From: a virus
DNA: 50,660 nucleotides
IMG/VR virus record: IMGVR_UViG_3300026472_000004
Direction: 5' to 3' (one strand)
Shown: positions 1 to 50,660 of the stretch, one piece after another
Numbering within the stretch: the first letter of the stretch is position 1
Layout of the letters: every line of letters begins with the position of its first letter
Notes under the pieces: generated by a model
The model's database searches: none
Told to the model about the DNA's origin: nothing
The model's input: only the letters and a program-made list of their open reading frames with translations
Made by a program: the position numbers and the translations under genes

Positions 1-21
1 TTTTGAACGATTAATGCCATA
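1..21. repeat. attL core (direct repeat TTTTGAACGATTAATGCCATA)
   Basis: Exact copy of 50640-50660. Confidence 0.85.
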
Positions 22-78
22 ACGCCTAAACCCTTGAATTGATACAGGTAAAGTTTATTCCTGCTTACCGTGACTTTT

Positions 79-103
79 ATTATGTACACATATATGTACA
101 TAA
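79..103. promoter_or_regulatory. Candidate Int/Xis arm-type sites (ATTATGTACAC ... TGTACATAA inverted repeat)
   Basis: ATTATGTACAC at 79-89 recurs at 50484-50494. TATGTACA / TGTACATA form an inverted repeat here. Confidence 0.5.
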
Positions 104-228
104 ATGAAAATACTGAATTTTTTAGCAAGCCGTAAAATTCGGGACAGTATATAGCAACGTAAATACGCTAACAATCATTGAAATAGACTAAAAGTACTAA
201 GTTTTGCGATTTTTAGCTTTTATACTAT

Positions 229-444
229 TTATATAGCCTTTTTAACAGGTTCAGAAACTTGGCACTTTTCTTCCCATGCTATTACTTCAGTTGTAAGATA
301 TCTTTTCATTGTTCCACCATCCGAACCAAATGCAGGGGCAGGGAATGGAACACCCCATGGCGTTTTTTCCTGCCATCTATTTAAGGTGCGTTTTGAAATA
401 TGAAACATTTCACACACGCTATTTGAAGTTAGATATTTTTCCAT
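229..444 (-). CDS. AlpA/excisionase-like HTH protein
   Basis: Small HTH protein (SKRTLNRW ... FPAP ... W) resembling the AlpA/Xis family. Last gene before attL. ATG at 444 overlaps the upstream stop (TGATG). Confidence 0.6.
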   Translation of the reverse strand: MEKYLTSNSVCEMFHISKRTLNRWQEKTPWGVPFPAPAFGSDGGTMKRYLTTEVIAWEEKCQVSEPVKKAI

Positions 445-671
445 CAACAATTCTCCGATTTATCTGCTTCATCCCAAACTGCAAAGGCAACACAGTCTTC
501 TGCATAATCGTCTGTGACCTCTATATGCCCTGTATGTAGACAACTGGGGCAAGTGATTTTGTCACCTTCATAAAGAAGATTTTTATTTCCTTCTTCAGTT
601 TCAACGTTGGCAATACCAAATCCGCATTTATTACAATGTTCTAACCAAAGCACTTCTATATTTTTAGTCAT
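444..671 (-). CDS. Hypothetical zinc-ribbon protein
   Basis: CNKC...CPSC Cys4 pattern. Overlaps its neighbours in the leftward operon, consistent with translational coupling. Confidence 0.6.
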   Translation of the reverse strand: MTKNIEVLWLEHCNKCGFGIANVETEEGNKNLLYEGDKITCPSCLHTGHIEVTDDYAEDCVAFAVWDEADKSENC

Positions 672-1083
672 GACTTAGCTCCTTTGCTTCGATCATTGCT
701 TTAGTTTCATCATTGAAAACCTTGATAAAATCATTTCCATGTTCAATGGCTAAAATTAAGAATTTATGCAAGAAAAATGATTGCTCATCTTCAGCTTTTT
801 TAGGTATATCAAAACCAAGCTTGCGGTAAACCTGGGCAGCGTTGATAAAGTAAAAACACTGGTAACTTAATGCAGTTTTGATAGCTTTGGTTGGCTCAAT
901 AGGCAATAAAACAAACCCTTCAGGGGTGGCTTTGGCTGCAAGCCAAGATTTTTCACTTTGTTCAAAATCTTGCATGAACTCAGGGCTTCCATTTAAATAC
1001 CACTGATAAGAAACAGGATCTTCTTGCTTGTACCATCTTTCATGTAACTTTTTTTCTTTATTAATATCCATCACATCCACCAT
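664..1083 (-). CDS. Hypothetical early protein
   Basis: 139-aa ORF in the leftward early operon; no recognisable motif. Confidence 0.6.
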   Translation of the reverse strand: MVDVMDINKEKKLHERWYKQEDPVSYQWYLNGSPEFMQDFEQSEKSWLAAKATPEGFVLLPIEPTKAIKTALSYQCFYFINAAQVYRKLGFDIPKKAEDEQSFFLHKFLILAIEHGNDFIKVFNDETKAMIEAKELSHD

Positions 1084-1128
1084 AAATCTAAATTAATAAT
1101 TACGTACCCATTTAATAAAATCATCACT

Positions 1129-1398
1129 TCAAGCAACATTAGAAACCCTTCCATGTTTAGTCCTCAAAGTTATATCTGGTGAAGATAAGTGCTCCTCAAA
1201 TTCCTTACCCAATTCAAAAGCTGCTGTATTCCCATTTAAGCCATCAGTTACCAATACATAATGATGTTTCTTTTTGATTCCACGGTCGCTAATGCGCGCC
1301 GTGAAACCTTTAAATTTGAGATTTTTAACTTCATATCCAAGCTTTTCCAACCAAATTTGAAAAGCTCTTAAGTTTTTGGTTTTAACTACAGTTTTCAA
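1129..1398 (-). CDS. Hypothetical early protein
   Basis: 89-aa ORF whose start overlaps the upstream gene's stop. Confidence 0.55.
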   Translation of the reverse strand: MKTVVKTKNLRAFQIWLEKLGYEVKNLKFKGFTARISDRGIKKKHHYVLVTDGLNGNTAAFELGKEFEEHLSSPDITLRTKHGRVSNVA

Positions 1399-2738
1399 TT
1401 TTTAGCTTCCCATGGAATGTCGGTTTTCATCATGAGGTCTGAACGTCGTTGACTTACATAGCTCATTAAACGTTCCTGAATTTGAGGATCACATTCGCTT
1501 ATTTCATCTTCAAGTTTTGTAAGTTCAATCAAAGTTTTTGCTTCTTGAATCCTTACCATTAATGATGATTGGGATTTCTCTGGTGGGTTAAATTCAGCTA
1601 AACGTTTATGGATAGCATCCATAACTGGCTTTCGTTCTTCTTCAGTCCAATTCATTGTGTATTTGTATAGGGCGTTTGCTTCTTTAGGAGTCTTAACTAT
1701 CTTCAAACGTTCTATCAACTCATCAAGAACCGATTGATATGGATGCAATGCAGGAGAATTATCATCTGCAATTAATGAATATTCTGTGGTGGTCAATTTT
1801 TCCTGAGAAACGATTGTGATAGGTTGGCTTAATTCAGACAATTTACTTTCCTTAGCCATCGTAATTTCAAGCATTTGTTCAGCTGAAAACCCTTGAGTAT
1901 CAAGATCCCTTAAAATGATTTCAATTTCTTTCTCAGATTCACAAGAGTTAATTCCATCTATATAAATTTGATGGTCCAAGCTTGTTAATTTTGGCGCATA
2001 TTGTTCAGGATCAAGCTCTATCAACTTATCCTCTGTTAGCTTACATAGATGTTGAGTATGTTCACGCTCTAGATGACCATTAGCAAAAAACACCGTGCGT
2101 AACAAAAGAACAGCTTCTGTCGTAGTACAGTTTGCAATTTGCGCTGCAAATTTATTAATTATTAAGGTAGGATCTGTTTCAATTTCTGAAACTTCTTGAA
2201 TAGTGAATCCTTTACGGCTTTCAGTTGTTGGCTCTTTAACAACGTCTTGAGCTATTTCACTAGTTGACTCAGTTTTTTTACGTGTAGTTTTTTTTGGTTT
2301 AGCTTCTGGTTTCATGAATTCTTGAAAATTCACAACTTTTAAGACTAAATCATTATTTATACCAAGTAAGCTTTGCATAGCTTTAGCTTGATTTTGGGCA
2401 CTTTCAAAGTCACGCTGTACCGAACCATTTTTTACTGCTAAAACGAGTTCTTCATATTCAGGAATAAATTGTCCTTTAACAATACTTCCAGTATTACCCA
2501 GTAAAAACACATCTTGTCCTTCTGAAAGTTCTTCCAGAGAATAAGGTTTTAAGAATGTGTATCCATTAATTGAGATTTCATCAATCTTGATACAAAACTC
2601 ATAATTCTGCATAGCAAAAACAGTAGCTGGGAATTGATCAAGATCGTCAAATTCCATCAACTCGCCTACAGCACGACACATGATATTTTTACCAGCCATA
2701 AGTGCTGAAAATGCTTCATTACTATTTAAAATATTCAT
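1395..2738 (-). CDS. Hypothetical large acidic early protein (447 aa from Met13)
   Basis: ATGA start/stop overlap with the upstream ATPase gene at 2735-2738; no confident domain. Confidence 0.65.
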   Translation of the reverse strand: MNILNSNEAFSALMAGKNIMCRAVGELMEFDDLDQFPATVFAMQNYEFCIKIDEISINGYTFLKPYSLEELSEGQDVFLLGNTGSIVKGQFIPEYEELVLAVKNGSVQRDFESAQNQAKAMQSLLGINNDLVLKVVNFQEFMKPEAKPKKTTRKKTESTSEIAQDVVKEPTTESRKGFTIQEVSEIETDPTLIINKFAAQIANCTTTEAVLLLRTVFFANGHLEREHTQHLCKLTEDKLIELDPEQYAPKLTSLDHQIYIDGINSCESEKEIEIILRDLDTQGFSAEQMLEITMAKESKLSELSQPITIVSQEKLTTTEYSLIADDNSPALHPYQSVLDELIERLKIVKTPKEANALYKYTMNWTEEERKPVMDAIHKRLAEFNPPEKSQSSLMVRIQEAKTLIELTKLEDEISECDPQIQERLMSYVSQRRSDLMMKTDIPWEAKN

Positions 2739-3805
2739 GCGCTCCAACCCTCCATATCTGACTTTGCTTGGCATGCATTTAGAATTTGAGTTTCGTATTT
2801 AGAGCCACGGAAATACTTAGCGGGCTTATCTAAATCATTAGTAGATTTGGCATGCTCAATATCTTTGAGTGCCATTTGATAATCATTTTCTAAACGCGCA
2901 TCATTTTCAGCTTGAAGCTGTTGTTCATTGGCTTGATGGGCTTGTTTATTTCTCTGAATAATTGATTGAATACCACTGCAGGTTTCGTCAAACTTTTGCT
3001 GCAAAACATCATGCAAGCTATTTAGTCCACGTTTAGCACAATATTTCTCTATGTCGATTCCAGCTTGTTGCATAAGAGCTTCAAGTTCAAAGAATTGATT
3101 ACCATTTATGCAAGCATCAGCAGAGCCCGAAATCAACCATTGCTTTAATGCAACACCATCACTTTCAGTCAACTGACGTGGATCAAGAAATAAGCGAGTA
3201 CGATCTTTTGTGGCAATAGCGAGATTGTCATGCGTCAGATCCAACACTGTAGTAAATTCATACTCAATGCCATCACGCTGTTCAGCTTTCATTCCAACTT
3301 TTTCTACTTTTTTCTTGCCGTTATTTTCTACCTGAATTGTTTCCATTTTAGAGCGCAAAGTGACAATTATATTAATGCTTGATTGGAGCATTGCATCTAT
3401 AAACTTACGGTGACGTGGGGTAACTTGGCTCCAAGCACCCCAACTATTTCCCTTGAATGTAGTGCCAGCTAATTTATCAACTATTTCAAGACACCCACCC
3501 ACACCAGACCATTCATGAGTAATACTGTCGATAATTAAAGTATCGAACCCAGCATTTTCAGCGGCCTTAATAACCTCAATAAATTTTTCTGGTGAATAGG
3601 GTGGTTGAATATTTGCATGTTCAAATAAAACTATATCGTCATATAGCTCAGCACTACTATTCTCTGTATCTGCAACAGCAATACGGCCACCAATTCCTTT
3701 AGCTAAAAGTAGTGCACCAAAAGTTTTACCCGCTCCAGTTGGTCCGGCAATTGCTAAGCGTAATTTTGCATTTTTGCGTTGAGCTTTCTTAAAAAATACA
3801 GTCAT
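2735..3805 (-). CDS. AAA_24/Sak4-like RecA-fold ATPase (recombination/replication accessory)
   Basis: Walker A AGPTGAGKT near the N-terminus and Walker B-like LIIDSI. Typical phage Sak4-type layout with a C-terminal extension. Confidence 0.65.
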   Translation of the reverse strand: MTVFFKKAQRKNAKLRLAIAGPTGAGKTFGALLLAKGIGGRIAVADTENSSAELYDDIVLFEHANIQPPYSPEKFIEVIKAAENAGFDTLIIDSITHEWSGVGGCLEIVDKLAGTTFKGNSWGAWSQVTPRHRKFIDAMLQSSINIIVTLRSKMETIQVENNGKKKVEKVGMKAEQRDGIEYEFTTVLDLTHDNLAIATKDRTRLFLDPRQLTESDGVALKQWLISGSADACINGNQFFELEALMQQAGIDIEKYCAKRGLNSLHDVLQQKFDETCSGIQSIIQRNKQAHQANEQQLQAENDARLENDYQMALKDIEHAKSTNDLDKPAKYFRGSKYETQILNACQAKSDMEGWSA

Positions 3806-3807
3806 GA

Positions 3808-4110
3808 TTAAGCTCCAGTCCATCCCATGCGTTTTTTATACGCACGACGTTCGTAAGAGGGGATATTTGAATTTTGAAGCCCAATAGCCAATGCTTTGCG
3901 CTTCTGAAACTTGCGCTCACGTTCAAAATTAAGGCTAATCCAAGGTTTCTCTAAGTGCTCTGCGAATTCGATAATGTACAAATAGCCTGATTTACTAACT
4001 CGGTAGATTTCACCATTTTTCTGAATGTATTCAGACGAATAAATACGCATGCGGAATTCACCGTTTTCATCGCTGATGAATTCTGACTTTTTTGGAGCTG
4101 ATGTATTCAT
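3808..4110 (-). CDS. Hypothetical early protein
   Basis: 100-aa ORF tightly packed in the operon. Confidence 0.55.
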   Translation of the reverse strand: MNTSAPKKSEFISDENGEFRMRIYSSEYIQKNGEIYRVSKSGYLYIIEFAEHLEKPWISLNFERERKFQKRKALAIGLQNSNIPSYERRAYKKRMGWTGA

Positions 4111-4577
4111 TAGACAGCCTCCACCATACGGTTACGTTCGATGTAGTTAACTATCACTTGATTGATATTTCGGTGATCGTTGTAATCTGTGAAGTCGTTA
4201 TATTCTTTGCCGTTGATGTCTTGGATCTCGTCAATTGCTAAGTTGGTGATATCAACTGCAGTAAATTCCGAACCAGGTACACCGTAGCTATCTTGGTGAG
4301 ATTCAAAATTAAAGCTAACTTTAAGTAAGAAGCTATCAAGTTTAACAACGGCCATGCCAGCTGAATCAGAAGTGACCTTTAAAGCTTGGATGCTATATGA
4401 AGAAGGGGCAGTGTTAGGAACTACTACTGCAGGTTTATATTCAGTAGATTTTTGATCATATGTTAGACCGATAGCACCTACTGTGAATAAACCACTTATT
4501 GCTGCTACTTTGATAAAGCTGAATGACTGCACACGATGTGTAACAATGGGATTGATTGAATTTGGTTTTGTGTTCAT
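4110..4577 (-). CDS. Hypothetical membrane-anchored protein (first gene of early-left operon)
   Basis: N-terminal hydrophobic helix (VAAISGLFTVGAIGL). AGGTGA RBS upstream of the ATG at 4577. Confidence 0.6.
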   Translation of the reverse strand: MNTKPNSINPIVTHRVQSFSFIKVAAISGLFTVGAIGLTYDQKSTEYKPAVVVPNTAPSSYSIQALKVTSDSAGMAVVKLDSFLLKVSFNFESHQDSYGVPGSEFTAVDITNLAIDEIQDINGKEYNDFTDYNDHRNINQVIVNYIERNRMVEAV

Positions 4578-4595
4578 AATTCACCTGTAGTAAGG

Positions 4596-4632
4596 AAAAG
4601 CGCATTAGATTTGACGGTCGATGCGCTTTTTT
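4596..4632 (-). terminator. Hairpin/terminator in the leader between putative PL and the first early-left gene
   Basis: AAAAGCGCAT-N15-ATGCGCTTTT. On the minus strand the stem is followed by UUUUCCUU. Confidence 0.5.
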
Positions 4633-4648
4633 GTTATCTGGTGAAATT

Positions 4649-4677
4649 ATTAAACCAAAGATTTAACTTTGTTGCAA
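4649..4677 (-). promoter_or_regulatory. Putative PL (TTGCAA-N17-TTTAAT on minus strand)
   Basis: Same architecture as the putative PR, with the operator overlapping the spacer and -10. Confidence 0.5.
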
Positions 4678-4701
4678 TAGGTTGTTAAACTATAGATTGA
4701 A
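4650..4701. promoter_or_regulatory. Two copies of the 17-bp operator-like palindrome (TTAAAC-N6-TTTAA)
   Basis: TTAAACCAAAGATTTAA (4650-4666) and TTAAACTATAGATTGAA (4685-4701) match TTAAACCTATGATTTAA at 6984-7000. Confidence 0.55.
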
Positions 4702-4737
4702 TTATTTTAAATTTAAGATTTAACATGCTTTAATAGA

Positions 4738-4766
4738 CAAAAGAAAACCCACGTAGGGTGGGTTAG
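4738..4766 (-). terminator. Rho-independent terminator (minus strand) ending the immunity-region transcript
   Basis: AACCCAC-GTAGG-GTGGGTT stem, followed on the minus strand by TTTTCTTTT. Confidence 0.55.
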
Positions 4767-4778
4767 ATGGGGTTTATT

Positions 4779-4958
4779 ATGAGTGAAAATATCGAAGTGA
4801 TATCAAAAGGCACTAACATTCAAAATATGAGTTGTTCTTATACTTTGCTAGAAGATGTCAAAGTAGATGGTATGAAAATCTACTTTAACCAAGTTTTAAA
4901 AGCTCAAGTGGATTTTGAGAATGGAATAGGGGCAATTGGTGGGGCTATCAACATTTAA
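4779..4958 (+). CDS. Possible small ORF (about 59 aa), uncertain
   Basis: Track ORF 4767-4958. Abuts the convergent 4959-5249 gene with no gap. It lies in what would otherwise be that gene's 3' UTR. Confidence 0.3.
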   Translation: MSENIEVISKGTNIQNMSCSYTLLEDVKVDGMKIYFNQVLKAQVDFENGIGAIGGAINI

Positions 4959-5249
4959 TTAAAAGAAAGTGCTTTTTAGAGGATCAACAATTTTTTGATC
5001 AACATTATAAGAAGCCCAATCATTTAGATCGATTTTAGCAACAAAAATTGTATCGTCTTGATCAACATAAGATTTTAAAAAATCTCTTATTTGTGATGAA
5101 GTAAAAGTTGTTTTTACAATAAATTGAGATAAAGTTGGTTTAACCCAAACTGTGCCTGACAAAGCATCAATACCCTCTTGAAGTCGAGCATAGTTTTTAA
5201 TTTTATGTAAATCATATGTTATTGAGTATGCAGCCATTATTTTCTCCAC
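4959..5249 (-). CDS. Hypothetical 96-aa protein (secondary-structure pattern reminiscent of a Cas2-like ferredoxin fold)
   Basis: The pattern YSITYDL...Y..L...G.VW...SQFIV.T...DD.IFV.KI resembles the Cas2 beta-alpha-beta layout. Similarity judged by eye only. Confidence 0.5.
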   Translation of the reverse strand: MEKIMAAYSITYDLHKIKNYARLQEGIDALSGTVWVKPTLSQFIVKTTFTSSQIRDFLKSYVDQDDTIFVAKIDLNDWASYNVDQKIVDPLKSTFF

Positions 5250-5284
5250 CCGATCAATTCTAAAGGTCTGCGTCGGGTTCGCAG

Positions 5285-5629
5285 TTATTTTGATTTAAGA
5301 CAAATTTCTTTATAAACAGTACTAATGCCTTTATGTATGTTGGTTTTTACAGCATCTGGAGTATTTTGTAAGTTAAAACTACCTAGATATACAATAGATT
5401 TTTTTGAGCAATTAACTTTGATTGTATGGGGTATTTTTAAGCTCAATCTATTGCCTCCAGTTTCATATTTAACAAGTATCGATCCATCAGGCTGTTTTTC
5501 AATATTTTCATCAATCCTAACAACAGTGCCAGTAGCACGATTTTCTTTAGTAGAAATATCTTTCCACGATTCGGCATATGCTTGGGCTATGATTAAAAAC
5601 ACACTAATAAAAAAATATTGAACTCTCAT
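5285..5629 (-). CDS. Exported hypothetical protein
   Basis: N-terminal signal peptide (FFISVFLIIAQAYA/ESW); AT-rich. Confidence 0.6.
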   Translation of the reverse strand: MRVQYFFISVFLIIAQAYAESWKDISTKENRATGTVVRIDENIEKQPDGSILVKYETGGNRLSLKIPHTIKVNCSKKSIVYLGSFNLQNTPDAVKTNIHKGISTVYKEICLKSK

Positions 5630-5718
5630 TTACTTCCCAAATATCTGATATTTCATGAGTTGATTTCAATTTTATACATATCTTAATTCACCTCTGGAAA
5701 TTATATCAGGTTCGCAGT

Positions 5719-5796
5719 TTAAAAAACCATTGAGAGCCAACAGAGGGCAACCGCAATAAGAAGTAACCCTAATTTCATGTAGTCAAATTTATTCAT
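5719..5796 (-). CDS. Possible 25-aa hydrophobic peptide (MNKFDYMKLGLLLIAVALCWLSMVF)
   Basis: Below the track's size cut-off. A single hydrophobic helix with a weak RBS. Confidence 0.25.
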   Translation of the reverse strand: MNKFDYMKLGLLLIAVALCWLSMVF

Positions 5797-5835
5797 TTTA
5801 GTTTCTTATCAACTTATAGAATTGAACATGGCTGT

Positions 5836-6153
5836 CTATACATTGGAATACTTCTCTAAAAACTCATCCACCCATCCCTGAGCAACTTCAAGATTAGTGA
5901 TGTCAGACAATTTTAGATTGGTTTCTTCAGCTTCGTTAAACCCCTCAATTATTGCTTCAAAGATATTTGCCTCAGCAATTACTTCATTTGCTGTTTCAGC
6001 AGGGTCATAGCTTTGTTTGGCCTTTTTAAGTGATGCTATTTGTTTATCAATTCCTGAGCCAATTTTAGCTAATGCCAATTTAAAATCTTGACGATTAATT
6101 GTTAGAGCAGTTTTGGATTTATTAAGTGTTGCGATCATAATATTCTCATTCAT
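5836..6153 (-). CDS. Hypothetical protein immediately downstream of the repressor (rex-like position)
   Basis: 105-aa ORF 40 nt downstream of the CI-like gene on the same strand. Confidence 0.6.
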   Translation of the reverse strand: MNENIMIATLNKSKTALTINRQDFKLALAKIGSGIDKQIASLKKAKQSYDPAETANEVIAEANIFEAIIEGFNEAEETNLKLSDITNLEVAQGWVDEFLEKYSNV

Positions 6154-6193
6154 TTAATAAATTTTAATTAATCAGTTCGCCAGAACTGACATG

Positions 6194-6913
6194 CTATATC
6201 TCACCATCATAAGTATGAGAAACGTATTTACCAATAATACTAATGTGCTCTAACTGATCCGGCTCAACGATCTCACGTTGATATTGGGGGTTGTCACTAT
6301 CAATAATTAAAGCACCATCAAATCGACGAGAAAGTCTTTTAATTTTTAATTCATTGCCGTAACGAATTGCATACACCTTTCCAGATTGGATTTGATCAAG
6401 CGTATTTACTGACTTGTCAAGCATCACAATACTGCCGCTTGGTATTCTAGGTTCCATACTGTCGCCGTCAGTATCAACGGTTATTAAGTTTTTTGGGGAT
6501 ACTTTTTTCTTATGTACCCAACTCAGTAATTGCGCAGAACCCATATCTCTTTGACTTGGCTCATAGGCAGCTAAATGGCCATTACCTGCTGAAAATTTCA
6601 CTTCGACATGAGGAATAATTACATAAACGCTTGGATCTAAATCATCAGGTGATTCCCATGCTACAACAGGCGTACCTTCATTTTGCAGAGAGTTTCCAGG
6701 GCCATTCCCATTCCCGGTCAATAGCCATCCAGCATCAACATTTAAGAGATCTGCTAGCTTTTCGACAGTCTCCCTACCAATCTTTCCCTTTTTCCAATTG
6801 GAAGCGGCTTGAGCTGATAAGCCGATCTTTAATGCAGCAGCAGACCATTTAATATCTGCTTTATTAAGAGCCAACTGTATACGATCAACTATAGTTTCCA
6901 TGGAGAACAACAT
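6194..6913 (-). CDS. CI-like phage repressor (XRE HTH + S24 LexA-like autopeptidase)
   Basis: N-terminal HTH, a candidate Ala-Gly cleavage site (FSAGNG), GDSMEP serine motif and KIKRL lysine motif. Divergent from the Cro-like gene. Confidence 0.9.
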   Translation of the reverse strand: MLFSMETIVDRIQLALNKADIKWSAAALKIGLSAQAASNWKKGKIGRETVEKLADLLNVDAGWLLTGNGNGPGNSLQNEGTPVVAWESPDDLDPSVYVIIPHVEVKFSAGNGHLAAYEPSQRDMGSAQLLSWVHKKKVSPKNLITVDTDGDSMEPRIPSGSIVMLDKSVNTLDQIQSGKVYAIRYGNELKIKRLSRRFDGALIIDSDNPQYQREIVEPDQLEHISIIGKYVSHTYDGEI

Positions 6914-6915
6914 TT

Positions 6916-7001
6916 ATAAACCTTTAGTTTAAAATTTTAATTGAATTAGATAAAAATAGAAGCAATCGTGAATTGAATTTAAATTAAACCTATGATTTAA
7001 T
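6916..7001. promoter_or_regulatory. Immunity switch region: operators (6916-6932, 6984-7000) and putative PR (TTGAAT 6973-6978, N17, TTTAAT 6996-7001)
   Basis: The 17-bp palindrome TTAAACCTATGATTTAA overlaps the PR spacer and -10. A degenerate copy (13 of 17) lies next to the repressor start. Confidence 0.55.
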
Positions 7002-7033
7002 TTGGTGGTGTTAAACAATTAGAGAGATTTAAT

Positions 7034-7276
7034 TTGAACCCTATTAAACATGCCTTCGATGCAGTAGGTGGGCGAACTAAAGCTGCATTATTACTAGGTC
7101 GCTCGTATATGGCGATGAGCAAGATGGAAAAACGCGGAATATTACCTAGAACCGAATATACAGGTGAAACCACGTATGCCCAGATTCTGGCAAACAATAG
7201 TGATGGAGCTTTTACAGCGCAATGGCTACTAGAGAAAGCTAAACCAGACACATCTGTAATCAAGGAACAATTATGA
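7034..7276 (+). CDS. Cro/YdaS-like HTH regulator (TTG start)
   Basis: Small HTH protein divergent from the repressor; GAGAG RBS. Confidence 0.65.
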   Translation: MNPIKHAFDAVGGRTKAALLLGRSYMAMSKMEKRGILPRTEYTGETTYAQILANNSDGAFTAQWLLEKAKPDTSVIKEQL

Positions 7277-7545
7277 GTCTTGAAAAAGAGGATCTTCGAA
7301 CTAAGCACGACCCTGAAATTATGGACAAACTTCGAGATATTTCTGCGTATTACGGTATGGAAATGAGTAGACAAGCTTCGATCCTCTTCGAAAAAGCCAT
7401 TGTTGGTGAATGGCATATCGTCAATTTAGGGCTTGAGCGAATCAAAAGAAATGAGCGGATGCGGGAGATAGTGGTCGGTGACGGGAATGACGGGGATAGT
7501 CAGGTCAAATTTCCACTTCAAGTTTTAGACAATAAAAAAGCCTGA
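7273..7545 (+). CDS. Hypothetical regulator (CII position)
   Basis: Start overlaps the Cro-like gene's stop; no confident motif. Confidence 0.55.
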   Translation: MSLEKEDLRTKHDPEIMDKLRDISAYYGMEMSRQASILFEKAIVGEWHIVNLGLERIKRNERMREIVVGDGNDGDSQVKFPLQVLDNKKA

Positions 7546-7566
7546 TCTCAGAAATCAGGCTTCTAA
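7539..7566 (+). terminator. Hairpin/weak terminator (tR1-like position)
   Basis: AGCCTGAT-N7-ATCAGGCT includes the stop codon; the T-tract is poor. Confidence 0.4.
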
Positions 7567-7576
7567 TTCATCAATT

Positions 7577-7837
7577 ATGGGACCAATGAATATGAAATCA
7601 AATTTAGCACAAGAACTAGAATCAGGCAAATACATGAATGGCGATGTGGTTGTGTATATGAATCACATCAAAATAAAAGACTTACAAACGGTAGAAGCGT
7701 ATCAACCGAATAATTACTACTGGTTAGAAAGCGGTAAATTGGTAAAGGAAGCGGATATACGAACAGCCACTTTGCCAGAGCTATTTCATAAACGCCGTTT
7801 AGATGAAATCGAGCAATCGATTGCGGAGGTTTCATGA
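7577..7837 (+). CDS. Hypothetical protein
   Basis: 86-aa ORF in the rightward early operon. Confidence 0.55.
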   Translation: MGPMNMKSNLAQELESGKYMNGDVVVYMNHIKIKDLQTVEAYQPNNYYWLESGKLVKEADIRTATLPELFHKRRLDEIEQSIAEVS

Positions 7838-8130
7838 ATAGTCATTTTCAAATTAAACATGAGAATAAGCAGACTCAGGAAATCCAATCATTTTATGAAC
7901 CAACTTTGCTTTTGCTGAACCATATTCATGACATCAAAAAAGGCAATCTAAGAATGCGTGGTTACAACGAAGAGAATGCAGCTGTAACCAAAGAAGAATT
8001 GGCCCAAAAGATGGCTTATAGATTCAAGATCACAATTTGGTTATCACATCAGGTTATTACGAGCTTGATTAAAGCTGAACAGGTCATTTCATTTGGTGGG
8101 TACGTAAAGCCTAAGGTCGGTGAATTATGA
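7834..8130 (+). CDS. Hypothetical protein
   Basis: 98-aa ORF; start and stop overlap on both sides. Confidence 0.55.
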   Translation: MNSHFQIKHENKQTQEIQSFYEPTLLLLNHIHDIKKGNLRMRGYNEENAAVTKEELAQKMAYRFKITIWLSHQVITSLIKAEQVISFGGYVKPKVGEL

Positions 8131-9101
8131 GCTTAGATGCAACCATTTGGGCATGGAAAATTAGACAAAAACAAAAGAAAGGCGGCAGTATAAAACCTTT
8201 AAAAAAATTGGTTTTACTGTCACTTGCGGATCGTGCAAGTGAGGATCATTGCGCTTATCCAAGTGTGGCCAGATTGGTTGAAGATACCGAAATGGATCGT
8301 AAAACCGTTTTAAAAATCATCGATGAATTGGTTGAAGATGGATTAATTATTGATACTGGAGAGCGGAAAGGACGCACAAAACAGGTAAAAGTTTATCAAT
8401 TGATGGGTGTATGTGGTCGTGAAACAGTACCAATAACGGTACTGTTAAGTGATGAAAATCAGGACTTAAACAATACCAACAATGGTACTATTAAAGGGTC
8501 TAAAGAGTCCCAACAATGGAACAGTACCAATAATGGAACAGTTCCAACAATTCCATTAAACAGTCCCAACAATTCCGTTAAAGGGTCCCAACGTTGGGAC
8601 ACGGAATCTTTCAAAGAATCTATTAATGAATCTAAAAATAAAAATGGGTGGCTTTGTTTTAAAAAACTTCGTTTGGAATTAGAACAGGCTGATCCCAATG
8701 TGACACCAAAAGAAATTATCGAAGCAAGTTGGTTTGAGCGCGAAAAGAAAACTTTCGAACTTTTTAATGCTGGAAATAATCTTTGTGATGACTTGATGAT
8801 TTACCACTTTGCTGACTGGCTTTTAAAAAATCGCCATAAATACGGAAATAAACCTAAATCTGAGAAAATTAATTTAGATCCTGATTTCCTAGTTTTTGTT
8901 TCACCAAGTCAGATGTACATGTTTGCAAACAAACTTGCTCGCCATCCAGAAGTTATCAGCAAGTACAGCACTGCAGGTGAATCATATGAGAATCTTGCTG
9001 GTCGAATAGCTGGAAAGCTTGCTGATCCATCTGAACGCCAGAACTGGAAATCATACCTTGCTGACGTTGGATTTAAACCTAAGGGCAGAGGTGCTGCCTG
9101 A
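8127..9101 (+). CDS. Replication initiator, lambda O-like (N-terminal winged HTH)
   Basis: The motif WAW...KLVLLSLADRAS...CYPS...L...I..L...GLI is typical of phage replication HTH_36-type proteins. There is an iteron cluster inside the gene. Confidence 0.65.
   Translation: MSLDATIWAWKIRQKQKKGGSIKPLKKLVLLSLADRASEDHCAYPSVARLVEDTEMDRKTVLKIIDELVEDGLIIDTGERKGRTKQVKVYQLMGVCGRETVPITVLLSDENQDLNNTNNGTIKGSKESQQWNSTNNGTVPTIPLNSPNNSVKGSQRWDTESFKESINESKNKNGWLCFKKLRLELEQADPNVTPKEIIEASWFEREKKTFELFNAGNNLCDDLMIYHFADWLLKNRHKYGNKPKSEKINLDPDFLVFVSPSQMYMFANKLARHPEVISKYSTAGESYENLAGRIAGKLADPSERQNWKSYLADVGFKPKGRGAA
8470..8600. repeat. Iteron-like repeats (CCAAYAAT x5 plus palindrome TCCCAACGTTGGGA), candidate ori
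   Basis: Copies start at about 8475, 8508, 8526, 8543 and 8564, and the palindrome is at 8586-8599. They encode the low-complexity N/T/G linker of the O-like protein. Confidence 0.5.
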
Positions 9102-9503
9102 ATGTCTAGCATCTCAATCGCTGAATATCAAAAGAAATACGTGGCTAAGGCTAAACGTAAAGCTAAGCGCAGTAATTCATTAAAAAAAGAACGTGTTGTA
9201 AGTGATGGTGAAGCAACATTAATTCAGCATTTGAGAGCTTACGGTATCGAATTTAAACAAGAGTATCAGTTCAATGAGAATCGAAGATGGAGAGCTGATT
9301 TTCATATAACTGGTACCAAGATTTTAATTGAGGTTGAAGGAGGTATTTGGAGCAATGGCAGACATACAAGGGGGAAAGGTTACATAGCAGATATGGAGAA
9401 ATATAACTCAGCTCAGGAACTGGGTTATTTAGTGTTTAGATATAGCACTGAACAGGTGAGAAGCGGCAAGGCGATTGAAGAAATTAGACGGTTGAAAGGG
9501 TGA
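9102..9503 (+). CDS. Vsr/DUF559-like PD-(D/E)xK endonuclease, copy 1
   Basis: RWRADFHI...LIEVEGGIW motif; paralog of 12121-12564. Confidence 0.6.
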   Translation: MSSISIAEYQKKYVAKAKRKAKRSNSLKKERVVSDGEATLIQHLRAYGIEFKQEYQFNENRRWRADFHITGTKILIEVEGGIWSNGRHTRGKGYIADMEKYNSAQELGYLVFRYSTEQVRSGKAIEEIRRLKG

Positions 9504-9507
9504 TTAT

Positions 9508-10023
9508 ATGAATGCAGCAATTACAATTATGCAGGCAACAGACTGGAATAAGTACAGCTTTGAGGAATGGTGTCGCCAGTTAGGGGCTTGGATAAATGGT
9601 GATAATGAAACAATGGTACGTATTGTAAAAACAATGCCAACAAAACGAATTACGCAAAAGCAGCGTGAAAGACTACTTGCAATGTACATGAAAGATGAGA
9701 ATTTTATAGATCGTTTGTGTGTAAAGCGCAAAGGGATTTGCTGTGAATTAAATAGCAATGAAGCGAGAGCAATCCAAAAATTATTAATTGATCTTCAATC
9801 TATAGATGATGAGGTTGTACAGGATTGGATCGGTTCAATTTGGTGGCATTACGTAATGGGTGAGTCATTGCGAGATATAGCTAAAAGCAATGATACTTAT
9901 ATTGCTCAAATTCAGCAGGACATTAAATGCGGTTTAGCCTTCATAAAATCACGATATCCACACTTTTTAATTGAAAAATTCATAAAAGTTGAAAAACAAA
10001 TTAAGGATATTGAATCCACTTGA
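9508..10023 (+). CDS. Q-like late-gene antiterminator (putative)
   Basis: WCRQLGAWI..., NEARAIQKLL... and WWHYVMGESLRDIAK resemble the Phage_antitermQ family. Its position is just upstream of a promoter plus terminator and the late genes. Confidence 0.55.
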   Translation: MNAAITIMQATDWNKYSFEEWCRQLGAWINGDNETMVRIVKTMPTKRITQKQRERLLAMYMKDENFIDRLCVKRKGICCELNSNEARAIQKLLIDLQSIDDEVVQDWIGSIWWHYVMGESLRDIAKSNDTYIAQIQQDIKCGLAFIKSRYPHFLIEKFIKVEKQIKDIEST

Positions 10024-10048
10024 CTGTATATACAGGGTATGGCATATT
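10020..10048 (+). promoter_or_regulatory. Putative late promoter (PR'-like): TTGACT-N17-CATATT
   Basis: The -35 overlaps the Q-like stop codon. A terminator follows about 50 nt downstream. Confidence 0.5.
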
Positions 10049-10086
10049 TGTGATATCTTGGCGAATTTGTATAACACCGCCGTCTA

Positions 10087-10110
10087 AAACCTCGCATTGC
10101 GGGGTTTTTT
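10087..10110 (+). terminator. Rho-independent terminator (tR'-like)
   Basis: CCTCGC-ATT-GCGGGG (one G.U pair) followed by TTTTTT. Confidence 0.65.
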
Positions 10111-10211
10111 AATGTTCAAAGTGTATGGAATTTAAAATGAATTTGATTAAAATAAGAATTAGATTAAAACTTGAAAAGGATTAAAAAATTAAAACTTTTG
10201 ATGAGTTACCG

Positions 10212-11090
10212 TTGGTTCTTCAATTGCAACATCTAGCTCAAAAGGCTGATTCTGATATTGAAGAATTATTAAGACGAAGCATTTTAGTAGCTACTAAATT
10301 AAATTTAGAAGATTTTGAGCAATGGTGTCGTCAAGAATTATTTGGATATAGTGGAAAATATGAGAATTTACCTTCATATAGAAAAAAAAGAGGGACTTTA
10401 TATGTTAGGAATCCCTACCATGGTTTACAACCTCTCTATCTCTCTGATGAGAAAACTAATGAGTTAATAACAAGGGCAGATTTCTCCCAATCTGTAGGTG
10501 AGCTGGCTATCTTATCGGCTGGAGGGGGGTATCTTGAAAAACAATTGCCAAATGCAGCAATTGACTTTCTTTTAGAAGTTCAAGGTAATTATCCATCTCC
10601 ACCAGTACTAAAAGTTGATAAAGCACTTACGAAAAGTGTATTAACCCATGTTAGAAATAAAATATATGATTGGTCCGTGACCCTAGAGAGAGCTGGTGTT
10701 TTGGGTGAGGGAATGCAATTTACTAAAGAGGAAAAAGAGAAAGCAATGTCAAATACAACTTATAATATTGGAAATATGCAGGGTGTTGCTGGTCATGTAC
10801 AAGATAGTTCTGTGACGCAAACAAACCAAATGATTGTTAATCAGATGGATATAACAACCTTACTAACTACATTAAAAAATGTTGGTATTTCTGAAAGAGA
10901 TTTAAATGAATTACAGCAAGCAATTACTGATGATGAAAAGCCTGTTGCTAAAAACAATTTTGGAGAAAGAGTCTCTAAATGGTACGGTAGGATGATAACT
11001 AAGGCAGCAGATGGAACTTGGGAAATTGGAGTTGCTGTAGCAGCTAATTTACTTACGGAATCCTTGAATAGTTTTTATGGTTTAAGTTGA
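10212..11090 (+). CDS. AbiTii-like abortive-infection domain protein (TTG start)
   Basis: The N-terminus (IEELLRRSILVATKLNLEDFEQWCRQELFGY) matches my recollection of the AbiTii N-terminal signature (...W...ELNGY). AT-rich, with its own terminator. Confidence 0.5.
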   Translation: MVLQLQHLAQKADSDIEELLRRSILVATKLNLEDFEQWCRQELFGYSGKYENLPSYRKKRGTLYVRNPYHGLQPLYLSDEKTNELITRADFSQSVGELAILSAGGGYLEKQLPNAAIDFLLEVQGNYPSPPVLKVDKALTKSVLTHVRNKIYDWSVTLERAGVLGEGMQFTKEEKEKAMSNTTYNIGNMQGVAGHVQDSSVTQTNQMIVNQMDITTLLTTLKNVGISERDLNELQQAITDDEKPVAKNNFGERVSKWYGRMITKAADGTWEIGVAVAANLLTESLNSFYGLS

Positions 11091-11146
11091 TTACAGTTCA
11101 ACTTAATAATTAAGAAAAATTAGCCGAACGGATTACGGCACAAAGA

Positions 11147-11190
11147 ACCCCGCTCAATTCTAGATATTGGCGGGGTCTTATTCTTTATTT
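11147..11190 (+). terminator. Rho-independent terminator
   Basis: AACCCCGC-N16-GCGGGGT followed by a T-rich tail. Confidence 0.55.
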
Positions 11191-11270
11191 AAGAGGCAAG
11201 TTTTTTAGCAATATTTTCTAATATATTATGATATTATTTTTTTGATATTTATTTTTTACTTAGAAAAAAG

Positions 11271-12038
11271 ATGAAGTTTGGAATATGTAAATTATGTGAT
11301 GAAGAGAAAGAATTAAAAAATTCTCATGTAATTGGAAGAGCTGTTTTTAGAAAAGCCTTAAAAGGATCTAAATATACTTTAAGATTTGATCCAAATTTCA
11401 AAAAAGTGGTTAAAGATCAAGATCAATGGGCTACATATATGCTTTGTGGTGAGTGTGAGCATAAATTAAATTCTAGATATGAAACATATGCATTGGATGC
11501 ATTAAGGAATAGAATTAAAACAGTCAAACATAAAGAAAAAAATGAGTATTTTGAGATACAAGGTATTGATCAGACAAAATTAAATTTATATTTGCTATCA
11601 ATTTTATGGAGAGGTATTGAGTCTAATCATGAAGTCTTTGAAAAACTCAATATCTTTAACATTACTCCAGTGGTCAAAAAATTATTCAAAGACTGTATTA
11701 ATGATGAGCGTATATATAGATCTGAATGTTTTAACATTAGGATATCCAAATTAGTTAATTCTATTGAAACTCTTAAAATTAAAGAAATTGATTTTATAAC
11801 TGGTTTTTCCTGCAACATAGATGAAAAAGGTCGTATAAGGTTCTTAACAATATTTGAAGGTTATAGTTTTGAATTTTTTTTCCTTACAGATATTTCTCAA
11901 ATCGTTACAGGTTTAGGTGTACTTAAGAAAAATAAGCGTATTCTTAAAATGCCATATATTGATGTTTTTTCAATTCCTGAATTTAGAAAAAGTCTTTTAA
12001 AAATGCTTGAATCACAAAAAAATGAAAAAGCTTCATAA
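11271..12038 (+). CDS. Cys4 (CxxC...CxxC) zinc-ribbon protein of unknown function, possibly HNH-like
   Basis: CKLC-x9-SHVIGR ... CGECEHKLN. Very AT-rich, with an AT-rich promoter-like region upstream. Confidence 0.6.
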   Translation: MKFGICKLCDEEKELKNSHVIGRAVFRKALKGSKYTLRFDPNFKKVVKDQDQWATYMLCGECEHKLNSRYETYALDALRNRIKTVKHKEKNEYFEIQGIDQTKLNLYLLSILWRGIESNHEVFEKLNIFNITPVVKKLFKDCINDERIYRSECFNIRISKLVNSIETLKIKEIDFITGFSCNIDEKGRIRFLTIFEGYSFEFFFLTDISQIVTGLGVLKKNKRILKMPYIDVFSIPEFRKSLLKMLESQKNEKAS

Positions 12039-12120
12039 GCAGAGTGAGATTTGAATATCCATACCTCTTTTAATAATTTAATGCATAAATGCACTTGATC
12101 TATTTAATTGCGGGCTATTA

Positions 12121-12564
12121 ATGGAAATTAACCAATACACCAAGCTAACAAAAAAAAAGCCTAATAAAACAAAACCAAGAACAAGACCACTGCCTAAGGC
12201 GAAACAGAATTATTTAGAAGCTGATGAAACTTTACATCAAGAACTTAGCGATTTATTTATTGGGTATGAACGTAAATTTCAACCAATCCACACTAAAAAT
12301 TGGCGATTCGATTTTCATATCGTGAAGTTAAGACTTCTTATTGAAATTGAGGGAAGCTCATGGTCTGGTGGGCGAAGTGGTAAGTTAGCCAATAAAGCTT
12401 GGAGTGTTGATCGCTATGATCAAACAGAAGAGTTAGGTTATAAAATTGAGCGATTTCACCCAGATCAGATTCTTTCAGGTTATGTAATCAATTTGATTCA
12501 AGGGCATTTTGAGAGATTAGAAAATGGAACAGATCCGACCATTTCCACCGACAGAATTGATTGA
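12121..12564 (+). CDS. Vsr/DUF559-like PD-(D/E)xK endonuclease, copy 2
   Basis: NWRFDFHI...LIEIEGSSWSGG, alignable with 9102-9503. Confidence 0.6.
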   Translation: MEINQYTKLTKKKPNKTKPRTRPLPKAKQNYLEADETLHQELSDLFIGYERKFQPIHTKNWRFDFHIVKLRLLIEIEGSSWSGGRSGKLANKAWSVDRYDQTEELGYKIERFHPDQILSGYVINLIQGHFERLENGTDPTISTDRID

Positions 12565-13165
12565 TCAAGCTGAGGAAGAAGAAGCGATTCGCCTGGCACC
12601 CGGATTAGATTTAAAAGAATGGGTGATCACAAACTTCTTAACGCTTGGCGGTGCACTTCATAATCCCGACCATGACCACATAGCAGAGCTATTACATGAC
12701 GATGAAACATTCTTAGCATTCGCTTGGGCATCATCTGCCGCCGTAGCTAAAAAACGGATGGTGTTAGGCCAGTGTGAAAAAGTAATGTTTAACCAGGGTG
12801 GATGGCGTAAAGCTCGACAAGAACAACAAATGCGCGACTGGTTTGGGTTTGTACCTATATATCTCATTACGGTTGATGCAAGCTTTTGTGAAAGTGCGAA
12901 CGATCGTGAATTTTGTGCTTTGATTGAGCATGAGCTATATCACATCGGTGTTGAGCGTGACGAGGATGGGGAGATCCTCTATAGCGATCGTACAGGCTTA
13001 CCAAAACATTATTTAACTGGCCATGATGTAGAAGAATTTATCGGAGTGGTCAAACGCTGGGGAGCAAGCAAAAACGTCAAGCGAATGGTTGAGGTCGCTA
13101 ATAACCCGCCGTTTGTATCAGATTTAAATATTTCCAAGTGCTGCGGAACATGTCTAATTAATTGA
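12524..13165 (+). CDS. Putative phage metallopeptidase (HExxH)
   Basis: IEHELYHIG motif; located upstream of the terminase genes. Confidence 0.55.
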   Translation: MEQIRPFPPTELIDQAEEEEAIRLAPGLDLKEWVITNFLTLGGALHNPDHDHIAELLHDDETFLAFAWASSAAVAKKRMVLGQCEKVMFNQGGWRKARQEQQMRDWFGFVPIYLITVDASFCESANDREFCALIEHELYHIGVERDEDGEILYSDRTGLPKHYLTGHDVEEFIGVVKRWGASKNVKRMVEVANNPPFVSDLNISKCCGTCLIN

Positions 13166-13185
13166 GCCTTGAGGCTCTTTTTTTT
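13164..13185 (+). terminator. Rho-independent terminator
   Basis: GAGCC-TTGA-GGCTC followed by T8. Confidence 0.65.
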
Positions 13186-13223
13186 GGCTATCTTGCTTTA
13201 CGTAGCTTTACAAAGGGGCATTT

Positions 13224-13745
13224 ATGGCAACATTAAGGGAGCCTATAAAAATCTTTATAGTTCAATCTCTTGCTTGCTTTGAAACCCCTCAACAGGTAGT
13301 AGAGTCTGTAAAGCAAGAATTTAATATTGAAATATTGCGACAACAGGTAGCGCTATACGATCCAACAAAAGCAACAGGTAAGAATCTTAGTAAAAAATTA
13401 AAGGATCTTTTTACTCGAACTAGAAAAGAGTTTCAGACCAATATTCATGATATTCCTTTGGCAAATAAGGCTGTTCGTCTGACTGAATTACAGAAAATGT
13501 ATGACAGCCTTACTGGCAATCGTGTCATGAAAACCAAACTGTTAAAGCAGATCAAAGATGAGATGCAGGGATACGAAATTCAATTATTAGATGCTCAGCT
13601 TAAGCAACTTGAAATTGACAAGATCAAAAATGGTGATGGTGAAGGAGCTGACGATCCTACTCCAGTTAAGGTGACCGTTCAGGTTGTAGATGCGAGTAAA
13701 GAAGATGCCAAACATCAATCCGACCCTGAATGTACCTCAGGCTAA
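13224..13745 (+). CDS. Terminase small subunit (DUF2280-like)
   Basis: The N-terminus (KIFIVQSLACFETPQQVVESVKQEF...QVALYDPTK) matches the DUF2280 pattern. It directly precedes TerL. Confidence 0.65.
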   Translation: MATLREPIKIFIVQSLACFETPQQVVESVKQEFNIEILRQQVALYDPTKATGKNLSKKLKDLFTRTRKEFQTNIHDIPLANKAVRLTELQKMYDSLTGNRVMKTKLLKQIKDEMQGYEIQLLDAQLKQLEIDKIKNGDGEGADDPTPVKVTVQVVDASKEDAKHQSDPECTSG

Positions 13746-14997
13746 TTTTCTACAGCTTAAAAATAAGTTTCGTGCATTTGTCGCAGGGTTTGGATCGGGA
13801 AAGACGTGGGTGGGATGTTCAAGTCTATGTGATAAATCTTGGGAATTTCCGAAAGTACCTTTGGGTTACTTTGCACCAACCTATCCTCAGATACGAGATA
13901 TTTTCTTTCCTACCATTGATGAAGTTGCTTTTGACTGGGGCCTTAAGACCAAGATTTATGAGTCAAATAAAGAAGTTGATATCTATTATGGTCGCCAGTA
14001 TAGAAGCACAATCATTTGTCGATCTATGGAAAAACCTCAAACAATTGTTGGTTTTAAGATTGGACATGCGCTAATAGATGAACTTGATGTAATGCCGACA
14101 ATCAAGGCGCAACAAGCGTGGCGAAAAATCATTGCTCGTATGCGTGTAAAGCATCCTGGTCTAATCAACGGTATTGATGTTGCCACCACTCCAGAAGGCT
14201 TTAAGTTCACACATCAACAGTTTGTAAAAGAGGCAAATTTAACACCCACAAAGCGCGCACTGTATGGAATGATTCAGGCATCAACATATGACAATGAGGC
14301 TAACTTGCCAGATGATTATATTTCATCGCTATTTGAGTCATACCCACCACAGTTAATTTCAGCATATCTGAAAGGGCAATTTGTCAACTTGACAAGTGGT
14401 GCTGTATATCCTGATTTTGATCGAAAGCTCAATCATACTGATGCAGAGATTCAGCCAAATGAGCCTCTAATTATAGGTATGGACTTTAACGTATTAAAAA
14501 TGGCTGCGGTTGTTTATGTGATTCGTGACGGCAGACCTATGGCGTTGGATGAGTTGGTAGGGGGGAGAGATACCCCAACCATGGCAACGCTGCTCAATGA
14601 GAGATTTCCGTTTCATGACATGACTGTGATTCCTGATGCTTCAGGGCAAGCAACATCATCGAAAGGCGCGAGCGAATCAGACCATGCGATATTAAGAAAG
14701 GCGGGATTTAGGGTAGAAGCTGATGGCGTAAATCCTGCAATTAAAGATCGAATTAACGCAGTTAATGCACTGATTTTAAATGCTGATGGCGAAAGAACAC
14801 TACTGGTCAATACAAACAAGTGTCCACGGTTCACAGAAACGCTTGAGCAACAAGTTTACGATGATTTTGGACTACCTGATAAGAAATCGGGTCTTGATCA
14901 TGTGGGGGATGCTGGGGGTTATCCGCTTGCCAAAAGATTCCCAATTGTTAAACCAGTCAGTCGCATAGACATCCCAATTTTCGGACGAAGAAGATGA
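13705..14997 (+). CDS. Terminase large subunit
   Basis: Walker A GFGSGKT and position. Start chosen at Met6 of the track ORF. Confidence 0.85.
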   Translation: MPNINPTLNVPQANFLQLKNKFRAFVAGFGSGKTWVGCSSLCDKSWEFPKVPLGYFAPTYPQIRDIFFPTIDEVAFDWGLKTKIYESNKEVDIYYGRQYRSTIICRSMEKPQTIVGFKIGHALIDELDVMPTIKAQQAWRKIIARMRVKHPGLINGIDVATTPEGFKFTHQQFVKEANLTPTKRALYGMIQASTYDNEANLPDDYISSLFESYPPQLISAYLKGQFVNLTSGAVYPDFDRKLNHTDAEIQPNEPLIIGMDFNVLKMAAVVYVIRDGRPMALDELVGGRDTPTMATLLNERFPFHDMTVIPDASGQATSSKGASESDHAILRKAGFRVEADGVNPAIKDRINAVNALILNADGERTLLVNTNKCPRFTETLEQQVYDDFGLPDKKSGLDHVGDAGGYPLAKRFPIVKPVSRIDIPIFGRRR

Positions 14998-16439
14998 CAA
15001 TTACCACAAAACACCCGGACTACAGTGCAAATCTTGATTTATGGACAAAGGTAGATGACGTTTGTAAGGGGCAGAAAACCGTAAAAGGTAAAGGAAAAAC
15101 CTATCTACCAGTACCTGAAACCTTTGGCGATGGAGATAATGCACGTTATCAGGATTACTTGGGGCGTGCAGTTTTCTACGGCGTGACAGGGCGTACTTTG
15201 AATAGTTATGTCGGTTCAGCATTCAATAAATTGCCTGAATTTAAGCGACCAGATGAACTTGAATACTTAGAGCGTAATGCTGATGGCTCTGGTCGCTCAA
15301 TATTTCAATGCTCGCAGCGCATGTTACGCTTGATCATGAAGCATTACCGTTGCGCCGTGTATGTTGATTATCCGAATGTACAACCAAGCCGTAACAGAGA
15401 TGACGATAAGGGTAAGAATGCATTTCCGATGATTCATACGCTGAATGCACGTTCTGTAGTGGACTGGGATTACATTATCATTGGCAATCAAAAGAAATTA
15501 AGCTTTGTCAAAATCATTGAGGTTGTGTCATCTCGTGGTGAAGATGGATTTACTCGTTGTTTTCAAGAGCAATACAGAGTCCTAAGACTTGAAGAGATTG
15601 GTGGGCGTTATGTGTATTCAGTTCAAGTTTATTCTTGTGATAAGGATAAGAAATGGATTGATGGTGTGAAATACACACCTACAGATTACAAGGGCGAAAC
15701 ATGGGATTACATTCCATTCTCATTTTGTGGTGCTGTAGATAACTCAGATGAAATCGACAATGCGCCATTGCTTGAACTTGCTGATTTAAACCTTGCACAT
15801 TATCGCAATTCTGCCGATGTAGAAGAATCGGGATTTATTGTGGGCCAACCAACTATCTGCTTGCCAAATGTTACTGAGCAACAATATGACATCATTAAAC
15901 GTGATGATCTTGCAATCGGCTCTCGAAGCGGATTCCCAACCAAAGTTGAAATTGTTCAAGCTGAAGGTAATAACTTGGCAAAACAATTGATGACAGACAA
16001 ATGGGGGCAGATGAAAGAAATGGGTGCTCGTTTGATCGAGGTTGGTTCTGCAAATAAAACAGCAACTCAGGCAGATAACGAGGATTCAATTCAGCATTCA
16101 GTTGTATCGCTTGCCGTGTCCAATATTAGTGAAGCCTTAACAATGGCCTTGCGCTGGTGTGCCAAGTTTGCATTGCAAAATTATGATTTAAGTTCTGAAG
16201 AACTCAGCTATGTGATTTCCCAAGACTTTAATAAGCCGAAATTCAGTGAGGATCGTGCAAAACGCCTTTATGAAGCATGCGTCGGTAGTAATTTGCCTTG
16301 GTCAGTTTGGTACAAATATGAACAGACTGGAATGTTTACTGAAGAAAAGTGGGATGAAATCGAAAAGCAGATCGAAACACAGCGCTTAAATACGCCGTTG
16401 AATGGATATGTGCCTAATTCGGGTGGTGATGATGAATGA
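14994..16439 (+). CDS. Portal protein
   Basis: 481 aa, directly after TerL with an ATGA-type overlap. Confidence 0.75.
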   Translation: MTITTKHPDYSANLDLWTKVDDVCKGQKTVKGKGKTYLPVPETFGDGDNARYQDYLGRAVFYGVTGRTLNSYVGSAFNKLPEFKRPDELEYLERNADGSGRSIFQCSQRMLRLIMKHYRCAVYVDYPNVQPSRNRDDDKGKNAFPMIHTLNARSVVDWDYIIIGNQKKLSFVKIIEVVSSRGEDGFTRCFQEQYRVLRLEEIGGRYVYSVQVYSCDKDKKWIDGVKYTPTDYKGETWDYIPFSFCGAVDNSDEIDNAPLLELADLNLAHYRNSADVEESGFIVGQPTICLPNVTEQQYDIIKRDDLAIGSRSGFPTKVEIVQAEGNNLAKQLMTDKWGQMKEMGARLIEVGSANKTATQADNEDSIQHSVVSLAVSNISEALTMALRWCAKFALQNYDLSSEELSYVISQDFNKPKFSEDRAKRLYEACVGSNLPWSVWYKYEQTGMFTEEKWDEIEKQIETQRLNTPLNGYVPNSGGDDE

Positions 16440-17538
16440 TGAAATTCAACAAGCTTTACTCGATGCGCTGACGCAACATAACTCTTACTTGCAACGTCTA
16501 TCATCGAATGCTGTCAATCAAATACTACGGAGCTTCGATAAGCTCACCAGTGATGCTTTAAATGATTTGCTGATTCAATTAAATGACCTTACTGATTTCG
16601 AGTTAAATGTTTTGATAAGTGGGCGTTATACAACGGCGTCACTAAAAAATGTTCAAGGTGTTATCACAGGTCTACAGCAGTCACTATCCACGGTGTTGCC
16701 AGAGATTTTTGCGCTATCTGGCGTGGCTTTGGCAACGTATGAAGCATCGTATATTTATAAACTTGCGGATAAAAAATCACCTGTCATAAGTGGCGAAAGT
16801 CTTTTAAAGAAAGCAGGTAAAGCTCCGTATGCTGGTGGGCAGTTGCTCGATAATATCTTTCCTAGTATCGCTCAAAATCTACGGAATAAGATTGAATATA
16901 CCATTCGTGATGGTGTTTCAAATGGGCAGACAAATCAGCAGATCATTCAACGCATCAAAGGCACTAAAAAACTAAATTACGCCGATGGTCTGTTAAATCA
17001 ATCTCGGAATGTGATTGACTCAGAAGTAAGAACAGCAAGGGCACATATTACTTCAAGAGTATATTCAGATACATGGAAAACCCTTGGGTTTGATTACGTT
17101 CGCGATGTGGCAACCCTAGATGGGCGTACCAGTTTATATTGTGCATCAATAGATGGACGAGTTCAGAAAGCAGATGGCACTCAGAAAAAGCCACCTTATC
17201 ATCATCGCTGCCGTACTGTACCGGTTGGTTGTGATAAGGATGGGAAGCTTGATGGTATTCGCCCCTTTGTTGCTGATAATCGTCCTGTTAGAGACATTCC
17301 GAAAGATCAACGTGACGGTAAAATTGGGCAGGTTGATGCGAATCAGACGTATAAACAATGGTTTGCAAGGCAAGACGATACATTTCAGCGTAATCTTCTC
17401 GGTAAAACAAGGTTTGAATTTTATAAATCGGGTGAGTTTCCAATTGATAAATTTGTTGATCCACTAAGTGGTAATAAATTCACTATTGCTGAATTAAGGC
17501 AAATGGATGAACAAACGTTTAAGGAGTTGGGATTGTGA
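16429..17538 (+). CDS. Head morphogenesis protein (Mu F / SPP1 gp7-like)
   Basis: YCASIDGRV...PPYHHRCRT motif typical of the Phage_Mu_F domain; follows the portal gene. Confidence 0.75.
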   Translation: MMNDEIQQALLDALTQHNSYLQRLSSNAVNQILRSFDKLTSDALNDLLIQLNDLTDFELNVLISGRYTTASLKNVQGVITGLQQSLSTVLPEIFALSGVALATYEASYIYKLADKKSPVISGESLLKKAGKAPYAGGQLLDNIFPSIAQNLRNKIEYTIRDGVSNGQTNQQIIQRIKGTKKLNYADGLLNQSRNVIDSEVRTARAHITSRVYSDTWKTLGFDYVRDVATLDGRTSLYCASIDGRVQKADGTQKKPPYHHRCRTVPVGCDKDGKLDGIRPFVADNRPVRDIPKDQRDGKIGQVDANQTYKQWFARQDDTFQRNLLGKTRFEFYKSGEFPIDKFVDPLSGNKFTIAELRQMDEQTFKELGL

Positions 17539-17807
17539 GTAAATCTGAGCCAAAAGAAACTGGATTAAAGCGTACAGTATGGTTATTTGAACGTGATGTA
17601 TTGGAAAAGCTTGAAAAAACGAATCTGCAAGACCATCACAAGGTCCTTAAGTTCAATAATTTCGCTATGCAATATGAGTTAAGACCTAAATTTAATAATG
17701 GTCGAGCTGATGCCATTGTAATGCGCGATACAGCAAATCATTGGTTGAAGATGTGGTTTATAGCATTCCAAACATGCACTGGCGAACATCTAAAAGCCAA
17801 AGCTTAA
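17535..17807 (+). CDS. Hypothetical protein
   Basis: 90-aa ORF overlapping the upstream stop; a terminator follows. Confidence 0.5.
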   Translation: MSKSEPKETGLKRTVWLFERDVLEKLEKTNLQDHHKVLKFNNFAMQYELRPKFNNGRADAIVMRDTANHWLKMWFIAFQTCTGEHLKAKA

Positions 17808-17823
17808 AGCACACAAATTATTT

Positions 17824-17846
17824 AGCACCTTACGAGGTGCTTTTTT
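17824..17846 (+). terminator. Rho-independent terminator
   Basis: AGCACCT-TACG-AGGTGCT followed by T6. Confidence 0.75.
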
Positions 17847-17915
17847 ATTGCCTAACGTTCGGATGAACACGGCGCAAGGGGCGGATGCTCAACTAAATAA
17901 AGGGTCGGATGACTT

Positions 17916-18680
17916 ATGAAACTTAAAACTGTAGTTTTAGATGGAAAAACTTACGCTGAAACCAATGAACAAGGTCTGCCGATCTATGTTCATGATGACG
18001 GAAAAGAAGTTGCACACGATGCACCTCAAACGGTAGCCACGATTGCGCGTCTAAATGGTGAAGCTAAAACCAACCGTGAACGCTACGAAAAAGCTGAATC
18101 ATCTTTAAAAACATTTGAAGGGATTGATGATCCAGTGGCTGCGAAAAAAGCTATTGATACTTTAAAAAACTTTGATGACAAAAAACTTGTGGATGCAGGT
18201 GAAGTTGAAAAGGTCAAAGCCGAAGCGATTAAAGCGGTAGAAGAAAAGTATGCACCAATTGTCCAAGAGCGTGATGCCTTCCAAAATCAATTACACAATG
18301 AGCTTATCGGTGGTGGTTTTGCTCGTTCTAAGTTTATTCAAGACAAAGTGTCCGTACCGTCTGACATGATCCAAGCCCAATTCGGTAAGAACTTCAAAAT
18401 CGAAGAAGGCAAAGTAGTGGCATACGGCTCAGATGGTCAAAAAATTTATTCACGCTCACGTCCAGGTGAAGTTGCTGACTTTGATGAAGCTTTAGAAACA
18501 ATGATTGGCGGATACCAACATAAAGATTCAATTCTCAAAGGTTCACAAGCGGGTGGCGGTGGATTCCAAGGTAATAACGGTCAAAATTCTGGGCTTAAGC
18601 GTGGTGATATGTCTGCAAAAGACAAGTCAGATTACTTAAAAGCGCATGGTCAAGAATCGTATTTAAAACTTCCAAAATAA
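17916..18680 (+). CDS. Scaffolding-like protein
   Basis: Charged, helical 254-aa protein directly upstream of the capsid gene. Confidence 0.55.
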   Translation: MKLKTVVLDGKTYAETNEQGLPIYVHDDGKEVAHDAPQTVATIARLNGEAKTNRERYEKAESSLKTFEGIDDPVAAKKAIDTLKNFDDKKLVDAGEVEKVKAEAIKAVEEKYAPIVQERDAFQNQLHNELIGGGFARSKFIQDKVSVPSDMIQAQFGKNFKIEEGKVVAYGSDGQKIYSRSRPGEVADFDEALETMIGGYQHKDSILKGSQAGGGGFQGNNGQNSGLKRGDMSAKDKSDYLKAHGQESYLKLPK

Positions 18681-18689
18681 GGAGTCGTA

Positions 18690-19634
18690 ATGACTACAGT
18701 TAACAGTGACATGATTATTTATAATCAATTGGCACAAACAGCGTACTTAGAGCGCTTACAAGATAACCTTGATGTATTTAACAAAGCATCGAATGGTGCG
18801 ATTCGTTATGTGAACGAAGTTATTCAGGGTGATTTTAGTCAGAAATCTTTTTATCGCGTTGGTGGTGGTATTGAACATCGTGATGTGAACTCAGCGGCAA
18901 AAGTTACACCTAAAAAGATTGGTGCTGGTGAAATGGTAGGTGTAAAAACCCCATACAAATACGGTCCATATTCTTCTACAGAGGAAGCATTTAAACGCCG
19001 TGCGCGTTCACCTGAAGAATTTGCTGAAATCATTGGTTATGACTTAGCTGATGCATTGGTTGCAGGTCGTTTGCAATATGGACTAACAGCACTTAAAGCA
19101 GCAATTACAAGTAATCCAGACATGATTGCTAAAGGAAGTATTGCAAACGATGGGCGCAAAGCCTTAACCAAAGGGATGCGCAAATTTGGTGATAAGTTCG
19201 GACGTATCTCTCTATGGGTTATGAACTCAGACACATATTTCGATATTGTGGATGAAGCACTGACCAATCAAGTTTATGGTGAATCTGAACTCGTGATTTA
19301 TGGGGGGTTACCAGGAACATTAGGTAAACCTGTTCTAGTCACTGATTTAGTAGGTGACAATGACGCGTTTGGTCTTCAAGCTGGAGCTTTGACAGTAACT
19401 GAATCACAGGCACCTGGTTTCCGTGCATATGATATCAATGATGAAGAAAACTTAGCGATTGGTATGCGTGCAGAGGGTACATTCAACTTAGATTTACTTG
19501 GCTATTCTTGGGACTCATCAAAAGGTGCGAATCCAACACTTGCTTTGCTTGGTGCAGATGCGAACTGGAAGAAGTACGCAACCAGTAACAAGATGACTGC
19601 AGGCACCTTGCTTGATTTGTCTGGCACACCATAA
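18690..19634 (+). CDS. Major capsid protein
   Basis: Position after the scaffold gene, its size, and a GGAG RBS. Confidence 0.7.
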   Translation: MTTVNSDMIIYNQLAQTAYLERLQDNLDVFNKASNGAIRYVNEVIQGDFSQKSFYRVGGGIEHRDVNSAAKVTPKKIGAGEMVGVKTPYKYGPYSSTEEAFKRRARSPEEFAEIIGYDLADALVAGRLQYGLTALKAAITSNPDMIAKGSIANDGRKALTKGMRKFGDKFGRISLWVMNSDTYFDIVDEALTNQVYGESELVIYGGLPGTLGKPVLVTDLVGDNDAFGLQAGALTVTESQAPGFRAYDINDEENLAIGMRAEGTFNLDLLGYSWDSSKGANPTLALLGADANWKKYATSNKMTAGTLLDLSGTP

Positions 19635-19673
19635 TTAGGGGGCATTAGCCCTCTTTCATTTTGTGAGAAAGAA

Positions 19674-20252
19674 ATGAAAATTATCTATGCAAAGAAGAGT
19701 TCAGGTATTGATGAACTAGGTTCCTTTCAGAATCCTGAATATTATGCAAAACCTGATCAGACCGCTACTAAAGTGATTATTTACGGAAATTATCCGCATA
19801 TTGAGGCGGATTATGAAGAATTAGGCGTTGATCTTGAAGTGCGCGAATCATCTGGGGCAACACCCTTAATCATTGGTGTTAATGTCGGCATTACTCCTGA
19901 GCTACAGGCTACTTTAGATGATGCAAAAGCTGAGTGTGAAAAGGTAGTTGAAGAAAATACGGCCCTGAAAGCACAAATCGAAGCACTTTCTGCAAATGAA
20001 TCAGCGAAATCTGAACTTGAGTCAGAAAATTCAAGATTGAAAGATTCAGTAATGTATTTTGAAAACGTACAGAAAGAATCCCTTGAACAGCTTCAAGCCG
20101 CTAAAGGTGATTTTATTGCATTCCAAAATAACATTGAAGCAATGAAAGCACGTATTGCAGAACTTGAGCAAATAAGCCAGCCAACCGAAACTGAACAGCC
20201 AGCAGATTCCACACCTGTTGCAGAAAAACTCAAAGCAACCAAAGCCAAATAA
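19674..20252 (+). CDS. Hypothetical head-associated protein with C-terminal coiled coil
   Basis: Heptad-rich C-terminus (ENTALKAQIEALS...). Function not assignable. Confidence 0.55.
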   Translation: MKIIYAKKSSGIDELGSFQNPEYYAKPDQTATKVIIYGNYPHIEADYEELGVDLEVRESSGATPLIIGVNVGITPELQATLDDAKAECEKVVEENTALKAQIEALSANESAKSELESENSRLKDSVMYFENVQKESLEQLQAAKGDFIAFQNNIEAMKARIAELEQISQPTETEQPADSTPVAEKLKATKAK

Positions 20253-20262
20253 TAGGTGCACT

Positions 20263-20637
20263 ATGAGCTTTATTACCATTCCTGATGCCGAACGGATCCT
20301 TGGAGCTGACTTTGCACCAGATGGTGATAAGGTTCGGTTTGTTCAATTGGCAAATACATGGATGAAGAATGAAATCCGCTTTATTCCCAAGCAAATAGAT
20401 CCACTATTGCAAGATGCCACATGCGAAATCATCAAAGGTATTCAAGCGAATGTGATTTATGTAGGTGTTGAGCGCCAAACTACGAATGAGCGTGTAAAAG
20501 CGGACACTGTAGAGGTTGAGGAATCCTTTGTTGAGGGTAGTCGTCAAATCTCTCAGTATGAACAGATTGCGCGGGCTTATATTGATTCGCTCGACTTAAA
20601 AGGTCGTGGCTTTGCGTTTGGGGTGTACCGAGGATGA
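20263..20637 (+). CDS. Head-tail connector/adaptor-like protein
   Basis: Position; AGGTG RBS before the ATG at 20263. Confidence 0.45.
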   Translation: MSFITIPDAERILGADFAPDGDKVRFVQLANTWMKNEIRFIPKQIDPLLQDATCEIIKGIQANVIYVGVERQTTNERVKADTVEVEESFVEGSRQISQYEQIARAYIDSLDLKGRGFAFGVYRG

Positions 20638-21011
20638 TTGATAATAGTTACATACCAGAATGGTATACATCACCATTTCAGCATATTAAATACACGCTTG
20701 CTCGCAATCAAATTCATATGGATCTGTTATTTGAAAACATGAATGATGTTGATGAGTTCATGTCAAAAGGTTGTGATGCTCAAGTAAGTTTTTACAACGA
20801 GGATTCTCTTGCAATTGTTCAGATTAAAGATAGCAATCGATCTTTAATTGAAACATATGGATTATTACTACATGAGGCTGTCCATATTTGGCAGCGAATT
20901 AGGCGTCTTATGGGAGAGTATGAGCCTAGTAAGGAATTTGAGGCTTACTCAATTCAAGCGATAGCTCAAGATCTATTTGCAATGTATGAAGAGAGCCAAA
21001 GCCATGATTAG
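20634..21011 (+). CDS. Small HExxH protein (putative metalloprotease-like)
   Basis: LLLHEAVHIW followed by EFEAY. Confidence 0.5.
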   Translation: MIDNSYIPEWYTSPFQHIKYTLARNQIHMDLLFENMNDVDEFMSKGCDAQVSFYNEDSLAIVQIKDSNRSLIETYGLLLHEAVHIWQRIRRLMGEYEPSKEFEAYSIQAIAQDLFAMYEESQSHD

Positions 21012-21369
21012 AGATAAGATTCAATCCAAAGTAGCTAAAGCTTTTAATACCAAACTTGCGGATGCTATCACCACTTTCACATGTTCTAAAGAAATCCAAT
21101 CAGGTGATTTCGACTTTGAAACGCAGACTTATCCTATTGTTACCGTTGAGCAATACTCTGGACGTGGCGTGTTTGGCTCTTACAAGCGAGATTTAGTTAA
21201 GCCTATTGATTATCAAGTTGAAGATGTAAAAGCCACTGTGCTTCAAAGTGAAGTTAGTCAAGAGCCTCAGATTGATGATGTTTGGGTGGCTGGTGGTCAA
21301 TTCAAAGTTTTGAGCGTAGGTAAAGATCCAAGCGGAAGTATTTGGGTTTGCCAAATAAGGAAAGTTTAA
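21004..21369 (+). CDS. Hypothetical structural protein
   Basis: The ATG at 21004 overlaps the upstream TAG; position in the head-tail joining module. Confidence 0.5.
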   Translation: MIRDKIQSKVAKAFNTKLADAITTFTCSKEIQSGDFDFETQTYPIVTVEQYSGRGVFGSYKRDLVKPIDYQVEDVKATVLQSEVSQEPQIDDVWVAGGQFKVLSVGKDPSGSIWVCQIRKV

Positions 21370-21438
21370 AAGCTATTGATTAATTTAGTTTAAAGGCTTA
21401 TAAATCAATAATTATTTTATAATTAATGAACTTGAATT

Positions 21439-21735
21439 ATGACAAAACAAGCCTACGTTATAGAAATAACTATTCCTGAAATAAACTGTCCGAAAACTAT
21501 TCGTGGCAGAGAAAAACTGATTTCAGATGGTAAAGCTAAAGTTTATCTGTCGAGAAATACTACTGCTAATGATTGCTTAAATGGTATTGAAAGATGGGGA
21601 ATCACAGGCGGAAGAAACGTCTGTATATATACAGAACAAACTTATCCAAAAGATGAATTGGAAATTAATGAATATTTAAATGGAAGATTTGGAGAGGATT
21701 GGGAAATAAAATTAGTTCCTACTTCGACTCGTTAG
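21439..21735 (+). CDS. Hypothetical protein (moron gene 1)
   Basis: AT-rich 98-aa ORF after an AT-rich gap, inside the head-tail module. Confidence 0.55.
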   Translation: MTKQAYVIEITIPEINCPKTIRGREKLISDGKAKVYLSRNTTANDCLNGIERWGITGGRNVCIYTEQTYPKDELEINEYLNGRFGEDWEIKLVPTSTR

Positions 21736-21782
21736 TTGAAATTATATCGATTAAAATCACTCAAAAAATTAGGGTGACCAAC

Positions 21783-22496
21783 ATGAGTAAAAAAACTTTA
21801 AAGCAAAAAATTTATTATGTGAAATGGTCTGCAGTTTCATTTTTTATAGTATATTTTGTGATAGGCGCAATTTTAACTAAAAGTGGTTCTAGTTTTGATT
21901 CTGAAAAGACATATAATTTATTAACAAACTCATTAACTCTAACTGCGTATTTTCTTGGACCAGTTGCTGCATTTGTTTTATTTAGTGATTGGAGAGAACA
22001 GCACAATAAGCAAGTTAGAAACGAATTTGCACTAAAAGTTTTTAGGCAGTTTGAGTTGTTTGAAAAATCCATTCAAGAAGCTTGCTTAATTAATATTGAA
22101 ATGGATAACCTTGTGCCAGATGAATGTCGGGAATATTTTAACGGTGACAGATTGCCAATTTATTTGAATGACAGAATATTTAAGGATAATAATAATCTAA
22201 TACTCTCATTTATATATAAAATCAGAGAATCACAAGAATTGTTCAATGTTCTTTTAGATGACATAAGATATTTTGGAATTGTATCAAGTAATATTAAAGA
22301 AATTGCCAGCATAGCTAGTGTTTTGCTGGTTAAGTTTCAAGAAGTCAGTATAAGTGATGAAGAGAATGACTCTTATAGTGAATATCTTCATTTGCTTGAA
22401 ATTAACAGCAGAAAACTTAATGGATACTATGAGTTAAGAAATGAAGTTTCAGACTTATTAATCACAGATCTTTTAAAGACTCTAAATGCTGATTAA
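21783..22496 (+). CDS. Two-TM membrane protein with about 160-aa cytoplasmic helical domain (moron gene 2)
   Basis: Hydrophobic helices VSFFIVYFVIGAILT and AYFLGPVAAFVLF. AGGGTGA RBS; a terminator follows. Confidence 0.6.
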   Translation: MSKKTLKQKIYYVKWSAVSFFIVYFVIGAILTKSGSSFDSEKTYNLLTNSLTLTAYFLGPVAAFVLFSDWREQHNKQVRNEFALKVFRQFELFEKSIQEACLINIEMDNLVPDECREYFNGDRLPIYLNDRIFKDNNNLILSFIYKIRESQELFNVLLDDIRYFGIVSSNIKEIASIASVLLVKFQEVSISDEENDSYSEYLHLLEINSRKLNGYYELRNEVSDLLITDLLKTLNAD

Positions 22497-22506
22497 TCTA
22501 AACATA

Positions 22507-22528
22507 AGCCCACTTCGGTGGGTTTTTT
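22507..22528 (+). terminator. Rho-independent terminator
   Basis: CCCAC-TTCG-GTGGG followed by T6. Confidence 0.75.
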
Positions 22529-22542
22529 AATGGGTGAAACTT

Positions 22543-22923
22543 ATGAGCTGGAAGGGATTAAGACCATCACAATTCACACTCCAAGTCTTACGTGATGGCT
22601 CAGAATTACAAAGAAAAATCGCTGCTGCAATGCTTCAAGGTGTTGTGCTTAAAAGTCCAGTCGATACAGGAGCTTTCAGAGGTAATCATCGAGTTTCAAT
22701 TGGTAGTGTCGATTACACCAAAGACTTTCAAAAAATAGATAAATCAGGTACCACAACTATTGCAGATGGAATGGCTAAAATACTGAGCGTTCAATTAGGG
22801 ATGAGAGTCTTCATTAGCAATAATTTACCTTACGCAATTGCTCTAGAGAATGGACATTCTGGGCAAGCACCACTAGGAATTTATTCAATTACTTTCCAGT
22901 CAGTTACGAGTAGATATAAATGA
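22543..22923 (+). CDS. HK97 gp10-like tail-completion/neck protein
   Basis: SPVDTGAFRGNH motif characteristic of the HK97 gp10 family. Confidence 0.6.
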   Translation: MSWKGLRPSQFTLQVLRDGSELQRKIAAAMLQGVVLKSPVDTGAFRGNHRVSIGSVDYTKDFQKIDKSGTTTIADGMAKILSVQLGMRVFISNNLPYAIALENGHSGQAPLGIYSITFQSVTSRYK

Positions 22924-23330
22924 TGACCTTATCTGAAGCTGAATTGGCAATTTACAAGCGTATTGGTCAATTTAGTGGTGTGGAAAAAACAAATCTTCGT
23001 ATTGAAAATCAGAAACCTTCAGATGGTAAACCATTTGATCCACCATCAAATAAACTTTGGTGTAAGGTCTATATTCAATATGGAGACAGTCAAATAGCTG
23101 GAATTGGAAATAAACCCTGTATTCGAGATATAGGCACTATATCAATCCAATGCTTTGCACCAAAGAATACAGGCACGATTGAAATGACTAATCTATGTGT
23201 TAAATGGCGTGACTTCTTACAATCCTTTGGTGTTTCCACTCTTGAGGTTTATAAAGTCCATGCGCCACAAGGTATGGATGATGATAATTTTTACGCTAAG
23301 ATAGTTAGAGCTGAATTTAGAGTGAATTGA
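22920..23330 (+). CDS. Tail terminator-like protein (DUF4128-like)
   Basis: Position upstream of the tube gene; ATGA overlap. Confidence 0.5.
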   Translation: MMTLSEAELAIYKRIGQFSGVEKTNLRIENQKPSDGKPFDPPSNKLWCKVYIQYGDSQIAGIGNKPCIRDIGTISIQCFAPKNTGTIEMTNLCVKWRDFLQSFGVSTLEVYKVHAPQGMDDDNFYAKIVRAEFRVN

Positions 23331-23331
23331 G

Positions 23332-23544
23332 ATGGATACAGATTACTTACGCTTTAAAAATGAGCGCCAAGAGTTAATAAATAATATAAAACTGGCTTCT
23401 GGATCACCACCTGATTTAGAAAATAAGTCAATCTCAGAACTAATGCGCATCTATTATGCAACAATTGATAGTCAATGCTCACAATGTGGAGGGCATATCA
23501 CAAAGTTATCATTCACATCTATTTACCCAAATAATAAATCTTGA
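23332..23544 (+). CDS. Hypothetical 70-aa protein
   Basis: ORF with a CSQCGGH motif. Confidence 0.45.
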   Translation: MDTDYLRFKNERQELINNIKLASGSPPDLENKSISELMRIYYATIDSQCSQCGGHITKLSFTSIYPNNKS

Positions 23545-23603
23545 GTATTTCAAGAATAAATTAATACCAGATTGAAACCTAGCCACTGGGTAAATTATCA
23601 CCT

Positions 23604-23627
23604 ACCTCCTTAAAGGAGGTTTTTTTA
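23604..23627 (+). terminator. Rho-independent terminator
   Basis: ACCTCCT-TAA-AGGAGGT followed by T7. Confidence 0.75.
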
Positions 23628-23649
23628 CGACTAAATTAAGGAGAACTTA

Positions 23650-24564
23650 ATGAGTTCTGGAGCTAAACAAATAACCCGAGTTGGTTTTGAAGCATCACCT
23701 GGTGTGATTGCAACAACCTGGAATACATTTGCATTTACCACTAATGGTTTAGATGCATCAGCACAAACTACTGAATCACAAACGATCAAAGATTCACGAA
23801 TTGCAGCTGGTACTTTAGTGACAGGTGTTGAAGTGCAAGGCGATATTGAATCTGAATGGGCTTATGGCATTCAAGATAAAGTTTTAGAACTAGTTGCCTT
23901 CAATATTTGGAATAGCAATGTTCTTGCATTTGGTGGCACAACTCGAAAAACGCTTTCGATTATTCGCGGCTTTAGTGATATCGATAACTTCCAAGTTTTC
24001 ACTGGTTGCCACATTAACCAGTGGACTTTATCCATTCCCGATGGAGGTATTGTGACTTCTAAATTCGCAATTATGGGAATGAAGCGCACAGCTTATGAGG
24101 TTGCACCGACTGGTACCGTAACACCCGCAGAGGATGCTGTTCCATTAACAAGCCTATCCACTGGTGACATTCTTATTGATGGTGAAAAGAAACCCGGAAT
24201 GTGCATCACTCAGATTGAACTAACCATCGATAATACAATGCAAATTCAGAAGTGCTTAGACTATGAAAATAACGTTGCCGCAATCTTAGAAACCATTATG
24301 AAAGGCAGTGGTAACTTCACAATTGCATGGTCGAAAAACACTGCTGAACTTTATGAAAAACAATTCTTAAATGAACCGATCGGTCTTGAATATTCATTGA
24401 AAGATACTGCAGGTAATAAATACACACTCAAACTACCTAAGGTTCAAGTATCTGCGCCTTTGCCAAGTGGTGGCGCTGGTGATGTATTAACAACCCAATT
24501 CTCTTTTACAGTAGCGGATGTTGCACCAACTCTTACACGTATTCCTGTAGTTGCGGGGCCTTAA
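23650..24564 (+). CDS. Major tail tube protein
   Basis: Strong AAGGAG RBS; position before the G/GT chaperone pair. Confidence 0.65.
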   Translation: MSSGAKQITRVGFEASPGVIATTWNTFAFTTNGLDASAQTTESQTIKDSRIAAGTLVTGVEVQGDIESEWAYGIQDKVLELVAFNIWNSNVLAFGGTTRKTLSIIRGFSDIDNFQVFTGCHINQWTLSIPDGGIVTSKFAIMGMKRTAYEVAPTGTVTPAEDAVPLTSLSTGDILIDGEKKPGMCITQIELTIDNTMQIQKCLDYENNVAAILETIMKGSGNFTIAWSKNTAELYEKQFLNEPIGLEYSLKDTAGNKYTLKLPKVQVSAPLPSGGAGDVLTTQFSFTVADVAPTLTRIPVVAGP

Positions 24565-24566
24565 TC

Positions 24567-25052
24567 ATGTTAATTGAAATCGAAGAACAGAAGTCCATTG
24601 AATATGTTCAAGAATGGTTTGATTTTAAAGATGGTGTAAAGCTACTCATTGCGAGTATTGATAAGCCATCGTTTCAACGTTCACTTGAACTCAATGGGAT
24701 TCAAGCTGAGCAAGAGCTTGCAGGCATTAAGGCAGTAACAGATGAAGGAGCTGTTAAGGCCAAATTAGGTTTTAACCGTGCTGTTTCACATTTGTTGCTT
24801 GGTTGGGTTGGACTAGTCGGTAAAGATAAAAAGCCAATCGAATACAGTGCGCAAAATGCTGAACTGATTTGCACAAGCTCGAAGCAATCTCTTGAAATTA
24901 TTGTCTTCATCATGGAAAAGGCTAAAGTGATCCATGACTCTCAAAAAGAAGAGATTGTTGAAGAAGTGGGAAAGTCATTAAGCACTACGAACAAAGAAAC
25001 ATCAAATGGTGCGAAGAAAAAACCGCAGAAGTCTACCAGAAGCTCGGTCTAA
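24567..25052 (+). CDS. Tail assembly chaperone (lambda gpG analog)
   Basis: Position between the tube and tape measure genes; acidic with a lysine-rich tail. Confidence 0.7.
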   Translation: MLIEIEEQKSIEYVQEWFDFKDGVKLLIASIDKPSFQRSLELNGIQAEQELAGIKAVTDEGAVKAKLGFNRAVSHLLLGWVGLVGKDKKPIEYSAQNAELICTSSKQSLEIIVFIMEKAKVIHDSQKEEIVEEVGKSLSTTNKETSNGAKKKPQKSTRSSV

Positions 25053-25294
25053 AACCACCTGATCGTTTAGAACCAAGTTTCACGGCAGATCACATCATTA
25101 AAGCCTTTAATTTAATTTCAAAGGCTCGCCGTTTTATTGCTTTTCCGCAGGGTGGTGGGTTTCATGACTCACTCACTCTTGCTGATATTAAAAGCTATTT
25201 TGATGTGTACGGTTGTGACTTGGATCGAAGGCTTTTTGTTGAGTGTATTTTTGCGTTGGATGGAAAGTATTTGGGTGATGTGAATAAAAAATGA
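24567..25294 (+). CDS. Tail assembly chaperone -1 frameshift product (gpGT analog)
   Basis: The -1 frame is open from the GAAAAAAC run (25016-25023) to the TGA at 25292-25294, giving 90 aa from the slip site (about 81 more than G). It has no ATG of its own. Confidence 0.6.
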
Positions 25295-25519
25295 TCCAAG
25301 GCAATTGAAAATGTTTTGTGAATCATTTTGGACAACCATACAAAGGTTAATTTGTCAAAACCTACAGACGTAATTTTGAAATATTCATTAACCCCCTGTA
25401 AGGCGTGAAATTAAAAAATACGTTTTATAACATTAACGCAATAATTTTAGAGTGGTTTTATTTCTAAACAATTTAGAAAAACTCTCGAGCAATTAAAAAT
25501 TAGTAATTCCTGAAATAGA

Positions 25520-25551
25520 AAAACTCTGAAAGTTGGCGCTTTCAGAGTTTT
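25520..25551. terminator. Perfect 13-bp hairpin (AAAACTCTGAAAG-TTGGCG-CTTTCAGAGTTTT)
   Basis: Symmetric A/T flanks; could terminate transcription in either direction. Confidence 0.5.
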
Positions 25552-25595
25552 AGCTTCCATTTGATTCATGCAAGAACAAAAGGATAAATCAATTA

Positions 25596-25772
25596 ATGTC
25601 CAATAAAGATAACCGATTCACCTTTAAATTTCTAGGAGTATTTACAGTGGAAATTGTAAAAGTTACACCCAGGGAAGTGCGTAAAACGTTATGGCAAGCT
25701 GCATTTATATTATTCATCGTGATTATTTTGATTAGATTACCAACACTCATTGCAGCATTACGCTGGTGGTAA
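25596..25772 (+). CDS. 58-aa C-terminally anchored membrane peptide (not on ORF track)
   Basis: MSNKDNRF...LWQAAFILFIVIILIRLPTLIAALRWW. AGGA lies 10 nt upstream and a terminator follows. Confidence 0.45.
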   Translation: MSNKDNRFTFKFLGVFTVEIVKVTPREVRKTLWQAAFILFIVIILIRLPTLIAALRWW

Positions 25773-25793
25773 TAAACATGATCATCAAACCAT

Positions 25794-25824
25794 AAAACCG
25801 ATCTTTTTAAAGGTCGGTTTTTTA
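25794..25824 (+). terminator. Rho-independent terminator
   Basis: AACCGATCT...AGGTCGGTT followed by a T-run. Confidence 0.65.
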
Positions 25825-25874
25825 TTGTCCGCAATGCGCCCTTAGGCGCTTTTTTTACGCCTAAAGGAAAAGCC

Positions 25875-28800
25875 ATGGCTGAACAACGCAGCACTCTCAT
25901 TATTGAAATTAGCTCAGAACAAGCTGCACGTAATGCACGTGCTTTAGATCGAGAGCTACAAAGTATCGAACGCACTGGTAATTACGCCACTACTTCAATG
26001 AACTCTATGTCAGTGGCAGCACGTCAGTTGGCAGGGTATTTGGCAGGGGTTGTGACTGTTGGTACTGCGATCGCTAAGATGGATGATTGGACTAATCTTA
26101 ACAACCGATTACGCCTAGTAACTACCAGTCAGAAAGCCTTAAATGTGGCAATGCAAGATACATTTGATATTGCTCAACGATCTGGTGCGGCTTGGGGTGG
26201 TACTGCAACCATCTATCAAAAGATTCAATACAACAGCGAAAAATTGGGTTTAAGCCAAGTGAAAGTTGCCAAAATCACAGAGTCTATTTCCAAATCAATT
26301 AGTAACTCAGGTTCAAGTGCTCAAGCAGCCAGTGCCGCTTTATACCAATTAGGCCAGTCTTTCGATAAATCATCTCTAAATGGTGATGAGTTTGTTTCGA
26401 TGAGTGAAAACGCTGGCTACTTAATGGAAGTGTTTGCAAAAGGCTTAGGGGTAACTCGTGCTGAATTGAAAGAAATGTCATCTCAAGGATTATTGACTAC
26501 AGACAAGATGGTTCAAGCAATTGAAAAAATGTCAGGTTCAATTGAAGAAGATTTTGGAAAAACTAATTTCACTATCGGACAATCTTTCACTCAGTTGTCT
26601 AATGCTGTGACTAAGTTTGTTGGAGAATCAGGGCAAGCTACAGGTGCTGCGTCTACTATTTCTGGTTCACTTAGCTTGCTTGCAGAAAACTTAAATACAG
26701 TAACGAACATTGCCATGATCGGTGGTGCTTATTGGCTTGGAACTTATATTCCAGCACTTTATACAAGCACAATGGCGGGTTATGGAAAAATTAAGCAACT
26801 TACTGAACAGACAGCTATTCAGTATGCAGCTATCCAAGCAGAGCGGATAGCAGCTGCTCAAGAACTCACATCAGCAGAGGCTCGTGTTGTTTCAACACAG
26901 GCAACTTTGGCGGCAATTGCAGCTGAAAAAGCCTTAGAGGTTCAAAGATTAAAGGAGCAAATCAATAGTATTGGTCGGACTGCATCAATAACACGAATGG
27001 CTCAACTTAGAAGAGTTGAAACACAAGTAACTGCAGAATTAACACTTGCTCAAAACGCTTTGGCTACATCTCAAAGCCGTGTTAATGCCGCTCAAAACAT
27101 GTCAATGGGGGTTGGTCGTGGATTGTTAGGAATTCTTGGTGGACCAGTAGGATTAGGTTTAACTGTTGCAGCTGTTGCTGGTTCATATCTAATGCTTAAA
27201 GATAGTACCAAAGATACAACTACCACACTTGATTTACAAAAGAGCACTGTAAGTGAGTTGGTTGAAGAATATTCAAAGTTAGATGAGCTTCAAAAACGTA
27301 CAACATTGCGAGAGCTCGAAAAGCAAGTTAAAAGCTTGGCCACTAGTTATACAGTTGCTTATTCAGATTTGAGTGCAATGATTGGATGGCTTGAAGAGTC
27401 TGGCTCAGTGTCTGAATCTACAGCAAGAGAAATCAATAAGCTGTTCAAAGAATATAATAAGGGCAAAATAAGTTCGTCTGAATTTGCAACAGCAGTGAAC
27501 AATCTATCGGGAGTGCAGAAAAAGCATAAAGTTGAAATCGATGAGTTGACTACAGCCCATGCAAAAGCTAATGCAGAATATAAAAAGGTTAAAACTGCTC
27601 AACAAGCATTAACCAATCAAACTTCATCTGCTATAAAGGCAAATAAAGACGAAACAGACTCCATCCTTCTTAAGAAGAAAGCTCTTGAAGAGTCAAAAAA
27701 GGCCTATGACAGTTATAAGTCAGGAGCTTTTGATGATATTAAAGAAATGGCAGCAAGGGCTAAATTGCAAAGTATGGGGCAGTCAGATGCCTTAATTGAG
27801 CAAAACTTGAAGGTTTTAAAAGCATTAAATTTTGATCCACTTAAAACTAAGACTCCTTACGCACAGGAAATGTTTAAGGTTGCTGATATTTCGGCAAAAA
27901 TGAAGGAAAAAGAGGATTCAATTACCCAAGCGAAAAAAGATCAAACTAAGGAGCTTGAGAAGCAACTTAAAGTCTTACAGGTCAACGAAAAAGTTAAGGC
28001 TAATGCTGCTAAATATAACTTCGGAGGATTGGAAACCCAATATGGGCTTTTGCCAGGTTTACTGTCAGGTATCAATATGCAAGAGTCACGTGGTAAAGCG
28101 GATGCAGTTGGCCCTATGACGAAGTATGGTACAGCAAAGGGTGGATTTCAATTTCTTGATGATACAGCTAAGCGTTTCAAATTGACCGGAGGCGATGTAT
28201 TTGATTTAGGTAAATCCGCAGAAGCAGCCGCAAAATATCTGCAAATTCTCTACAAAAAATTCGGCTCTTGGGATAAGGCTATTTCTGCTTACCATGCTGG
28301 CGAAGGCAATGTAGATAAAGGCACAAATATTGGACCAGTAAATCGTCAATATGTTCAAAATGTAAAAGGCTATATTGCCGGAACAAATGGTTTTGAAGGC
28401 TCAACTAAAGACTTTGATACTTCTATCAATGATTTGGTTAAGTTTTTGCAAGTTAAGCAAGATATTGAACTGCAATATTCAAGTGGTGAGCTTCAACGCA
28501 AAACAGAACATGAGAAGAAATTAGCAGATATTCAATCTCATTTTTCAGGTGATACATACACAAAACTTGAGCGTCAAGAGAATGAACGCTTTGCTAATGA
28601 AAATCGACTTGCTGAACTTCAATTTGATTCAAATGTGAAGGGTTGGAATTGGACAAATGAGCAACGAATTCAAAATGAAATCGAAACTCAAAAAGTAACT
28701 ATTTCTTTAAACAAAGAATATTCTGATATTCAAAAACAGATTGCTAAAGAAAAGGTTGATGAAAAATTTGCGCATGAAATTGAAAAGTCTAAACTTGCTA

Positions 28801-29996
28801 AAGATCAGCGTTTACTTCAATCAACTGAGTTTTACATGTCAGAAATTCAACTGGCTAAGGCTAGATATGACATAGAAAAAAGGCTTATTGCTCAGAATAA
28901 TGAAGATTCTGCTGAAAATGCATTTAAAACACAAATGCTTGAACTTCAAAATCAAGTTGATATGAATCGACGCCTAAAAGATGCATCTATTGGGTGGGAT
29001 TCTGTTCAATCTCAAATGAATGGATCTACTGGGCGTTTTCAAGTTAAACAAGATAAATTCAGCAGAATGGGAGCATCACAAAATCTATTTGATACTCAGA
29101 TAGCAGATGTTGAAAACCAAGAGCAAGAACCTGGTGCGGATTTACAAAAATTAGCTGAGGTTCGTGAACAAATTTGGGCTGCGCATAATAAACGTATGAT
29201 TGATATTGAAAATCAGTATCAAACGGATTCATTGAATTTACAATTAACACAAGCTCAGCAATTGATCGGTTCATTTGCAAATATGTTTAAAGGTATTCTT
29301 GGTGAAAGCTCAGGTGCATATAAAACAATGTTTGCAATGCAGCAGGGGTTTGCGCTTACTCAAGCGGGTATGAATTTATGGTCATCTGTTTCTGATGCTT
29401 ATGCTAAAGAGCCAGGTACTGTATGGCAGAAAGTTGCCGCAGGTGCTAAGGCGGCTTTGGATCAAGGAACATTCTTAGCAATGATCCAAGCAATTACCCC
29501 TCAAGGTTTTGCAACTGGTGGCCCTATTACAGGCAAAGGCACTGGAACAAGTGATGATATTCCAATTATGGCATCCAATGGCGAGTTTATGATGCGTCAG
29601 TATGCTGCATCTAAAATTGGTCTAGTTGCTTTAAATTACATGAATCAGACGGGTGAGATGCCATTTCAGGGTGAATATCTTGGCATGAAATCTCATTACT
29701 TAGGTTCTACTCAACCAGATTTAAATGTTCAAAAATTTAAAGATGGAGGGCTAGTGGGAGTTTCTCGAATGAGTGGTGACGATGCTGATAGAAGACGATT
29801 CAATTCTATTCCAAAGAACTCATCTCAGGGTGAAGGCAGTGGAGATATTAAAATTGAAGTCAACATCACTGACTCAGGCATTAATACTTCAGGTAGTAAT
29901 ACACAGGATCAGCGACAGTTTGCTCAGGTTGTTGGTAATGCTGTACGAGCTGTGATTATTCAAGAGAAGCGTCAAGGCGGTTTGTTGTCAAAATAA
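25875..29996 (+). CDS. Tape measure protein with embedded lytic transglycosylase (SLT) domain
   Basis: 1373 aa, coiled-coil-rich. SLT motifs NMQESRG...GGFQF...AYHAG lie at about 28040-28320. Confidence 0.9.
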   Translation: MAEQRSTLIIEISSEQAARNARALDRELQSIERTGNYATTSMNSMSVAARQLAGYLAGVVTVGTAIAKMDDWTNLNNRLRLVTTSQKALNVAMQDTFDIAQRSGAAWGGTATIYQKIQYNSEKLGLSQVKVAKITESISKSISNSGSSAQAASAALYQLGQSFDKSSLNGDEFVSMSENAGYLMEVFAKGLGVTRAELKEMSSQGLLTTDKMVQAIEKMSGSIEEDFGKTNFTIGQSFTQLSNAVTKFVGESGQATGAASTISGSLSLLAENLNTVTNIAMIGGAYWLGTYIPALYTSTMAGYGKIKQLTEQTAIQYAAIQAERIAAAQELTSAEARVVSTQATLAAIAAEKALEVQRLKEQINSIGRTASITRMAQLRRVETQVTAELTLAQNALATSQSRVNAAQNMSMGVGRGLLGILGGPVGLGLTVAAVAGSYLMLKDSTKDTTTTLDLQKSTVSELVEEYSKLDELQKRTTLRELEKQVKSLATSYTVAYSDLSAMIGWLEESGSVSESTAREINKLFKEYNKGKISSSEFATAVNNLSGVQKKHKVEIDELTTAHAKANAEYKKVKTAQQALTNQTSSAIKANKDETDSILLKKKALEESKKAYDSYKSGAFDDIKEMAARAKLQSMGQSDALIEQNLKVLKALNFDPLKTKTPYAQEMFKVADISAKMKEKEDSITQAKKDQTKELEKQLKVLQVNEKVKANAAKYNFGGLETQYGLLPGLLSGINMQESRGKADAVGPMTKYGTAKGGFQFLDDTAKRFKLTGGDVFDLGKSAEAAAKYLQILYKKFGSWDKAISAYHAGEGNVDKGTNIGPVNRQYVQNVKGYIAGTNGFEGSTKDFDTSINDLVKFLQVKQDIELQYSSGELQRKTEHEKKLADIQSHFSGDTYTKLERQENERFANENRLAELQFDSNVKGWNWTNEQRIQNEIETQKVTISLNKEYSDIQKQIAKEKVDEKFAHEIEKSKLAKDQRLLQSTEFYMSEIQLAKARYDIEKRLIAQNNEDSAENAFKTQMLELQNQVDMNRRLKDASIGWDSVQSQMNGSTGRFQVKQDKFSRMGASQNLFDTQIADVENQEQEPGADLQKLAEVREQIWAAHNKRMIDIENQYQTDSLNLQLTQAQQLIGSFANMFKGILGESSGAYKTMFAMQQGFALTQAGMNLWSSVSDAYAKEPGTVWQKVAAGAKAALDQGTFLAMIQAITPQGFATGGPITGKGTGTSDDIPIMASNGEFMMRQYAASKIGLVALNYMNQTGEMPFQGEYLGMKSHYLGSTQPDLNVQKFKDGGLVGVSRMSGDDADRRRFNSIPKNSSQGEGSGDIKIEVNITDSGINTSGSNTQDQRQFAQVVGNAVRAVIIQEKRQGGLLSK

Positions 29997-29997
29997 G

Positions 29998-30021
29998 AAA
30001 AGCCACTTCGGTGGCTTTTTT
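29998..30021 (+). terminator. Rho-independent terminator
   Basis: AGCCAC-TTCG-GTGGCT followed by T6. Confidence 0.75.
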
Positions 30022-30066
30022 CTGTTTTAATTGATATTTTATGAGCACTTTGAGGAGTGCTTTAGA

Positions 30067-31464
30067 ATGAAAAAATTATTATTGATATGCTTTTTTTTGA
30101 CGGTATCAGGTCTATCTTTTGCTGGGAAACAAATTGATCTTGCTAACTTTCAAAAAACAATAACTAAAAATCCAAAAATTAATATTAATTGCCAAATAAA
30201 TAATTTTTCCCTTATGAGTACAGATCGAGATTTTAGCTCAAAACTACAATCAACATTAAACACGTTTGGTTCAATGCGAATAAAAGATTTCGATAAGGGC
30301 GATTGCGTTCAATTATCTAATTTTCAGGATAATATATTTACTACTTATATTTGGCAGAATCAAAATAGTATATTTGATACTAAGGTTGACTTATTTATAG
30401 CTTACAACCTAAAAAGTAAGGATTTACTAGGTGTAATTATTGATCAAAATAAAAATGCTTATGTATTGGGAGACAATAAGGGTGAGCTGAAACAAGCAAT
30501 AAAATCCAATCCAATATATAAGAATAACCTATATGGCGTTAATTTAGACTCATCACTGAACTTTTCGAATTTCTCTCAGATTAATAGTGAAGATAGACTA
30601 AAAAGAATGTCAAGCACTGAATCATTTGTTTATAATGTACAAAATGCTGCAATAGATGATAAAGAATGCAATATAGATAATTTTAAATTACTAGAGACAG
30701 ATAGTAAATTTAAAGCAAAATTGTCAATGCACTTAAGCGAATTTGGAGGATTAAGGATAGATGATTTTGATATGGGAGAGTGTTTAAATTCCAAATCTGT
30801 CACAAATGGTTTATTAATTACAAAGTTTTGGCAAAAAAATAAAGATTTTTATAATAACAATTTATCCTTATATGTCGCCTATAATGTATACGAAAATTTA
30901 GCCTTATTGGTCATTGTTGATGATGATGAAAAATCATATTTATTAGGTGATAATACTCAAACTTTAAAAAATAGTTTATCTAATAATGAAAACTTAAAAG
31001 ATGACTATAAATTATCTTATGATTATTCAAAATTAAATTTTAATGATTTTAAGGAAAAAATAGATTCTCAAAAGATCATGGATAAAGAGGTTGAGAAGAT
31101 ACTCAATCCTGATTGGGTTTATAGTTGTAAAAAAGATAGATTTACCAATGATAAAAGTTGCTATCTATTTAAGAAAGATTTGTCATTGATTTACTTGAAT
31201 GGTGTGTTTGGCGTGGTAGTGGGAGGGAACCACTTTCCAAGTTCTACTGGTAGCTTGAAAATTGATAAAAATGCAACTTTAAACGCAAAAGAAGGTAAAT
31301 TCTTTTCTAATACATTAAGTATTATTAATCAATTAAAGAATGGAAAAGTTGCTTACACTAGATATAAAAAATGGCCTTATGAATACAATGTTGATAATGA
31401 AGTGGAACTCGAAGGCTTTAAGAAAAGCTTTGATGAAATGATAGCTGCTTACAAGAAACTTTAA
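30067..31464 (+). CDS. Secreted protein with a tandemly duplicated domain of about 100 aa (moron)
   Basis: Signal peptide MKKLLLICFFLTVSGLSFA/GK. Two homologous segments (CQINNFSLMSTDRDF... and CNIDNFKLLETDSKF...). AT-rich and flanked by terminators. Confidence 0.7.
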   Translation: MKKLLLICFFLTVSGLSFAGKQIDLANFQKTITKNPKININCQINNFSLMSTDRDFSSKLQSTLNTFGSMRIKDFDKGDCVQLSNFQDNIFTTYIWQNQNSIFDTKVDLFIAYNLKSKDLLGVIIDQNKNAYVLGDNKGELKQAIKSNPIYKNNLYGVNLDSSLNFSNFSQINSEDRLKRMSSTESFVYNVQNAAIDDKECNIDNFKLLETDSKFKAKLSMHLSEFGGLRIDDFDMGECLNSKSVTNGLLITKFWQKNKDFYNNNLSLYVAYNVYENLALLVIVDDDEKSYLLGDNTQTLKNSLSNNENLKDDYKLSYDYSKLNFNDFKEKIDSQKIMDKEVEKILNPDWVYSCKKDRFTNDKSCYLFKKDLSLIYLNGVFGVVVGGNHFPSSTGSLKIDKNATLNAKEGKFFSNTLSIINQLKNGKVAYTRYKKWPYEYNVDNEVELEGFKKSFDEMIAAYKKL

Positions 31465-31478
31465 GAACCTAGAAATTA

Positions 31479-31504
31479 AAAAACCCACCTAAGTGGGTTT
31501 TTTA
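31479..31504 (+). terminator. Rho-independent terminator
   Basis: AAACCCAC-CTAA-GTGGGTTT followed by T's. Confidence 0.75.
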
Positions 31505-31517
31505 TTGGACGCAATTT

Positions 31518-31862
31518 ATGAGCAATGAAAAATTTAAATTTCCGTGTGATCTGGATGGAAACTCAGGCAAACAAAACTTCAATATTTTGACTTCAAAATT
31601 TGGAGATGGCTACGAACAGAATATCTCTGTAGGCATCAACAACAGAAAAGGTGAGTGGCCTTATAAATTTACATCCAGTAAGGAAGATATTCTTCAAATC
31701 AAAGCTTTTTTTGATCGACATAAAGGCTCTGATTCATTTCTATGGAATTCTCCTTTGGATGGCGAGGTGAGAGTTAAAACAGACACAAGCTATTCACCTA
31801 TTCAAGTAGGTGGAATGATCTGGACTATCTCCACCACTTTTACCCAAGTTTTTTACCCTTAA
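31518..31862 (+). CDS. Minor tail protein (lambda gpM-like)
   Basis: FGDGYEQ...W...F..H.G...F.W.SP pattern of the Phage_min_tail family. Confidence 0.75.
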   Translation: MSNEKFKFPCDLDGNSGKQNFNILTSKFGDGYEQNISVGINNRKGEWPYKFTSSKEDILQIKAFFDRHKGSDSFLWNSPLDGEVRVKTDTSYSPIQVGGMIWTISTTFTQVFYP

Positions 31863-31878
31863 ATCTAATCAACTTCAC

Positions 31879-31900
31879 GCCCCACTCGCTGGGGCTTTTT
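31879..31900 (+). terminator. Rho-independent terminator
   Basis: GCCCCA-CTCGC-TGGGGC followed by T5. Confidence 0.65.
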
Positions 31901-31912
31901 AGTGAGAAAAAT

Positions 31913-32794
31913 ATGGCTATTCAAACTATTAATTTAGGAACAGCACCAAGTGGTGCAGGTGGTGACACTTTTCGCTCTACTGGTACAAAAGTAAATGAAA
32001 ACTTCACCAATAACACGCACGCTGCGAGTCGATTAGTTGGAACTGCAGCTGGTAACTTAATGGAGGTCGGGGCGTTTGGATTAGGTGGTGGGCAAGGGTT
32101 ATATGGAGGGAATAATCTAAATGATACAAAATTTCATTTAAATGCCTGTTGGTTCACAACTACAGCAGAAACAAATGGTTGGGCAAATGGAATTTTTCAG
32201 ACATGGAGAGGAAATTCAACAAGATATGCTCAACTAGGATTTACTGACAGTAATGGAATTAATTTTCGAAGTGGATTAAATATAGCTTCAGCAGGTGCTT
32301 GGATTAGTTTAAGAACAACAGCTAATACGACAGTAGATAGCAACGGATTCATCAAATCAGCTTCACCAGTTGTTCAATTGTTTGCAGAAAAAATACAACC
32401 CAATGATGAAGCGTTAGAGCAAGAACCTATATTTGAAAAAGTGGATGTTGGCCATTACCTTTTAAAAAATACAGAAGGCTTTTCTGATGATGGTTGGTAT
32501 ATCGAAATGCCAAAAGATGCCAACGGTAATGTATTGGTAGCCGTGCAGTATCAACAACTTGAAGATAACACCATTGAAGTTAAAACATTTGTCAAAAAGT
32601 TTGATGAAGAAACTGGTGATATTCTTCCAAATCCTGATAAACCTCGTGATATTCCGAATGGTCGTTGGATTGACATTCGTTTAAAAGAACTACCTAAACC
32701 TGAAATTGAAATCTCAAATACACCAATTGAATTTCAACCAACTAATTTGGCACAAGCTGTAGCGGAGGCATTGAAAGATGACTCTGAACAGTGA
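31913..32794 (+). CDS. Tail fibre-like protein (conserved fibre N-terminus)
   Basis: The N-terminus (INLGTAPSGAGGDTFRSTGTKVNENF) matches the common phage fibre N-terminal motif (LGT.P..GTGD..R.A..K.N.NF). Confidence 0.55.
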   Translation: MAIQTINLGTAPSGAGGDTFRSTGTKVNENFTNNTHAASRLVGTAAGNLMEVGAFGLGGGQGLYGGNNLNDTKFHLNACWFTTTAETNGWANGIFQTWRGNSTRYAQLGFTDSNGINFRSGLNIASAGAWISLRTTANTTVDSNGFIKSASPVVQLFAEKIQPNDEALEQEPIFEKVDVGHYLLKNTEGFSDDGWYIEMPKDANGNVLVAVQYQQLEDNTIEVKTFVKKFDEETGDILPNPDKPRDIPNGRWIDIRLKELPKPEIEISNTPIEFQPTNLAQAVAEALKDDSEQ

Positions 32795-33566
32795 TTTTCA
32801 AAAGCTCTATGTAGATGGGTTAATCACATTATTTGAATTAGACGCCAGTGCTTTAGGTGCTGGCATTTTGCGTTTCCACGGACATATTTCATATGAAGAC
32901 TGGGAAAAGATTTATAGCTCAATCGGTTCAAATGGCTTGATTGGCTCAGATACTGGCTCAATCGGTAAACTATATGATGTTGGTGATAAAAAGGTCTGGC
33001 AACGAAACATCATCTTTGGTGGGCAAACATTTGAACCAATGGCATTGGAAGTCAGTGGTTTAGAAATGCGAAGTGATGGTAAAGCCTCGGCCCCGACTCT
33101 CAGCATGGCAAATAACATCAAAGGTATCCAAGGTGCTATATCTGCATACTGCTTACAGTTTGGTGATTTTGTTGGCGTAAAAATCAAAGTCATTACTACA
33201 TTAGCCAAGTATCTTGATGCTGAAAATTTTAGTACAGGAAATACCAGTGCCAATCCAAGTGAGAAGCGCGAGCAGATTTGGTTTATTGAACAAAAAACTT
33301 CTGAAAATGCTCAGCAAGTAACTTTTGAACTTTCTAATCCAGTGGATTTTGAAGGACTAAAAATTCCTACACGGCAAATCTCAAACTACTGCAATTGGGA
33401 ATATCGAAGTGAAGAGTGTGGATATATTGGATCTGCAATGTTTACTGAAAAAGATGAATCGACAGACAATCCAGCTTTAGATCGATGTAACTATCGAACA
33501 TCAGGCTGTCGTTGCCGAGAGAATGAGCTTCATTTTGGTGGATTCCCTGCATCTTCAATGGTGTAA
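32778..33566 (+). CDS. Minor tail protein (lambda gpL-like)
   Basis: C-terminal Cys cluster (CNWEYRSEECGY ... CNYRTSGCRCR) as in gpL. Confidence 0.8.
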   Translation: MTLNSDFQKLYVDGLITLFELDASALGAGILRFHGHISYEDWEKIYSSIGSNGLIGSDTGSIGKLYDVGDKKVWQRNIIFGGQTFEPMALEVSGLEMRSDGKASAPTLSMANNIKGIQGAISAYCLQFGDFVGVKIKVITTLAKYLDAENFSTGNTSANPSEKREQIWFIEQKTSENAQQVTFELSNPVDFEGLKIPTRQISNYCNWEYRSEECGYIGSAMFTEKDESTDNPALDRCNYRTSGCRCRENELHFGGFPASSMV

Positions 33567-33569
33567 AAA

Positions 33570-34328
33570 ATGAAATTAAATAAAAAACTTAAAGCTGCGA
33601 TTTTATCTCATGCTGAACAATGTTTCCCCGCAGAATGTTGCGGGGTTATTGTTTCTGGAGTGTATATTCCATGCCGTAATGTCGCTGAAAAAGGTCAGTT
33701 TCAAATTCATCATGAAGACTTTGCGAATGCCGAAGATCAAGGTGAGATTCAAGCCTATGTACATTCACATCCAAATGCTACAGCACGTGCTTCTGATTTA
33801 GATTTATTACAAATTGAACTTCATGAAAAGCCATGGGTGATTTGTGCATATCCTGAAGTTGATTTTCAAGTCTATGAACCTTTTGGCTATAAAGCACCAC
33901 TCATTGGGCGTGACTATCATCATGGGTACCAAGACTGCTATTCAATTATTCGTGATTTTTATAATCGTGAACTTGGTATTCAGTTGATGGATTTTGAGCG
34001 TTTAGATAATTGGTGGAGTGATAAAGATCATAAATCGCTTTATCTAGAAAACCTAGACGCAGCTGGATTTTATGAGGTCAGTGAACCTCAGTATGGTGAC
34101 ATGTTGGTGTGTAATGTTGGGCGTACTGAACACCCGAACCATGCTGTGATCTGGTTGGGTGATCAGTGGCAATTAAAGTCAGAAGAAAGCACAAGTTGTT
34201 TTGGTTGTCCTTTAATCCTACATCATCCTTATGGTCGAAAGTCAGTGCGTGAAATCTTTGGGCAACAATGGCAAGAGCGTGTTGTCAAAATTGTGAGGCA
34301 TAAGAAGGTAGATAATTATGAACTTTAA
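33570..34328 (+). CDS. Tail assembly protein (lambda gpK-like; JAB/MPN + NlpC/P60)
   Basis: ECCG...HSHPN...S..D JAMM motif, and a C-terminal NlpC/P60-like Cys/His region. Confidence 0.8.
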   Translation: MKLNKKLKAAILSHAEQCFPAECCGVIVSGVYIPCRNVAEKGQFQIHHEDFANAEDQGEIQAYVHSHPNATARASDLDLLQIELHEKPWVICAYPEVDFQVYEPFGYKAPLIGRDYHHGYQDCYSIIRDFYNRELGIQLMDFERLDNWWSDKDHKSLYLENLDAAGFYEVSEPQYGDMLVCNVGRTEHPNHAVIWLGDQWQLKSEESTSCFGCPLILHHPYGRKSVREIFGQQWQERVVKIVRHKKVDNYEL

Positions 34329-34605
34329 AGAGTTACAGGATAAGATTCAAAAAAAGCAAAAAGAGCTTAACGATTTGCTGAACGATTTAAATGAGCAACT
34401 TTCTTTAGATCAAGGGAATTACAGCGAATTATCTATACCACGAGGCGCAACGCATTACAGAATTCACAACTGTAAAGTGGAATATATTATGAAGTCAAAT
34501 TATGGCGATCATTGGAGCATATGGTGGGATTGTAGAAAAGACTGGATGACTACTCTTTGGAAGCGAGTAGAGGTTGGTAAAGACATAAAACTGTTAGCTA
34601 AATAA
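34318..34605 (+). CDS. Hypothetical 95-aa protein inserted between the K-like and I-like genes
   Basis: ORF overlapping the end of the K-like gene; no motif. Confidence 0.45.
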   Translation: MNFKELQDKIQKKQKELNDLLNDLNEQLSLDQGNYSELSIPRGATHYRIHNCKVEYIMKSNYGDHWSIWWDCRKDWMTTLWKRVEVGKDIKLLAK

Positions 34606-34636
34606 TTAAGTTTTATTACTTGAGGGAAAGCTACTT

Positions 34637-35266
34637 ATGCTTAAAACGATCAAATTATATGGCGTACTGGGAAAGAAGTTTGGTAAGGAATTTAAGCTTG
34701 CTGTTGAAAGCACCCGAGAAGCTGTAAAAGCGCTATCAGTCCAAGTACCTGGCTTTGAACAGTTCATGTTAACCGCTCATGAACAGGGACTTACCTTTGC
34801 TGTTTTCCAAGATGATGAAAATATCTCTGAGGATCAGATTGATTTTGAAACTGGTGCCAAAGTTATCAAGATTGTGCCTAAAGTACTTGGGGCTGGCGGT
34901 GACAGTGGGGTTCTAAATTTAGTTTTAGGTGTTGTGTTGATAGTTGCTGGTTATTTTACTTTTGGAGCAACAACTCCTTATGGTGCAGCATTGATTGGTG
35001 CAGGTATTGGAATGTCCATTGGTGGTATTGCACAAATGCTTACCCCAAAAGTTGATGCACAAGATCAAAACCAAGATGGAAATAAGTCTAACTTTGGATT
35101 TGGTGGAGCAGTCACCACAATCGCCCAAGGCAATCCAGTTCCGATTCTTTATGGTCAGCGCGAAGTCGGTGGATTCATTGTAAATGCTGGTCAATTTGCA
35201 GTAGACACTTTTAGTTCGGCAGATGCTGGTTTCACAGGCGGTGGCAGCAACGGTGGAAAGAAATAA
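34637..35266 (+). CDS. Tail assembly protein (lambda gpI-like)
   Basis: N-terminal ubiquitin-like region, a Gly-rich hydrophobic centre, and position before J. Confidence 0.7.
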   Translation: MLKTIKLYGVLGKKFGKEFKLAVESTREAVKALSVQVPGFEQFMLTAHEQGLTFAVFQDDENISEDQIDFETGAKVIKIVPKVLGAGGDSGVLNLVLGVVLIVAGYFTFGATTPYGAALIGAGIGMSIGGIAQMLTPKVDAQDQNQDGNKSNFGFGGAVTTIAQGNPVPILYGQREVGGFIVNAGQFAVDTFSSADAGFTGGGSNGGKK

Positions 35267-35277
35267 TTTAAGAATAT

Positions 35278-35298
35278 AAGCGCATTAAGCGCTTTTTT
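35278..35298 (+). terminator. Rho-independent terminator
   Basis: AAGCGC-ATTAA-GCGCTT followed by T's. Confidence 0.65.
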
Positions 35299-35315
35299 AT
35301 TGTGTGGGAAAAAGT

Positions 35316-38300
35316 ATGCTTAAAACAGTAAAAGGCGCAAAAGGCGGTAGCAAAAACCAAAGACAACCCAAAGTTGCAAATGATACCACCGCTTCAAAAA
35401 CCTATGCACGTTTACAATATGGTATGAGTGAAGGAGAAGTTGAGGGTTTAGCAAATGGCTTTAAGTCAATCTTCCTTGATGACACACCAGTTGAAAACGA
35501 TAGTGGTGCAAGAAACTTTCAAGATGTCACTCTAGATTTTCGCTCAGGTACCAATGATCAGGCATACATGGAAGGTTTTGAAAGCATTGCTTCTGAAACT
35601 GCTGTTGGTGTTGAACTTAAAAGTGATACGCCTTGGGTTAAAGGGATTACCAATCTTAATCTCGATGCCGTGATTGTAAGAGTGCGCTTTGGTGCTTTAA
35701 AACAGCAAGATCCAAGCAACGGTGATGTTTCAGGCATTGTTATTGATTACTCGATTGAAGTGCAGACTGATGGGGGATCATGGGAGTTAATGCTTGATAC
35801 TCAAATGTCAGGAAAAACCTCAGCAAATTATGAACGTACCCATCGTATCGGCTTACTAAAAGCCAATAATAATTGGTTGATTCGCGTCATACGTAAAACA
35901 CCAAATTCAAGCTCAGAATATGTCAGCGATAAGATGTATATTCAAGCCATTACTGAAGTTGTGGATCTTAAGCTTGCATACCCAAATACTGCATTGATTG
36001 GCGTGCAATATGATGCAGAAACATTTTCAAATATTGCCAAAATTGCTGTTGATCTTAAGGGTGTAAAGATCAAAGTACCAAGCAATTATGATCCAGTAAG
36101 CCGAACTTACATCGGGATATGGGATGGTCTATTTACGCGTGCTTATAGCAATAATCCAGCTTGGATTTACTATGATTTATGTACCAATAAGCGATATGCA
36201 CTTGGTAACCGCTTAACAGAGCCAATGATTGATAAATGGTCATTGTATCGTTTGGCTCAATATTGTGATCAGTTGGTGCCGGATGGCAAGGGTGAGCAAG
36301 AGCCTCGTTTCACTTGTAATGTATATATTCAAAGTGCCGAATCTGCTTTTGATATTTTAAGCAAACTTGCAGGTTTATTTCGTGCAATCAGTTATTGGGA
36401 TGGTAATTCAATCGTATGTGAAGCTGATTTGCCACAAGATACTATTTTTACATATACATCTGCCAATATTATTGATGGCGTTCTTGGTATTAATTACACC
36501 GGTACGCGTGCACGGGATCGGCATAATGTAGTCAAAGTTGCTTGGGATAATCCGCAAAATCGCTATAAGACTGAATATGTTTTTGTGCGTGATGAAAAAT
36601 CAATTGCAGAGGCTAAAGCGGTACGTTTATTAGAACTTGAGGCATGGGGTTGTACATCAGAAGGTCAAGCACAACGTACTGGCCAATGGGCTTTAAAAAC
36701 AGAACAACTCGAAACTCGAACTGTCACATTTAAAGTTGGGTTAGATGGCTATATTCCATTACCTGGTAAAGTGATTGAACTTGCTGATGAGTTGTTAGCT
36801 GGTCGTGCAAACGGTGGGCGTATTTCTTCAGTCAGTTCTGATTTAAAACAAATCACCTTAGATCGTGATGGTGTGGTGTGCCGAGCTGGTGACCGTCTAG
36901 TTGTGAATGGCGAGAATGGAAAGGCACAAGCACGAGTTGTATCAAGTATTGCTGGTCGAGTTGTTACTGTGGTTTCAGCATTTGATAGTGTTGCTCCACA
37001 AAATGCATGGGTGATTGATGCACAAGATTTAGCAACGATGAAATTTCGTGTAGTTTCGATCTCACAAGATGAGCCACACCAATTTACCATTACCGCACTT
37101 CAACACAATGCATCTAAGTTTGATGCCATTGATCATGGTGCATTCATTGATGATCGACCAATCTCAATCATTAATCCTACAACCCAAGAACCTGTTGAGT
37201 CAGTCATCATTTCCAGTGAGCAAATGGTTCAGCAAGGAATATCGGTTGAAACCATGGTGATCAGTTGGCCACAAGCCAAAGATGCAACCAAGTATCAAGT
37301 TGAATGGCGCAAAGATAACGGCACCTGGTTAAAGCTACCATTAACTGGAAATAACTCAGCAGAGGTCGCAGGCATTTACGCAGGGCAATATGAAGCGCGC
37401 GTATTTGCGATCAGTGCTTTTGATATTTCATCCTTGCCAACTTATTCAGTTTTGACAGTGCTAAAAGGCAAGCAAGGAAAACCACCAAAACTCGCCAATA
37501 TTCATGCTGAAGGTATTTTATTTGGCATGAAATTAACCTGGTTGTTTCCTGCGGTTGGTGCACTGGATACGGCTTATACAGAGATTCAAGTTTCACCTGA
37601 TGGTGTAAGTAATATTGCTCAATTGGGCTTATTCGCATACCCAACAAGCACACATACATTGCAAGGATTGCAGCCTAATCTAAAACAATATTATCGTGCG
37701 CGTTTGATTGATCGAATTGGAAATATTGGCCCTTGGTCAAGCTGGACCAATGCAACCACTTCAGCGGATGCATCTGATATTTTGAAAATCTTGGAAGGCA
37801 AGATTACTGAAACGCAACTTCATCAGGATCTGCAAACTAAGATTGATCATATTGAAGCAGTAGATGCAGAAATAGGACCAATTAAACAGGATATTCAGAA
37901 TACAAAGGATCAGATTAATCAAGAAATTATTGATCGTCAGTATGCGATTCAACAAGCCAAAGATGGTTTATCTCAGCAAATTATTGATGGAGATAAGGCT
38001 GTACTTCAGGTTGTTGATACGGTTAAGAAATCAAGTGAGGATGGAATAGCCGCTGCACAATCAGAAATTAAAGTTGTTGCTAATAATCTGAAATTGACTG
38101 CTGAAAAAACTGATGGTGTTTACGCTCAGTTGAACCCACCTTTAATTGGGTCCACTTCTGATCTGATCGGTAATGATCAAGGTTTCGCGGGAACCTGGTC
38201 ACTTCAATCAGCAATGATAGAGGGTGATCTAGTTTTAAGTAAGCGCATTGATACAACTGTTGCTCAAGTCAATGATGTTCAGGCCTTTGCACAGCAAGAA

Positions 38301-39800
38301 GTTCAGGCGCGTATTGAGGGAGATAAGGCCACTGTCCAAAAGATTGATACTTATATTGTTGAGAATGATCAAGCTTTAGCAACTGTGCGAGATTCAGCAC
38401 AAATTGCAGTTGAGAAATCAAATTCAAATGCAGTGTTAATTGATGCTTTAGATTTAGAGCTTGATGGTAAAGCAAGTACAGGTGCTTTAAATCAGGTCAA
38501 GTCGGATTTATCTGCTGTTGATAATCGAGTGATTGCAAATACAACCATGCTGAATGGCGTGTATGCGCAAATTAATCCGCCATTGATTGGTTCAGAGTCT
38601 GATTTGATTGGTAATTCTGGCGGTTATGCAGGGGTGTGGTCTGAACAATCAGCACGAATCGAAGCTGATATGGCGCAAGCCATTCGGACGGATACAGTTC
38701 AAACAGAATTGAATGGTAATAAAGCAGCTGTTCAGGAGGTAACACAATCTGTTAATGGTCTTTACGCGCAGAAATTTATCAAGCTGGATGTAAATGGAAA
38801 AATTGCAGGGTGGGGTGGTGCAAATAATGGTGTTGAATCTCAATTTATTTTAAATTTTGATTCATTTGCTATTGGAAGTGGAAGTAATGGGACAGTTTCT
38901 TATCCGTTTATTTTCCGAACCACACCATTTACTGATCCAGTCACAGGTACTGTATTTCCTGTTGCTGCATACTTGAAATCAGTATTCATGGATTATCAAT
39001 CAGTGAAGACATCACATATTGATAAGCTGGCTGTTAAGACGGGTCAAATTGATGATTTAGCTGTTACGAGAGGTAAAATTGATAATTTGGCAGTAGGTAA
39101 TGGCCAGATTGATAATTTGGCTGTAGATACGCTAAAAATCAAAGACAATGCTGTGACAGTACCTGTTTCTGCATTTGCTGAAGCGAATCTGACCATTGGT
39201 ACGACTTACACCACTGTTCAAACTTTGGCTGTACCAGCAGATATGGGGCATACGATTTTAACTTTTGGTTCTGTATTTAGCTTTGTAGGTTATACCTCTA
39301 GCCAGCGTTTACTGTGTCGAGTACTCAAAAATGGATCTGTCGTTTTTGAAGATTTGGAGGTGCATTTTATTGATTATGCTTCTGTGGGTACAACGACTCA
39401 AAACAGCGGACAACATAACCACGGAATAACCGTCAATGTAAGTGGCTCAATGACAGATTCAGGAAGCCATTCGCATTCATTCAATGGCAATACTCAAAAC
39501 TCAACAGCTGGAACGATTTCGGGTTCATCACATAACCATAGTTACAACGGATCGACCAACACAACTGGTTCACATAGCCATAATTTAAGTTTGTCGGGAA
39601 GTGCATCAATGGGTTTAGACGGGATTCATAATCACAATGTGGAAATTAGAGGAAGTGCTCGAAGTGCAGGAACCTTAAATATTTCAAGACATGATTCCAC
39701 TTTGATTGCGGGAACGTTTGAGCTTCAATTGCGCTCAGATTCGGGCGGTAATGTGAACGTGTCACAACGTTATATTCATGCAATGACGATGAGGAAATAA
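35316..39800 (+). CDS. Host specificity/central tail fibre protein (lambda gpJ-like) with HxH-repeat C-terminus
   Basis: Size, FN3-like segment and position. An alternative GTG start is at 35304. Confidence 0.9.
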   Translation: MLKTVKGAKGGSKNQRQPKVANDTTASKTYARLQYGMSEGEVEGLANGFKSIFLDDTPVENDSGARNFQDVTLDFRSGTNDQAYMEGFESIASETAVGVELKSDTPWVKGITNLNLDAVIVRVRFGALKQQDPSNGDVSGIVIDYSIEVQTDGGSWELMLDTQMSGKTSANYERTHRIGLLKANNNWLIRVIRKTPNSSSEYVSDKMYIQAITEVVDLKLAYPNTALIGVQYDAETFSNIAKIAVDLKGVKIKVPSNYDPVSRTYIGIWDGLFTRAYSNNPAWIYYDLCTNKRYALGNRLTEPMIDKWSLYRLAQYCDQLVPDGKGEQEPRFTCNVYIQSAESAFDILSKLAGLFRAISYWDGNSIVCEADLPQDTIFTYTSANIIDGVLGINYTGTRARDRHNVVKVAWDNPQNRYKTEYVFVRDEKSIAEAKAVRLLELEAWGCTSEGQAQRTGQWALKTEQLETRTVTFKVGLDGYIPLPGKVIELADELLAGRANGGRISSVSSDLKQITLDRDGVVCRAGDRLVVNGENGKAQARVVSSIAGRVVTVVSAFDSVAPQNAWVIDAQDLATMKFRVVSISQDEPHQFTITALQHNASKFDAIDHGAFIDDRPISIINPTTQEPVESVIISSEQMVQQGISVETMVISWPQAKDATKYQVEWRKDNGTWLKLPLTGNNSAEVAGIYAGQYEARVFAISAFDISSLPTYSVLTVLKGKQGKPPKLANIHAEGILFGMKLTWLFPAVGALDTAYTEIQVSPDGVSNIAQLGLFAYPTSTHTLQGLQPNLKQYYRARLIDRIGNIGPWSSWTNATTSADASDILKILEGKITETQLHQDLQTKIDHIEAVDAEIGPIKQDIQNTKDQINQEIIDRQYAIQQAKDGLSQQIIDGDKAVLQVVDTVKKSSEDGIAAAQSEIKVVANNLKLTAEKTDGVYAQLNPPLIGSTSDLIGNDQGFAGTWSLQSAMIEGDLVLSKRIDTTVAQVNDVQAFAQQEVQARIEGDKATVQKIDTYIVENDQALATVRDSAQIAVEKSNSNAVLIDALDLELDGKASTGALNQVKSDLSAVDNRVIANTTMLNGVYAQINPPLIGSESDLIGNSGGYAGVWSEQSARIEADMAQAIRTDTVQTELNGNKAAVQEVTQSVNGLYAQKFIKLDVNGKIAGWGGANNGVESQFILNFDSFAIGSGSNGTVSYPFIFRTTPFTDPVTGTVFPVAAYLKSVFMDYQSVKTSHIDKLAVKTGQIDDLAVTRGKIDNLAVGNGQIDNLAVDTLKIKDNAVTVPVSAFAEANLTIGTTYTTVQTLAVPADMGHTILTFGSVFSFVGYTSSQRLLCRVLKNGSVVFEDLEVHFIDYASVGTTTQNSGQHNHGITVNVSGSMTDSGSHSHSFNGNTQNSTAGTISGSSHNHSYNGSTNTTGSHSHNLSLSGSASMGLDGIHNHNVEIRGSARSAGTLNISRHDSTLIAGTFELQLRSDSGGNVNVSQRYIHAMTMRK

Positions 39801-39991
39801 TGGCATATTTTGCAGTGTATTGTATTGAAACAGGTGTCGTTCTGAATGTTGTTGAATGCCCTGAATTTTTAAAGCAAAGAATACATCTTGATCCTGGTCA
39901 GGATGTTTTACAAATAGAGGACCAGATAGAGCAACAGCGTTATCTGGTCAAAAATCAGCAGCTGGTTGAAAACCAATATTACTTGAATTGA
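39800..39991 (+). CDS. Hypothetical 63-aa protein downstream of J
   Basis: TAATG overlap with J; a terminator follows. Confidence 0.5.
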   Translation: MAYFAVYCIETGVVLNVVECPEFLKQRIHLDPGQDVLQIEDQIEQQRYLVKNQQLVENQYYLN

Positions 39992-40017
39992 AAGCACCCA
40001 TAGAGGTGCTTTTTTTA
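39992..40017 (+). terminator. Rho-independent terminator
   Basis: AAGCACC-N6-GGTGCTT followed by T7. Confidence 0.75.
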
Positions 40018-40040
40018 TTGCCAAAATTTAGGGGGTATCA

Positions 40041-40301
40041 ATGGCAGATAATCAACAAATTGTAGAGGCTTCAACTGGCGTGGTAGCTGGCAAAGTTATT
40101 ACATATAGCGGTAGTACTGCTGGTGCTATTACTGCATGGCTTGGGAGTATTGATTTAGCATTTTGGTTCAGTATTTTGATTGCGATTGCAGGCTTAATCA
40201 TGAACTGGTATTACGCGCGCAAGAAAGATAAACGCGATGAACTTGAACATAAAGCATATTTGGAAAGCTTAAAGGATAAATGCAATGTCAAACAAGACTA
40301 A
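40041..40301 (+). CDS. Holin (two TM segments)
   Basis: 86 aa with hydrophobic segments and a charged C-terminus; directly upstream of the endolysin. Confidence 0.7.
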   Translation: MADNQQIVEASTGVVAGKVITYSGSTAGAITAWLGSIDLAFWFSILIAIAGLIMNWYYARKKDKRDELEHKAYLESLKDKCNVKQD

Positions 40302-40791
40302 AATCATAGTAACAACATTAAGTGCATCAGCGCTTTTTTTTACGTCTTTAATTGGCTATGAGGGGTATAAATCAAAGCCATATTTGGATAGTGCAAAAGT
40401 ACCAACTATAGGTATCGGATCTACATCATATGAAAACGGCACAAAAGTCAAAATGACTGACAAGCCGATCAATAAAGAACGTGCAGTTCAAATTGCCAAG
40501 GCTCATATTGCCAAAGATGAAGTTGCATTTCGCAAGTCTTTGCAGGGCGTGAAGCTAACTCAGACTGAATATGATGTGTATTTGGACTTTGTTTACAACT
40601 ATGGCCAAGCCAATTGGAATGGCTCATCGATGCTCCGTAATCTTAAAGCAGGGCAATACAAACAGGCCTGTTCATCATTACTGAAATACAAATATGTTGC
40701 CAAGCGTGATTGTTCGATCCGTTCTAATGGTTGTTATGGCGTTTGGACTAGGCAACAAGATCGTTATAACAAGTGTATGGGGGTGCAGTAA
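40285..40791 (+). CDS. Endolysin, GH24 (T4 lysozyme-like) with N-terminal SAR-type anchor
   Basis: E-x8-D-x5-T triad in YEGYKSKPYLDSAKVPT. The N-terminal stretch IIVTTLSASALFFTSLIG is hydrophobic. Confidence 0.85.
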   Translation: MSNKTKIIVTTLSASALFFTSLIGYEGYKSKPYLDSAKVPTIGIGSTSYENGTKVKMTDKPINKERAVQIAKAHIAKDEVAFRKSLQGVKLTQTEYDVYLDFVYNYGQANWNGSSMLRNLKAGQYKQACSSLLKYKYVAKRDCSIRSNGCYGVWTRQQDRYNKCMGVQ

Positions 40792-41291
40792 TGCAAGCAT
40801 TTTTAGCGAAATTCTATGAAACCGTCATTATTGTTTTGGCGGTTTTTTTATTGTTGGCCATAACAGCTTTAGGTGTTCAGTCATGGCGAGTAAATCATTT
40901 TAAAAGTGAATACACATTATTGAATGCAAAATACAAAACAGAAGTTGCTGAAGCTAAAGCACTGGCAGAACAAGCCAAAGCATCTGCAGCATTAAAAGAG
41001 AAACAATGGTCTGAACAACAGTTAAAAGCGGAGCAAAACTATAATGCCAAAATTAAACAAATTGAGTCTGATAGTCGCCTTGCTAGTGCCAGCGCTGACA
41101 GCTTGTCAAAGCAACTCAAGGTTGCAAACAGCCGTTTGTCCAGTGCTTCCAAAGAAACCATCATTGAGTACGCCAATACCAACAGTGACATACTCGAAAA
41201 GTGCATCACAGAATATCAAGAAGTGGCAAAAGCCGCTGATGGACACGCGGCTGATGCAGAAAAATTAAGGGATGCTTGGCCCTCGAAGTGA
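40791..41291 (+). CDS. i-spanin (Rz-like)
   Basis: N-terminal TM helix plus coiled coil; TAATG overlap with the endolysin. Confidence 0.7.
   Translation: MQAFLAKFYETVIIVLAVFLLLAITALGVQSWRVNHFKSEYTLLNAKYKTEVAEAKALAEQAKASAALKEKQWSEQQLKAEQNYNAKIKQIESDSRLASASADSLSKQLKVANSRLSSASKETIIEYANTNSDILEKCITEYQEVAKAADGHAADAEKLRDAWPSK
41044..41268 (+). CDS. o-spanin (Rz1-like lipoprotein) embedded in Rz +1 frame
   Basis: Lipobox LTAC and a proline-rich mature part; lies entirely within the Rz-like gene. Confidence 0.65.
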   Translation: MPKLNKLSLIVALLVPALTACQSNSRLQTAVCPVLPKKPSLSTPIPTVTYSKSASQNIKKWQKPLMDTRLMQKN

Positions 41292-41412
41292 GGGCTAATT
41301 CGCATAAGCACCATTATTTTAAATACCAAGTTCTATCTTTCACAATTATATTAATGACACCAAGTAATTACGTTTGTATCTTGTTCTTAATTATTTTTTA
41401 TAGGAAAAAAAC

Positions 41413-42507
41413 GTGAAAAAAAATGTAGGAATTATATTTGGAGGAAAATCAACAGAACATGAAGTATCCCTTCAATCTGCAAGAAATATTGTTGATGCTA
41501 TTGATAAAGAAAAATTTGATGTGACATTGATAGGCATAGATAAAGATGGGATTTGGCATCTTAATGAGAGTACTAAATTTCTACTAAACTCCAATGATCC
41601 AAGTCTTATAGCCTTACATCCATCTGGAAGAAATGTAGCATTTATTCCAGGGAAAAAAGAACAACAAATTATTGAGTTCCAAAAAAAAGCACTATCACAG
41701 TTAGATGTAATCTTTCCTATTGTCCATGGAACTCTTGGAGAAGATGGCTCATTACAAGGGTTACTGAAAATGGTAAATTTACCATTCGTAGGCTCTCAAG
41801 TATTAAGCTCTGCTATATGTATGGATAAAGATGTCTCAAAGAGATTATTACGAGATGCAGGGTTAAACGTTACACCATATATAAGGCTAACTAAACAAAA
41901 TAGAAAGAATATAAATTTTGATACTGTATGCTCTAAATTAGGTTTACCGCTATTCGTTAAACCAGCTAATCAAGGATCATCAATTGGTGTTAGTAAAGTA
42001 AATACTATAGAAGAGTTTGAAATAGCATTAGATACAGCATTTACCTATGATAATAAAGTGTTAATTGAAACAGGTATTGATGGCAGAGAGATAGAGTGTG
42101 CTGTTATTGGTAATCACAAACCTAAAGCAAGTGTTTGTGGGGAGATTGAACTATCAGATAGTTTCTATTCTTATGATACAAAATATATTAATGAAAAAGG
42201 TGCTAAAGTAACGATACCAGCCAATATCTCAGCTGAATTGAGTGAAAAAATTAAAAATATAGCTATCAATGCATATGAAATTTTAGAATGCACAGGTCTT
42301 GCCAGAGTAGATGTTTTTTTAACAAAAGATGGCACTGTCTATATTAATGAAATAAATACATTACCCGGTTTTACAAATATAAGTATGTTTCCCAAGTTGT
42401 GGGAAGCAAGTGGATTAAGCTATTCTGACTTGATTACCTATTTAATTGAATTAGCTATAGAGTATCACCAAGAGCAGAACTTAGTACTTGAGCCAAAATT
42501 AATATAA
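41413..42507 (+). CDS. ddl: D-alanine--D-alanine ligase, DdlA-type (GTG start)
   Basis: [44 protein letters not shown] and [10 protein letters not shown] motifs; 364 aa, as for DdlA. Confidence 0.9.
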
Positions 42508-42782
42508 TTCAGCTTAAAAAATCTAGATTGCTTTTAATTTCTGATTGAAACCTTGCCCCAAACTCTTAAAACTCGAGTCAGGGCAGGGGAAAGAAATCAC
42601 CCTATGGATCATTGTACTGTCGCTAAATACAATGAGTGTAGCGCTTCGAATGATGCGAAAAATAGGGCTCTTAATTAAGGGCTTTATTCTCAGGAATAAT
42701 ATTGGAATAAAAAACTATTAAAAATGCAAAACTATAAGCAAAACTTAGTAGAAGTAACTATAAAATTTTCGGTGGATGAATT

Positions 42783-43670
42783 TTAGATTACGATATTCTC
42801 AGATCGAGCACTTGAGATGTATTCCAGATTAAAATCTCCATGATTGTATTGATTAAAAGTTACACCATATTTTTTTTGAAAAGATAATACAGATAAAATT
42901 GATGTTGCAATAGTTGCAAGAGGAATATTATTTGCATGAATGTCATGTATTATTGCAGGGGCATTTAATCCTAAAGCCAAAAGAGCATCACTTTTTAAGT
43001 CAATGTTTACCTCAACATCACTTTTTTTAATTATTTTAAAACGTTCAACAACTGTTTTATCTAATTCCAGAATTGCATTTTCAAACCGTTTTAACTCAGT
43101 TTTTCTAATTACATCAATTTCTTCAGTATTTAACTTTTTTAAGAATTGGTCCATTGTAGAATGCAGACCTTCAAGCTCAGAAGATCTTCTTTCTTTAAAT
43201 TCAAGCAAATCGTTTAAAGAAAAATTTCCACTAGCTGATGGAATTGGTAGTGCGTTAGTTATTTTAAGTCTTAAAGTATCTTTTTTTGTTGCATGTCCTG
43301 GAAGATAAATCGGATCACCTGACATGTGGTGAATGATCCAATCACTATCTTGATCATTTAGCTTTTGCTTAGCAATTTCTCCAAATGTCCAATGCACGTG
43401 TTGTGCTACATCTACCTTACCAATAATTGGTAAAATAGGTCGCTCTAAAATGTTTAATGACTTAAGCTCATTTTCAAAAGGTAATCCAAAATGAATTGCT
43501 TGACTGGTTGGGATCGCGATTTTATCCCAATACATAATGTAGTAAAAGATATCTTCGGGAAGATAAGATCTTTCAAGAAATAAACTATTCCCATTGATAG
43601 ACATTATTCCATTTGGGGCAACGATTCCTCTTTGTACTTTTCTTTTCTTAAATTGAATGATGTTTGACAT
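42783..43670 (-). CDS. Orphan 295-aa protein of unknown function
   Basis: Long ORF with its own near-consensus promoter; no catalytic motif recognised. Confidence 0.7.
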   Translation of the reverse strand: MSNIIQFKKRKVQRGIVAPNGIMSINGNSLFLERSYLPEDIFYYIMYWDKIAIPTSQAIHFGLPFENELKSLNILERPILPIIGKVDVAQHVHWTFGEIAKQKLNDQDSDWIIHHMSGDPIYLPGHATKKDTLRLKITNALPIPSASGNFSLNDLLEFKERRSSELEGLHSTMDQFLKKLNTEEIDVIRKTELKRFENAILELDKTVVERFKIIKKSDVEVNIDLKSDALLALGLNAPAIIHDIHANNIPLATIATSILSVLSFQKKYGVTFNQYNHGDFNLEYISSARSENIVI

Positions 43671-43698
43671 TTGATAAGACTTTTAAATTGTTGTAGTC

Positions 43699-43726
43699 AT
43701 TCTATAATTTAATCACCCACAGTCAA
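43699..43726 (-). promoter_or_regulatory. Sigma70-type promoter (TTGACT-N16-TAGAAT) for the 295-aa gene
   Basis: Read on the minus strand, in the 76-nt gap after umuC. Confidence 0.55.
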
Positions 43727-43746
43727 CAACCCATCCCAACTAAAAT

Positions 43747-45042
43747 TCACTTAACTTTTATCATCCCATTCTTCGTAAAATAATTCTTAGACAACATATC
43801 TCGACTCATTGACCACTTACGATCTTTGAAATAACACGGACCTACTGAAATCTTAGATTTACCGAATTTACTTTGAATATCTTCATAAGCCTGCATCAAA
43901 TTTTCATTTAATGTTCTTGTTTCATGATCTGAAAGCAGGTCGGGGATATGATTTGATTTCAGAATTAACTCTGAATAAAACACACCACATTTTTTGTACT
44001 TGATACCTGGTTTATATATCTTCTCAAGTAAAAGATATGCGACTTCAACCAAATTTAAAACACAATCAGTTGGTTCAGCAAACTTATAAGTCTGTGCTTT
44101 GCTATAGTAAGGAACAGACGCATCAAATGGATTCGATTGAACAAAAGCCGTAATCACACCACACAATAACTTTTCTTTTCTCAAACGCCCAACAGCGTCT
44201 TGGACATACTTAGCCATTGCTTCTTTCAAGTCCTGCAGCTCTGTGATTTTCACGCCAAAGGATCGGCTTGCTACAATTTGCTGCTTTGGTTTTGGCTGAT
44301 CGTCAATCGGCATACATGAGATACCTTGTAGTTCTAAAACAGTTCTTTGCATGCAAACTGTAAACATTTTTCCCATAATAGGGGGATTTGCTTTGGATAA
44401 ATCCAAAACGGTTTTAATCCCCATATCATTGAGCTTTTTATTTTGCTTTCTGCCCACGCCCCAAACTTCGCCAACTTCTACTAAAGACCAAAAGTAATCT
44501 CTATGCTTCGGATTCATATTTGCTAAATCACAGACTCCATTAAACCGCTTTCCTTTCTTAGCCATGTAATTAGCAATCTTTGCTTCAGTCTTAGATCTCC
44601 CTATACCAATAGAAACAGGCAATCCAATCCATTCCTGGATGCGCTCTCTCATGCCTTGGCAATACTCGACAAGATCATAATTATGTTTAAAGCTTGTGAG
44701 ATCTAGAAAGCATTCATCAATTGAATATATTTCTTGTTCGTGTGGCGCGACATAGCCAGCGAGAATTGAATGAAACCGACGTGACATTTCAGCGTAAATT
44801 GCATAGTTACTTGAAAGTACTTGCACATGGTTTTTCTGAACTACATCTTTGATCTGAAAAAGTGGCACACCCATTTTAATGCCCATTGCTTTTGCTTCAT
44901 TGCTACGGGCTACTGCACATCCATCATTGTTTGAGAGTACGATGACAGGGACATTGTTCAGCTTGGGGTTAAAGAAACGCTCACACGAGACATAGCAATT
45001 ATTGATATCAATAAGTGCAAATATCTTTTCTTCATGTTTCAT
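43747..45042 (-). CDS. umuC: Y-family DNA polymerase V catalytic subunit UmuC
   Basis: The N-terminus (FALIDINNCYVSCERFFNP...VVLSNNDGC) is typical of UmuC. Overlaps the umuD stop. Confidence 0.9.
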   Translation of the reverse strand: MKHEEKIFALIDINNCYVSCERFFNPKLNNVPVIVLSNNDGCAVARSNEAKAMGIKMGVPLFQIKDVVQKNHVQVLSSNYAIYAEMSRRFHSILAGYVAPHEQEIYSIDECFLDLTSFKHNYDLVEYCQGMRERIQEWIGLPVSIGIGRSKTEAKIANYMAKKGKRFNGVCDLANMNPKHRDYFWSLVEVGEVWGVGRKQNKKLNDMGIKTVLDLSKANPPIMGKMFTVCMQRTVLELQGISCMPIDDQPKPKQQIVASRSFGVKITELQDLKEAMAKYVQDAVGRLRKEKLLCGVITAFVQSNPFDASVPYYSKAQTYKFAEPTDCVLNLVEVAYLLLEKIYKPGIKYKKCGVFYSELILKSNHIPDLLSDHETRTLNENLMQAYEDIQSKFGKSKISVGPCYFKDRKWSMSRDMLSKNYFTKNGMIKVK

Positions 45043-45656
45043 TTAAAGTTCTTAATAACTTTTGTGACAACACCCCAGATTACTAACTCTTGTTCGTTCC
45101 CTGGGAGGATAGGTTTGTATTCAATGTTTTCTGGTTTTAGCCAAACAGCGGGTAAATTTCTGAGATCATTTTCATTATGAAAAATATCAAACAATTCATC
45201 ATGTGACATTCTTTGTGTAATCATCATTCTTTTTACAGTGAAATCATTGTCAATGAATGCGATAACAATATCTTGATGCTGTGAGCGAATGCTTCTATCG
45301 ACAATTAAATAGTCATTTATATCAATTCCAATATCTCTCATCGAAAGAGACTCAACTTGAACAATGAATGTGGCTTCTTTATTTGAAATAAGCAAATCAT
45401 TCATATCTACGGTTTTATCTATGTAATCTTCTGCTGGGGACGGGAAACCTGCAGCAACTTTATTGAGAACAAGCGGAATAGAATATTTAGTAATTGCTTG
45501 AAAAGATGAGATATTGGATATATCAGATAGGCATTTTGATTTAGATGAATATGCTCTGATATCAATAACTTTAGAGTCTTTCAAGTGGGCTAGACTTGCT
45601 TCATTTAGCTTTAACAACTTTGCTTTTGATGAACTGTCATCTAATTTAATATCCAT
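45039..45656 (-). CDS. umuD: UmuD-like S24 peptidase with extended N-terminus (205 aa)
   Basis: AAGFPSPAEDY cleavage-site region (A69-G70), with Ser105 (SLSM) and Lys142 (TVKR) spaced 37 residues apart as in UmuD. Confidence 0.85.
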   Translation of the reverse strand: MDIKLDDSSSKAKLLKLNEASLAHLKDSKVIDIRAYSSKSKCLSDISNISSFQAITKYSIPLVLNKVAAGFPSPAEDYIDKTVDMNDLLISNKEATFIVQVESLSMRDIGIDINDYLIVDRSIRSQHQDIVIAFIDNDFTVKRMMITQRMSHDELFDIFHNENDLRNLPAVWLKPENIEYKPILPGNEQELVIWGVVTKVIKNFK

Positions 45657-45666
45657 AAAAACACCA

Positions 45667-45718
45667 CTTGATTACGTTACGTATTCAAGATTTTAGATTG
45701 TATGGTTTTAAATTTCAA
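45667..45718 (-). promoter_or_regulatory. umuD promoter (TTGAAA-N17-TAAAAT) with 23-bp palindromic operator CTTGATTACGTTACGTATTCAAG
   Basis: Palindrome at 45667-45689 (10 of 11 pairs) directly downstream of the -10 (45690-45695). Confidence 0.6.
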
Positions 45719-45748
45719 ATTTAAAAGCTGTGGATAATCAGTCTTAAT

Positions 45749-46393
45749 TTAAAAAAGGTCACTTTGTTTGGCTACTTCTGATGAGTGGTCACGCGGAAAA
45801 GTGACAAATTCATCACGCATTTCCAAAAAATATTCATGGGCATGCTTATGGTCTGCATTAAACCAGTCATTTCTGTATTCTTCTGGAATGACAATGATTG
45901 AGCGTTTTTCATCTGTAGGTGCATGAAATTGCTTCATAAAAGGGTGGTTGTCAGAATTTATTGTAAGCATTGAAAACGATCTGACTTTTGAATCTTTAAT
46001 TACTGCATCATCATAAATGGCAGCAACTGTAAACGGTTGACCATCTTCTCGCTTGATTGTGTACCAATGAGATTTACCGTCTATATATTTCGGCTCATAG
46101 AATTCTTGAACAGGGACGAGACAAAATTTGCTGTACTTCCATGCGTGTCTAAAACTTGGTTTCTCTGCAACAGTTTCTGTTCGAGCATTATAAGTATAAG
46201 AACTAAACTTAAAATCTTTAGCCCAGCTTGGCAAAAGCCCAAACTTGCCGAAATCCAAATCAAAACCTTTCATGATGATGGGTGCATGATAACCTGGATA
46301 GATGTGTGGCTTAAGATCAAGTTCTAGCTGATCAACTTCGATATCCAGAAGTGATAAGGCTTCTCTTGTTGGAATTTCATAATTTGAGCACAT
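45749..46393 (-). CDS. SOS-response-associated peptidase (SRAP/YedK-like)
   Basis: MCSNY N-terminus with catalytic Cys2, size, and linkage to umuDC. Confidence 0.8.
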   Translation of the reverse strand: MCSNYEIPTREALSLLDIEVDQLELDLKPHIYPGYHAPIIMKGFDLDFGKFGLLPSWAKDFKFSSYTYNARTETVAEKPSFRHAWKYSKFCLVPVQEFYEPKYIDGKSHWYTIKREDGQPFTVAAIYDDAVIKDSKVRSFSMLTINSDNHPFMKQFHAPTDEKRSIIVIPEEYRNDWFNADHKHAHEYFLEMRDEFVTFPRDHSSEVAKQSDLF

Positions 46394-46454
46394 TTTAGAC
46401 TCCAGAATAAGAATGAAAGAATTAATTGAAAATAATATTAATTCTTCATAATTT

Positions 46455-47789
46455 TTATTTAAATGTTACTTCACTTAATGGAATTTCAACAGTACCACAA
46501 GCTTTGAATACATGAGGTAAATGATTTACAAAGTATAATGACAAATTTTGATCATCAAAAGAAAAATCTAAGTCTGATGTGCTATTTTCTTCAACATACG
46601 TTATTAAAATTTCTTTAGCGTCATCTTCAGCATATTTATAGATTAGATATTCTAACTCCTCATTGTAATTTATATCAAAAATATCGTATAAACCAACCTG
46701 TATAATATGTGGATTTAATTTAAAATTTATAGAGTTCATATAATAGTTGGGATGGGGTGATCCAAAAAATTCATATTGTGAAAAACAAATACTTAAATAG
46801 TCTTGATCAAGTCTTTGTATTGTATATCCTGAATCTACTTCAAAAGAGTGATCTAAGCTGCTTTCAATTAAATAATCAATATCCTCCAAGGTGTAAATAC
46901 GAATATCATTAATTATTTTATAACCCAATCTTTGAATAAAAGAGTTTATATATTTTGAGTCGAAATTTGGATTTTCCAAGAAAAATGGAATATTAATATT
47001 GCTATCTATTTTTATACGTTTATCAACTTCAAGAGCTAAAGAAATATTTTGATAAGAAAGTTGATGTTGACTTATATTTTTTTTCCTAAAGATATATGCT
47101 CCACCTTCATCACCTGAAAACTTTAATGCACCATGATCAGGAGTTTGCCTTTTATCTAATGGGAAATTTAATATCGTTTTTTCACAAAATGCACTGAAAC
47201 TTAAATCTTGGAGAATATTATCTTTTAAAGTTAATTGAATTGCTTTATTGAAAGGGCTATTATCATTGGGATCTCCATCACTAACTTTTTCTAAACCACC
47301 AGATGTTAATGCTTGTCTGGATCTATTTTTAGTTAAAGCATTTATACCACCACCCCTAGTTTTATTAAATATAGCTCCAGAAAAACAACTGTCAGATATC
47401 AAAGCAATATTTTTGGCTTTAGAGTGTAAAAAAAATGATAATAGAGTGTTAATATCAAACCACGTAGTAGGATCATCGAAAATACTGTCAGAACATAACC
47501 AATATCCTGTTTTTAAGTGATCATTATATTCTCCATGACCAGCGTAAATAATTAAAAGTGTATCTAATTCTAGAGCATTATAAAATTCTTGATTTAAGCA
47601 CTTATAAATATAAGATAAAGTTGTTTGTTCAGGCTCACTTAGAAGTTGAATTTGTGATTCTTCATATTCAAAGTCATATTCCGAAGTAAGAATACTAAGA
47701 ATACTATTTACATCATTAAGACAGTTACTTAAATTTTGTTGTGGAGCTTTACTATATTTATCTATTGCTATAGCTATTATTTTATTCAT
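46455..47789 (-). CDS. Caspase-like (peptidase C14) protease fused to a DUF4163/DUF3298 (RsiV/PdaC-like) C-terminal domain
   Basis: His85 in IYAGHGE (47535-47537) and Cys135 in SDSCFSG (47385-47387). The C-terminal segment YLSICFSQYEFFGSPHPNYYMNSINFKLNP...LYDIF resembles DUF3298. Confidence 0.7.
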   Translation of the reverse strand: MNKIIAIAIDKYSKAPQQNLSNCLNDVNSILSILTSEYDFEYEESQIQLLSEPEQTTLSYIYKCLNQEFYNALELDTLLIIYAGHGEYNDHLKTGYWLCSDSIFDDPTTWFDINTLLSFFLHSKAKNIALISDSCFSGAIFNKTRGGGINALTKNRSRQALTSGGLEKVSDGDPNDNSPFNKAIQLTLKDNILQDLSFSAFCEKTILNFPLDKRQTPDHGALKFSGDEGGAYIFRKKNISQHQLSYQNISLALEVDKRIKIDSNINIPFFLENPNFDSKYINSFIQRLGYKIINDIRIYTLEDIDYLIESSLDHSFEVDSGYTIQRLDQDYLSICFSQYEFFGSPHPNYYMNSINFKLNPHIIQVGLYDIFDINYNEELEYLIYKYAEDDAKEILITYVEENSTSDLDFSFDDQNLSLYFVNHLPHVFKACGTVEIPLSEVTFK

Positions 47790-47899
47790 ATTAAATCCTA
47801 GGAAAATAAAATTATTAAGTATCGTTAAATAAAAATTTAAGTATTTATTTAAATTAATTCATTAAATTAAATCCAGCAAAAACCCAAAAAATGATAATT

Positions 47900-47908
47900 T
47901 GTTATAAT
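47900..47908 (+). promoter_or_regulatory. Perfect extended -10 (TGTTATAAT)
   Basis: Lies about 220 nt upstream of the nuclease-like gene. Confidence 0.4.
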
Positions 47909-48022
47909 ATAATTATGCTAAGATTTCAATACTTATGTATATATTCTGATTTATATCATTATTTCTATGAGCCACTACAAATGTATGATTTTAATTGGTT
48001 GCTAACTATACTAAATGTTGCA

Positions 48023-48075
48023 GCAAATGGATCTAATGGTAGCGCTAGATCTTTCGGTATAGAAATTCAATTTGC
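48023..48075 (+). other. GC-richer structured element in the AT-rich leader (closing stem plus two hairpins)
   Basis: GCAAAT/ATTTGC closing stem, GATCTA-N10-TAGATC hairpin and TTTC-N6-GAAA hairpin. Confidence 0.3.
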
Positions 48076-48127
48076 ACACATAATTAAATCCATATAATAT
48101 AAATATAATTAAAATAGAGTTGTATAA

Positions 48128-49177
48128 ATGTTTAAAGTTAAAAGAAATCCTCAAAAATTTGAACCTTTCGATTTGTTTTCTACTTTGGTAGAAGAGTTAG
48201 GTTATAACATTAATGATATTGATGTTGTAGAAAAGGTAACAGAGATATTTTCTAACAGCGTAAAAGATGCTAAGTCTAAAGATATTATGCTCCATGGAGC
48301 CAGAAATGAAGGGCTTTTTTCATACATAGTCAGAGGTATGAATTCAGTTAAATTTATTAAAAAAGAAGATGCAGGAGATGCTTATGCTTCAACAACTGAA
48401 GCCATTCAAATACCAGATTATAGAATTATATTAGAGGATGGTTCATTAATATTTGTTGAGGTAAAAAACTGGAATAAAGATTATGATAAAAATTTTAATT
48501 TAGATGTAAAATACGTTGAAAGATTAGAAAATTATTGTAGCTTAAATAAGGGTAAATTATTTATTGCAGTTTATTATAGATGCATAAATAGATGGGTTAT
48601 GCTACAAAGTAATAAGTTTATTAAAGAAAATAAAAGGTTTAAAATTTCACTTGAGAATGCATTAATAAATTCAGAGTTCTCACGTTTAGGAGATTTGAGT
48701 TTTGCATTATATTCACCTTTAGAAATCTATTTTGAGTTTGGTGAGAGTACTACAATTGATAAGATTGAAGGTAATATTTACACTTATAAAGGAAAGATTA
48801 ATAATATAATTATTAAAAGTGGTGATAAAGAAATTAAAGATAATGTTGGTAAAAATATTGTTTTTAATTTAGCTCATTACGGTGAATGGGAAGAAAATTA
48901 TGAGTATATTTTTGAAAAAGATCAACTAATAGGGCTAAAGCTTACATTTAGACCTGAAGATGGATTTTCTGATAATGAAATTGAATTGGGATTTAGGATA
49001 ATTGCACAATACAGTGTAATGTTGACATGTTTTTTTGCTCAAGAAACTATCAAAGAAAATCAAATTATTAAATTGTTATATTCTGGAAAACCAAGAAATG
49101 TAACATCATTTATTCCTCATGATTATAATAATCCAGATCTTCCAATAGCAACAATTAAAATGGTAACTTTAGATTAA
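48128..49177 (+). CDS. PD-(D/E)xK nuclease-like protein with uncharacterised C-terminal domain
   Basis: HGARNEGLF helix, then IPDYRIILEDGSLIFVEVKNW (D97, E111, K113; 48416-48466). Very AT-rich. Confidence 0.65.
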   Translation: MFKVKRNPQKFEPFDLFSTLVEELGYNINDIDVVEKVTEIFSNSVKDAKSKDIMLHGARNEGLFSYIVRGMNSVKFIKKEDAGDAYASTTEAIQIPDYRIILEDGSLIFVEVKNWNKDYDKNFNLDVKYVERLENYCSLNKGKLFIAVYYRCINRWVMLQSNKFIKENKRFKISLENALINSEFSRLGDLSFALYSPLEIYFEFGESTTIDKIEGNIYTYKGKINNIIIKSGDKEIKDNVGKNIVFNLAHYGEWEENYEYIFEKDQLIGLKLTFRPEDGFSDNEIELGFRIIAQYSVMLTCFFAQETIKENQIIKLLYSGKPRNVTSFIPHDYNNPDLPIATIKMVTLD

Positions 49178-49183
49178 GAGCAT

Positions 49184-49209
49184 ATGCCAGTCTTGCTGGC
49201 ATTTTTTTT
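49184..49209 (+). terminator. Rho-independent terminator
   Basis: ATGCCAG-TCTTG-CTGGCAT followed by T8. Confidence 0.8.
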
Positions 49210-49233
49210 CACAGATTGAACCAATCTAATTAT

Positions 49234-50439
49234 TCAAATTTTAGTCAAAGTATTAATTTTATTTAACCATTTTGTGTAAGCTTCAGTTTGTTGAGGTATA
49301 TATTCATAATAATCATATGTGCCTTGTTCACCAGGCATAACATGACCGATCATCAATTCAGCAACATCACGTGAAGTAAAAGCACTGAAATTTGTTCGCG
49401 CGGTTCTTCTAAGATCATGAAGTGTCCAATGCTTCATATGGTAATCATGATGCCTGCGTAATCTTTCCATTACATTCGCAGGTAGTGCGATTGATGCGCC
49501 ATTTCCCATAGGTGTATCAGCATTATCATTTGTCAAAAAGTATTCACTGTTATTGTGTTCCATTGCCTCTTTGATTAAATCTTCCATTTCGGGGAGAATC
49601 GGTCGGACTATTTTACGCCCTGTTTTTTTACCTACTTTATTATTTGCTACTGGTACGATCCAAACTTTACGTTTTAAATCAAAATCACTTTTCTTAGCCT
49701 TTCTTAACTCACCATTACGGCAACCAAACATCAAGCAAAGCTTAAGGAATATTTTATTTTTAGGTAGGATCTTCGACTCTTCTATGGCCATTAGAACCAT
49801 AGTTATTTCTTCATCGGTTAGAATCCGATTGACTCTATTTTTTTCTATTCCTAAATCTTCTTTTGCATAAATATCTGATAGGGCATTCACTTCAAGCAAT
49901 TCACGCTTCTTAGCCCATTTTAAAACTTGTTTGGCATTGGTGAGCACTCTTTCAGCAATTGAGGGTTTTTCTTCTGCTAATTCCTCTAAAATCGCAAGCC
50001 ATTGTTGTAGTGTAATTCGGTCAATAGGAAGATCGCCGATTTCGGGAAATACATGTAACTCGAAAGAGGTCTTAATATCTGCAGCTGAAGTTTTCTTTTT
50101 TAAGCAATAACTTTCATACCAATCTGTAAACACTTCTTTTAGCGTTGTTGCATCAATATATTTTTGCTGTTGTACACGTATTTCAATTTTTGGATTTTGA
50201 CCTTTATCAAGTAGTGCGCGCATTTCATAAGCTTTAGATCGTGCATCTTTAAGTGATAAATGAGGGTAGGACCCTAAATCTAGTCTTTCAGCTTTACCAG
50301 CAAATCTATAGCGTAACTGAAAAACAATTTTGCCCTTAGGAGATACACGGACACTCATTGAGTCTCGATCTGCAACTTCTTCAACTTTATCTCGTACCTT
50401 ACCATTATTGGCTTTAAGCCATGCCTCAGTTAAAGCCAT
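49234..50439 (-). CDS. int: Tyrosine integrase, P4-type (DUF4102 N-terminal domain)
   Basis: N-terminal arm-binding-like domain, HDLRRT and GH...Y catalytic motifs; adjacent to attR. Confidence 0.9.
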   Translation of the reverse strand: MALTEAWLKANNGKVRDKVEEVADRDSMSVRVSPKGKIVFQLRYRFAGKAERLDLGSYPHLSLKDARSKAYEMRALLDKGQNPKIEIRVQQQKYIDATTLKEVFTDWYESYCLKKKTSAADIKTSFELHVFPEIGDLPIDRITLQQWLAILEELAEEKPSIAERVLTNAKQVLKWAKKRELLEVNALSDIYAKEDLGIEKNRVNRILTDEEITMVLMAIEESKILPKNKIFLKLCLMFGCRNGELRKAKKSDFDLKRKVWIVPVANNKVGKKTGRKIVRPILPEMEDLIKEAMEHNNSEYFLTNDNADTPMGNGASIALPANVMERLRRHHDYHMKHWTLHDLRRTARTNFSAFTSRDVAELMIGHVMPGEQGTYDYYEYIPQQTEAYTKWLNKINTLTKI

Positions 50440-50447
50440 AGTCCACC

Positions 50448-50510
50448 TGTGTACATAATTTTAAAAGGCTAATAAAATTCATGATTATGTACACGCATGT
50501 GTACATAATT
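50448..50510. promoter_or_regulatory. Int promoter/arm-type sites: TGTGTACATAATT x2 and palindrome ATTATGTACAC-GCAT-GTGTACATAAT
   Basis: Copies at 50448-50460 and 50498-50510, with an inverted copy at 50484-50494. The motif is shared with 79-89. Confidence 0.5.
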
Positions 50511-50524
50511 AGTGAGACTCATTG

Positions 50525-50621
50525 TGTCCTAATATGTCCTAGTGTGTCTATATGAAATTTGAGGGATATGTTGAAGAATAAAGGCTTTATTATATTTTTT
50601 GTCTTAGTATGTCTTGGTGTG
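50525..50621. repeat. Degenerate 22-nt direct repeat (TGTCYTARTATGTCYTRGTGTG) x2 in the attR arm
   Basis: 50525-50546 and 50600-50621 differ by 4 transitions. Confidence 0.5.
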
Positions 50622-50639
50622 GCTGAATGGCACTAATCC

Positions 50640-50660
50640 TTTTGAACGATTAATGCCATA
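50640..50660. repeat. attR core (direct repeat)
   Basis: Exact copy of 1-21. Confidence 0.85.

Follow-up and report, generated by a model that had tools for sequence, protein, structure and literature searches.

Two adjacent genes of a lambdoid Acinetobacter prophage, which had been proposed to form one anti-phage module, are very probably two unrelated single-gene cassettes that landed side by side in a variable accessory-gene slot. This slot is bounded on one side by the Q-like gene, late promoter and terminator and on the other by the packaging genes. The reading as a whole, that two independent cassettes occupy such a slot and that both act against phages as described below, appears fairly probable to us, while for its functional part, the anti-phage action of both genes in the manner described, we would put the chances at even or slightly lower. 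The genes lie at positions 10212-12038 of the window, that is, of the whole 50,660-nt stretch analysed, which is the IMG/VR virus record IMGVR_UViG_3300026472_000004. They are two ORFs on the same strand, with 180 nt between them, and both are real, at exactly the coordinates originally predicted. Adjacency in a prophage hotspot does not amount to a system, and correcting this mis-annotation has a practical side, as cloning the pair together in tools or screens would mis-assign any phenotype. The genes and the borders of the slot are as follows:

9508-10023, plus strand: Q-like late antiterminator gene (phrog_79, 'anti-termination protein Q-like', E 8.3e-31), the conserved left border of the slot
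10020-10048, plus strand: candidate late promoter, TTGACT-17-CATATT with TG (consensus scan)
10086-10108, plus strand: stem of an intrinsic terminator with a T-run after the candidate late promoter (consensus scan); promoter and terminator together occupy 10020-10116
10212-11090, plus strand: gene 1, TTG start, 292 aa
11271-12038, plus strand: gene 2, ATG start, 255 aa
12121-12564, plus strand: DUF559/Vsr-like gene (Pfam PF04480, weak), a paralog of 9102-9503; right border of the slot
12524-13165, plus strand: phage metallopeptidase (PF18894, E 1.5e-35), right border of the slot, followed by the terminase genes

The left border is recognizable in sister prophages, whose Q-like proteins are 68-75% identical and occupy the equivalent position; the Pfam Phage_antitermQ match of the window's own copy is weak (E 0.0016, under the cutoff). 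By comparison with lambda, the promoter and terminator at 10020-10116 would constitute a PR'/tR'-like arrangement, and homology of the window to two loci that lack gene 1 (L012 and L043) reaches 10114. On the right, the DUF559-like gene and metallopeptidase (12121-13165; phrog_503 and phrog_513 matches) follow gene 2 relatives, at the equivalent position, in some 30 prophage loci. The cargo thus sits where it had been placed, after a late promoter and terminator, with the Q-like gene, promoter-like site and terminator on its 5' side and the DUF559-like gene, metallopeptidase and terminase on its 3' side. Its suggested defence flavour is also borne out, since the equivalent Q-to-metallopeptidase slot of sister prophages houses Septu PtuA/PtuB (E 4e-182 and 1e-78), PDC-S52 and, in one prophage, HicAB adjoining an AbiTii gene; a DUF3223/HamC-like gene occurs there as well. 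Our literature search found no description of a slot between Q/tR' and DUF559-metallopeptidase-terminase in Acinetobacter prophages. Defence hotspots have reportedly been described in prophages and satellites, as have the lambda-type 'morons', said to be promoter-gene-terminator units inside late operons, and the present slot resembles such hotspots in its fixed position amid conserved phage genes and in its interchangeable cargo, which includes bona fide defence systems (Septu, HicAB). It could be mined for further accessory genes in Acinetobacter, an important pathogen and a target of phage therapy. Direct or inverted repeats on the flanks, sought as marks of insertion, were limited to short AT-rich chance matches, no attC-like repeats were found in the window, and an Rfam scan of 9400-12700 returned zero matches. 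Across the region, promoter-like sites are no more numerous than expected from shuffled sequence, so that the one before gene 2 (11205-11232) is weak evidence.

Independence of the two genes is most evident from their distribution. The original prediction had named absence of the pair from other genomes as evidence against a two-gene module, and among 80 fetched loci with gene 2 relatives, representing 39 distinct contexts, L007 is the only one with a gene 1 relative as well, and it is a metagenome copy of the same phage (99.4% identical); conversely, five other loci with gene 1 relatives all lack gene 2. Homology to other genomes also breaks between the genes, with the gene 1 block ending at 11092 and that of gene 2 beginning at 11120:

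10163-11092, plus strand: gene 1 cassette as delimited by homology (blastn; similarity ends at these edges)
11120-12183, plus strand: gene 2 cassette, delimited likewise, comprising hairpin, terminator, promoter-like site, CDS and, on its 3' side, ~60 nt of the DUF559-like gene
11123-11139, plus strand: small hairpin, kept upstream of gene 2 relatives (alignment A5, 10 loci)
11143-11179, plus strand: stem of an intrinsic terminator with a T-run to ~11192, kept upstream of gene 2 relatives (alignment A5, 10 loci)
11205-11232, plus strand: weak promoter-like site before gene 2, TTAGCA-16-TATGAT (consensus scan only)

In blastn comparisons, window positions 10163-11092 are 64.5% identical to L006 and 10177-11088 are 66% identical to L005, while the gene 2 cassette is 94.3% identical, from 11120 onward, to L004, another prophage in which a 98%-identical gene 2 stands behind different cargo. 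The satellite-like element L008 matches 11125-11181 and 11251-12183, and a remnant of the 5' end of DUF559b trails its gene 2 relative. The hairpin and T-run at ~11143-11192 fold with -25.1 kcal/mol (z -3.33), a stability equalled by none of 200 shuffles; the hairpins within 11123-11192 belong to no Rfam family. A terminator at 11147-11190 had been attributed to gene 1, and this structure is real, but the attribution fails: it is kept 5' of gene 2 in at least seven loci without gene 1, the satellite-like element included, and because of this conservation it is, by descent, the 5' boundary of the gene 2 cassette.

These data bear directly on the possibility of a single two-component anti-phage system, in which the AbiTii protein would be the sensor and the Cys4 protein the effector. 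Its appeal lies in the close spacing (180 nt) and common orientation of two neighbouring genes that share a defence-type slot, in the two-component nature of the lactococcal AbiT abortive-infection system (PMC13064643), and in the fusion of AbiTii domains elsewhere to HEPN-type nuclease effectors, which makes a nuclease-like partner in trans sensible. Yet the two genes occur together in one of 39 distinct gene 2 contexts, namely the same phage; the conserved terminator between them travels with gene 2; the near-identical gene 2 of L004 occurs without gene 1; 140 plasmids and further islands have a gene 1 relative but no gene 2; the PADLOC AbiTi model gives no match to gene 2; and the gene 2 family is found as single-gene integron cassettes. 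The distribution largely refutes this alternative, which we regard as highly improbable. Against an anti-phage role of gene 1 on its own stands the requirement of the lactococcal AbiT system for a second protein, AbiTi, that is missing at the locus: gene 2 has no PADLOC match at E<=1, the coding strand offers no further neighbour to gene 1 among ORFs of 40 aa or more, and each locus examined has a different set of genes around its gene 1 relative.

Gene 1 itself has three recognizable parts:

10215-10751, plus strand: AbiTii domain, aa 2-180, alpha+beta, AlphaFold2 (AF2) pLDDT ~90
10755-10838, plus strand: conserved N/Q/G-rich segment, aa 182-209, predicted to be disordered, AF2 pLDDT <50
10851-11078, plus strand: C-terminal four-helix module, aa 214-289, last helix Gly/Ala-rich, AF2 pLDDT ~80

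The resemblance of its N-terminus to AbiTii, suspected from the outset, is strong: Pfam PF18864 matches with 112.2 bits against a cutoff of 27.6 (E 4.7e-32), residues 2-180 cover positions 3-186 of the 189 in the profile, PADLOC returns AbiTii (E 1.9e-35), and PF18864 is present in 29 of 29 homologs. The AF2 model of residues 1-180 mixes helices and strands at a pLDDT of ~90. Published accounts of the AbiTii domain describe an alpha+beta fold with a 'highly conserved glutamate' (PMC3710099), and two glutamates, E42 and E159, are invariant in our alignment of 28 sequences (A3); gene 1 retains both, along with the family-invariant W38, Y56 and R57, and of the two it is E42 that we would tentatively equate with the published residue. 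In matching the profile end to end, in its alpha+beta composition and invariant glutamate, and in being borne on a mobile element in defence-type surroundings, gene 1 is like AbiTii (PF18864), the second component of AbiT in Lactococcus lactis. It is unlike the lactococcal system in having no adjoining AbiTi, and unlike the lactococcal AbiTii C-terminus in its extra C-terminal part of ~110 aa, consisting of the low-complexity segment and the four-helix module and matched by phrog_16090 (aa 197-292, E 1.1e-12). AbiTii fusions elsewhere carry HEPN (c2405/Ymh) effectors (PMC3710099); gene 1 differs from these in lacking HEPN, its four-helix module in the AF2 model having only ~75 residues. The sole histidine after residue 180 is H195, inside the disordered segment. 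Residues 212-292 gave zero Pfam matches at E<=10, and Foldseek found no usable match in the PDB for the AF2 model.

By analogy with the AbiTii-HEPN fusions, we infer a division of gene 1 into sensor and effector parts, in which the AbiTii domain of ~180 aa would most likely sense or bind a phage component and the four-helix module, with its Gly/Ala-rich last helix, would be the output part. That output may be a non-enzymatic abortive effect, possibly based on the membrane or on oligomerisation. A transmembrane C-terminal helix was considered and rejected on hydropathy (0.93 against a usual threshold of 1.6), and a membrane-active helix is a weak possibility. It is very unlikely that the N/Q/G-rich segment is an amyloid-type switch like that of the Bab/Agp system.

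The predicted TTG start of gene 1 stands, given that the first in-frame ATG does not appear before residue 168 and that two homologs (P0036, P0037) share the start. The N-terminus of a longer homolog, 'MKTFDELP', aligns to window positions 10188-10211, where ATT (10188) stands in place of the ancestral ATG, with a TAA stop before it at 10182. Such a lost start codon, along with the TTG start and no evident promoter, and the frameshifts in some gene 2 relatives, might be taken to mean that at least one of the genes has no function, as a passenger or as the decaying relic of a past insertion. We deem this quite unlikely, as both ORFs are full length relative to their homologs, all family-invariant residues are kept in both genes, the start position is shared with P0036 and P0037, and the AF2 models of both proteins are confident.

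A consensus scan found no promoter 5' of gene 1, which may be transcribed solely by read-through from the late operon, a poor fit with a role in protecting the lysogen; expression of the two genes in the lysogen would be part of the anti-phage function proposed for them. Gene 1 and gene 2 had both been described as visibly AT-richer than their surroundings. This is true of gene 2, whose GC content of 0.262 is at the third percentile of same-length windows, but not of gene 1, with a GC content of 0.347 (29th percentile; 0.364 for the whole window), which is low at third codon positions only (GC3 0.21 against 0.27-0.38 in the backbone). Measured against the marks of a 'moron', gene 1 thus has only presence/absence variation and low GC3.

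A chromosomal island (L005) and, at the equivalent slot, an A. radioresistens prophage (L006) each carry a gene 1 relative with 57-60% identity but no gene 2, and full-length relatives with 28-42% identity reside on 140 plasmids. Zero matches to gene 1 were obtained in 50,697 phage records, zero confirmed ones in a scan of viral contigs with alignment A4, and zero to its C-terminal module in tblastn against phages, even at E<=1. Genes for P-loop ATPases lie 5' of gene 1 relatives in L005 and on a Shewanella plasmid and were considered as possible partners, but the ATPases share a Walker A stretch only and, with nothing comparable in the window, the idea was dropped for this locus.

The family of gene 2 is large, gammaproteobacterial and unnamed. 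Gene 2 corresponds to phrog_7075 (unknown function; E 5.8e-115, residues 1-251 on positions 1-251 of 252), the family numbers about 3,800 representative clusters at E<=1e-3, its members are spread over many Pseudomonadota genera, and all 255 aa of gene 2 are conserved across it as a single unit, in which two regions can be told apart:

11271-11510, plus strand: N-terminal Cys4 HNH-like module, ~80 aa, with C6, C9, S18-H19, C59, C62, E63 and N67
C-terminal ~170-175 aa of gene 2, plus strand: alpha/beta region with near-invariant S110, W113, R114, S118 and G197

The cysteine and histidine motifs noticed in the original prediction are present as C6-x2-C9, S18-H19 and C59-x2-C62-E63-H64, with the correction that the spacer in CKLC-x8-SH is of eight residues, not nine. 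Among 139 members no substitution occurs at S18, H19 or E63, each of the four cysteines is at least 97% conserved, and gene 2 keeps the family-invariant C6, C9, S18, H19, C59, C62, E63, W113 and R114. Searches of Pfam, PADLOC, NCBIfam and PDB sequences with the single protein or with 36 or 139 members gave nothing above threshold; the PADLOC run that had been suggested as a check returned zero matches for gene 2 at E<=1 and no model match for 36 relatives. Of the suggested zinc-ribbon or HNH-like nature of the protein, the HNH-like part is in evidence below threshold. The only recurrent Pfam match is HNH_5 (PF14279), found sub-threshold in 14 of the 139 members, while other families match at most two members each; the N-terminus of the family consensus reaches 15 bits (E 0.024), short of the cutoff of 27.5, its CxxC...SHxIP stretch aligning with profile positions 4-22, and some relatives are automatically named 'HNH endonuclease' in UniRef. 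The AF2 model of gene 2 (pLDDT 87.7, pTM 0.86) has H19 terminating a beta-strand, with C59, C62 and E63 where a strand gives way to a helix. Foldseek against the PDB gave a best E of 0.055 with TM <0.2 and no HNH structure among the matches, the sole match in a BFVD structure search was an uncharacterised Myoviridae protein, and hhalign of the family against the HNH protein PtuB of Septu was not significant.

Gene 2 is like HNH/His-Me finger nucleases, HNH_5 being the nearest, in its CxxC...[S/E]H-x-[IV]-P...CxxC-[E/N] order, and like HNH also in the modelled position of the histidine at a strand end and of the second CxxC entering a helix. It is unlike HNH_5 in the low score, in an insertion of ~30 residues that splits the motif, and in having Glu instead of the usual Asn/His after the second CxxC; Foldseek retrieved none of the solved HNH structures for it, and its conserved C-terminal region of ~170 residues has no known counterpart. 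The N-terminus resembles a nuclease centre of the zinc-braced beta-beta-alpha-metal (HNH) type, in which C6, C9, C59 and C62 would bind Zn, H19 would act as general base and E63 and N67 as metal ligands, and the C-terminal region, with W113-R114, may supply recognition or regulation. With this putative nuclease activity, gene 2 would most likely be the lysogen's single-gene nuclease against superinfecting phages or other invading DNA; such a role as a putative single-gene defence nuclease is plausible. More tentatively, and with a probability that we place a little below even, the family at large may consist of widespread single-protein nucleases directed against phages or mobile DNA, with a split zinc-braced HNH-like centre, a fold without solved relative, and at least four vehicles. 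A family with neither annotation nor known fold is a well-delimited one-gene candidate for defence screening, and the catalytic-site mutants to be made, in H19, E63 and the four cysteines, are clear.

The vehicles themselves are a matter of observation, the family being mobile on four kinds of element, namely prophages, P4-like elements, a plasmid-like element and an integron. In prophages, gene 2 or its relatives take the last cargo position, directly 5' of the DUF559-like gene or metallopeptidase, in about 30 loci, and five deposited Acinetobacter phages (of 50,697 phage records) carry gene 2. Relatives also form the solitary cargo of P4-like elements with AlpA and DUF3987, adjoin an HEPN_Swt1 gene on a plasmid-like element, and occur in a Serratia island and at chromosomal sites between metabolic genes (L016, L017). 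No conserved neighbour of gene 2 outside the phage backbone was found. As judged by its deviant GC, conserved terminator, promoter-like site and presence or absence among sister prophages, gene 2 qualifies as a 'moron', and its occurrence as P4-like cargo adds to the likeness; its own upstream terminator followed by a promoter-like site would amount to the layout of one, although the terminator lies 5' of the gene, not 3'.

The constancy of that last cargo position could mean that gene 2 benefits the phage and not the host's defence. HNH nucleases associated with packaging, of the HK97 gp74 type, are one model for such a function, and a nuclease acting on host DNA or an anti-defence factor are others, all made from a Q-dependent late transcript; the fact that in some 30 prophage loci gene 2 immediately precedes the genes for the DUF559-like protein, the metallopeptidase and the terminase, its inclusion in the late transcription unit, and its carriage by the five deposited phages are as such functions would have it. 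However, sister prophages with the same packaging module do without gene 2 (for example L006, with a metallopeptidase 83% identical), copies are frameshifted in some otherwise similar prophages, the family occurs on elements devoid of terminase (integron, plasmid-like, P4-like and chromosomal sites), and the gene's own terminator, promoter-like signals and deviant GC mark it as an acquired moron, so that we consider a phage function decidedly unlikely. Scarcely more probable, if slightly, is that gene 2 encodes an independent HNH homing endonuclease and, as a selfish gene, moves from one related phage genome to another through the cutting of empty alleles, with no part in defence. An HNH-like motif in a strongly AT-rich gene, intergenic between conserved phage genes, sporadic among sister prophages and always at the junction 5' of the packaging module, would suit a homing gene, and frameshifted copies (L015 and L056-L058) are expected in the life cycle of one. 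But the C-terminal 170 aa, with their near-invariant residues, are unlike the swappable DNA-binding modules of homing enzymes; the integron, P4-like, plasmid-like, Serratia island and chromosomal (L016, L017) contexts offer no homologous target; the flanking gene varies, being either the DUF559-like gene or directly the metallopeptidase; and the satellite copy carries a DUF559 fragment, flanking prophage sequence that points to illegitimate recombination and not precise homing. In these unrelated sites, in the flanking sequence and in the conserved C-terminus, the family differs from homing endonucleases.

The defence nuclease that we favour for gene 2 has parallels in chromosomal integrons, where many cassettes act against phages with a single gene each and two such systems are related to HNH: Sirona and Nemetona of Vibrio are described as distant relatives of HNH and as related to NinG/type II restriction domains (bioRxiv 10.1101/2024.07.02.601686). 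As they are described, the gene 2 family is like them in being small, stand-alone and HNH-like, and unlike them in that no NinG or type II restriction model is among its top Pfam families. A relative from V. vulnificus (P0298, locus L076) is itself a one-gene cassette in a large integron array, in which an attC-like repeat occurs in 11 copies of 76-145 nt at a spacing of 492-1004 nt, and its ORF, at 8001-8762 of that locus, lies between the repeat copies starting at 7856 and 8764.

The window is an Acinetobacter-type prophage, with temperate phages of A. baumannii nearest at the DNA level. The two reading frames of interest, gene 1 (AbiTii domain) and gene 2 (Cys4/SH motif), have exactly the coordinates originally predicted and lie, as the features on either side bear out, downstream of the late promoter and terminator, ahead of the phage backbone:

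9102-9503, DUF559/Vsr-like gene, upstream copy (phrog_503, E 1e-50)
9508-10023, Q-like antiterminator (phrog_79, E 8e-31)
10020-10048, promoter-like site upstream of gene 1
10086-10108, intrinsic terminator upstream of gene 1
10212-11090, + strand, gene 1, ORF with TTG start, 292 aa
11271-12038, + strand, gene 2, ORF with ATG start, 255 aa
12121-12564, DUF559-like paralog, downstream copy (phrog_503, E 2.5e-53)
12524-13165, phage metallopeptidase (PF18894, E 1.5e-35)

Terminase genes come after the metallopeptidase and, by analogy with lambda, the promoter-like site and terminator may act as PR' and tR'. The two DUF559/Vsr-like paralogs (endonuclease fold) flank the stretch that holds the Q gene and the cargo slot; the downstream one overlaps the start of the metallopeptidase gene, and sister prophages carry one or both. 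They may serve in packaging or in recombination at the edges of the slot. A 20-nt direct match (18/20) between the Q gene (9559-9578) and gene 1 (10314-10333), with both copies encoding FE[E/Q]WCRQ in frame, is probably due to chance; it could also be microhomology for recombination.

Two autonomous cassettes share this variable slot, which in sister prophages is occupied by known defence systems. The central idea of the original prediction, a two-gene AbiTii plus zinc-ribbon module, is not supported by co-occurrence: tblastn over all fetched loci (L-numbers) placed gene 2 relatives at 80 loci, or 39 distinct contexts, and a gene 1 relative is present in one of these only (L007, a metagenome contig of 2.4 kb with 99.4% identity to the window). 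In L004, gene 2 is 98% identical and nucleotide identity is 94% from window position 11120 through the metallopeptidase, with different cargo before gene 2 (a 515-aa protein, a DUF3223 protein, DUF6988/PDC-S52 and others). An A. radioresistens prophage that shares the right-hand backbone (L006) carries in this slot a gene 1 of 57% identity, with HicAB ahead of it, different small genes after it and no gene 2. Homology falls into separate blocks, one covering gene 1 (10163-11092), the other gene 2 (11120-12183); no non-backbone neighbour gene of gene 2 is consistent across loci, and gene 1, since its relatives have different neighbours at each locus examined, behaves as a stand-alone gene. The hairpin and T-run at about 11143-11192 (-25.1 kcal/mol, z -3.3 by RNA folding) make a good terminator, as foreseen, but not gene 1's own: because it is kept, with a small upstream hairpin, before gene 2 relatives in L004, L012, L013, L044, L001, L030 and the satellite-like L008, all lacking gene 1, it belongs to the gene 2 cassette, the gene with its flanks.

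The AT-richness claimed for both genes holds for gene 2 (GC 0.262, 3rd percentile among same-length windows; whole window 0.364) but not for gene 1 (0.347, 29th percentile), whose deficit is confined to third codon positions. The TTG start of gene 1 was upheld: a TAA stop at 10182 leaves no in-frame start further 5', the homologs P0036 and P0037 begin at exactly this residue, and the MKTFDELP N-terminus of longer homologs is readable at 10188-10211 with ATT replacing ATG.

Gene 2 encodes a conserved, stand-alone protein whose invariant His/Glu/Cys4 constellation is HNH-like. It has no match in Pfam, PADLOC, NCBIfam or PDB sequences, is recognised by no defence-model database, and aligns over its full length to phrog_7075, which has no assigned function. 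A profile search covering 1.84 billion representatives returned 3,800 proteins at E<=1e-3 (1,063 at E<=1e-10), nearly all 240-280 aa long and aligned end to end, with named hosts in Acinetobacter, Vibrio, Serratia, Pantoea, Klebsiella, Photobacterium, Pseudoalteromonas, Moritella, Oceanimonas and Pseudomonas. Across 139 diverse members S18, H19 and E63 are invariant, C6, C9, C59 and C62 at least 97% conserved, and S110, W113, R114, S118 and G197 nearly invariant. The zinc-ribbon or HNH-like character proposed earlier is partly supported by its conserved Cys4/SH motif (spaced CKLC-x8-SH, not x9) and by HNH_5 being the sole recurrent Pfam family (14/139 members; any other in at most two), with every HNH_5 score sub-threshold; the consensus CxxC...SHxIP aligns to HNH_5 profile positions 4-22 at E 0.024 and 15 bits against 27.5, outside formal membership. 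A confident AlphaFold model (pLDDT 87.7, pTM 0.86) places H19 at a strand end and C59, C62 and E63 at a strand-to-helix junction; Foldseek found no neighbour in the PDB (best E 0.055, TM <0.2) and a single uncharacterised viral protein in BFVD. From the conserved residues, the recurrence of HNH_5 and this placement, we read the N-terminus as a putative zinc-braced HNH-like centre split by an insertion of ~30 residues, joined to a conserved C-terminal region that matched no solved fold. Gene 2 would then be a metal-dependent nuclease, controlled or targeted by its C-terminal region, expressed in the lysogen from its own promoter behind the insulating terminator, and directed there at incoming phage or other foreign DNA.

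Two other roles for such a nuclease, as a homing endonuclease or as a late nuclease benefiting the phage, are made less likely by its distribution. In ~30 prophage loci of Acinetobacter the cargo ends with a gene 2 relative, followed by the DUF559-like gene or the metallopeptidase, and 1-5 kb of variable cargo lies between that relative and Q. Gene 2 is missing from sister prophages that share the packaging genes, which speaks against both roles. Beyond prophages, the family is solitary cargo in P4-like elements with AlpA and a DUF3987 primase, adjoins a HEPN_Swt1 gene on a plasmid-like element, occupies the edge of an integrative island in Serratia, and forms a one-gene integron cassette with attC-like repeats on both sides in a V. 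vulnificus chromosomal array; integron cassettes, and elements without a homologous target or without terminase, fit poorly with either homing or service to the phage. Of 88 V. cholerae integron cassettes tested, 16, mostly single genes, are reported to protect against phages, among them the distantly HNH-related Sirona and Nemetona (bioRxiv 10.1101/2024.07.02.601686, preprint). One P4-like copy retains the terminator upstream of it and, from the prophage DUF559-like gene, a remnant of the opening ~65 nt, which shows that gene 2 moved by recombination carrying flanking sequence along. Frameshift-split relatives in otherwise similar prophages (L015, 8001-8765; L056, L057 and L058, ~6001-6754) show that the gene is dispensable for the phage and sometimes decaying.

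The slot of L014, an A. guillouiae prophage, contains a complete Septu system (PtuA E 4e-182, PtuB E 1e-78) at 3507-5457 on the opposite strand; a gene 2 relative with 43% identity lies a few kb downstream of it. A second gene 2 branch, 30-33% identical, is found in another, larger type of Acinetobacter phage (L060-L073, IMG/VR contigs of 50-80 kb; phage vB_AbaM_ABMM1, 58337-59074), directly after a Q-like gene in L066 and L072.

Gene 1 is an AbiTii-domain protein, as predicted: residues 2-180 span the whole Pfam model (112 bits, cutoff 27.6), and it matches the PADLOC AbiTii model (E 1.9e-35). Unlike the lactococcal AbiT system, the locus has no AbiTi partner (PADLOC). AlphaFold gives three parts: a confident alpha+beta domain (1-180); a segment (182-209) with pLDDT <50 that is yet among the family's most conserved stretches (I-G-N-M-Q-G-V-A-G-x-V-x-D-S-S-V-T-Q-T-N-Q); and a four-helix module (214-289) matching phrog_16090, its last helix Gly/Ala-rich and moderately hydrophobic. 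No similar solved structure was found, in agreement with a recent review listing no PDB match for AbiTii (PMC13064643). In many bacteria AbiTii is an N-terminal domain fused to HEPN effectors, and such N-terminal domains have been proposed to handle phage components, leaving execution to the C-terminal domain (PMC3710099); in contrast to these fusions, the helical C-terminal module of gene 1 showed no HEPN in the Pfam search. By the same scheme, its AbiTii domain would sense a phage component and the small helical module would be the acting part. The full-length architecture is common to Acinetobacter, Pseudomonas and Bacillus, occurs on 140 plasmids (Klebsiella, Aeromonas, Pseudomonas and others), and had no occurrence among 50,697 deposited phage genomes.

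Residues 182-209 (window 10755-10838), N/Q/G/V-rich and predicted disordered, recall in composition and placement, as an analogy only, the amyloid signalling motifs beside small helical cell-death domains of Bab/Agp (bioRxiv 10.1101/2024.11.07.622273). At two loci unrelated to each other, one in an A. baumannii chromosomal island (L005, 3486-4841) and one on a Shewanella plasmid (L086, 2614-3915), the gene 1 relative is immediately preceded, on its own strand, by a P-loop ATPase of ~440 aa; similarity between the two ATPases is limited to the Walker A region, and the window has no counterpart. An AbiTii-plus-ATPase subtype is possible.

The weak points of this account are that a consensus scan detected no promoter for gene 1, that the HNH evidence is wholly sub-threshold, and that gene 2 goes unrecognised by every defence-model database. 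Prophage hotspots with interchangeable defence cargo, and AbiTii as a poorly understood Abi component, are already known, and the novelty is modest. It lies in delimiting a hotspot of Acinetobacter prophages, in an AbiTii architecture whose helical C-terminus is not HEPN and, above all, in the gene 2 family, large, unannotated, structurally orphan and one-gene, which rides four kinds of mobile element.

The right end of the prophage holds a second cargo region (41413-50439), beside the integrase (49234-50439):

41413-42507, D-Ala-D-Ala ligase
42783-43670, DUF6236 protein
43747-45656, UmuC/UmuD-like genes
45749-46393, SRAP peptidase
46455-47789, very AT-rich gene, weak PdaC-like match
48128-49177, very AT-rich gene, no match

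GC is ~0.25 in the two AT-rich genes.

Follow-up and report, generated by a model that had tools for sequence, protein, structure and literature searches.

[quoted passage not shown]

The window, meaning the whole 50,660-nt stretch of DNA analysed here, contains one end of an Acinetobacter prophage. At this end two genes, hereafter A and B, diverge across 338 nt beside the integrase gene, as the earlier note had described. The features of the locus are as follows.

43747-45042, minus strand: umuC gene
45039-45656, minus strand: umuD-like gene, 205 aa, Peptidase_S24
45668..45688: perfect UmuDAb operator TTGATTACGTTACGTATTCAA, just upstream of umuD, separating umuDC from A
45749..46393, minus strand: SRAP (SOS-response-associated peptidase) gene, Pfam SRAP 2.2e-28
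46394..49240: cargo block (A, gap, B), with 94 nt in its place in a closely related prophage end (L113)
46455..47789, minus strand: gene A, open reading frame of 444 aa
47790..48127: gap between A and B, 338 nt, 21% GC
47891..48097, plus strand: 68-aa open reading frame inside the gap, called by automatic gene callers
48071..48098, plus strand: promoter-like site for B, TTTGCA-16 nt-TATAAT, matching the consensus at 10/12 positions
48128..49177, plus strand: gene B, open reading frame of 349 aa
49184..49202, plus strand: terminator-like hairpin between the convergent B and integrase genes
49234..50439, minus strand: tyrosine integrase at the prophage end, converging on B (Pfam Arm-DNA-bind_3, Phage_int_M and Phage_integrase)

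The umuD-like gene and umuC (43747..45656) form a conserved translesion-polymerase cassette that adjoins the slot, and the SRAP gene borders the slot and lies outside both cargo modules. Beyond the integrase, longer copies of the element (the L001 context) continue into alaS. The GC content is 0.272 in A, 0.213 in the gap and 0.263 in B, compared with 0.364 overall in the window; windows of the same size fall below the GC content of the A-to-B span in just 0.2% of cases, and the pair is indeed the window's most AT-rich part. The proposal that the gap is a control region was not confirmed, with 29 promoter-like sites found versus 30.3 expected in shuffled sequence, and Rfam returned no match within it. 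The gap is composite: most of it (47790-48070) accompanies A from locus to locus, and its final 57 nt (48071-48127) accompany B. The promoter-like site of B, 30 nt 5' of its ATG, sits where homology with the B-only locus L020 begins, and in the B-only loci L014 and L020 only about 47 nt separate SRAP from B. The 68-aa open reading frame in the gap has no Pfam match, is seen only in identical copies of the element (with a 60-aa variant in L004) and is probably not a gene.

Gene A was confirmed at the coordinates given above as a real and intact gene, with more than 100 full-length homologues, mostly from Acinetobacter and Bacteroidota, and a confident AlphaFold2 model (pLDDT 83.6, pTM 0.78). 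The following features were located within it.

47070-47789, minus strand, residues 1 to about 240: protease domain, metacaspase/paracaspase-like, clan CD
47535..47537, minus strand: codon of the catalytic His85, motif G84-H85-G86, verified
47385..47387, minus strand: codon of the catalytic Cys135, motif D133-S-C135-F-S-G, verified
47346..47357, minus strand: R145-G-G-G loop, with invariant columns R145, G146, G147 and G148
46458-47057, minus strand, residues about 245-444: C-terminal DUF4163/DUF3298 (PdaC/RsiV-like) domain

The protease domain shows the hallmarks of clan CD, a caspase-hemoglobinase fold with a His-Cys dyad in G-H-G and D-x-C motifs. In Foldseek searches its best structural match is MALT1 (2.6e-11), with GSU0716, Yca1, AtMC4, AtMC9 and caspase-1 among the other matches, and a PDB profile match to metacaspase-4 (4.6e-5) aligns the active-site motifs. 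The Cys135 motif resembles the metacaspase DxCHSG and aligns with the active-site motif of AtMC4; both G84-H85-G86 and D133-S134-C135 are invariant in 20 homologues with identities down to 37%. The assignment of A as a C14-type protease with an intact His/Cys dyad, made previously from the sequence, is thus borne out by fold, profile and conservation. Pfam PF00656 (Peptidase_C14) gives no match for A of the window at E up to 0.1, whereas homologues at 44-52% identity have precomputed PF00656 matches, and the A family therefore represents a divergent C14 branch. The best NCBIfam match, caspase_w_EACC1, scores 7.6e-13 and 48 bits, under its cutoff of 140. Invariant in A are also the residues of Cys-x-x-Asp and Asp-x-Cys that make up the S1 pocket of metacaspases, and for this reason A probably cleaves after Arg/Lys. 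The R145 loop lies ten residues past the catalytic Cys in a low-confidence segment (144-152), the only part of this domain where pLDDT drops below 50, and it is a candidate autoprocessing or regulatory loop.

The RsiV/DUF3298-like C-terminal domain proposed for A was corroborated by Foldseek matches to 3cyg (7e-10, target-normalised TM-score 0.65) and RsiV 5jen (1.5e-6), as well as by PDB profile matches to 3cyg (1.1e-7) and 3s5t (0.11); Pfam PdaC matches at 2.2e-5 and 25.9 bits, just below its cutoff of 29.1. The last 200 residues of A thus share the fold of RsiV, the N-terminal domain of PdaC and DUF4163/DUF3298 proteins (5jen, 3cyg, 3s5t). In RsiV this domain acts as a receptor, with lysozyme as its ligand, and controls proteolysis. 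Known DUF4163/DUF3298 proteins are extracytoplasmic or membrane-anchored and carry no protease fusion, whereas in A the domain is fused to a caspase-like domain and the protein has neither a signal peptide nor a membrane segment; since it lacks a signal peptide, A is predicted to be cytoplasmic. We found no paper on a fusion of caspase-like and DUF4163/DUF3298 domains. Conservation is higher in the catalytic domain (0.55) than in the C-terminal domain (0.40), and in Flavobacteria (P0103-P0120) the same caspase subfamily is joined to another C-terminal region with a UVR motif. A shares its fold and His/Cys dyad with the caspase-like effector of type IV Thoeris, with TPR-CHAT (Craspase) and with EACC1-associated caspases, and it also shares with these clan CD immune proteases the logic of a protease effector combined with a separate sensing module. 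Activation of these proteases depends on a partner, be it a TIR signal, a CRISPR effector or an NTPase; for A, by contrast, no partner gene is conserved, and the putative receptor domain is part of the protein itself.

Gene B likewise proved to be a real and intact reading frame at the position listed, with many full-length homologues and a confident AlphaFold2 model (pLDDT 90.4, pTM 0.85). It comprises three domains, with the active site in the second.

Residues 1-72, plus strand: N-terminal helical bundle
Residues 73-188, plus strand: Hjc-like PD-(D/E)xK nuclease core
48416..48466, plus strand: active-site motif IPDYRI...VEVKN, aligned to the VRR-NUC/Hjc motifs of 4qbo and 2eo0
48416-48418, 48458-48460 and 48464-48466, plus strand: verified catalytic codons of D97, E111 and K113, respectively
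Residues 189-349, plus strand: C-terminal domain, beta-rich, with no recognisable relative

The matches behind the motif alignment to VRR-NUC (4qbo) and Hjc (2eo0) are weak; the core itself matches Hjc in Foldseek at 2.9e-6 with a target-normalised TM-score of about 0.7, with ST1444 and RecU among the other best matches. P96-D97 and E111-V-K113 are invariant in 71 homologues with identities down to about 22%. B therefore has the defining feature of the PD-(D/E)xK superfamily, a restriction-endonuclease-like fold with a D...(D/E)xK motif; the core proposed earlier (D97, E111-x-K113) is borne out by the invariant motif and the Hjc match, and codon checks upheld the numbering of H85, C135, D97, E111 and K113 in the two proteins. 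The core fold and D...ExK motif are common to B, the archaeal Hjc and RecU-type resolvases and stand-alone PD-(D/E)xK nucleases of defence or restriction, and type IV-like enzymes resemble B in having no partner methyltransferase. Compared with Hjc, B is about three times larger, with the additional N-terminal helical bundle and an additional C-terminal domain of about 160 aa that has no detectable relative. The Pfam Hjc model reaches E 0.06 and 13.7 bits with B, below its cutoff of 21.1, and matches 11/71 family members; we therefore rejected membership in the Hjc family (PF01870, single-domain, about 120-140 aa) for this 349-aa protein with two extra domains. The B family comprises 1086 clusters at 50% identity, nearly all of 335-365 aa, mainly from Proteobacteria and metagenomes, and has no Pfam or PADLOC model; PADLOC, PHROG and NCBIfam give no match for B, and PADLOC no noteworthy match for the other 70 family members. 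As in A, the catalytic domain is better conserved (0.39) than the C-terminal domain (0.32).

Two further assignments of B were considered and rejected. No methyltransferase adjoins B or its homologues in the gene tables examined: the only N6_N4_Mtase genes in the vicinity are a separate integron cassette about 4.5 kb off (L101) and a member of an unrelated ResIII-methylase pair (L103). An assignment to type II restriction-modification, which calls for a cognate methyltransferase beside the endonuclease, was therefore rejected. SPARDA (short pAgo plus DREN-APAZ) was dismissed on Foldseek rmsd values above 20 Å and query-normalised TM-scores of at most 0.30, and the absence of an Argonaute-sized neighbour at the B loci examined also argues against it.

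Comparison with related prophages shows that the slot between the integrase and SRAP-umuDC is a variable cargo hotspot. In blastn of L113 against the window, the integrase is 88.6% identical up to position 49241 and homology returns at 46393, the start of SRAP. The B-only locus L020 is homologous to the window from 48071 onward, and the A-only loci L107 and L196 from 47789 onward; in a second lineage, a 1.56-kb insert whose only cargo gene is A stands between SRAP and the umuD operator where L156 has 28 nt. The layout of integrase, a gap of 0.1-3.4 kb and (SRAP-)umuDC recurs in 31/66 related prophage ends, among which A occurs once, B once and both never. At least 15 gene families with no relation to one another occupy the gaps, among them SocA_Panacea, HNH_5, HicAB-like genes, HTH plus Peptidase_M78 genes and IS elements. 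On the other side of umuC, L107 carries a Septu system (PtuA 8.5e-173, PtuB 6e-71).

One of the models raised in the earlier note makes A and B a single immune system: on sensing infection, the caspase-like protease would activate or release the nuclease by proteolysis. The two genes are adjacent, divergent and lowest in GC within the window, their active sites are both intact, and a precedent exists in Canu (CanABC), a caspase-nuclease anti-phage system (Tuck et al., Science 2025; PMC12799240), in which a pro-nuclease is proteolytically activated in anti-phage defence. Canu is a published realisation of the protease-activates-nuclease idea, and it resembles the present pair in combining a MALT1-like caspase-family protease with a nuclease in mobile or defence contexts; MALT1 is the nearest structure for the protease domain of A, as it is for CanA. 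The remark in the earlier note that no described system of this kind was known has thus been overtaken, as a concept, by Canu, published in 2025, which the present pair does not match. In Canu, the gene for the nuclease, a pro-nuclease with a gated metallo-beta-lactamase fold, lies downstream of the caspase gene, and a CanB partner is present (PMC12799240). In contrast, nuclease B is a PD-(D/E)xK enzyme (nearest structures Hjc, ST1444 and RecU), is transcribed away from A, and co-occurs with A in one element only; A, in turn, carries the DUF4163/DUF3298 domain (3cyg and RsiV matches), whereas the C-terminal fold of CanA is Ig-like. An assignment of the pair to Canu was therefore rejected on nuclease fold, gene orientation and co-occurrence across genomes.

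The synteny of homologues, which the earlier note had advised checking, bears on the two-gene model. Related loci were sought by short peptide patterns, and flanks of 6-10 kb were covered. Adjacency of A and B is confined to 100%-identical copies of the same prophage end (L001-L005), whereas about 25 other A loci have no B and about 100 other B loci have no A. At 52-61% identity, A occurs in four other arrangements, all without B, including SRAP-A-umuD-umuC (L006-L013, L157, L192-L195), int-A-SRAP-umuDC (L107, L196) and int-A-umuDC (L108). In Bacteroidota and in the other Acinetobacter prophages, the 6-8 kb around A homologues contain no B, and the full-length Bacteroidota loci have no B, SRAP, UmuC (within 8 kb) or conserved neighbour. 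Conversely, B occurs without A at 41-72% identity (L014, L015-L019, L020, L112, L185), no A accompanies B homologues in Acinetobacter, Vibrio, Rhizobium, E. coli and Providencia, and of 89 further viral or metagenomic B loci, 48 of which span 6 kb or more, none contains A. All four slot states, namely both genes, A only, B only and neither, are found among related prophage ends, and the two families differ greatly in size and host range. The earlier note had named a lack of co-occurrence outside this element as counting against its model; among the loci found, A and B never occur together outside it, and thus the two-gene model is not supported and, by its own criterion, is close to refuted. 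Taken together with the differing nuclease fold, these findings leave a Canu-like joint system highly improbable. The fallback in the same note, two independent single-gene systems, is favoured by the separate gain and loss of the genes and by their stand-alone families.

The neighbouring genes raise another reading, in which A, and perhaps B, would serve the SRAP-UmuD-UmuC DNA-damage cassette rather than immunity, for example by processing or regulating UmuD, SRAP or polymerase V, or, within a damage-induced operon, by acting on damaged DNA. In all Acinetobacter A loci found, A is co-directional with and adjoins SRAP or umuD, an adjacency kept across at least four arrangements with at least three different integrases; the cassette also adjoins every Acinetobacter copy of B, and the distant metagenomic B homologues L212 and L227 lie near a UmuC-like or SRAP-like gene. 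Because umuDC adjoins every Acinetobacter A or B copy, a linkage beyond the shared hotspot could exist. Other findings speak against this reading. The UmuDAb operator is defined as TTGA-N4-GTNAC-N4-TCAA (PMC11332147), and the copy at 45668-45688, the only zero-mismatch box in the window, lies downstream of A and SRAP, at the point where the DNA-damage-regulated umuDC unit begins. A perfect operator lies directly 5' of umuD or umuC in 8 loci, the box being in the same place in 7 loci other than the window, always downstream of A and SRAP and never upstream of A; the known damage-regulated unit therefore excludes A. No operator match with two or fewer mismatches occurs in 46394-48127, so the promoters of A and B have no box, and membership of either gene in the UmuDAb/DdrR regulon of Acinetobacter was rejected. 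Additionally, A and B are both absent from 29/31 related umuDC-bearing prophage ends, no UmuC or SRAP lies within 8 kb of full-length Bacteroidota A homologues, B homologues on plasmids, integron cassettes and transposons have no umuDC link, and the slot also carries many unrelated genes. A role in the DNA-damage cassette is thus decidedly unlikely, although less so than the joint immune system.

The A and B families are each widespread without a conserved partner gene and ride on mobile elements: prophage ends, integrative and conjugative elements, conjugative plasmids, integron cassette arrays and Tn7-like cargo. A adjoins a tyrosine integrase in Pseudopedobacter and, in a conjugative element, lies beside a serine recombinase and RadC. 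B is found in an integron cassette array of Vibrio harveyi, in TniABQ cargo of Rhizobium near SduA_C, at a lambdoid prophage end by the bio genes of E. coli beside an FRG-domain protein, and on plasmids, 34/43 of them conjugative. The neighbourhoods of A in Bacteroidota are mixed, with many housekeeping genes and few strong defence matches (TIR-NLR, PDC-S02, PD-Lambda-3_B and Avs2). One B homologue (L106) sits among ordinary chromosomal genes.

Such settings also raise the reading that A and/or B help the mobile element other than by defence, as an anti-defence factor, as an addiction-type toxin or, for B, as a nuclease of the phage life cycle, for instance a junction resolvase in recombination or packaging. 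The core of B is nearest to the Holliday-junction resolvases Hjc and RecU, phage-encoded ones included, the A copy beside RadC is near the recombinase end of its conjugative element, and both genes travel as cargo of mobile elements and lack a known defence model. Yet B lies in the integrase-proximal cargo slot, outside the replication and recombination modules, and it is present in only 1/66 related prophage ends and therefore cannot be needed for the phage life cycle. B is also integron-cassette and transposon cargo, its two extra conserved domains are absent from resolvases, and no antitoxin-like neighbour is conserved with A or B. Overall, we consider a non-defence benefit to the element unlikely, while giving it more weight than the two preceding alternatives.

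A and B have each been gained and lost on its own, and the account that we favour, with reasonable but not strong confidence, is that they are two independent single-gene cargo modules placed side by side by an accident of insertion. From context and architecture, both may be stand-alone anti-phage or superinfection-exclusion proteins that pair a conserved effector with a more variable sensor, a reading for which, gene by gene, our judgement is evenly balanced. Some observations count against a defence function: neither protein matches a PADLOC defence system, and the mixed Bacteroidota neighbourhoods of A and the chromosomal B homologue weigh in the same direction. The absence of matches in PADLOC-DB v2.0.0 anticipated in the earlier note was found for B and not quite for A, which has a weak domain-level match to the 'caspase' model PDLC02987 (1.6e-7, 28.9 bits, residues 7-157; 23-26 bits in its homologues).

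Under the favoured account of two independent modules, we propose that A would be a cytoplasmic metacaspase-like protease with its RsiV-like C-terminal domain as a receptor or regulatory module. This domain may keep the protease inactive until a trigger binds, upon which the protease would cut host or phage proteins and thereby abort the infection. B would be a stand-alone DNA endonuclease whose variable C-terminal domain may set the target or the timing of cutting. Because no methyltransferase lies near B, the host genome would need to be spared in some other way: B may be specific for phage-type DNA, either modified or branched, the latter being proposed because its core most resembles junction resolvases, or it may be activated on infection only.

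Gene A, which encodes a caspase-like protease with an RsiV-like domain, and gene B, which encodes a PD-(D/E)xK nuclease-like protein, lie next to a tyrosine integrase gene (int) at an Acinetobacter prophage end, and the features concerned are as follows.

46455..47789, minus strand, gene A, 444-aa ORF
47891-48097, 68-aa ORF in the A-B gap, called by gene callers
48128..49177, plus strand, gene B, 349-aa ORF
49234..50439, minus strand, tyrosine integrase, convergent with B
45039-45656, umuD-like gene, 205 aa

The ORFs of A and B coincide exactly with those placed by an earlier note on this DNA, and the divergent, very AT-rich layout beside the integrase that it described is also seen. Specifically, the two genes are separated by 338 nt, and the GC content is 27.2% in A, 21.3% in the gap and 26.3% in B, compared with 36.4% in the window; among windows equal in length to the span from A to B, just 0.2% have a lower GC content. 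A and B are real genes, because many full-length homologues exist for each and their AlphaFold2 models are confident (pLDDT 83.6 for A and 90.4 for B). The proposal that the gap is a control region does not hold up, since its promoter-like sites occur at chance level and an Rfam scan gives no match; its inverted repeats are AT-rich low-complexity pairs only. The 68-aa ORF is probably spurious, as it matches no known family and is missing from loci that carry only A or only B. Searched as DNA against sequenced phages, the locus yields no match, a protein-level search with A yields one weak and partial phage match, and a tRNA scan of the window finds no tRNA gene to mark an attachment site.

Protein A lacks a signal peptide, its sequence opening directly with the first strand of the protease fold. 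Residues 1 to ~240 form a clan CD caspase-like domain, in which G84-H85-G86 and D133-S-C135 are invariant among 20 A homologues, down to 37% identity. The A family profile matches Arabidopsis metacaspase-4 (4.6e-5) with the active-site motifs aligned, and the A model matches the structures of MALT1 paracaspase (2.6e-11), GSU0716, Yca1, AtMC9 and caspase-1. Additionally, C23, D26 and D133 are invariant, and from known metacaspase structures and the alignment to metacaspase-4 we take them to be the S1-pocket positions by which metacaspases select Arg or Lys. The invariant R145-G-G-G, which falls within the sole stretch of the protease domain with a pLDDT below 50, is a candidate processing loop. 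The nearest NCBIfam model, caspase_w_EACC1, falls far under its cutoff, and the best description of A is a divergent member of the clan CD proteases. Residues ~245-444 form a DUF4163/DUF3298 domain that matches Pfam PdaC (2.2e-5), PDB 3cyg (sequence profile 1.1e-7; structure 7e-10 with a target-normalised TM-score of 0.65) and, in structure, RsiV (1.5e-6). In Flavobacterium and relatives (P0103-P0120; L030-L032, L036), the caspase subfamily to which A belongs (43-49% identical over the protease domain) carries another C-terminal region of ~240 aa, with a UVR (PF02151) motif, in place of the RsiV-like domain. The sensor module appears to be swapped within this subfamily.

Protein B has a helical N-terminus (8-70), followed by an Hjc-like PD-(D/E)xK core, and ends in a C-terminal domain rich in beta strands (~189-349). 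P96-D97 and E111-x-K113 are invariant among 71 B relatives, and the core matches the structures of Archaeoglobus Hjc (2.9e-6, target-normalised TM-score ~0.7), ST1444, RecU and phage resolvases; the C-terminal domain has no convincing match in PDB and BFVD. The invariant active sites, together with the profile and structure matches, show that the domains and residues assigned to A and B in the earlier note are right. B belongs to the PD-(D/E)xK superfamily, outside Hjc, type II restriction-modification systems and SPARDA. In particular, a type II restriction enzyme is rejected because no methyltransferase is present beside B or its homologues in the gene tables examined, and identification as a DREN-APAZ/SPARDA protein or as a bona fide Hjc is rejected as well. 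Weak matches to DUF790 (Bax1) in 15 of the 71 relatives (best E-value 2e-4) are judged to reflect similarity of the nuclease core only.

The earlier note had further offered, as one of two models, that A and B work together as a protease-plus-nuclease immune system. However, tblastn over all the loci compared here finds both genes together nowhere but in the window's own element, and their homologues occupy separate A-only and B-only loci throughout. The exact A protein is found in 28 blocks of the searched collection, and each context shown is one prophage end with the order alaS, int, B, 68-aa ORF, A, SRAP, umuD, umuC, DUF6236. The loci that carry one gene and lack the other are as follows.

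Loci with A and without B
L006-L013, A. baumannii-complex prophages: SRAP, A, umuD, umuC; A 60% identical
L107, A. bereziniae: int, A, SRAP, umuD, umuC, then a Septu system
L108, A. soli: int, A, umuD, umuC
L192-L196, five IMG/VR prophages: arrangements as in the other Acinetobacter A-only loci

Loci with B and without A
L014, L020: B 70-72% identical
L015-L019, L112: B 41% identical
L185/L198: B 52% identical
Vibrio harveyi integron cassette array
Rhizobium TniABQ cargo
Plain chromosomal site
E. coli lambdoid prophage end by the bio genes
43 plasmids (34 conjugative)
80 metagenome loci

In the A. baumannii A loci, tblastn with B finds nothing, and a 338-aa protein downstream of umuC, considered as a hidden B homologue, shows by inspection no likeness to B or its motifs. 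Clustering of the neighbours of 13 A loci reveals nothing in common save A and the Acinetobacter SRAP/umuDC genes. Within 8 kb of 11 full-length Bacteroidota A homologues neither B, SRAP, UmuC nor any conserved neighbour is present, and in two Bacteroidota cases A adjoins a recombinase that belongs to an integrative or conjugative element. The A homologue of one Bacteroidota conjugative element (L180, 7405-9816) has RadC upstream, and 2 nt past its stop codon a 158-aa ORF begins, which matches nothing in Pfam or PADLOC and shows no conservation at other A loci. Taken together, A and B are not a pair and the two-gene system is not a real feature; the fallback of the earlier note, two independent genes, is highly probable, as each gene occurs apart from the other. 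With the failure of the pair model, a cloning effort centred on the pair would have been misdirected.

The closest published concept to the pair model is Canu (CanABC), in which a MALT1-like caspase is combined with a gated metallo-beta-lactamase-fold pro-nuclease whose gene lies downstream, and which protects against T4 (PMC12799240). The window pair fails the defining features of Canu: the nuclease fold differs (PD-(D/E)xK rather than metallo-beta-lactamase), gene order and strand differ, and A and B lack conserved co-occurrence. The protease domain of A does resemble MALT1, but its C-terminal domain is a different one.

In line with independent acquisition of the two genes, filled and empty versions of the variable site between int and the SRAP-umuDC cassette (the slot) can be compared. 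In L113, a near-relative prophage end whose int is 88.6% identical in DNA, int is joined to SRAP by 94 nt, which are replaced in the window by 46394-49240, comprising A, the gap and B. Homology of the B-only locus L020 to the window extends from 48071 rightward, a position that is the -35 hexamer of the top promoter-like site upstream of B, and homology of the A-only loci L107 and L196 extends from the A start codon (47789) leftward. Additionally, in another lineage L157 carries a 1.56-kb A-only segment in place of 28 nt in L156, between SRAP and the umuD operator. These comparisons establish that all four slot states exist (both genes, A only, B only, neither), and A has entered on its own at two separate positions. 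In L196, SRAP, UmuD and UmuC are 87-95% identical to those of the window, A is just 52% identical and the integrase is unrelated, which indicates allele replacement at the slot. A related integrase marks 66 prophage ends, and 31 of these have (SRAP-)umuD-umuC downstream of int, at a distance of ~0.1-3.4 kb; A occurs once among those prophage ends, B once and both never. The gap cargo belongs to at least 15 unrelated gene families and includes SocA_Panacea, HNH_5, HicAB-like genes, an HTH + Peptidase_M78 gene, IS elements and several family-less proteins.

Each Acinetobacter copy of A adjoins umuDC, as would be expected if A were part of a DNA-damage cassette. The UmuDAb operator is TTGA-N4-GTNAC-N4-TCAA (PMC11332147), and the window contains one perfect 21-bp copy (TTGATTACGTTACGTATTCAA) at 45668-45688, between the SRAP stop and the umuD start. 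A perfect UmuDAb box occupies the equivalent position in 7 other related prophage loci, so the prophage umuDC appears to be wired into the LexA-independent DNA-damage regulon of the host. The box is always downstream of A and SRAP, also where A sits between SRAP and umuD, and none lies upstream of A in the window and these 7 loci; therefore, the regulated unit is umuDC alone. This operator position rejects A as a member of the damage regulon, and since most umuDC cassettes lack A and Bacteroidota A homologues are unlinked to umuC, it is very unlikely that A belongs to the cassette. The umuD-like genes of related loci encode 164 to 208 aa. Distant metagenomic B homologues (30-34% identical) in L212 (364-4712) and L227 (1163-3074) lie near a UmuC-like or SRAP-like gene; proximity of B to umuDC may be wider than Acinetobacter, or these genes may merely be shared prophage-end cargo.

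Other cargo is present in the prophage. A full-length D-Ala-D-Ala ligase homologue (41413-42507; Dala_Dala_lig_C 9e-79), unusual as prophage cargo, has the lysis genes on one side and the DUF6236/umuDC end on the other. The DUF6236/phrog_23128 gene (42783-43670, 295 aa, 31% GC) marks a second cargo position just past umuC, which in A. bereziniae L107 (11095-13018) is occupied by a complete Septu system (PtuA 8.5e-173, PtuB 6e-71). Two very AT-rich ORFs, 30031-31464 (477 aa, 27.4% GC) and 11271-12038 (255 aa, 26.2% GC), match nothing in Pfam or PADLOC and may be further recently acquired prophage cargo. Outside Acinetobacter, B-family genes, all annotated as hypothetical, are found in three settings: as a cassette in the Vibrio harveyi chromosomal integron array (L101-L103), at the E. 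coli lambdoid prophage end (L184) beside an FRG-domain protein, and on conjugative plasmids such as a Providencia MOBH plasmid (L183) amid DUF4365, 'restriction endonuclease' and UvrD-like genes. Of 5426 complete E. coli genomes, 28 contain the FRG-adjoining homologue, and the literature searched held nothing relevant on the E. coli phage with a B homologue.

A and B can each stand apart as a single-gene module with an invariant catalytic site, and both are carried by mobile elements. Neither matches a PADLOC v2 system, and the neighbourhoods of A in Bacteroidota are mixed; elsewhere, the hotspot of the window carries toxin-antitoxin-like and defence genes, Septu nearby included. In both proteins the C-terminal domain is more variable than the catalytic domain, and low GC is typical of recently acquired DNA. 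From these variable C-termini, the swapped C-terminal region of Flavobacteria and the low GC of A and B, we infer that each is a stand-alone effector-plus-sensor protein acting against incoming phage; for each gene, the chances of a defence role are about even. The RsiV-like domain of A would act as a receptor or regulator gating an Arg- or Lys-specific protease. The action of B would have to be confined, because no methyltransferase is present to shield the host genome, and its C-terminal domain may restrict the nuclease to phage-type DNA or infected cells. There is a slim chance that A is a new type of single-chain bacterial immune sensor and that B, separately, founds a large family of mobile-element nucleases, so far unannotated, that stand alone and have a new specificity domain. 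In this unlikely reading, the cytoplasmic RsiV-like domain of A, whose DUF4163/DUF3298 fold serves RsiV for lysozyme binding, would recognise a phage protein directly, a candidate being an endolysin or lysozyme-like protein. Ligand binding would then turn on the fused metacaspase-like protease, perhaps via the R145-GGG loop, and the infection would be aborted.

Individually, A and B are uncharacterised variants of known protein types (A of caspase-like protease effectors, B of stand-alone PD-(D/E)xK nucleases) and are single-gene defence candidates of moderate interest. The fusion of a metacaspase-like protease to an RsiV-like receptor domain is conserved as a protein of ~440 aa in Acinetobacter prophages and Bacteroidota mobile elements; the literature searched contained no description of a caspase fused to DUF4163, DUF3298 or RsiV and nothing relevant on DUF4163 in phage. 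The B family of ~350-aa PD-(D/E)xK proteins is very large (more than 1000 clusters at 50% identity) and is covered by neither a Pfam nor a PADLOC model. It recurs as cargo on prophages, in E. coli among others, on conjugative plasmids, in integron cassettes and on transposons, and the plasmids include those of clinical Providencia and Proteus. Additionally, the hotspot mapped in Acinetobacter prophages, from the integrase to the UmuDAb-controlled umuDC, can be mined for further candidates. Should phage protection by A alone or by B alone be demonstrated, that gene would represent a new stand-alone defence family.

What the first reader, a model, noticed from the sequence alone, without database searches (positions are those of the whole stretch)
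46455..47072. C-terminal domain of the protease resembles the lysozyme-binding RsiV/PdaC (DUF4163-DUF3298) module
Residues from about 240 to 444 contain YLSICFSQYEFFGSPHPNYYMNSINFKLNP..IQVGLYDIF. This parallels the DUF3298 consensus as I recall it (..LSv...y.Y.GGAHG......N.Dl.tGk.l.L.DLF). In Bacillus RsiV this module is the receptor that binds lysozyme and triggers proteolysis. Here it has no signal peptide and is fused to a caspase-like protease. A speculative reading is a cytoplasmic sensor for a phage protein, possibly an endolysin, that switches on the protease.
Basis: inference. Interest (0 to 1): 0.7.

Follow-up and report, generated by a model that had tools for sequence, protein, structure and literature searches.

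The report
Caspase-like protease fused to RsiV-fold module
A prophage cargo gene encodes a cytoplasmic caspase-like protease whose C-terminal half has the fold of the lysozyme receptor RsiV; the same module is also fused to TIR domains, so it is probably the sensor of an undescribed single-gene anti-phage system, though nothing shows that it binds an endolysin.

Summary
Residues 240-444 of the 444-aa ORF (46455..47789, minus strand) form a DUF4163-DUF3298 module. The evidence is Pfam PdaC/DUF4163 (E 8.7e-7), a family profile against PDB sequences (3CYG 1.4e-9, 3S5T 5e-4), and a pLDDT-95 AlphaFold model. That model's only significant PDB matches are 3CYG, RsiV-lysozyme 5JEN, 3S5T and 4E72. The protein has no signal peptide or membrane segment. 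Its N-terminal half is a caspase/metacaspase-like protease with an invariant His85/Cys135 dyad.

New here: eight representative proteins in a whole-library search, plus four more from a second search, carry a closely related module fused to an N-terminal TIR domain. The same caspase domain also occurs with other C-termini. Of 17 family loci examined, 14 lie in prophage cargo, integrative or conjugative elements, or beside defence genes such as Septu and PD-Lambda-3.

The best reading is a stand-alone sensor-effector immune protein, with the RsiV-fold module as regulator of the protease. This is inferred, not shown. The endolysin idea has no support. MPT64, which shares only part of the fold, does not bind lysozyme, RsiV is not detectably similar in sequence, and related prophages carry different endolysin families. 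I rate it a new variant of a known kind, of moderate to high interest.

The parts
46455..47789 (-). Whole gene: 444-aa cytoplasmic caspase-like protease fused to a DUF4163-DUF3298 module (stop codon 46455..46457)
   Evidence: ORF list. An identical protein occurs on at least 24 public contigs, always between the integrase and the SRAP-umuDC genes of the same prophage. 225 homologues were found.
47085..47789 (-). Caspase/metacaspase-like protease domain, residues 1-235
   Evidence: Foldseek of the full-length model gives MALT1 paracaspase (1.9e-11) and metacaspases 4 and 9. phmmer against PDB sequences gives metacaspase-4 (E 0.003), with NCLND and DSCFSG aligned to GCVND and DSCHSG. NCBIfam caspase_w_EACC1 gives E 7.6e-13, below its cut-off. 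PADLOC 'caspase' gives 1.6e-7.
47535..47537 (-). Catalytic His85 (YAGHG)
   Evidence: Invariant in 42 aligned homologues. Codon checked.
47385..47387 (-). Catalytic Cys135 (SDSCFSG). Asp133 lies two residues upstream and Asp26 is at 47712..47714; together they are the predicted acidic S1 pocket.
   Evidence: C135 and D26 are invariant and D133 is 98% conserved. The motifs align with metacaspase motifs. The role in the S1 pocket is inferred from published metacaspase structures.
47337..47381 (-). Flexible loop, residues 137-151 (SGAIFNKTRGGGINA), with invariant R145-G-G-G: a candidate autoprocessing or regulatory site
   Evidence: The only segments with pLDDT < 50 in the full-length model are residues 137-139 and 142-151. 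R145, G146, G147 and G148 are invariant. The function is inferred.
47055..47084 (-). Poorly conserved interdomain linker, residues 236-245
   Evidence: Lowest conservation in the protein: 0.38 mean top-residue frequency over residues 236-259. No secondary structure in the model.
46710..47054 (-). DUF4163 (PdaC)-like subdomain, residues 246-360: two strands, a long helix, three strands
   Evidence: Pfam PF13739 matches residues 260-349. Secondary structure. Alignment to 3CYG. Foldseek.
46746..46763 (-). Signature loop G-S-P-H-P-N, residues 343-348 (family consensus G-G-x-H-P-N; GGAHG in 3CYG and 3S5T)
   Evidence: G343 is 88% conserved, P347 98% and N348 88%. The loop aligns with GGAHG of 3CYG and 3S5T. 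It is conserved in the TIR-fused paralogues.
46458..46709 (-). DUF3298-like subdomain, residues 361-444: helices, then a small sheet
   Evidence: The profile hit to 3S5T ('DUF3298 family protein') reaches profile position 199. Foldseek aligns 209 columns with 3CYG. There is a weak Pfam PgdA_N hit at residues 380-440. PF11738 itself gives no hit.

Best explanation
The gene encodes a stand-alone, cytoplasmic sensor-effector protein of the kind bacteria and their prophages use against incoming phages.

The N-terminal half is an active caspase/metacaspase-type cysteine protease, predicted to cut after Arg or Lys. The C-terminal half is a two-lobed DUF4163-DUF3298 module with the fold of the lysozyme receptor RsiV. 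It acts as the input domain.

Proposed mechanism:
1. At rest, the module keeps the protease inactive.
2. Binding of an infection-derived ligand changes its conformation or drives self-association. A phage protein is most likely, bound at the loops where the two lobes meet, as in RsiV.
3. This brings protease domains together and allows processing at the invariant, disordered R145-GGG loop.
4. The activated protease then cleaves cellular or phage proteins and aborts the infection.

In the paralogous proteins the same module would instead control a TIR NADase.

What is shown: the fold, the intact active site, the cytoplasmic location, the exchange of effectors on a shared module, and the location in mobile elements and defence islands. 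What is inferred: the defence function, the ligand, activation by proximity, the cleavage site and the substrates.
For: Fold of the C-terminal module.

Active protease: H85 and C135 are invariant, as are D26 and D133 in metacaspase-type motifs. The fold matches MALT1 and metacaspases.

Cytoplasmic location: no hydrophobic segment.

Effector exchange:
- phmmer of the module against 1.84 billion representative proteins returns only 41 hits.
- Most of the long, strong hits are caspase fusions. Eight proteins of about 350-360 aa carry TIR_2 (E 1e-20 to 1e-25) followed by the same module, with phmmer E-values from 1e-19 to 1e-8.
- A second search added four more TIR fusions (P0153-P0156).
- All conserve the KRG[YF]xQ[RK]E motif, in which the Glu lies where I recall TIR NADases having their catalytic residue.
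- The module's motifs (IPFF..N..FD..FIN, LS, GGxHPN, LNFxFxP, LP[HR]) are shared by both fusion types.

Reciprocal exchange: the same caspase domain (about 45% identity) occurs with a UVR-plus-helical C-terminus. More distant relatives are annotated with NACHT, a helicase and other domains.

Genomic context:
- In the window the gene lies in the cargo region between the integrase and the lysis cassette of a prophage inserted beside alaS.
- Homologues lie in the same kind of position in four other Acinetobacter prophage lineages, one of them beside a Septu system with PtuA E 8.5e-173.
- Elsewhere the gene sits beside an integrase, on a conjugative element, or next to PD-Lambda-3_B.
- Other neighbours are a SoFic-like gene, a TIR-TPR protein, a GT4-conflict/STAND protein, putAbiC and Hypoth_Ymh, and a nuclease-rich island downstream of groEL.
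- In total 14 of 17 loci fit this pattern.

Other points: no conserved partner gene exists across the family, and the module evolves faster than the protease (41% against 55% mean identity). As precedent, the type IV Thoeris caspase-like effector is Arg-specific and has a C-terminal domain proposed to receive the activating signal.
Against: - No experiment or publication links this architecture to phage defence.
- PADLOC has no model for it beyond a weak generic caspase hit.
- Three of 17 loci show no mobile-element or defence neighbours (L018, L019, L023).
- The module is not hypervariable, as some phage-protein sensors are.
- Effector exchange shows that the module is a portable functional unit. 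It does not show that the unit is a sensor rather than, for example, an oligomerisation or targeting domain.
- In Acinetobacter the tight linkage to umuDC and SRAP could indicate a DNA-damage role instead.
- The family is small, so the statistics on context are thin.
Confidence: 0.55

Rival explanations
1. One reading: the module is a cytoplasmic receptor for a phage endolysin or lysozyme, as RsiV is for hen egg-white lysozyme, and endolysin binding switches on the protease.
For: The fold matches the RsiV-lysozyme co-crystal chain 5JEN at E 7.6e-7. Endolysins accumulate in the cytoplasm late in infection, so they are available as a signal (general knowledge). The other characterised carriers of the fold that I know of (PdaC, PgdA) also act on peptidoglycan. 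There is a weak PgdA_N hit.
Against: - MPT64, which shares the beta-grasp fold of RsiV's DUF4163 half, did not bind lysozyme, and the RsiV authors conclude that binding is not general to such proteins (PMC5014341).
- RsiV contacts C-type lysozyme through specific loops (S169, P259, Y261). The RsiV sequence is not detectably similar to this family, even at E 10.
- Phage endolysins belong to other families than C-type lysozyme. The prophages carrying close homologues encode GH24 (window) or GH108.
- A sensor of endolysins in general would fire on induction of the host prophage itself.
- Late sensing leaves little time for a protective response.
Confidence: 0.07
2. The module is a receptor for a small molecule rather than a protein. 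Candidates are a peptidoglycan fragment released when a phage breaches or remodels the wall, or a nucleotide second messenger made elsewhere. It would then be analogous to SAVED, SLOG or Macro domains fused to TIR or protease effectors.
For: Fusions of one ligand-binding domain to either TIR or a caspase-like protease are typical of second-messenger effectors such as TIR-SAVED and SAVED-CHAT (general knowledge). The type IV Thoeris caspase is proposed to bind N7-cADPR through its C-terminal domain. The most conserved feature, the GGxHPN loop at the junction of the two lobes, is shared with distant secreted relatives. That fits an ancestral small-ligand site. The fold is associated with peptidoglycan-acting proteins (PMC5014341).
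Against: No cyclase, TIR or other signal-generating gene is conserved beside the gene in any of the 17 loci. No ligand is known for any member of the fold except lysozyme.
Confidence: 0.15
3. In Acinetobacter the protein belongs to a DNA-damage (SOS-like) module together with SRAP and umuD-umuC. It would be expressed after DNA damage or prophage induction and would cleave a repair, replication or regulatory protein. The C-terminal module would serve as a substrate adaptor rather than a phage sensor.
For: In all five Acinetobacter lineages examined (54-68% identity) the gene lies on the same strand directly next to umuD-umuC, with or without SRAP, in two different gene orders. The S24 protein here is 205 aa, long for a UmuD, which resembles the LexA-like UmuDAb regulators of Acinetobacter (the comparison rests on my own knowledge). 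The same caspase domain is elsewhere fused to a UVR motif.
Against: The linkage is absent outside Acinetobacter: none of the 12 Bacteroidota or Agrobacterium loci has umuDC or SRAP nearby. The region is a prophage cargo hot spot that also holds Septu, so adjacency may reflect shared cargo. The rival does not explain the TIR paralogues.
Confidence: 0.1
4. It is a housekeeping or developmental metacaspase-type protease, and the C-terminal domain is merely a structural or oligomerisation appendage with no role in conflict with phages.
For: Caspase homologues are very abundant in some Bacteroidota (Saprospiraceae, Lewinellaceae) with many architectures. Three loci have ordinary neighbours.
Against: Distribution is sporadic. 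The gene is carried on prophages, integrative elements and a conjugative element. Closely related sequences (47-50% identity) occur across phyla, which implies horizontal transfer.
Confidence: 0.1

Closest known systems
RsiV, the anti-sigma-V factor and lysozyme receptor of Bacillus, Clostridioides and Enterococcus (PDB 5JEN)
   Same: The same two-lobed DUF4163-DUF3298 fold (Foldseek E 7.6e-7). In both cases the module is coupled to a proteolytic event.
   Different: RsiV is a membrane protein whose module faces outward. It is the substrate of proteolysis by signal peptidase and then RasP, not fused to a protease. It is encoded next to sigV and binds C-type lysozyme through loops not recognisable here. 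The window protein is cytoplasmic, has no anti-sigma or membrane segment, has no sigma-factor neighbour, and is not similar to RsiV in sequence (PMC5014341).
3CYG (Fervidobacterium nodosum), 3S5T (BF2082) and 4E72 (PA4972): structural-genomics proteins of the DUF4163/DUF3298 family with unknown function
   Same: These are the closest relatives by sequence profile (3CYG E 1.4e-9; 3S5T 5e-4) and by fold (TM 0.65 for 3CYG). They share the LS...GGAH...N...L.L.D motif.
   Different: They are single-module proteins with no effector domain, and their functions are unknown. The window module forms a separate small clade that is found only fused to caspase or TIR domains.
Type IV Thoeris caspase-like effector (Rousset et al., Science 2025; bioRxiv 10.1101/2024.10.24.620036)
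   Same: [quoted passage not shown] It is Arg-specific and acts in abortive infection. The window protein has the acidic S1-pocket residues expected for Arg/Lys specificity.
   Different: Thoeris IV is a two-gene system in which a neighbouring TIR protein makes the signal N7-cADPR. No TIR gene accompanies this gene in the 17 loci, apart from an unrelated TIR-TPR gene in L020. I could not compare the two C-terminal domains, because no sequence or model of the Thoeris protein was at hand.
Modular single-protein immune sensors in which one input domain is paired with alternative effectors (Avs/NLR-like STAND proteins, TIR-SAVED and SAVED-CHAT, bacterial Schlafens, Shedu)
   Same: The same logic: exchangeable effector (caspase or TIR) on a shared input module, carried in defence islands and prophage cargo.
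   Different: There is no NTPase, SAVED or other known sensor domain. The input module is a fold previously characterised in extracytoplasmic proteins.
Metacaspases, orthocaspases and the paracaspase MALT1 (clan CD, family C14)
   Same: The protease fold, the His/Cys dyad and the GC.ND and DSC motifs.
   Different: Pfam PF00656 does not reach significance on the window protein itself, although it does on many homologues. The C-terminal module is unlike the p10, Ig or death-fold domains of those proteins.

Membership tests
DUF4163-DUF3298 (PdaC/RsiV/MPT64-type) module | Match to Pfam PF13739 (PdaC/DUF4163) at or above the gathering score | tested here: met
   The isolated domain scores 30.4 bits against a cut-off of 29.1 (E 8.7e-7). 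The whole protein scores 25.9 bits, so the match is marginal. Many homologues carry a precomputed PF13739 annotation.
DUF4163-DUF3298 (PdaC/RsiV/MPT64-type) module | Match to Pfam PF11738 (DUF3298) | tested here: not met
   No hit at E <= 10. The second lobe is supported only by the profile hit to 3S5T ('DUF3298 family protein', E 5e-4, reaching profile position 199) and by fold.
DUF4163-DUF3298 (PdaC/RsiV/MPT64-type) module | Two-lobed fold superposable on solved members | tested here: met
   The model has pLDDT 95. All six significant Foldseek PDB hits are members (3CYG, 5JEN, 3S5T, 4E72), and there is a gap to E 0.066.
DUF4163-DUF3298 (PdaC/RsiV/MPT64-type) module | Signature motif LS...y.GGAHG...N.d...g..l.L.DlF | tested here: met
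   LSICFSQYEFFGSPHPNYYMNSINFKLNP...LYDIF aligns column for column with the motif in 3CYG and 3S5T. The family variant is GGxHPN.
RsiV-type anti-sigma lysozyme receptors | N-terminal sigma-V-binding domain, a membrane segment and an extracytoplasmic module | tested here: not met
   The N-terminus is a caspase-like domain, and there is no hydrophobic segment (maximum hydropathy 0.93).
RsiV-type anti-sigma lysozyme receptors | Encoded next to an ECF sigma factor (sigV) | tested here: not met
   The neighbours are SRAP, umuD, umuC, an unknown 349-aa ORF and an integrase.
RsiV-type anti-sigma lysozyme receptors | Conserved lysozyme-contact loops (S169, P259, Y261 of B. subtilis RsiV) | tested here: inconclusive
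   The RsiV sequence is not matched by the family profile, even at E 10, so no residue correspondence could be made. Model coordinates for a structural alignment were not available to me.
RsiV-type anti-sigma lysozyme receptors | Binds lysozyme | not testable with these tools
   This needs ITC or a pull-down. The literature shows that MPT64, which shares part of the fold, does not bind lysozyme (PMC5014341).
Clan CD, family C14 caspase-like proteases | Catalytic His and Cys in the conserved strand-end positions, and the caspase fold | tested here: met
   H85 (GHG) and C135 (DSC) are invariant in 42 sequences. Foldseek gives MALT1 at 1.9e-11 and the metacaspases.
Clan CD, family C14 caspase-like proteases | Match to Pfam PF00656 above threshold | tested here: not met
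   PF00656 is not listed for the window protein at E <= 10. It is present in many homologues of 40-50% identity.
NCBIfam NF047832 'caspase, EACC1-associated type' | Score at or above the curated cut-off (140 bits) | tested here: not met
   48.4 bits. This is a resemblance of the caspase domain only.
Type IV Thoeris | Caspase-like effector encoded with a cognate TIR signal-producing gene | tested here: not met
   There is no TIR gene beside the gene in the window or in the Acinetobacter, Pseudopedobacter, Agrobacterium, Winogradskyella or conjugative-element loci.

The most novel reading that the evidence does not exclude
A fold characterised so far in extracytoplasmic proteins has been recruited into the cytoplasm as a pattern-recognition module of bacterial immunity; its only known ligand is lysozyme, bound by RsiV. 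The module would bind a phage protein directly (conceivably a muramidase-fold protein such as an endolysin or a tail lysin). It would switch on either a caspase-like protease or a TIR NADase, depending on which effector is fused. This would define a new family of single-gene defence systems carried by prophages of Acinetobacter and by mobile elements of Bacteroidota.
Probability: 0.3. Interest if true: 0.8.

Novelty: new variant of a known kind. Interest (0 to 1): 0.62.

Why it matters
If the reading is right, it adds a new input domain to the set of bacterial immune sensors. It also gives the widespread but largely uncharacterised DUF4163-DUF3298 fold a second function besides lysozyme sensing.

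[quoted passage not shown] That pairing would make the activation mechanism tractable to study.

The gene is carried by prophages of Acinetobacter, including the A. baumannii/calcoaceticus complex. It may therefore affect susceptibility of clinical strains to therapeutic phages.

Even if the defence role fails, the conserved placement beside umuDC and SRAP in Acinetobacter prophages would point to an unexplored link between a caspase-like protease and the DNA-damage response.

Tried and rejected
1. Sequence comparison with RsiV. Neither the full-length nor the C-terminal family profile hits any RsiV chain at E <= 10. The lysozyme-contact residues therefore could not be mapped, and I had no model coordinates for a structural alignment.

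2. A profile search of the 5.8-billion-protein collection with the C-terminal alignment returned only five proteins, all TIR fusions. It confirmed the TIR architecture but failed as a census of fusion partners.

3. Searches of sequenced phages and plasmids found no record with the full architecture, only caspase-domain relatives. The module has no significant match among predicted viral structures.

4. I looked for a conserved partner gene. A 158-aa membrane protein follows the gene in the Agrobacterium and conjugative-element subclade (68% identical between the two) but is absent elsewhere. The 349-aa ORF next to the window gene is absent from the A. bereziniae and A. soli loci. I rejected both as obligate partners.

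5. Promoter, terminator and inverted-repeat scans around the gene gave no enrichment and no convincing operator.

6. A simple phmmer screen for integrases, umuC, umuD and SRAP in ten further Bacteroidota loci found one integrase and no umuDC or SRAP. 'Always beside an integrase' is therefore not true, and the umuDC link is specific to Acinetobacter.

7. Literature searches for DUF4163, DUF3298, PdaC or RsiV together with caspase, TIR or phage defence found nothing relevant.

8. Membership in type IV Thoeris and in the EACC1-associated caspase family was considered and rejected.
Full report
THE OBSERVATION

The finding covers 46455..47072 on the minus strand. This is residues 240-444 (plus the stop codon) of a 444-aa ORF at 46455..47789.

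Four independent tests show that this half of the protein is a DUF4163-DUF3298 module.

- Pfam. PF13739 (named PdaC, formerly DUF4163) matches residues 260-349. For the isolated domain the E-value is 8.7e-7 and the score is 30.4 bits, against a gathering score of 29.1. For the whole protein the score falls just below the cut-off, at 25.9 bits. There is also a weak hit to the N-terminal domain of PgdA at residues 380-440.
- Sequence profile. A profile built from 24 C-terminal domains of the family hits two structural-genomics proteins of this family in the PDB. These are 3CYG (E 1.4e-9) and 3S5T, deposited as 'DUF3298 family protein' (E 5e-4). The printed alignment puts the family's LS...GGxHPN...N.F..P......L.D over the LS...GGAHG...N........L.L.D of 3CYG.
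- Structure prediction. AlphaFold2 on residues 240-444, with a 42-sequence alignment, gives a very confident model (pLDDT 95.1, pTM 0.89).
- Fold comparison. Foldseek of that model against 350,542 PDB chains returns six matches with E <= 1e-3. All are DUF4163-DUF3298 structures: 3CYG chains A and B (2.4e-9, TM 0.65), the RsiV-lysozyme complex 5JEN chains A and C (7.6e-7), 3S5T (2.4e-6) and 4E72 (1.1e-5). The next hit has E 0.066.

The RsiV paper lists 3CYG, 3S5T and 4E72 among the structural relatives of RsiV, with 3CYG as the best match (PMC5014341).

Two caveats remain. The Pfam model of DUF3298 itself (PF11738) does not match. RsiV is matched by fold only.

The protein has no signal peptide or membrane segment. 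The maximum 19-residue hydropathy is 0.93, and residue 2 starts the first strand of the protease fold.

THE REST OF THE PROTEIN

Residues 1-235 form a caspase/metacaspase-like domain.

- The full-length model (pLDDT 84, pTM 0.76) matches the MALT1 paracaspase (1.9e-11), plant and yeast metacaspases, and caspases 7 and 9.
- The sequence aligns with metacaspase-4 through the motifs NCLND / GCVND, YAGHG / YSGHG and SDSCFSG / SDSCHSG.
- In an alignment of 42 homologues (37-68% identical to the window protein), H85, C135 and D26 are invariant and D133 is 98% conserved.
- From what I know of metacaspase structures, the two aspartates line the S1 pocket. They predict cleavage after Arg or Lys. That step is inference.
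- The only poorly predicted stretches are residues 137-139 and 142-151, just after the catalytic Cys. They contain an invariant R145-G-G-G. I read this as a candidate self-processing or regulatory loop, again by inference.

THE FAMILY AND ITS RELATIVES

The protein search found 225 relatives. About a hundred clusters share the full architecture at 36-68% identity. They occur in Acinetobacter (the baumannii/calcoaceticus complex, pittii, soli, bereziniae), in many Bacteroidota (Mucilaginibacter, Chryseobacterium, Pseudopedobacter, Winogradskyella, Filimonas) and in one Agrobacterium assembly.

Public annotation already calls some of them 'caspase family protein', 'DUF4163 domain-containing protein' or 'PdaC/SigV domain-containing protein'. 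The domain combination is therefore visible to automated pipelines. I found no paper that discusses it.

The most informative result came from an exhaustive phmmer search with the C-terminal module alone against 1.84 billion representative proteins. It returned only 41 hits, so the module forms a small, separate clade within the fold. Most of the long, strong hits are caspase fusions, and the short ones look like fragments of such proteins. Eight proteins of 350-362 aa carry the module at their C-terminus behind a different N-terminal domain. Pfam identifies that domain as TIR_2, with E-values of 1e-20 to 1e-25. A further search added four more TIR fusions.

The modules of the TIR and caspase fusions align without difficulty and share all the conserved motifs. 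The TIR domains all keep a KRG[YF]xQ[RK]E motif. From memory, the Glu lies where TIR NADases have their catalytic residue.

In the other direction, the same caspase domain (about 45% identical) occurs with a quite different C-terminus: a UVR motif followed by a helical region. More distant caspase relatives on plasmids lie under genes annotated as NACHT-domain proteins, a helicase and others. They are very numerous in Saprospiraceae and Lewinellaceae.

Both halves of the window protein thus behave as exchangeable modules, and the module under study is paired with two classic immune effectors.

GENOMIC CONTEXT

The window is a prophage.

- Structural genes run on the plus strand to a tail protein, holin and GH24 lysozyme at 40285..40791.
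- The cargo block follows: a D-Ala-D-Ala ligase, a DUF6236 protein, umuC, an S24 peptidase of 205 aa, an SRAP protein, the caspase gene and an unknown 349-aa ORF.
- A tyrosine integrase lies at 49234..50439.
- On longer public contigs carrying the identical protein, the integrase abuts alaS.

Four other Acinetobacter lineages (54-62% identical proteins) have the gene in the same kind of place. It lies between an integrase and the lysis and tail genes, or beside the lysis and tail genes. It is always directly next to umuD-umuC, with SRAP either before or after it. In A. bereziniae the next genes are a Septu system (PtuA E 8.5e-173, PtuB 6e-71).

Outside Acinetobacter there is no umuDC or SRAP. 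The neighbours there are:

- an integrase and a VapE-like primase in Pseudopedobacter;
- a serine recombinase, RadC and a TraG coupling protein, that is, a conjugative element;
- PD-Lambda-3_B (E 2e-90) and DUF4238 in Agrobacterium;
- an island with an integrase and a SoFic-like gene in Winogradskyella;
- an island downstream of groEL holding a DUF4365 nuclease, a second C14 protease and a NucC-like DUF6602 protein;
- a TIR-TPR protein at the same groEL site in Chryseobacterium indologenes;
- a GT4-conflict/STAND protein in Pedobacter;
- putAbiC and Hypoth_Ymh in Filimonas;
- an integrase and a YhcG nuclease in a Chitinophagaceae genome.

Three loci (L018, L019, L023) are uninformative. In all, 14 of 17 loci place the gene in mobile-element cargo or beside defence genes. 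No partner gene is conserved across the family.

INTERPRETATION

The combination points to a stand-alone sensor-effector immune protein. Its features are an intact protease, a cytoplasmic location, a single gene with no conserved partner, carriage on prophages and other mobile elements, defence-gene neighbours, and an input module shared with TIR effectors.

I propose that the RsiV-fold module holds the protease inactive until it binds an infection-derived ligand. I further propose that binding promotes self-association and processing at the R145 loop. Proximity-driven activation would suit both a caspase and a TIR domain, which is why the effector exchange is informative.

The module also evolves faster than the protease (41% against 55% mean identity to the window protein). 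That is mildly consistent with an input domain.

The type IV Thoeris effector is the nearest precedent. [quoted passage not shown] Unlike this gene, it depends on a neighbouring TIR gene.

None of the functional steps is shown. I put the confidence at about 0.55.

THE ENDOLYSIN IDEA

- The RsiV authors tested MPT64, which shares the beta-grasp fold of RsiV's DUF4163 half, and found no lysozyme binding. They concluded that binding is not general to proteins with these domains.
- RsiV grips C-type lysozyme through loops bearing S169, P259 and Y261. RsiV has no detectable sequence similarity to this family, so those loops cannot be assumed here.
- Phage endolysins belong to other families. The prophages that carry close homologues of this gene encode GH24 in one case and GH108 in others.

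I give the endolysin version about 0.07.

OTHER RIVALS

- Small-molecule receptor (peptidoglycan fragment or nucleotide signal), about 0.15. It fits the fusion pattern but lacks any conserved signal-producing neighbour.
- A DNA-damage role tied to umuDC and SRAP in Acinetobacter, about 0.10. The linkage is striking but confined to one genus and to a cargo hot spot.
- A non-conflict housekeeping protease, about 0.10.

NOVELTY AND VERDICT

Sensor-effector fusions with caspase-like or TIR effectors are a known kind of system, and the domain pair is already flagged by automated annotation. New here are the use of an RsiV/PdaC-type fold, characterised so far in extracytoplasmic proteins, as a cytoplasmic input module, its sharing between caspase and TIR effectors, and its consistent carriage in prophage cargo and defence islands.

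I classify it as a new variant of a known kind. It deserves experimental follow-up, which is straightforward for a single gene. Interest: 0.62.

Noticed in passing
window 43747..46393 (-); also L005-L009, L098, L099, L100: In five Acinetobacter prophage lineages the caspase gene is always directly beside umuD-umuC, with an SRAP (SOS response associated peptidase) gene either before or after it. The S24 protein in the window is 205 aa, long for a UmuD and reminiscent of the LexA-like UmuDAb regulators. This could mean co-regulation by DNA damage.
   Followed up: partly
window 45706..45726: A perfect 10-nt inverted repeat, TTTTAAATTT-C-AAATTTAAAA, overlaps promoter-like hexamers (45718..45690, minus strand) just upstream of the umuD-like gene. 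It is a possible operator.
   Followed up: no
window 41413..42507 (+): A complete D-Ala-D-Ala ligase gene (Dala_Dala_lig_C E 9e-79) sits inside the prophage, between the lysis cassette and the cargo block. It is present in every copy of this prophage. This is unusual cargo for a phage.
   Followed up: partly
window 48128..49177 (+): A 349-aa ORF lies between the integrase and the caspase gene and is transcribed divergently from it. It has no hit in Pfam, NCBIfam or PADLOC. It is absent from the A. bereziniae and A. soli loci, so it is not an obligate partner, but it could be another cargo or defence gene.
   Followed up: partly
window 42783..43670 (-): A 295-aa DUF6236 protein (E 5e-16) lies at the end of the umuDC block. 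Its function is unknown.
   Followed up: no
L012 7340..7816 and L017 8340..8816: In the Agrobacterium and conjugative-element subclade, a 158-aa protein with an N-terminal hydrophobic helix starts 2 nt after the caspase gene's stop codon. The two copies are 68% identical. It may be a subclade-specific partner and has no Pfam hit.
   Followed up: partly
L014 2605..12121; L020 8223..14120; L025 8221..10720: In Chryseobacterium-like genomes the gene lies just downstream of groEL (L020, L025) or about 3 kb downstream, in an island that includes a truncated Cpn60 fragment (L014). The site holds different putative defence genes in different genomes (DUF4365, a second C14 protease, DUF6602, TIR-TPR). 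It looks like an integration hot spot.
   Followed up: partly
L098 10095..12018: A complete Septu system (PtuA and PtuB) lies immediately after umuC in the A. bereziniae prophage cargo region.
   Followed up: yes
P0103-P0120 (for example P0106, 481 aa): A sister family has the same caspase domain followed by a UVR (UvrB/UvrC) motif and a helical C-terminal region of about 180 aa with no Pfam match.
   Followed up: partly
L037-L097 (genome-contig scan): Caspase-domain relatives (about 30-35% identity, N-terminal 240 residues only) are very numerous in Saprospiraceae, Lewinellaceae and Phaeodactylibacter genomes, often with several copies per genome. Their C-terminal regions do not match this protein.
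   Followed up: no
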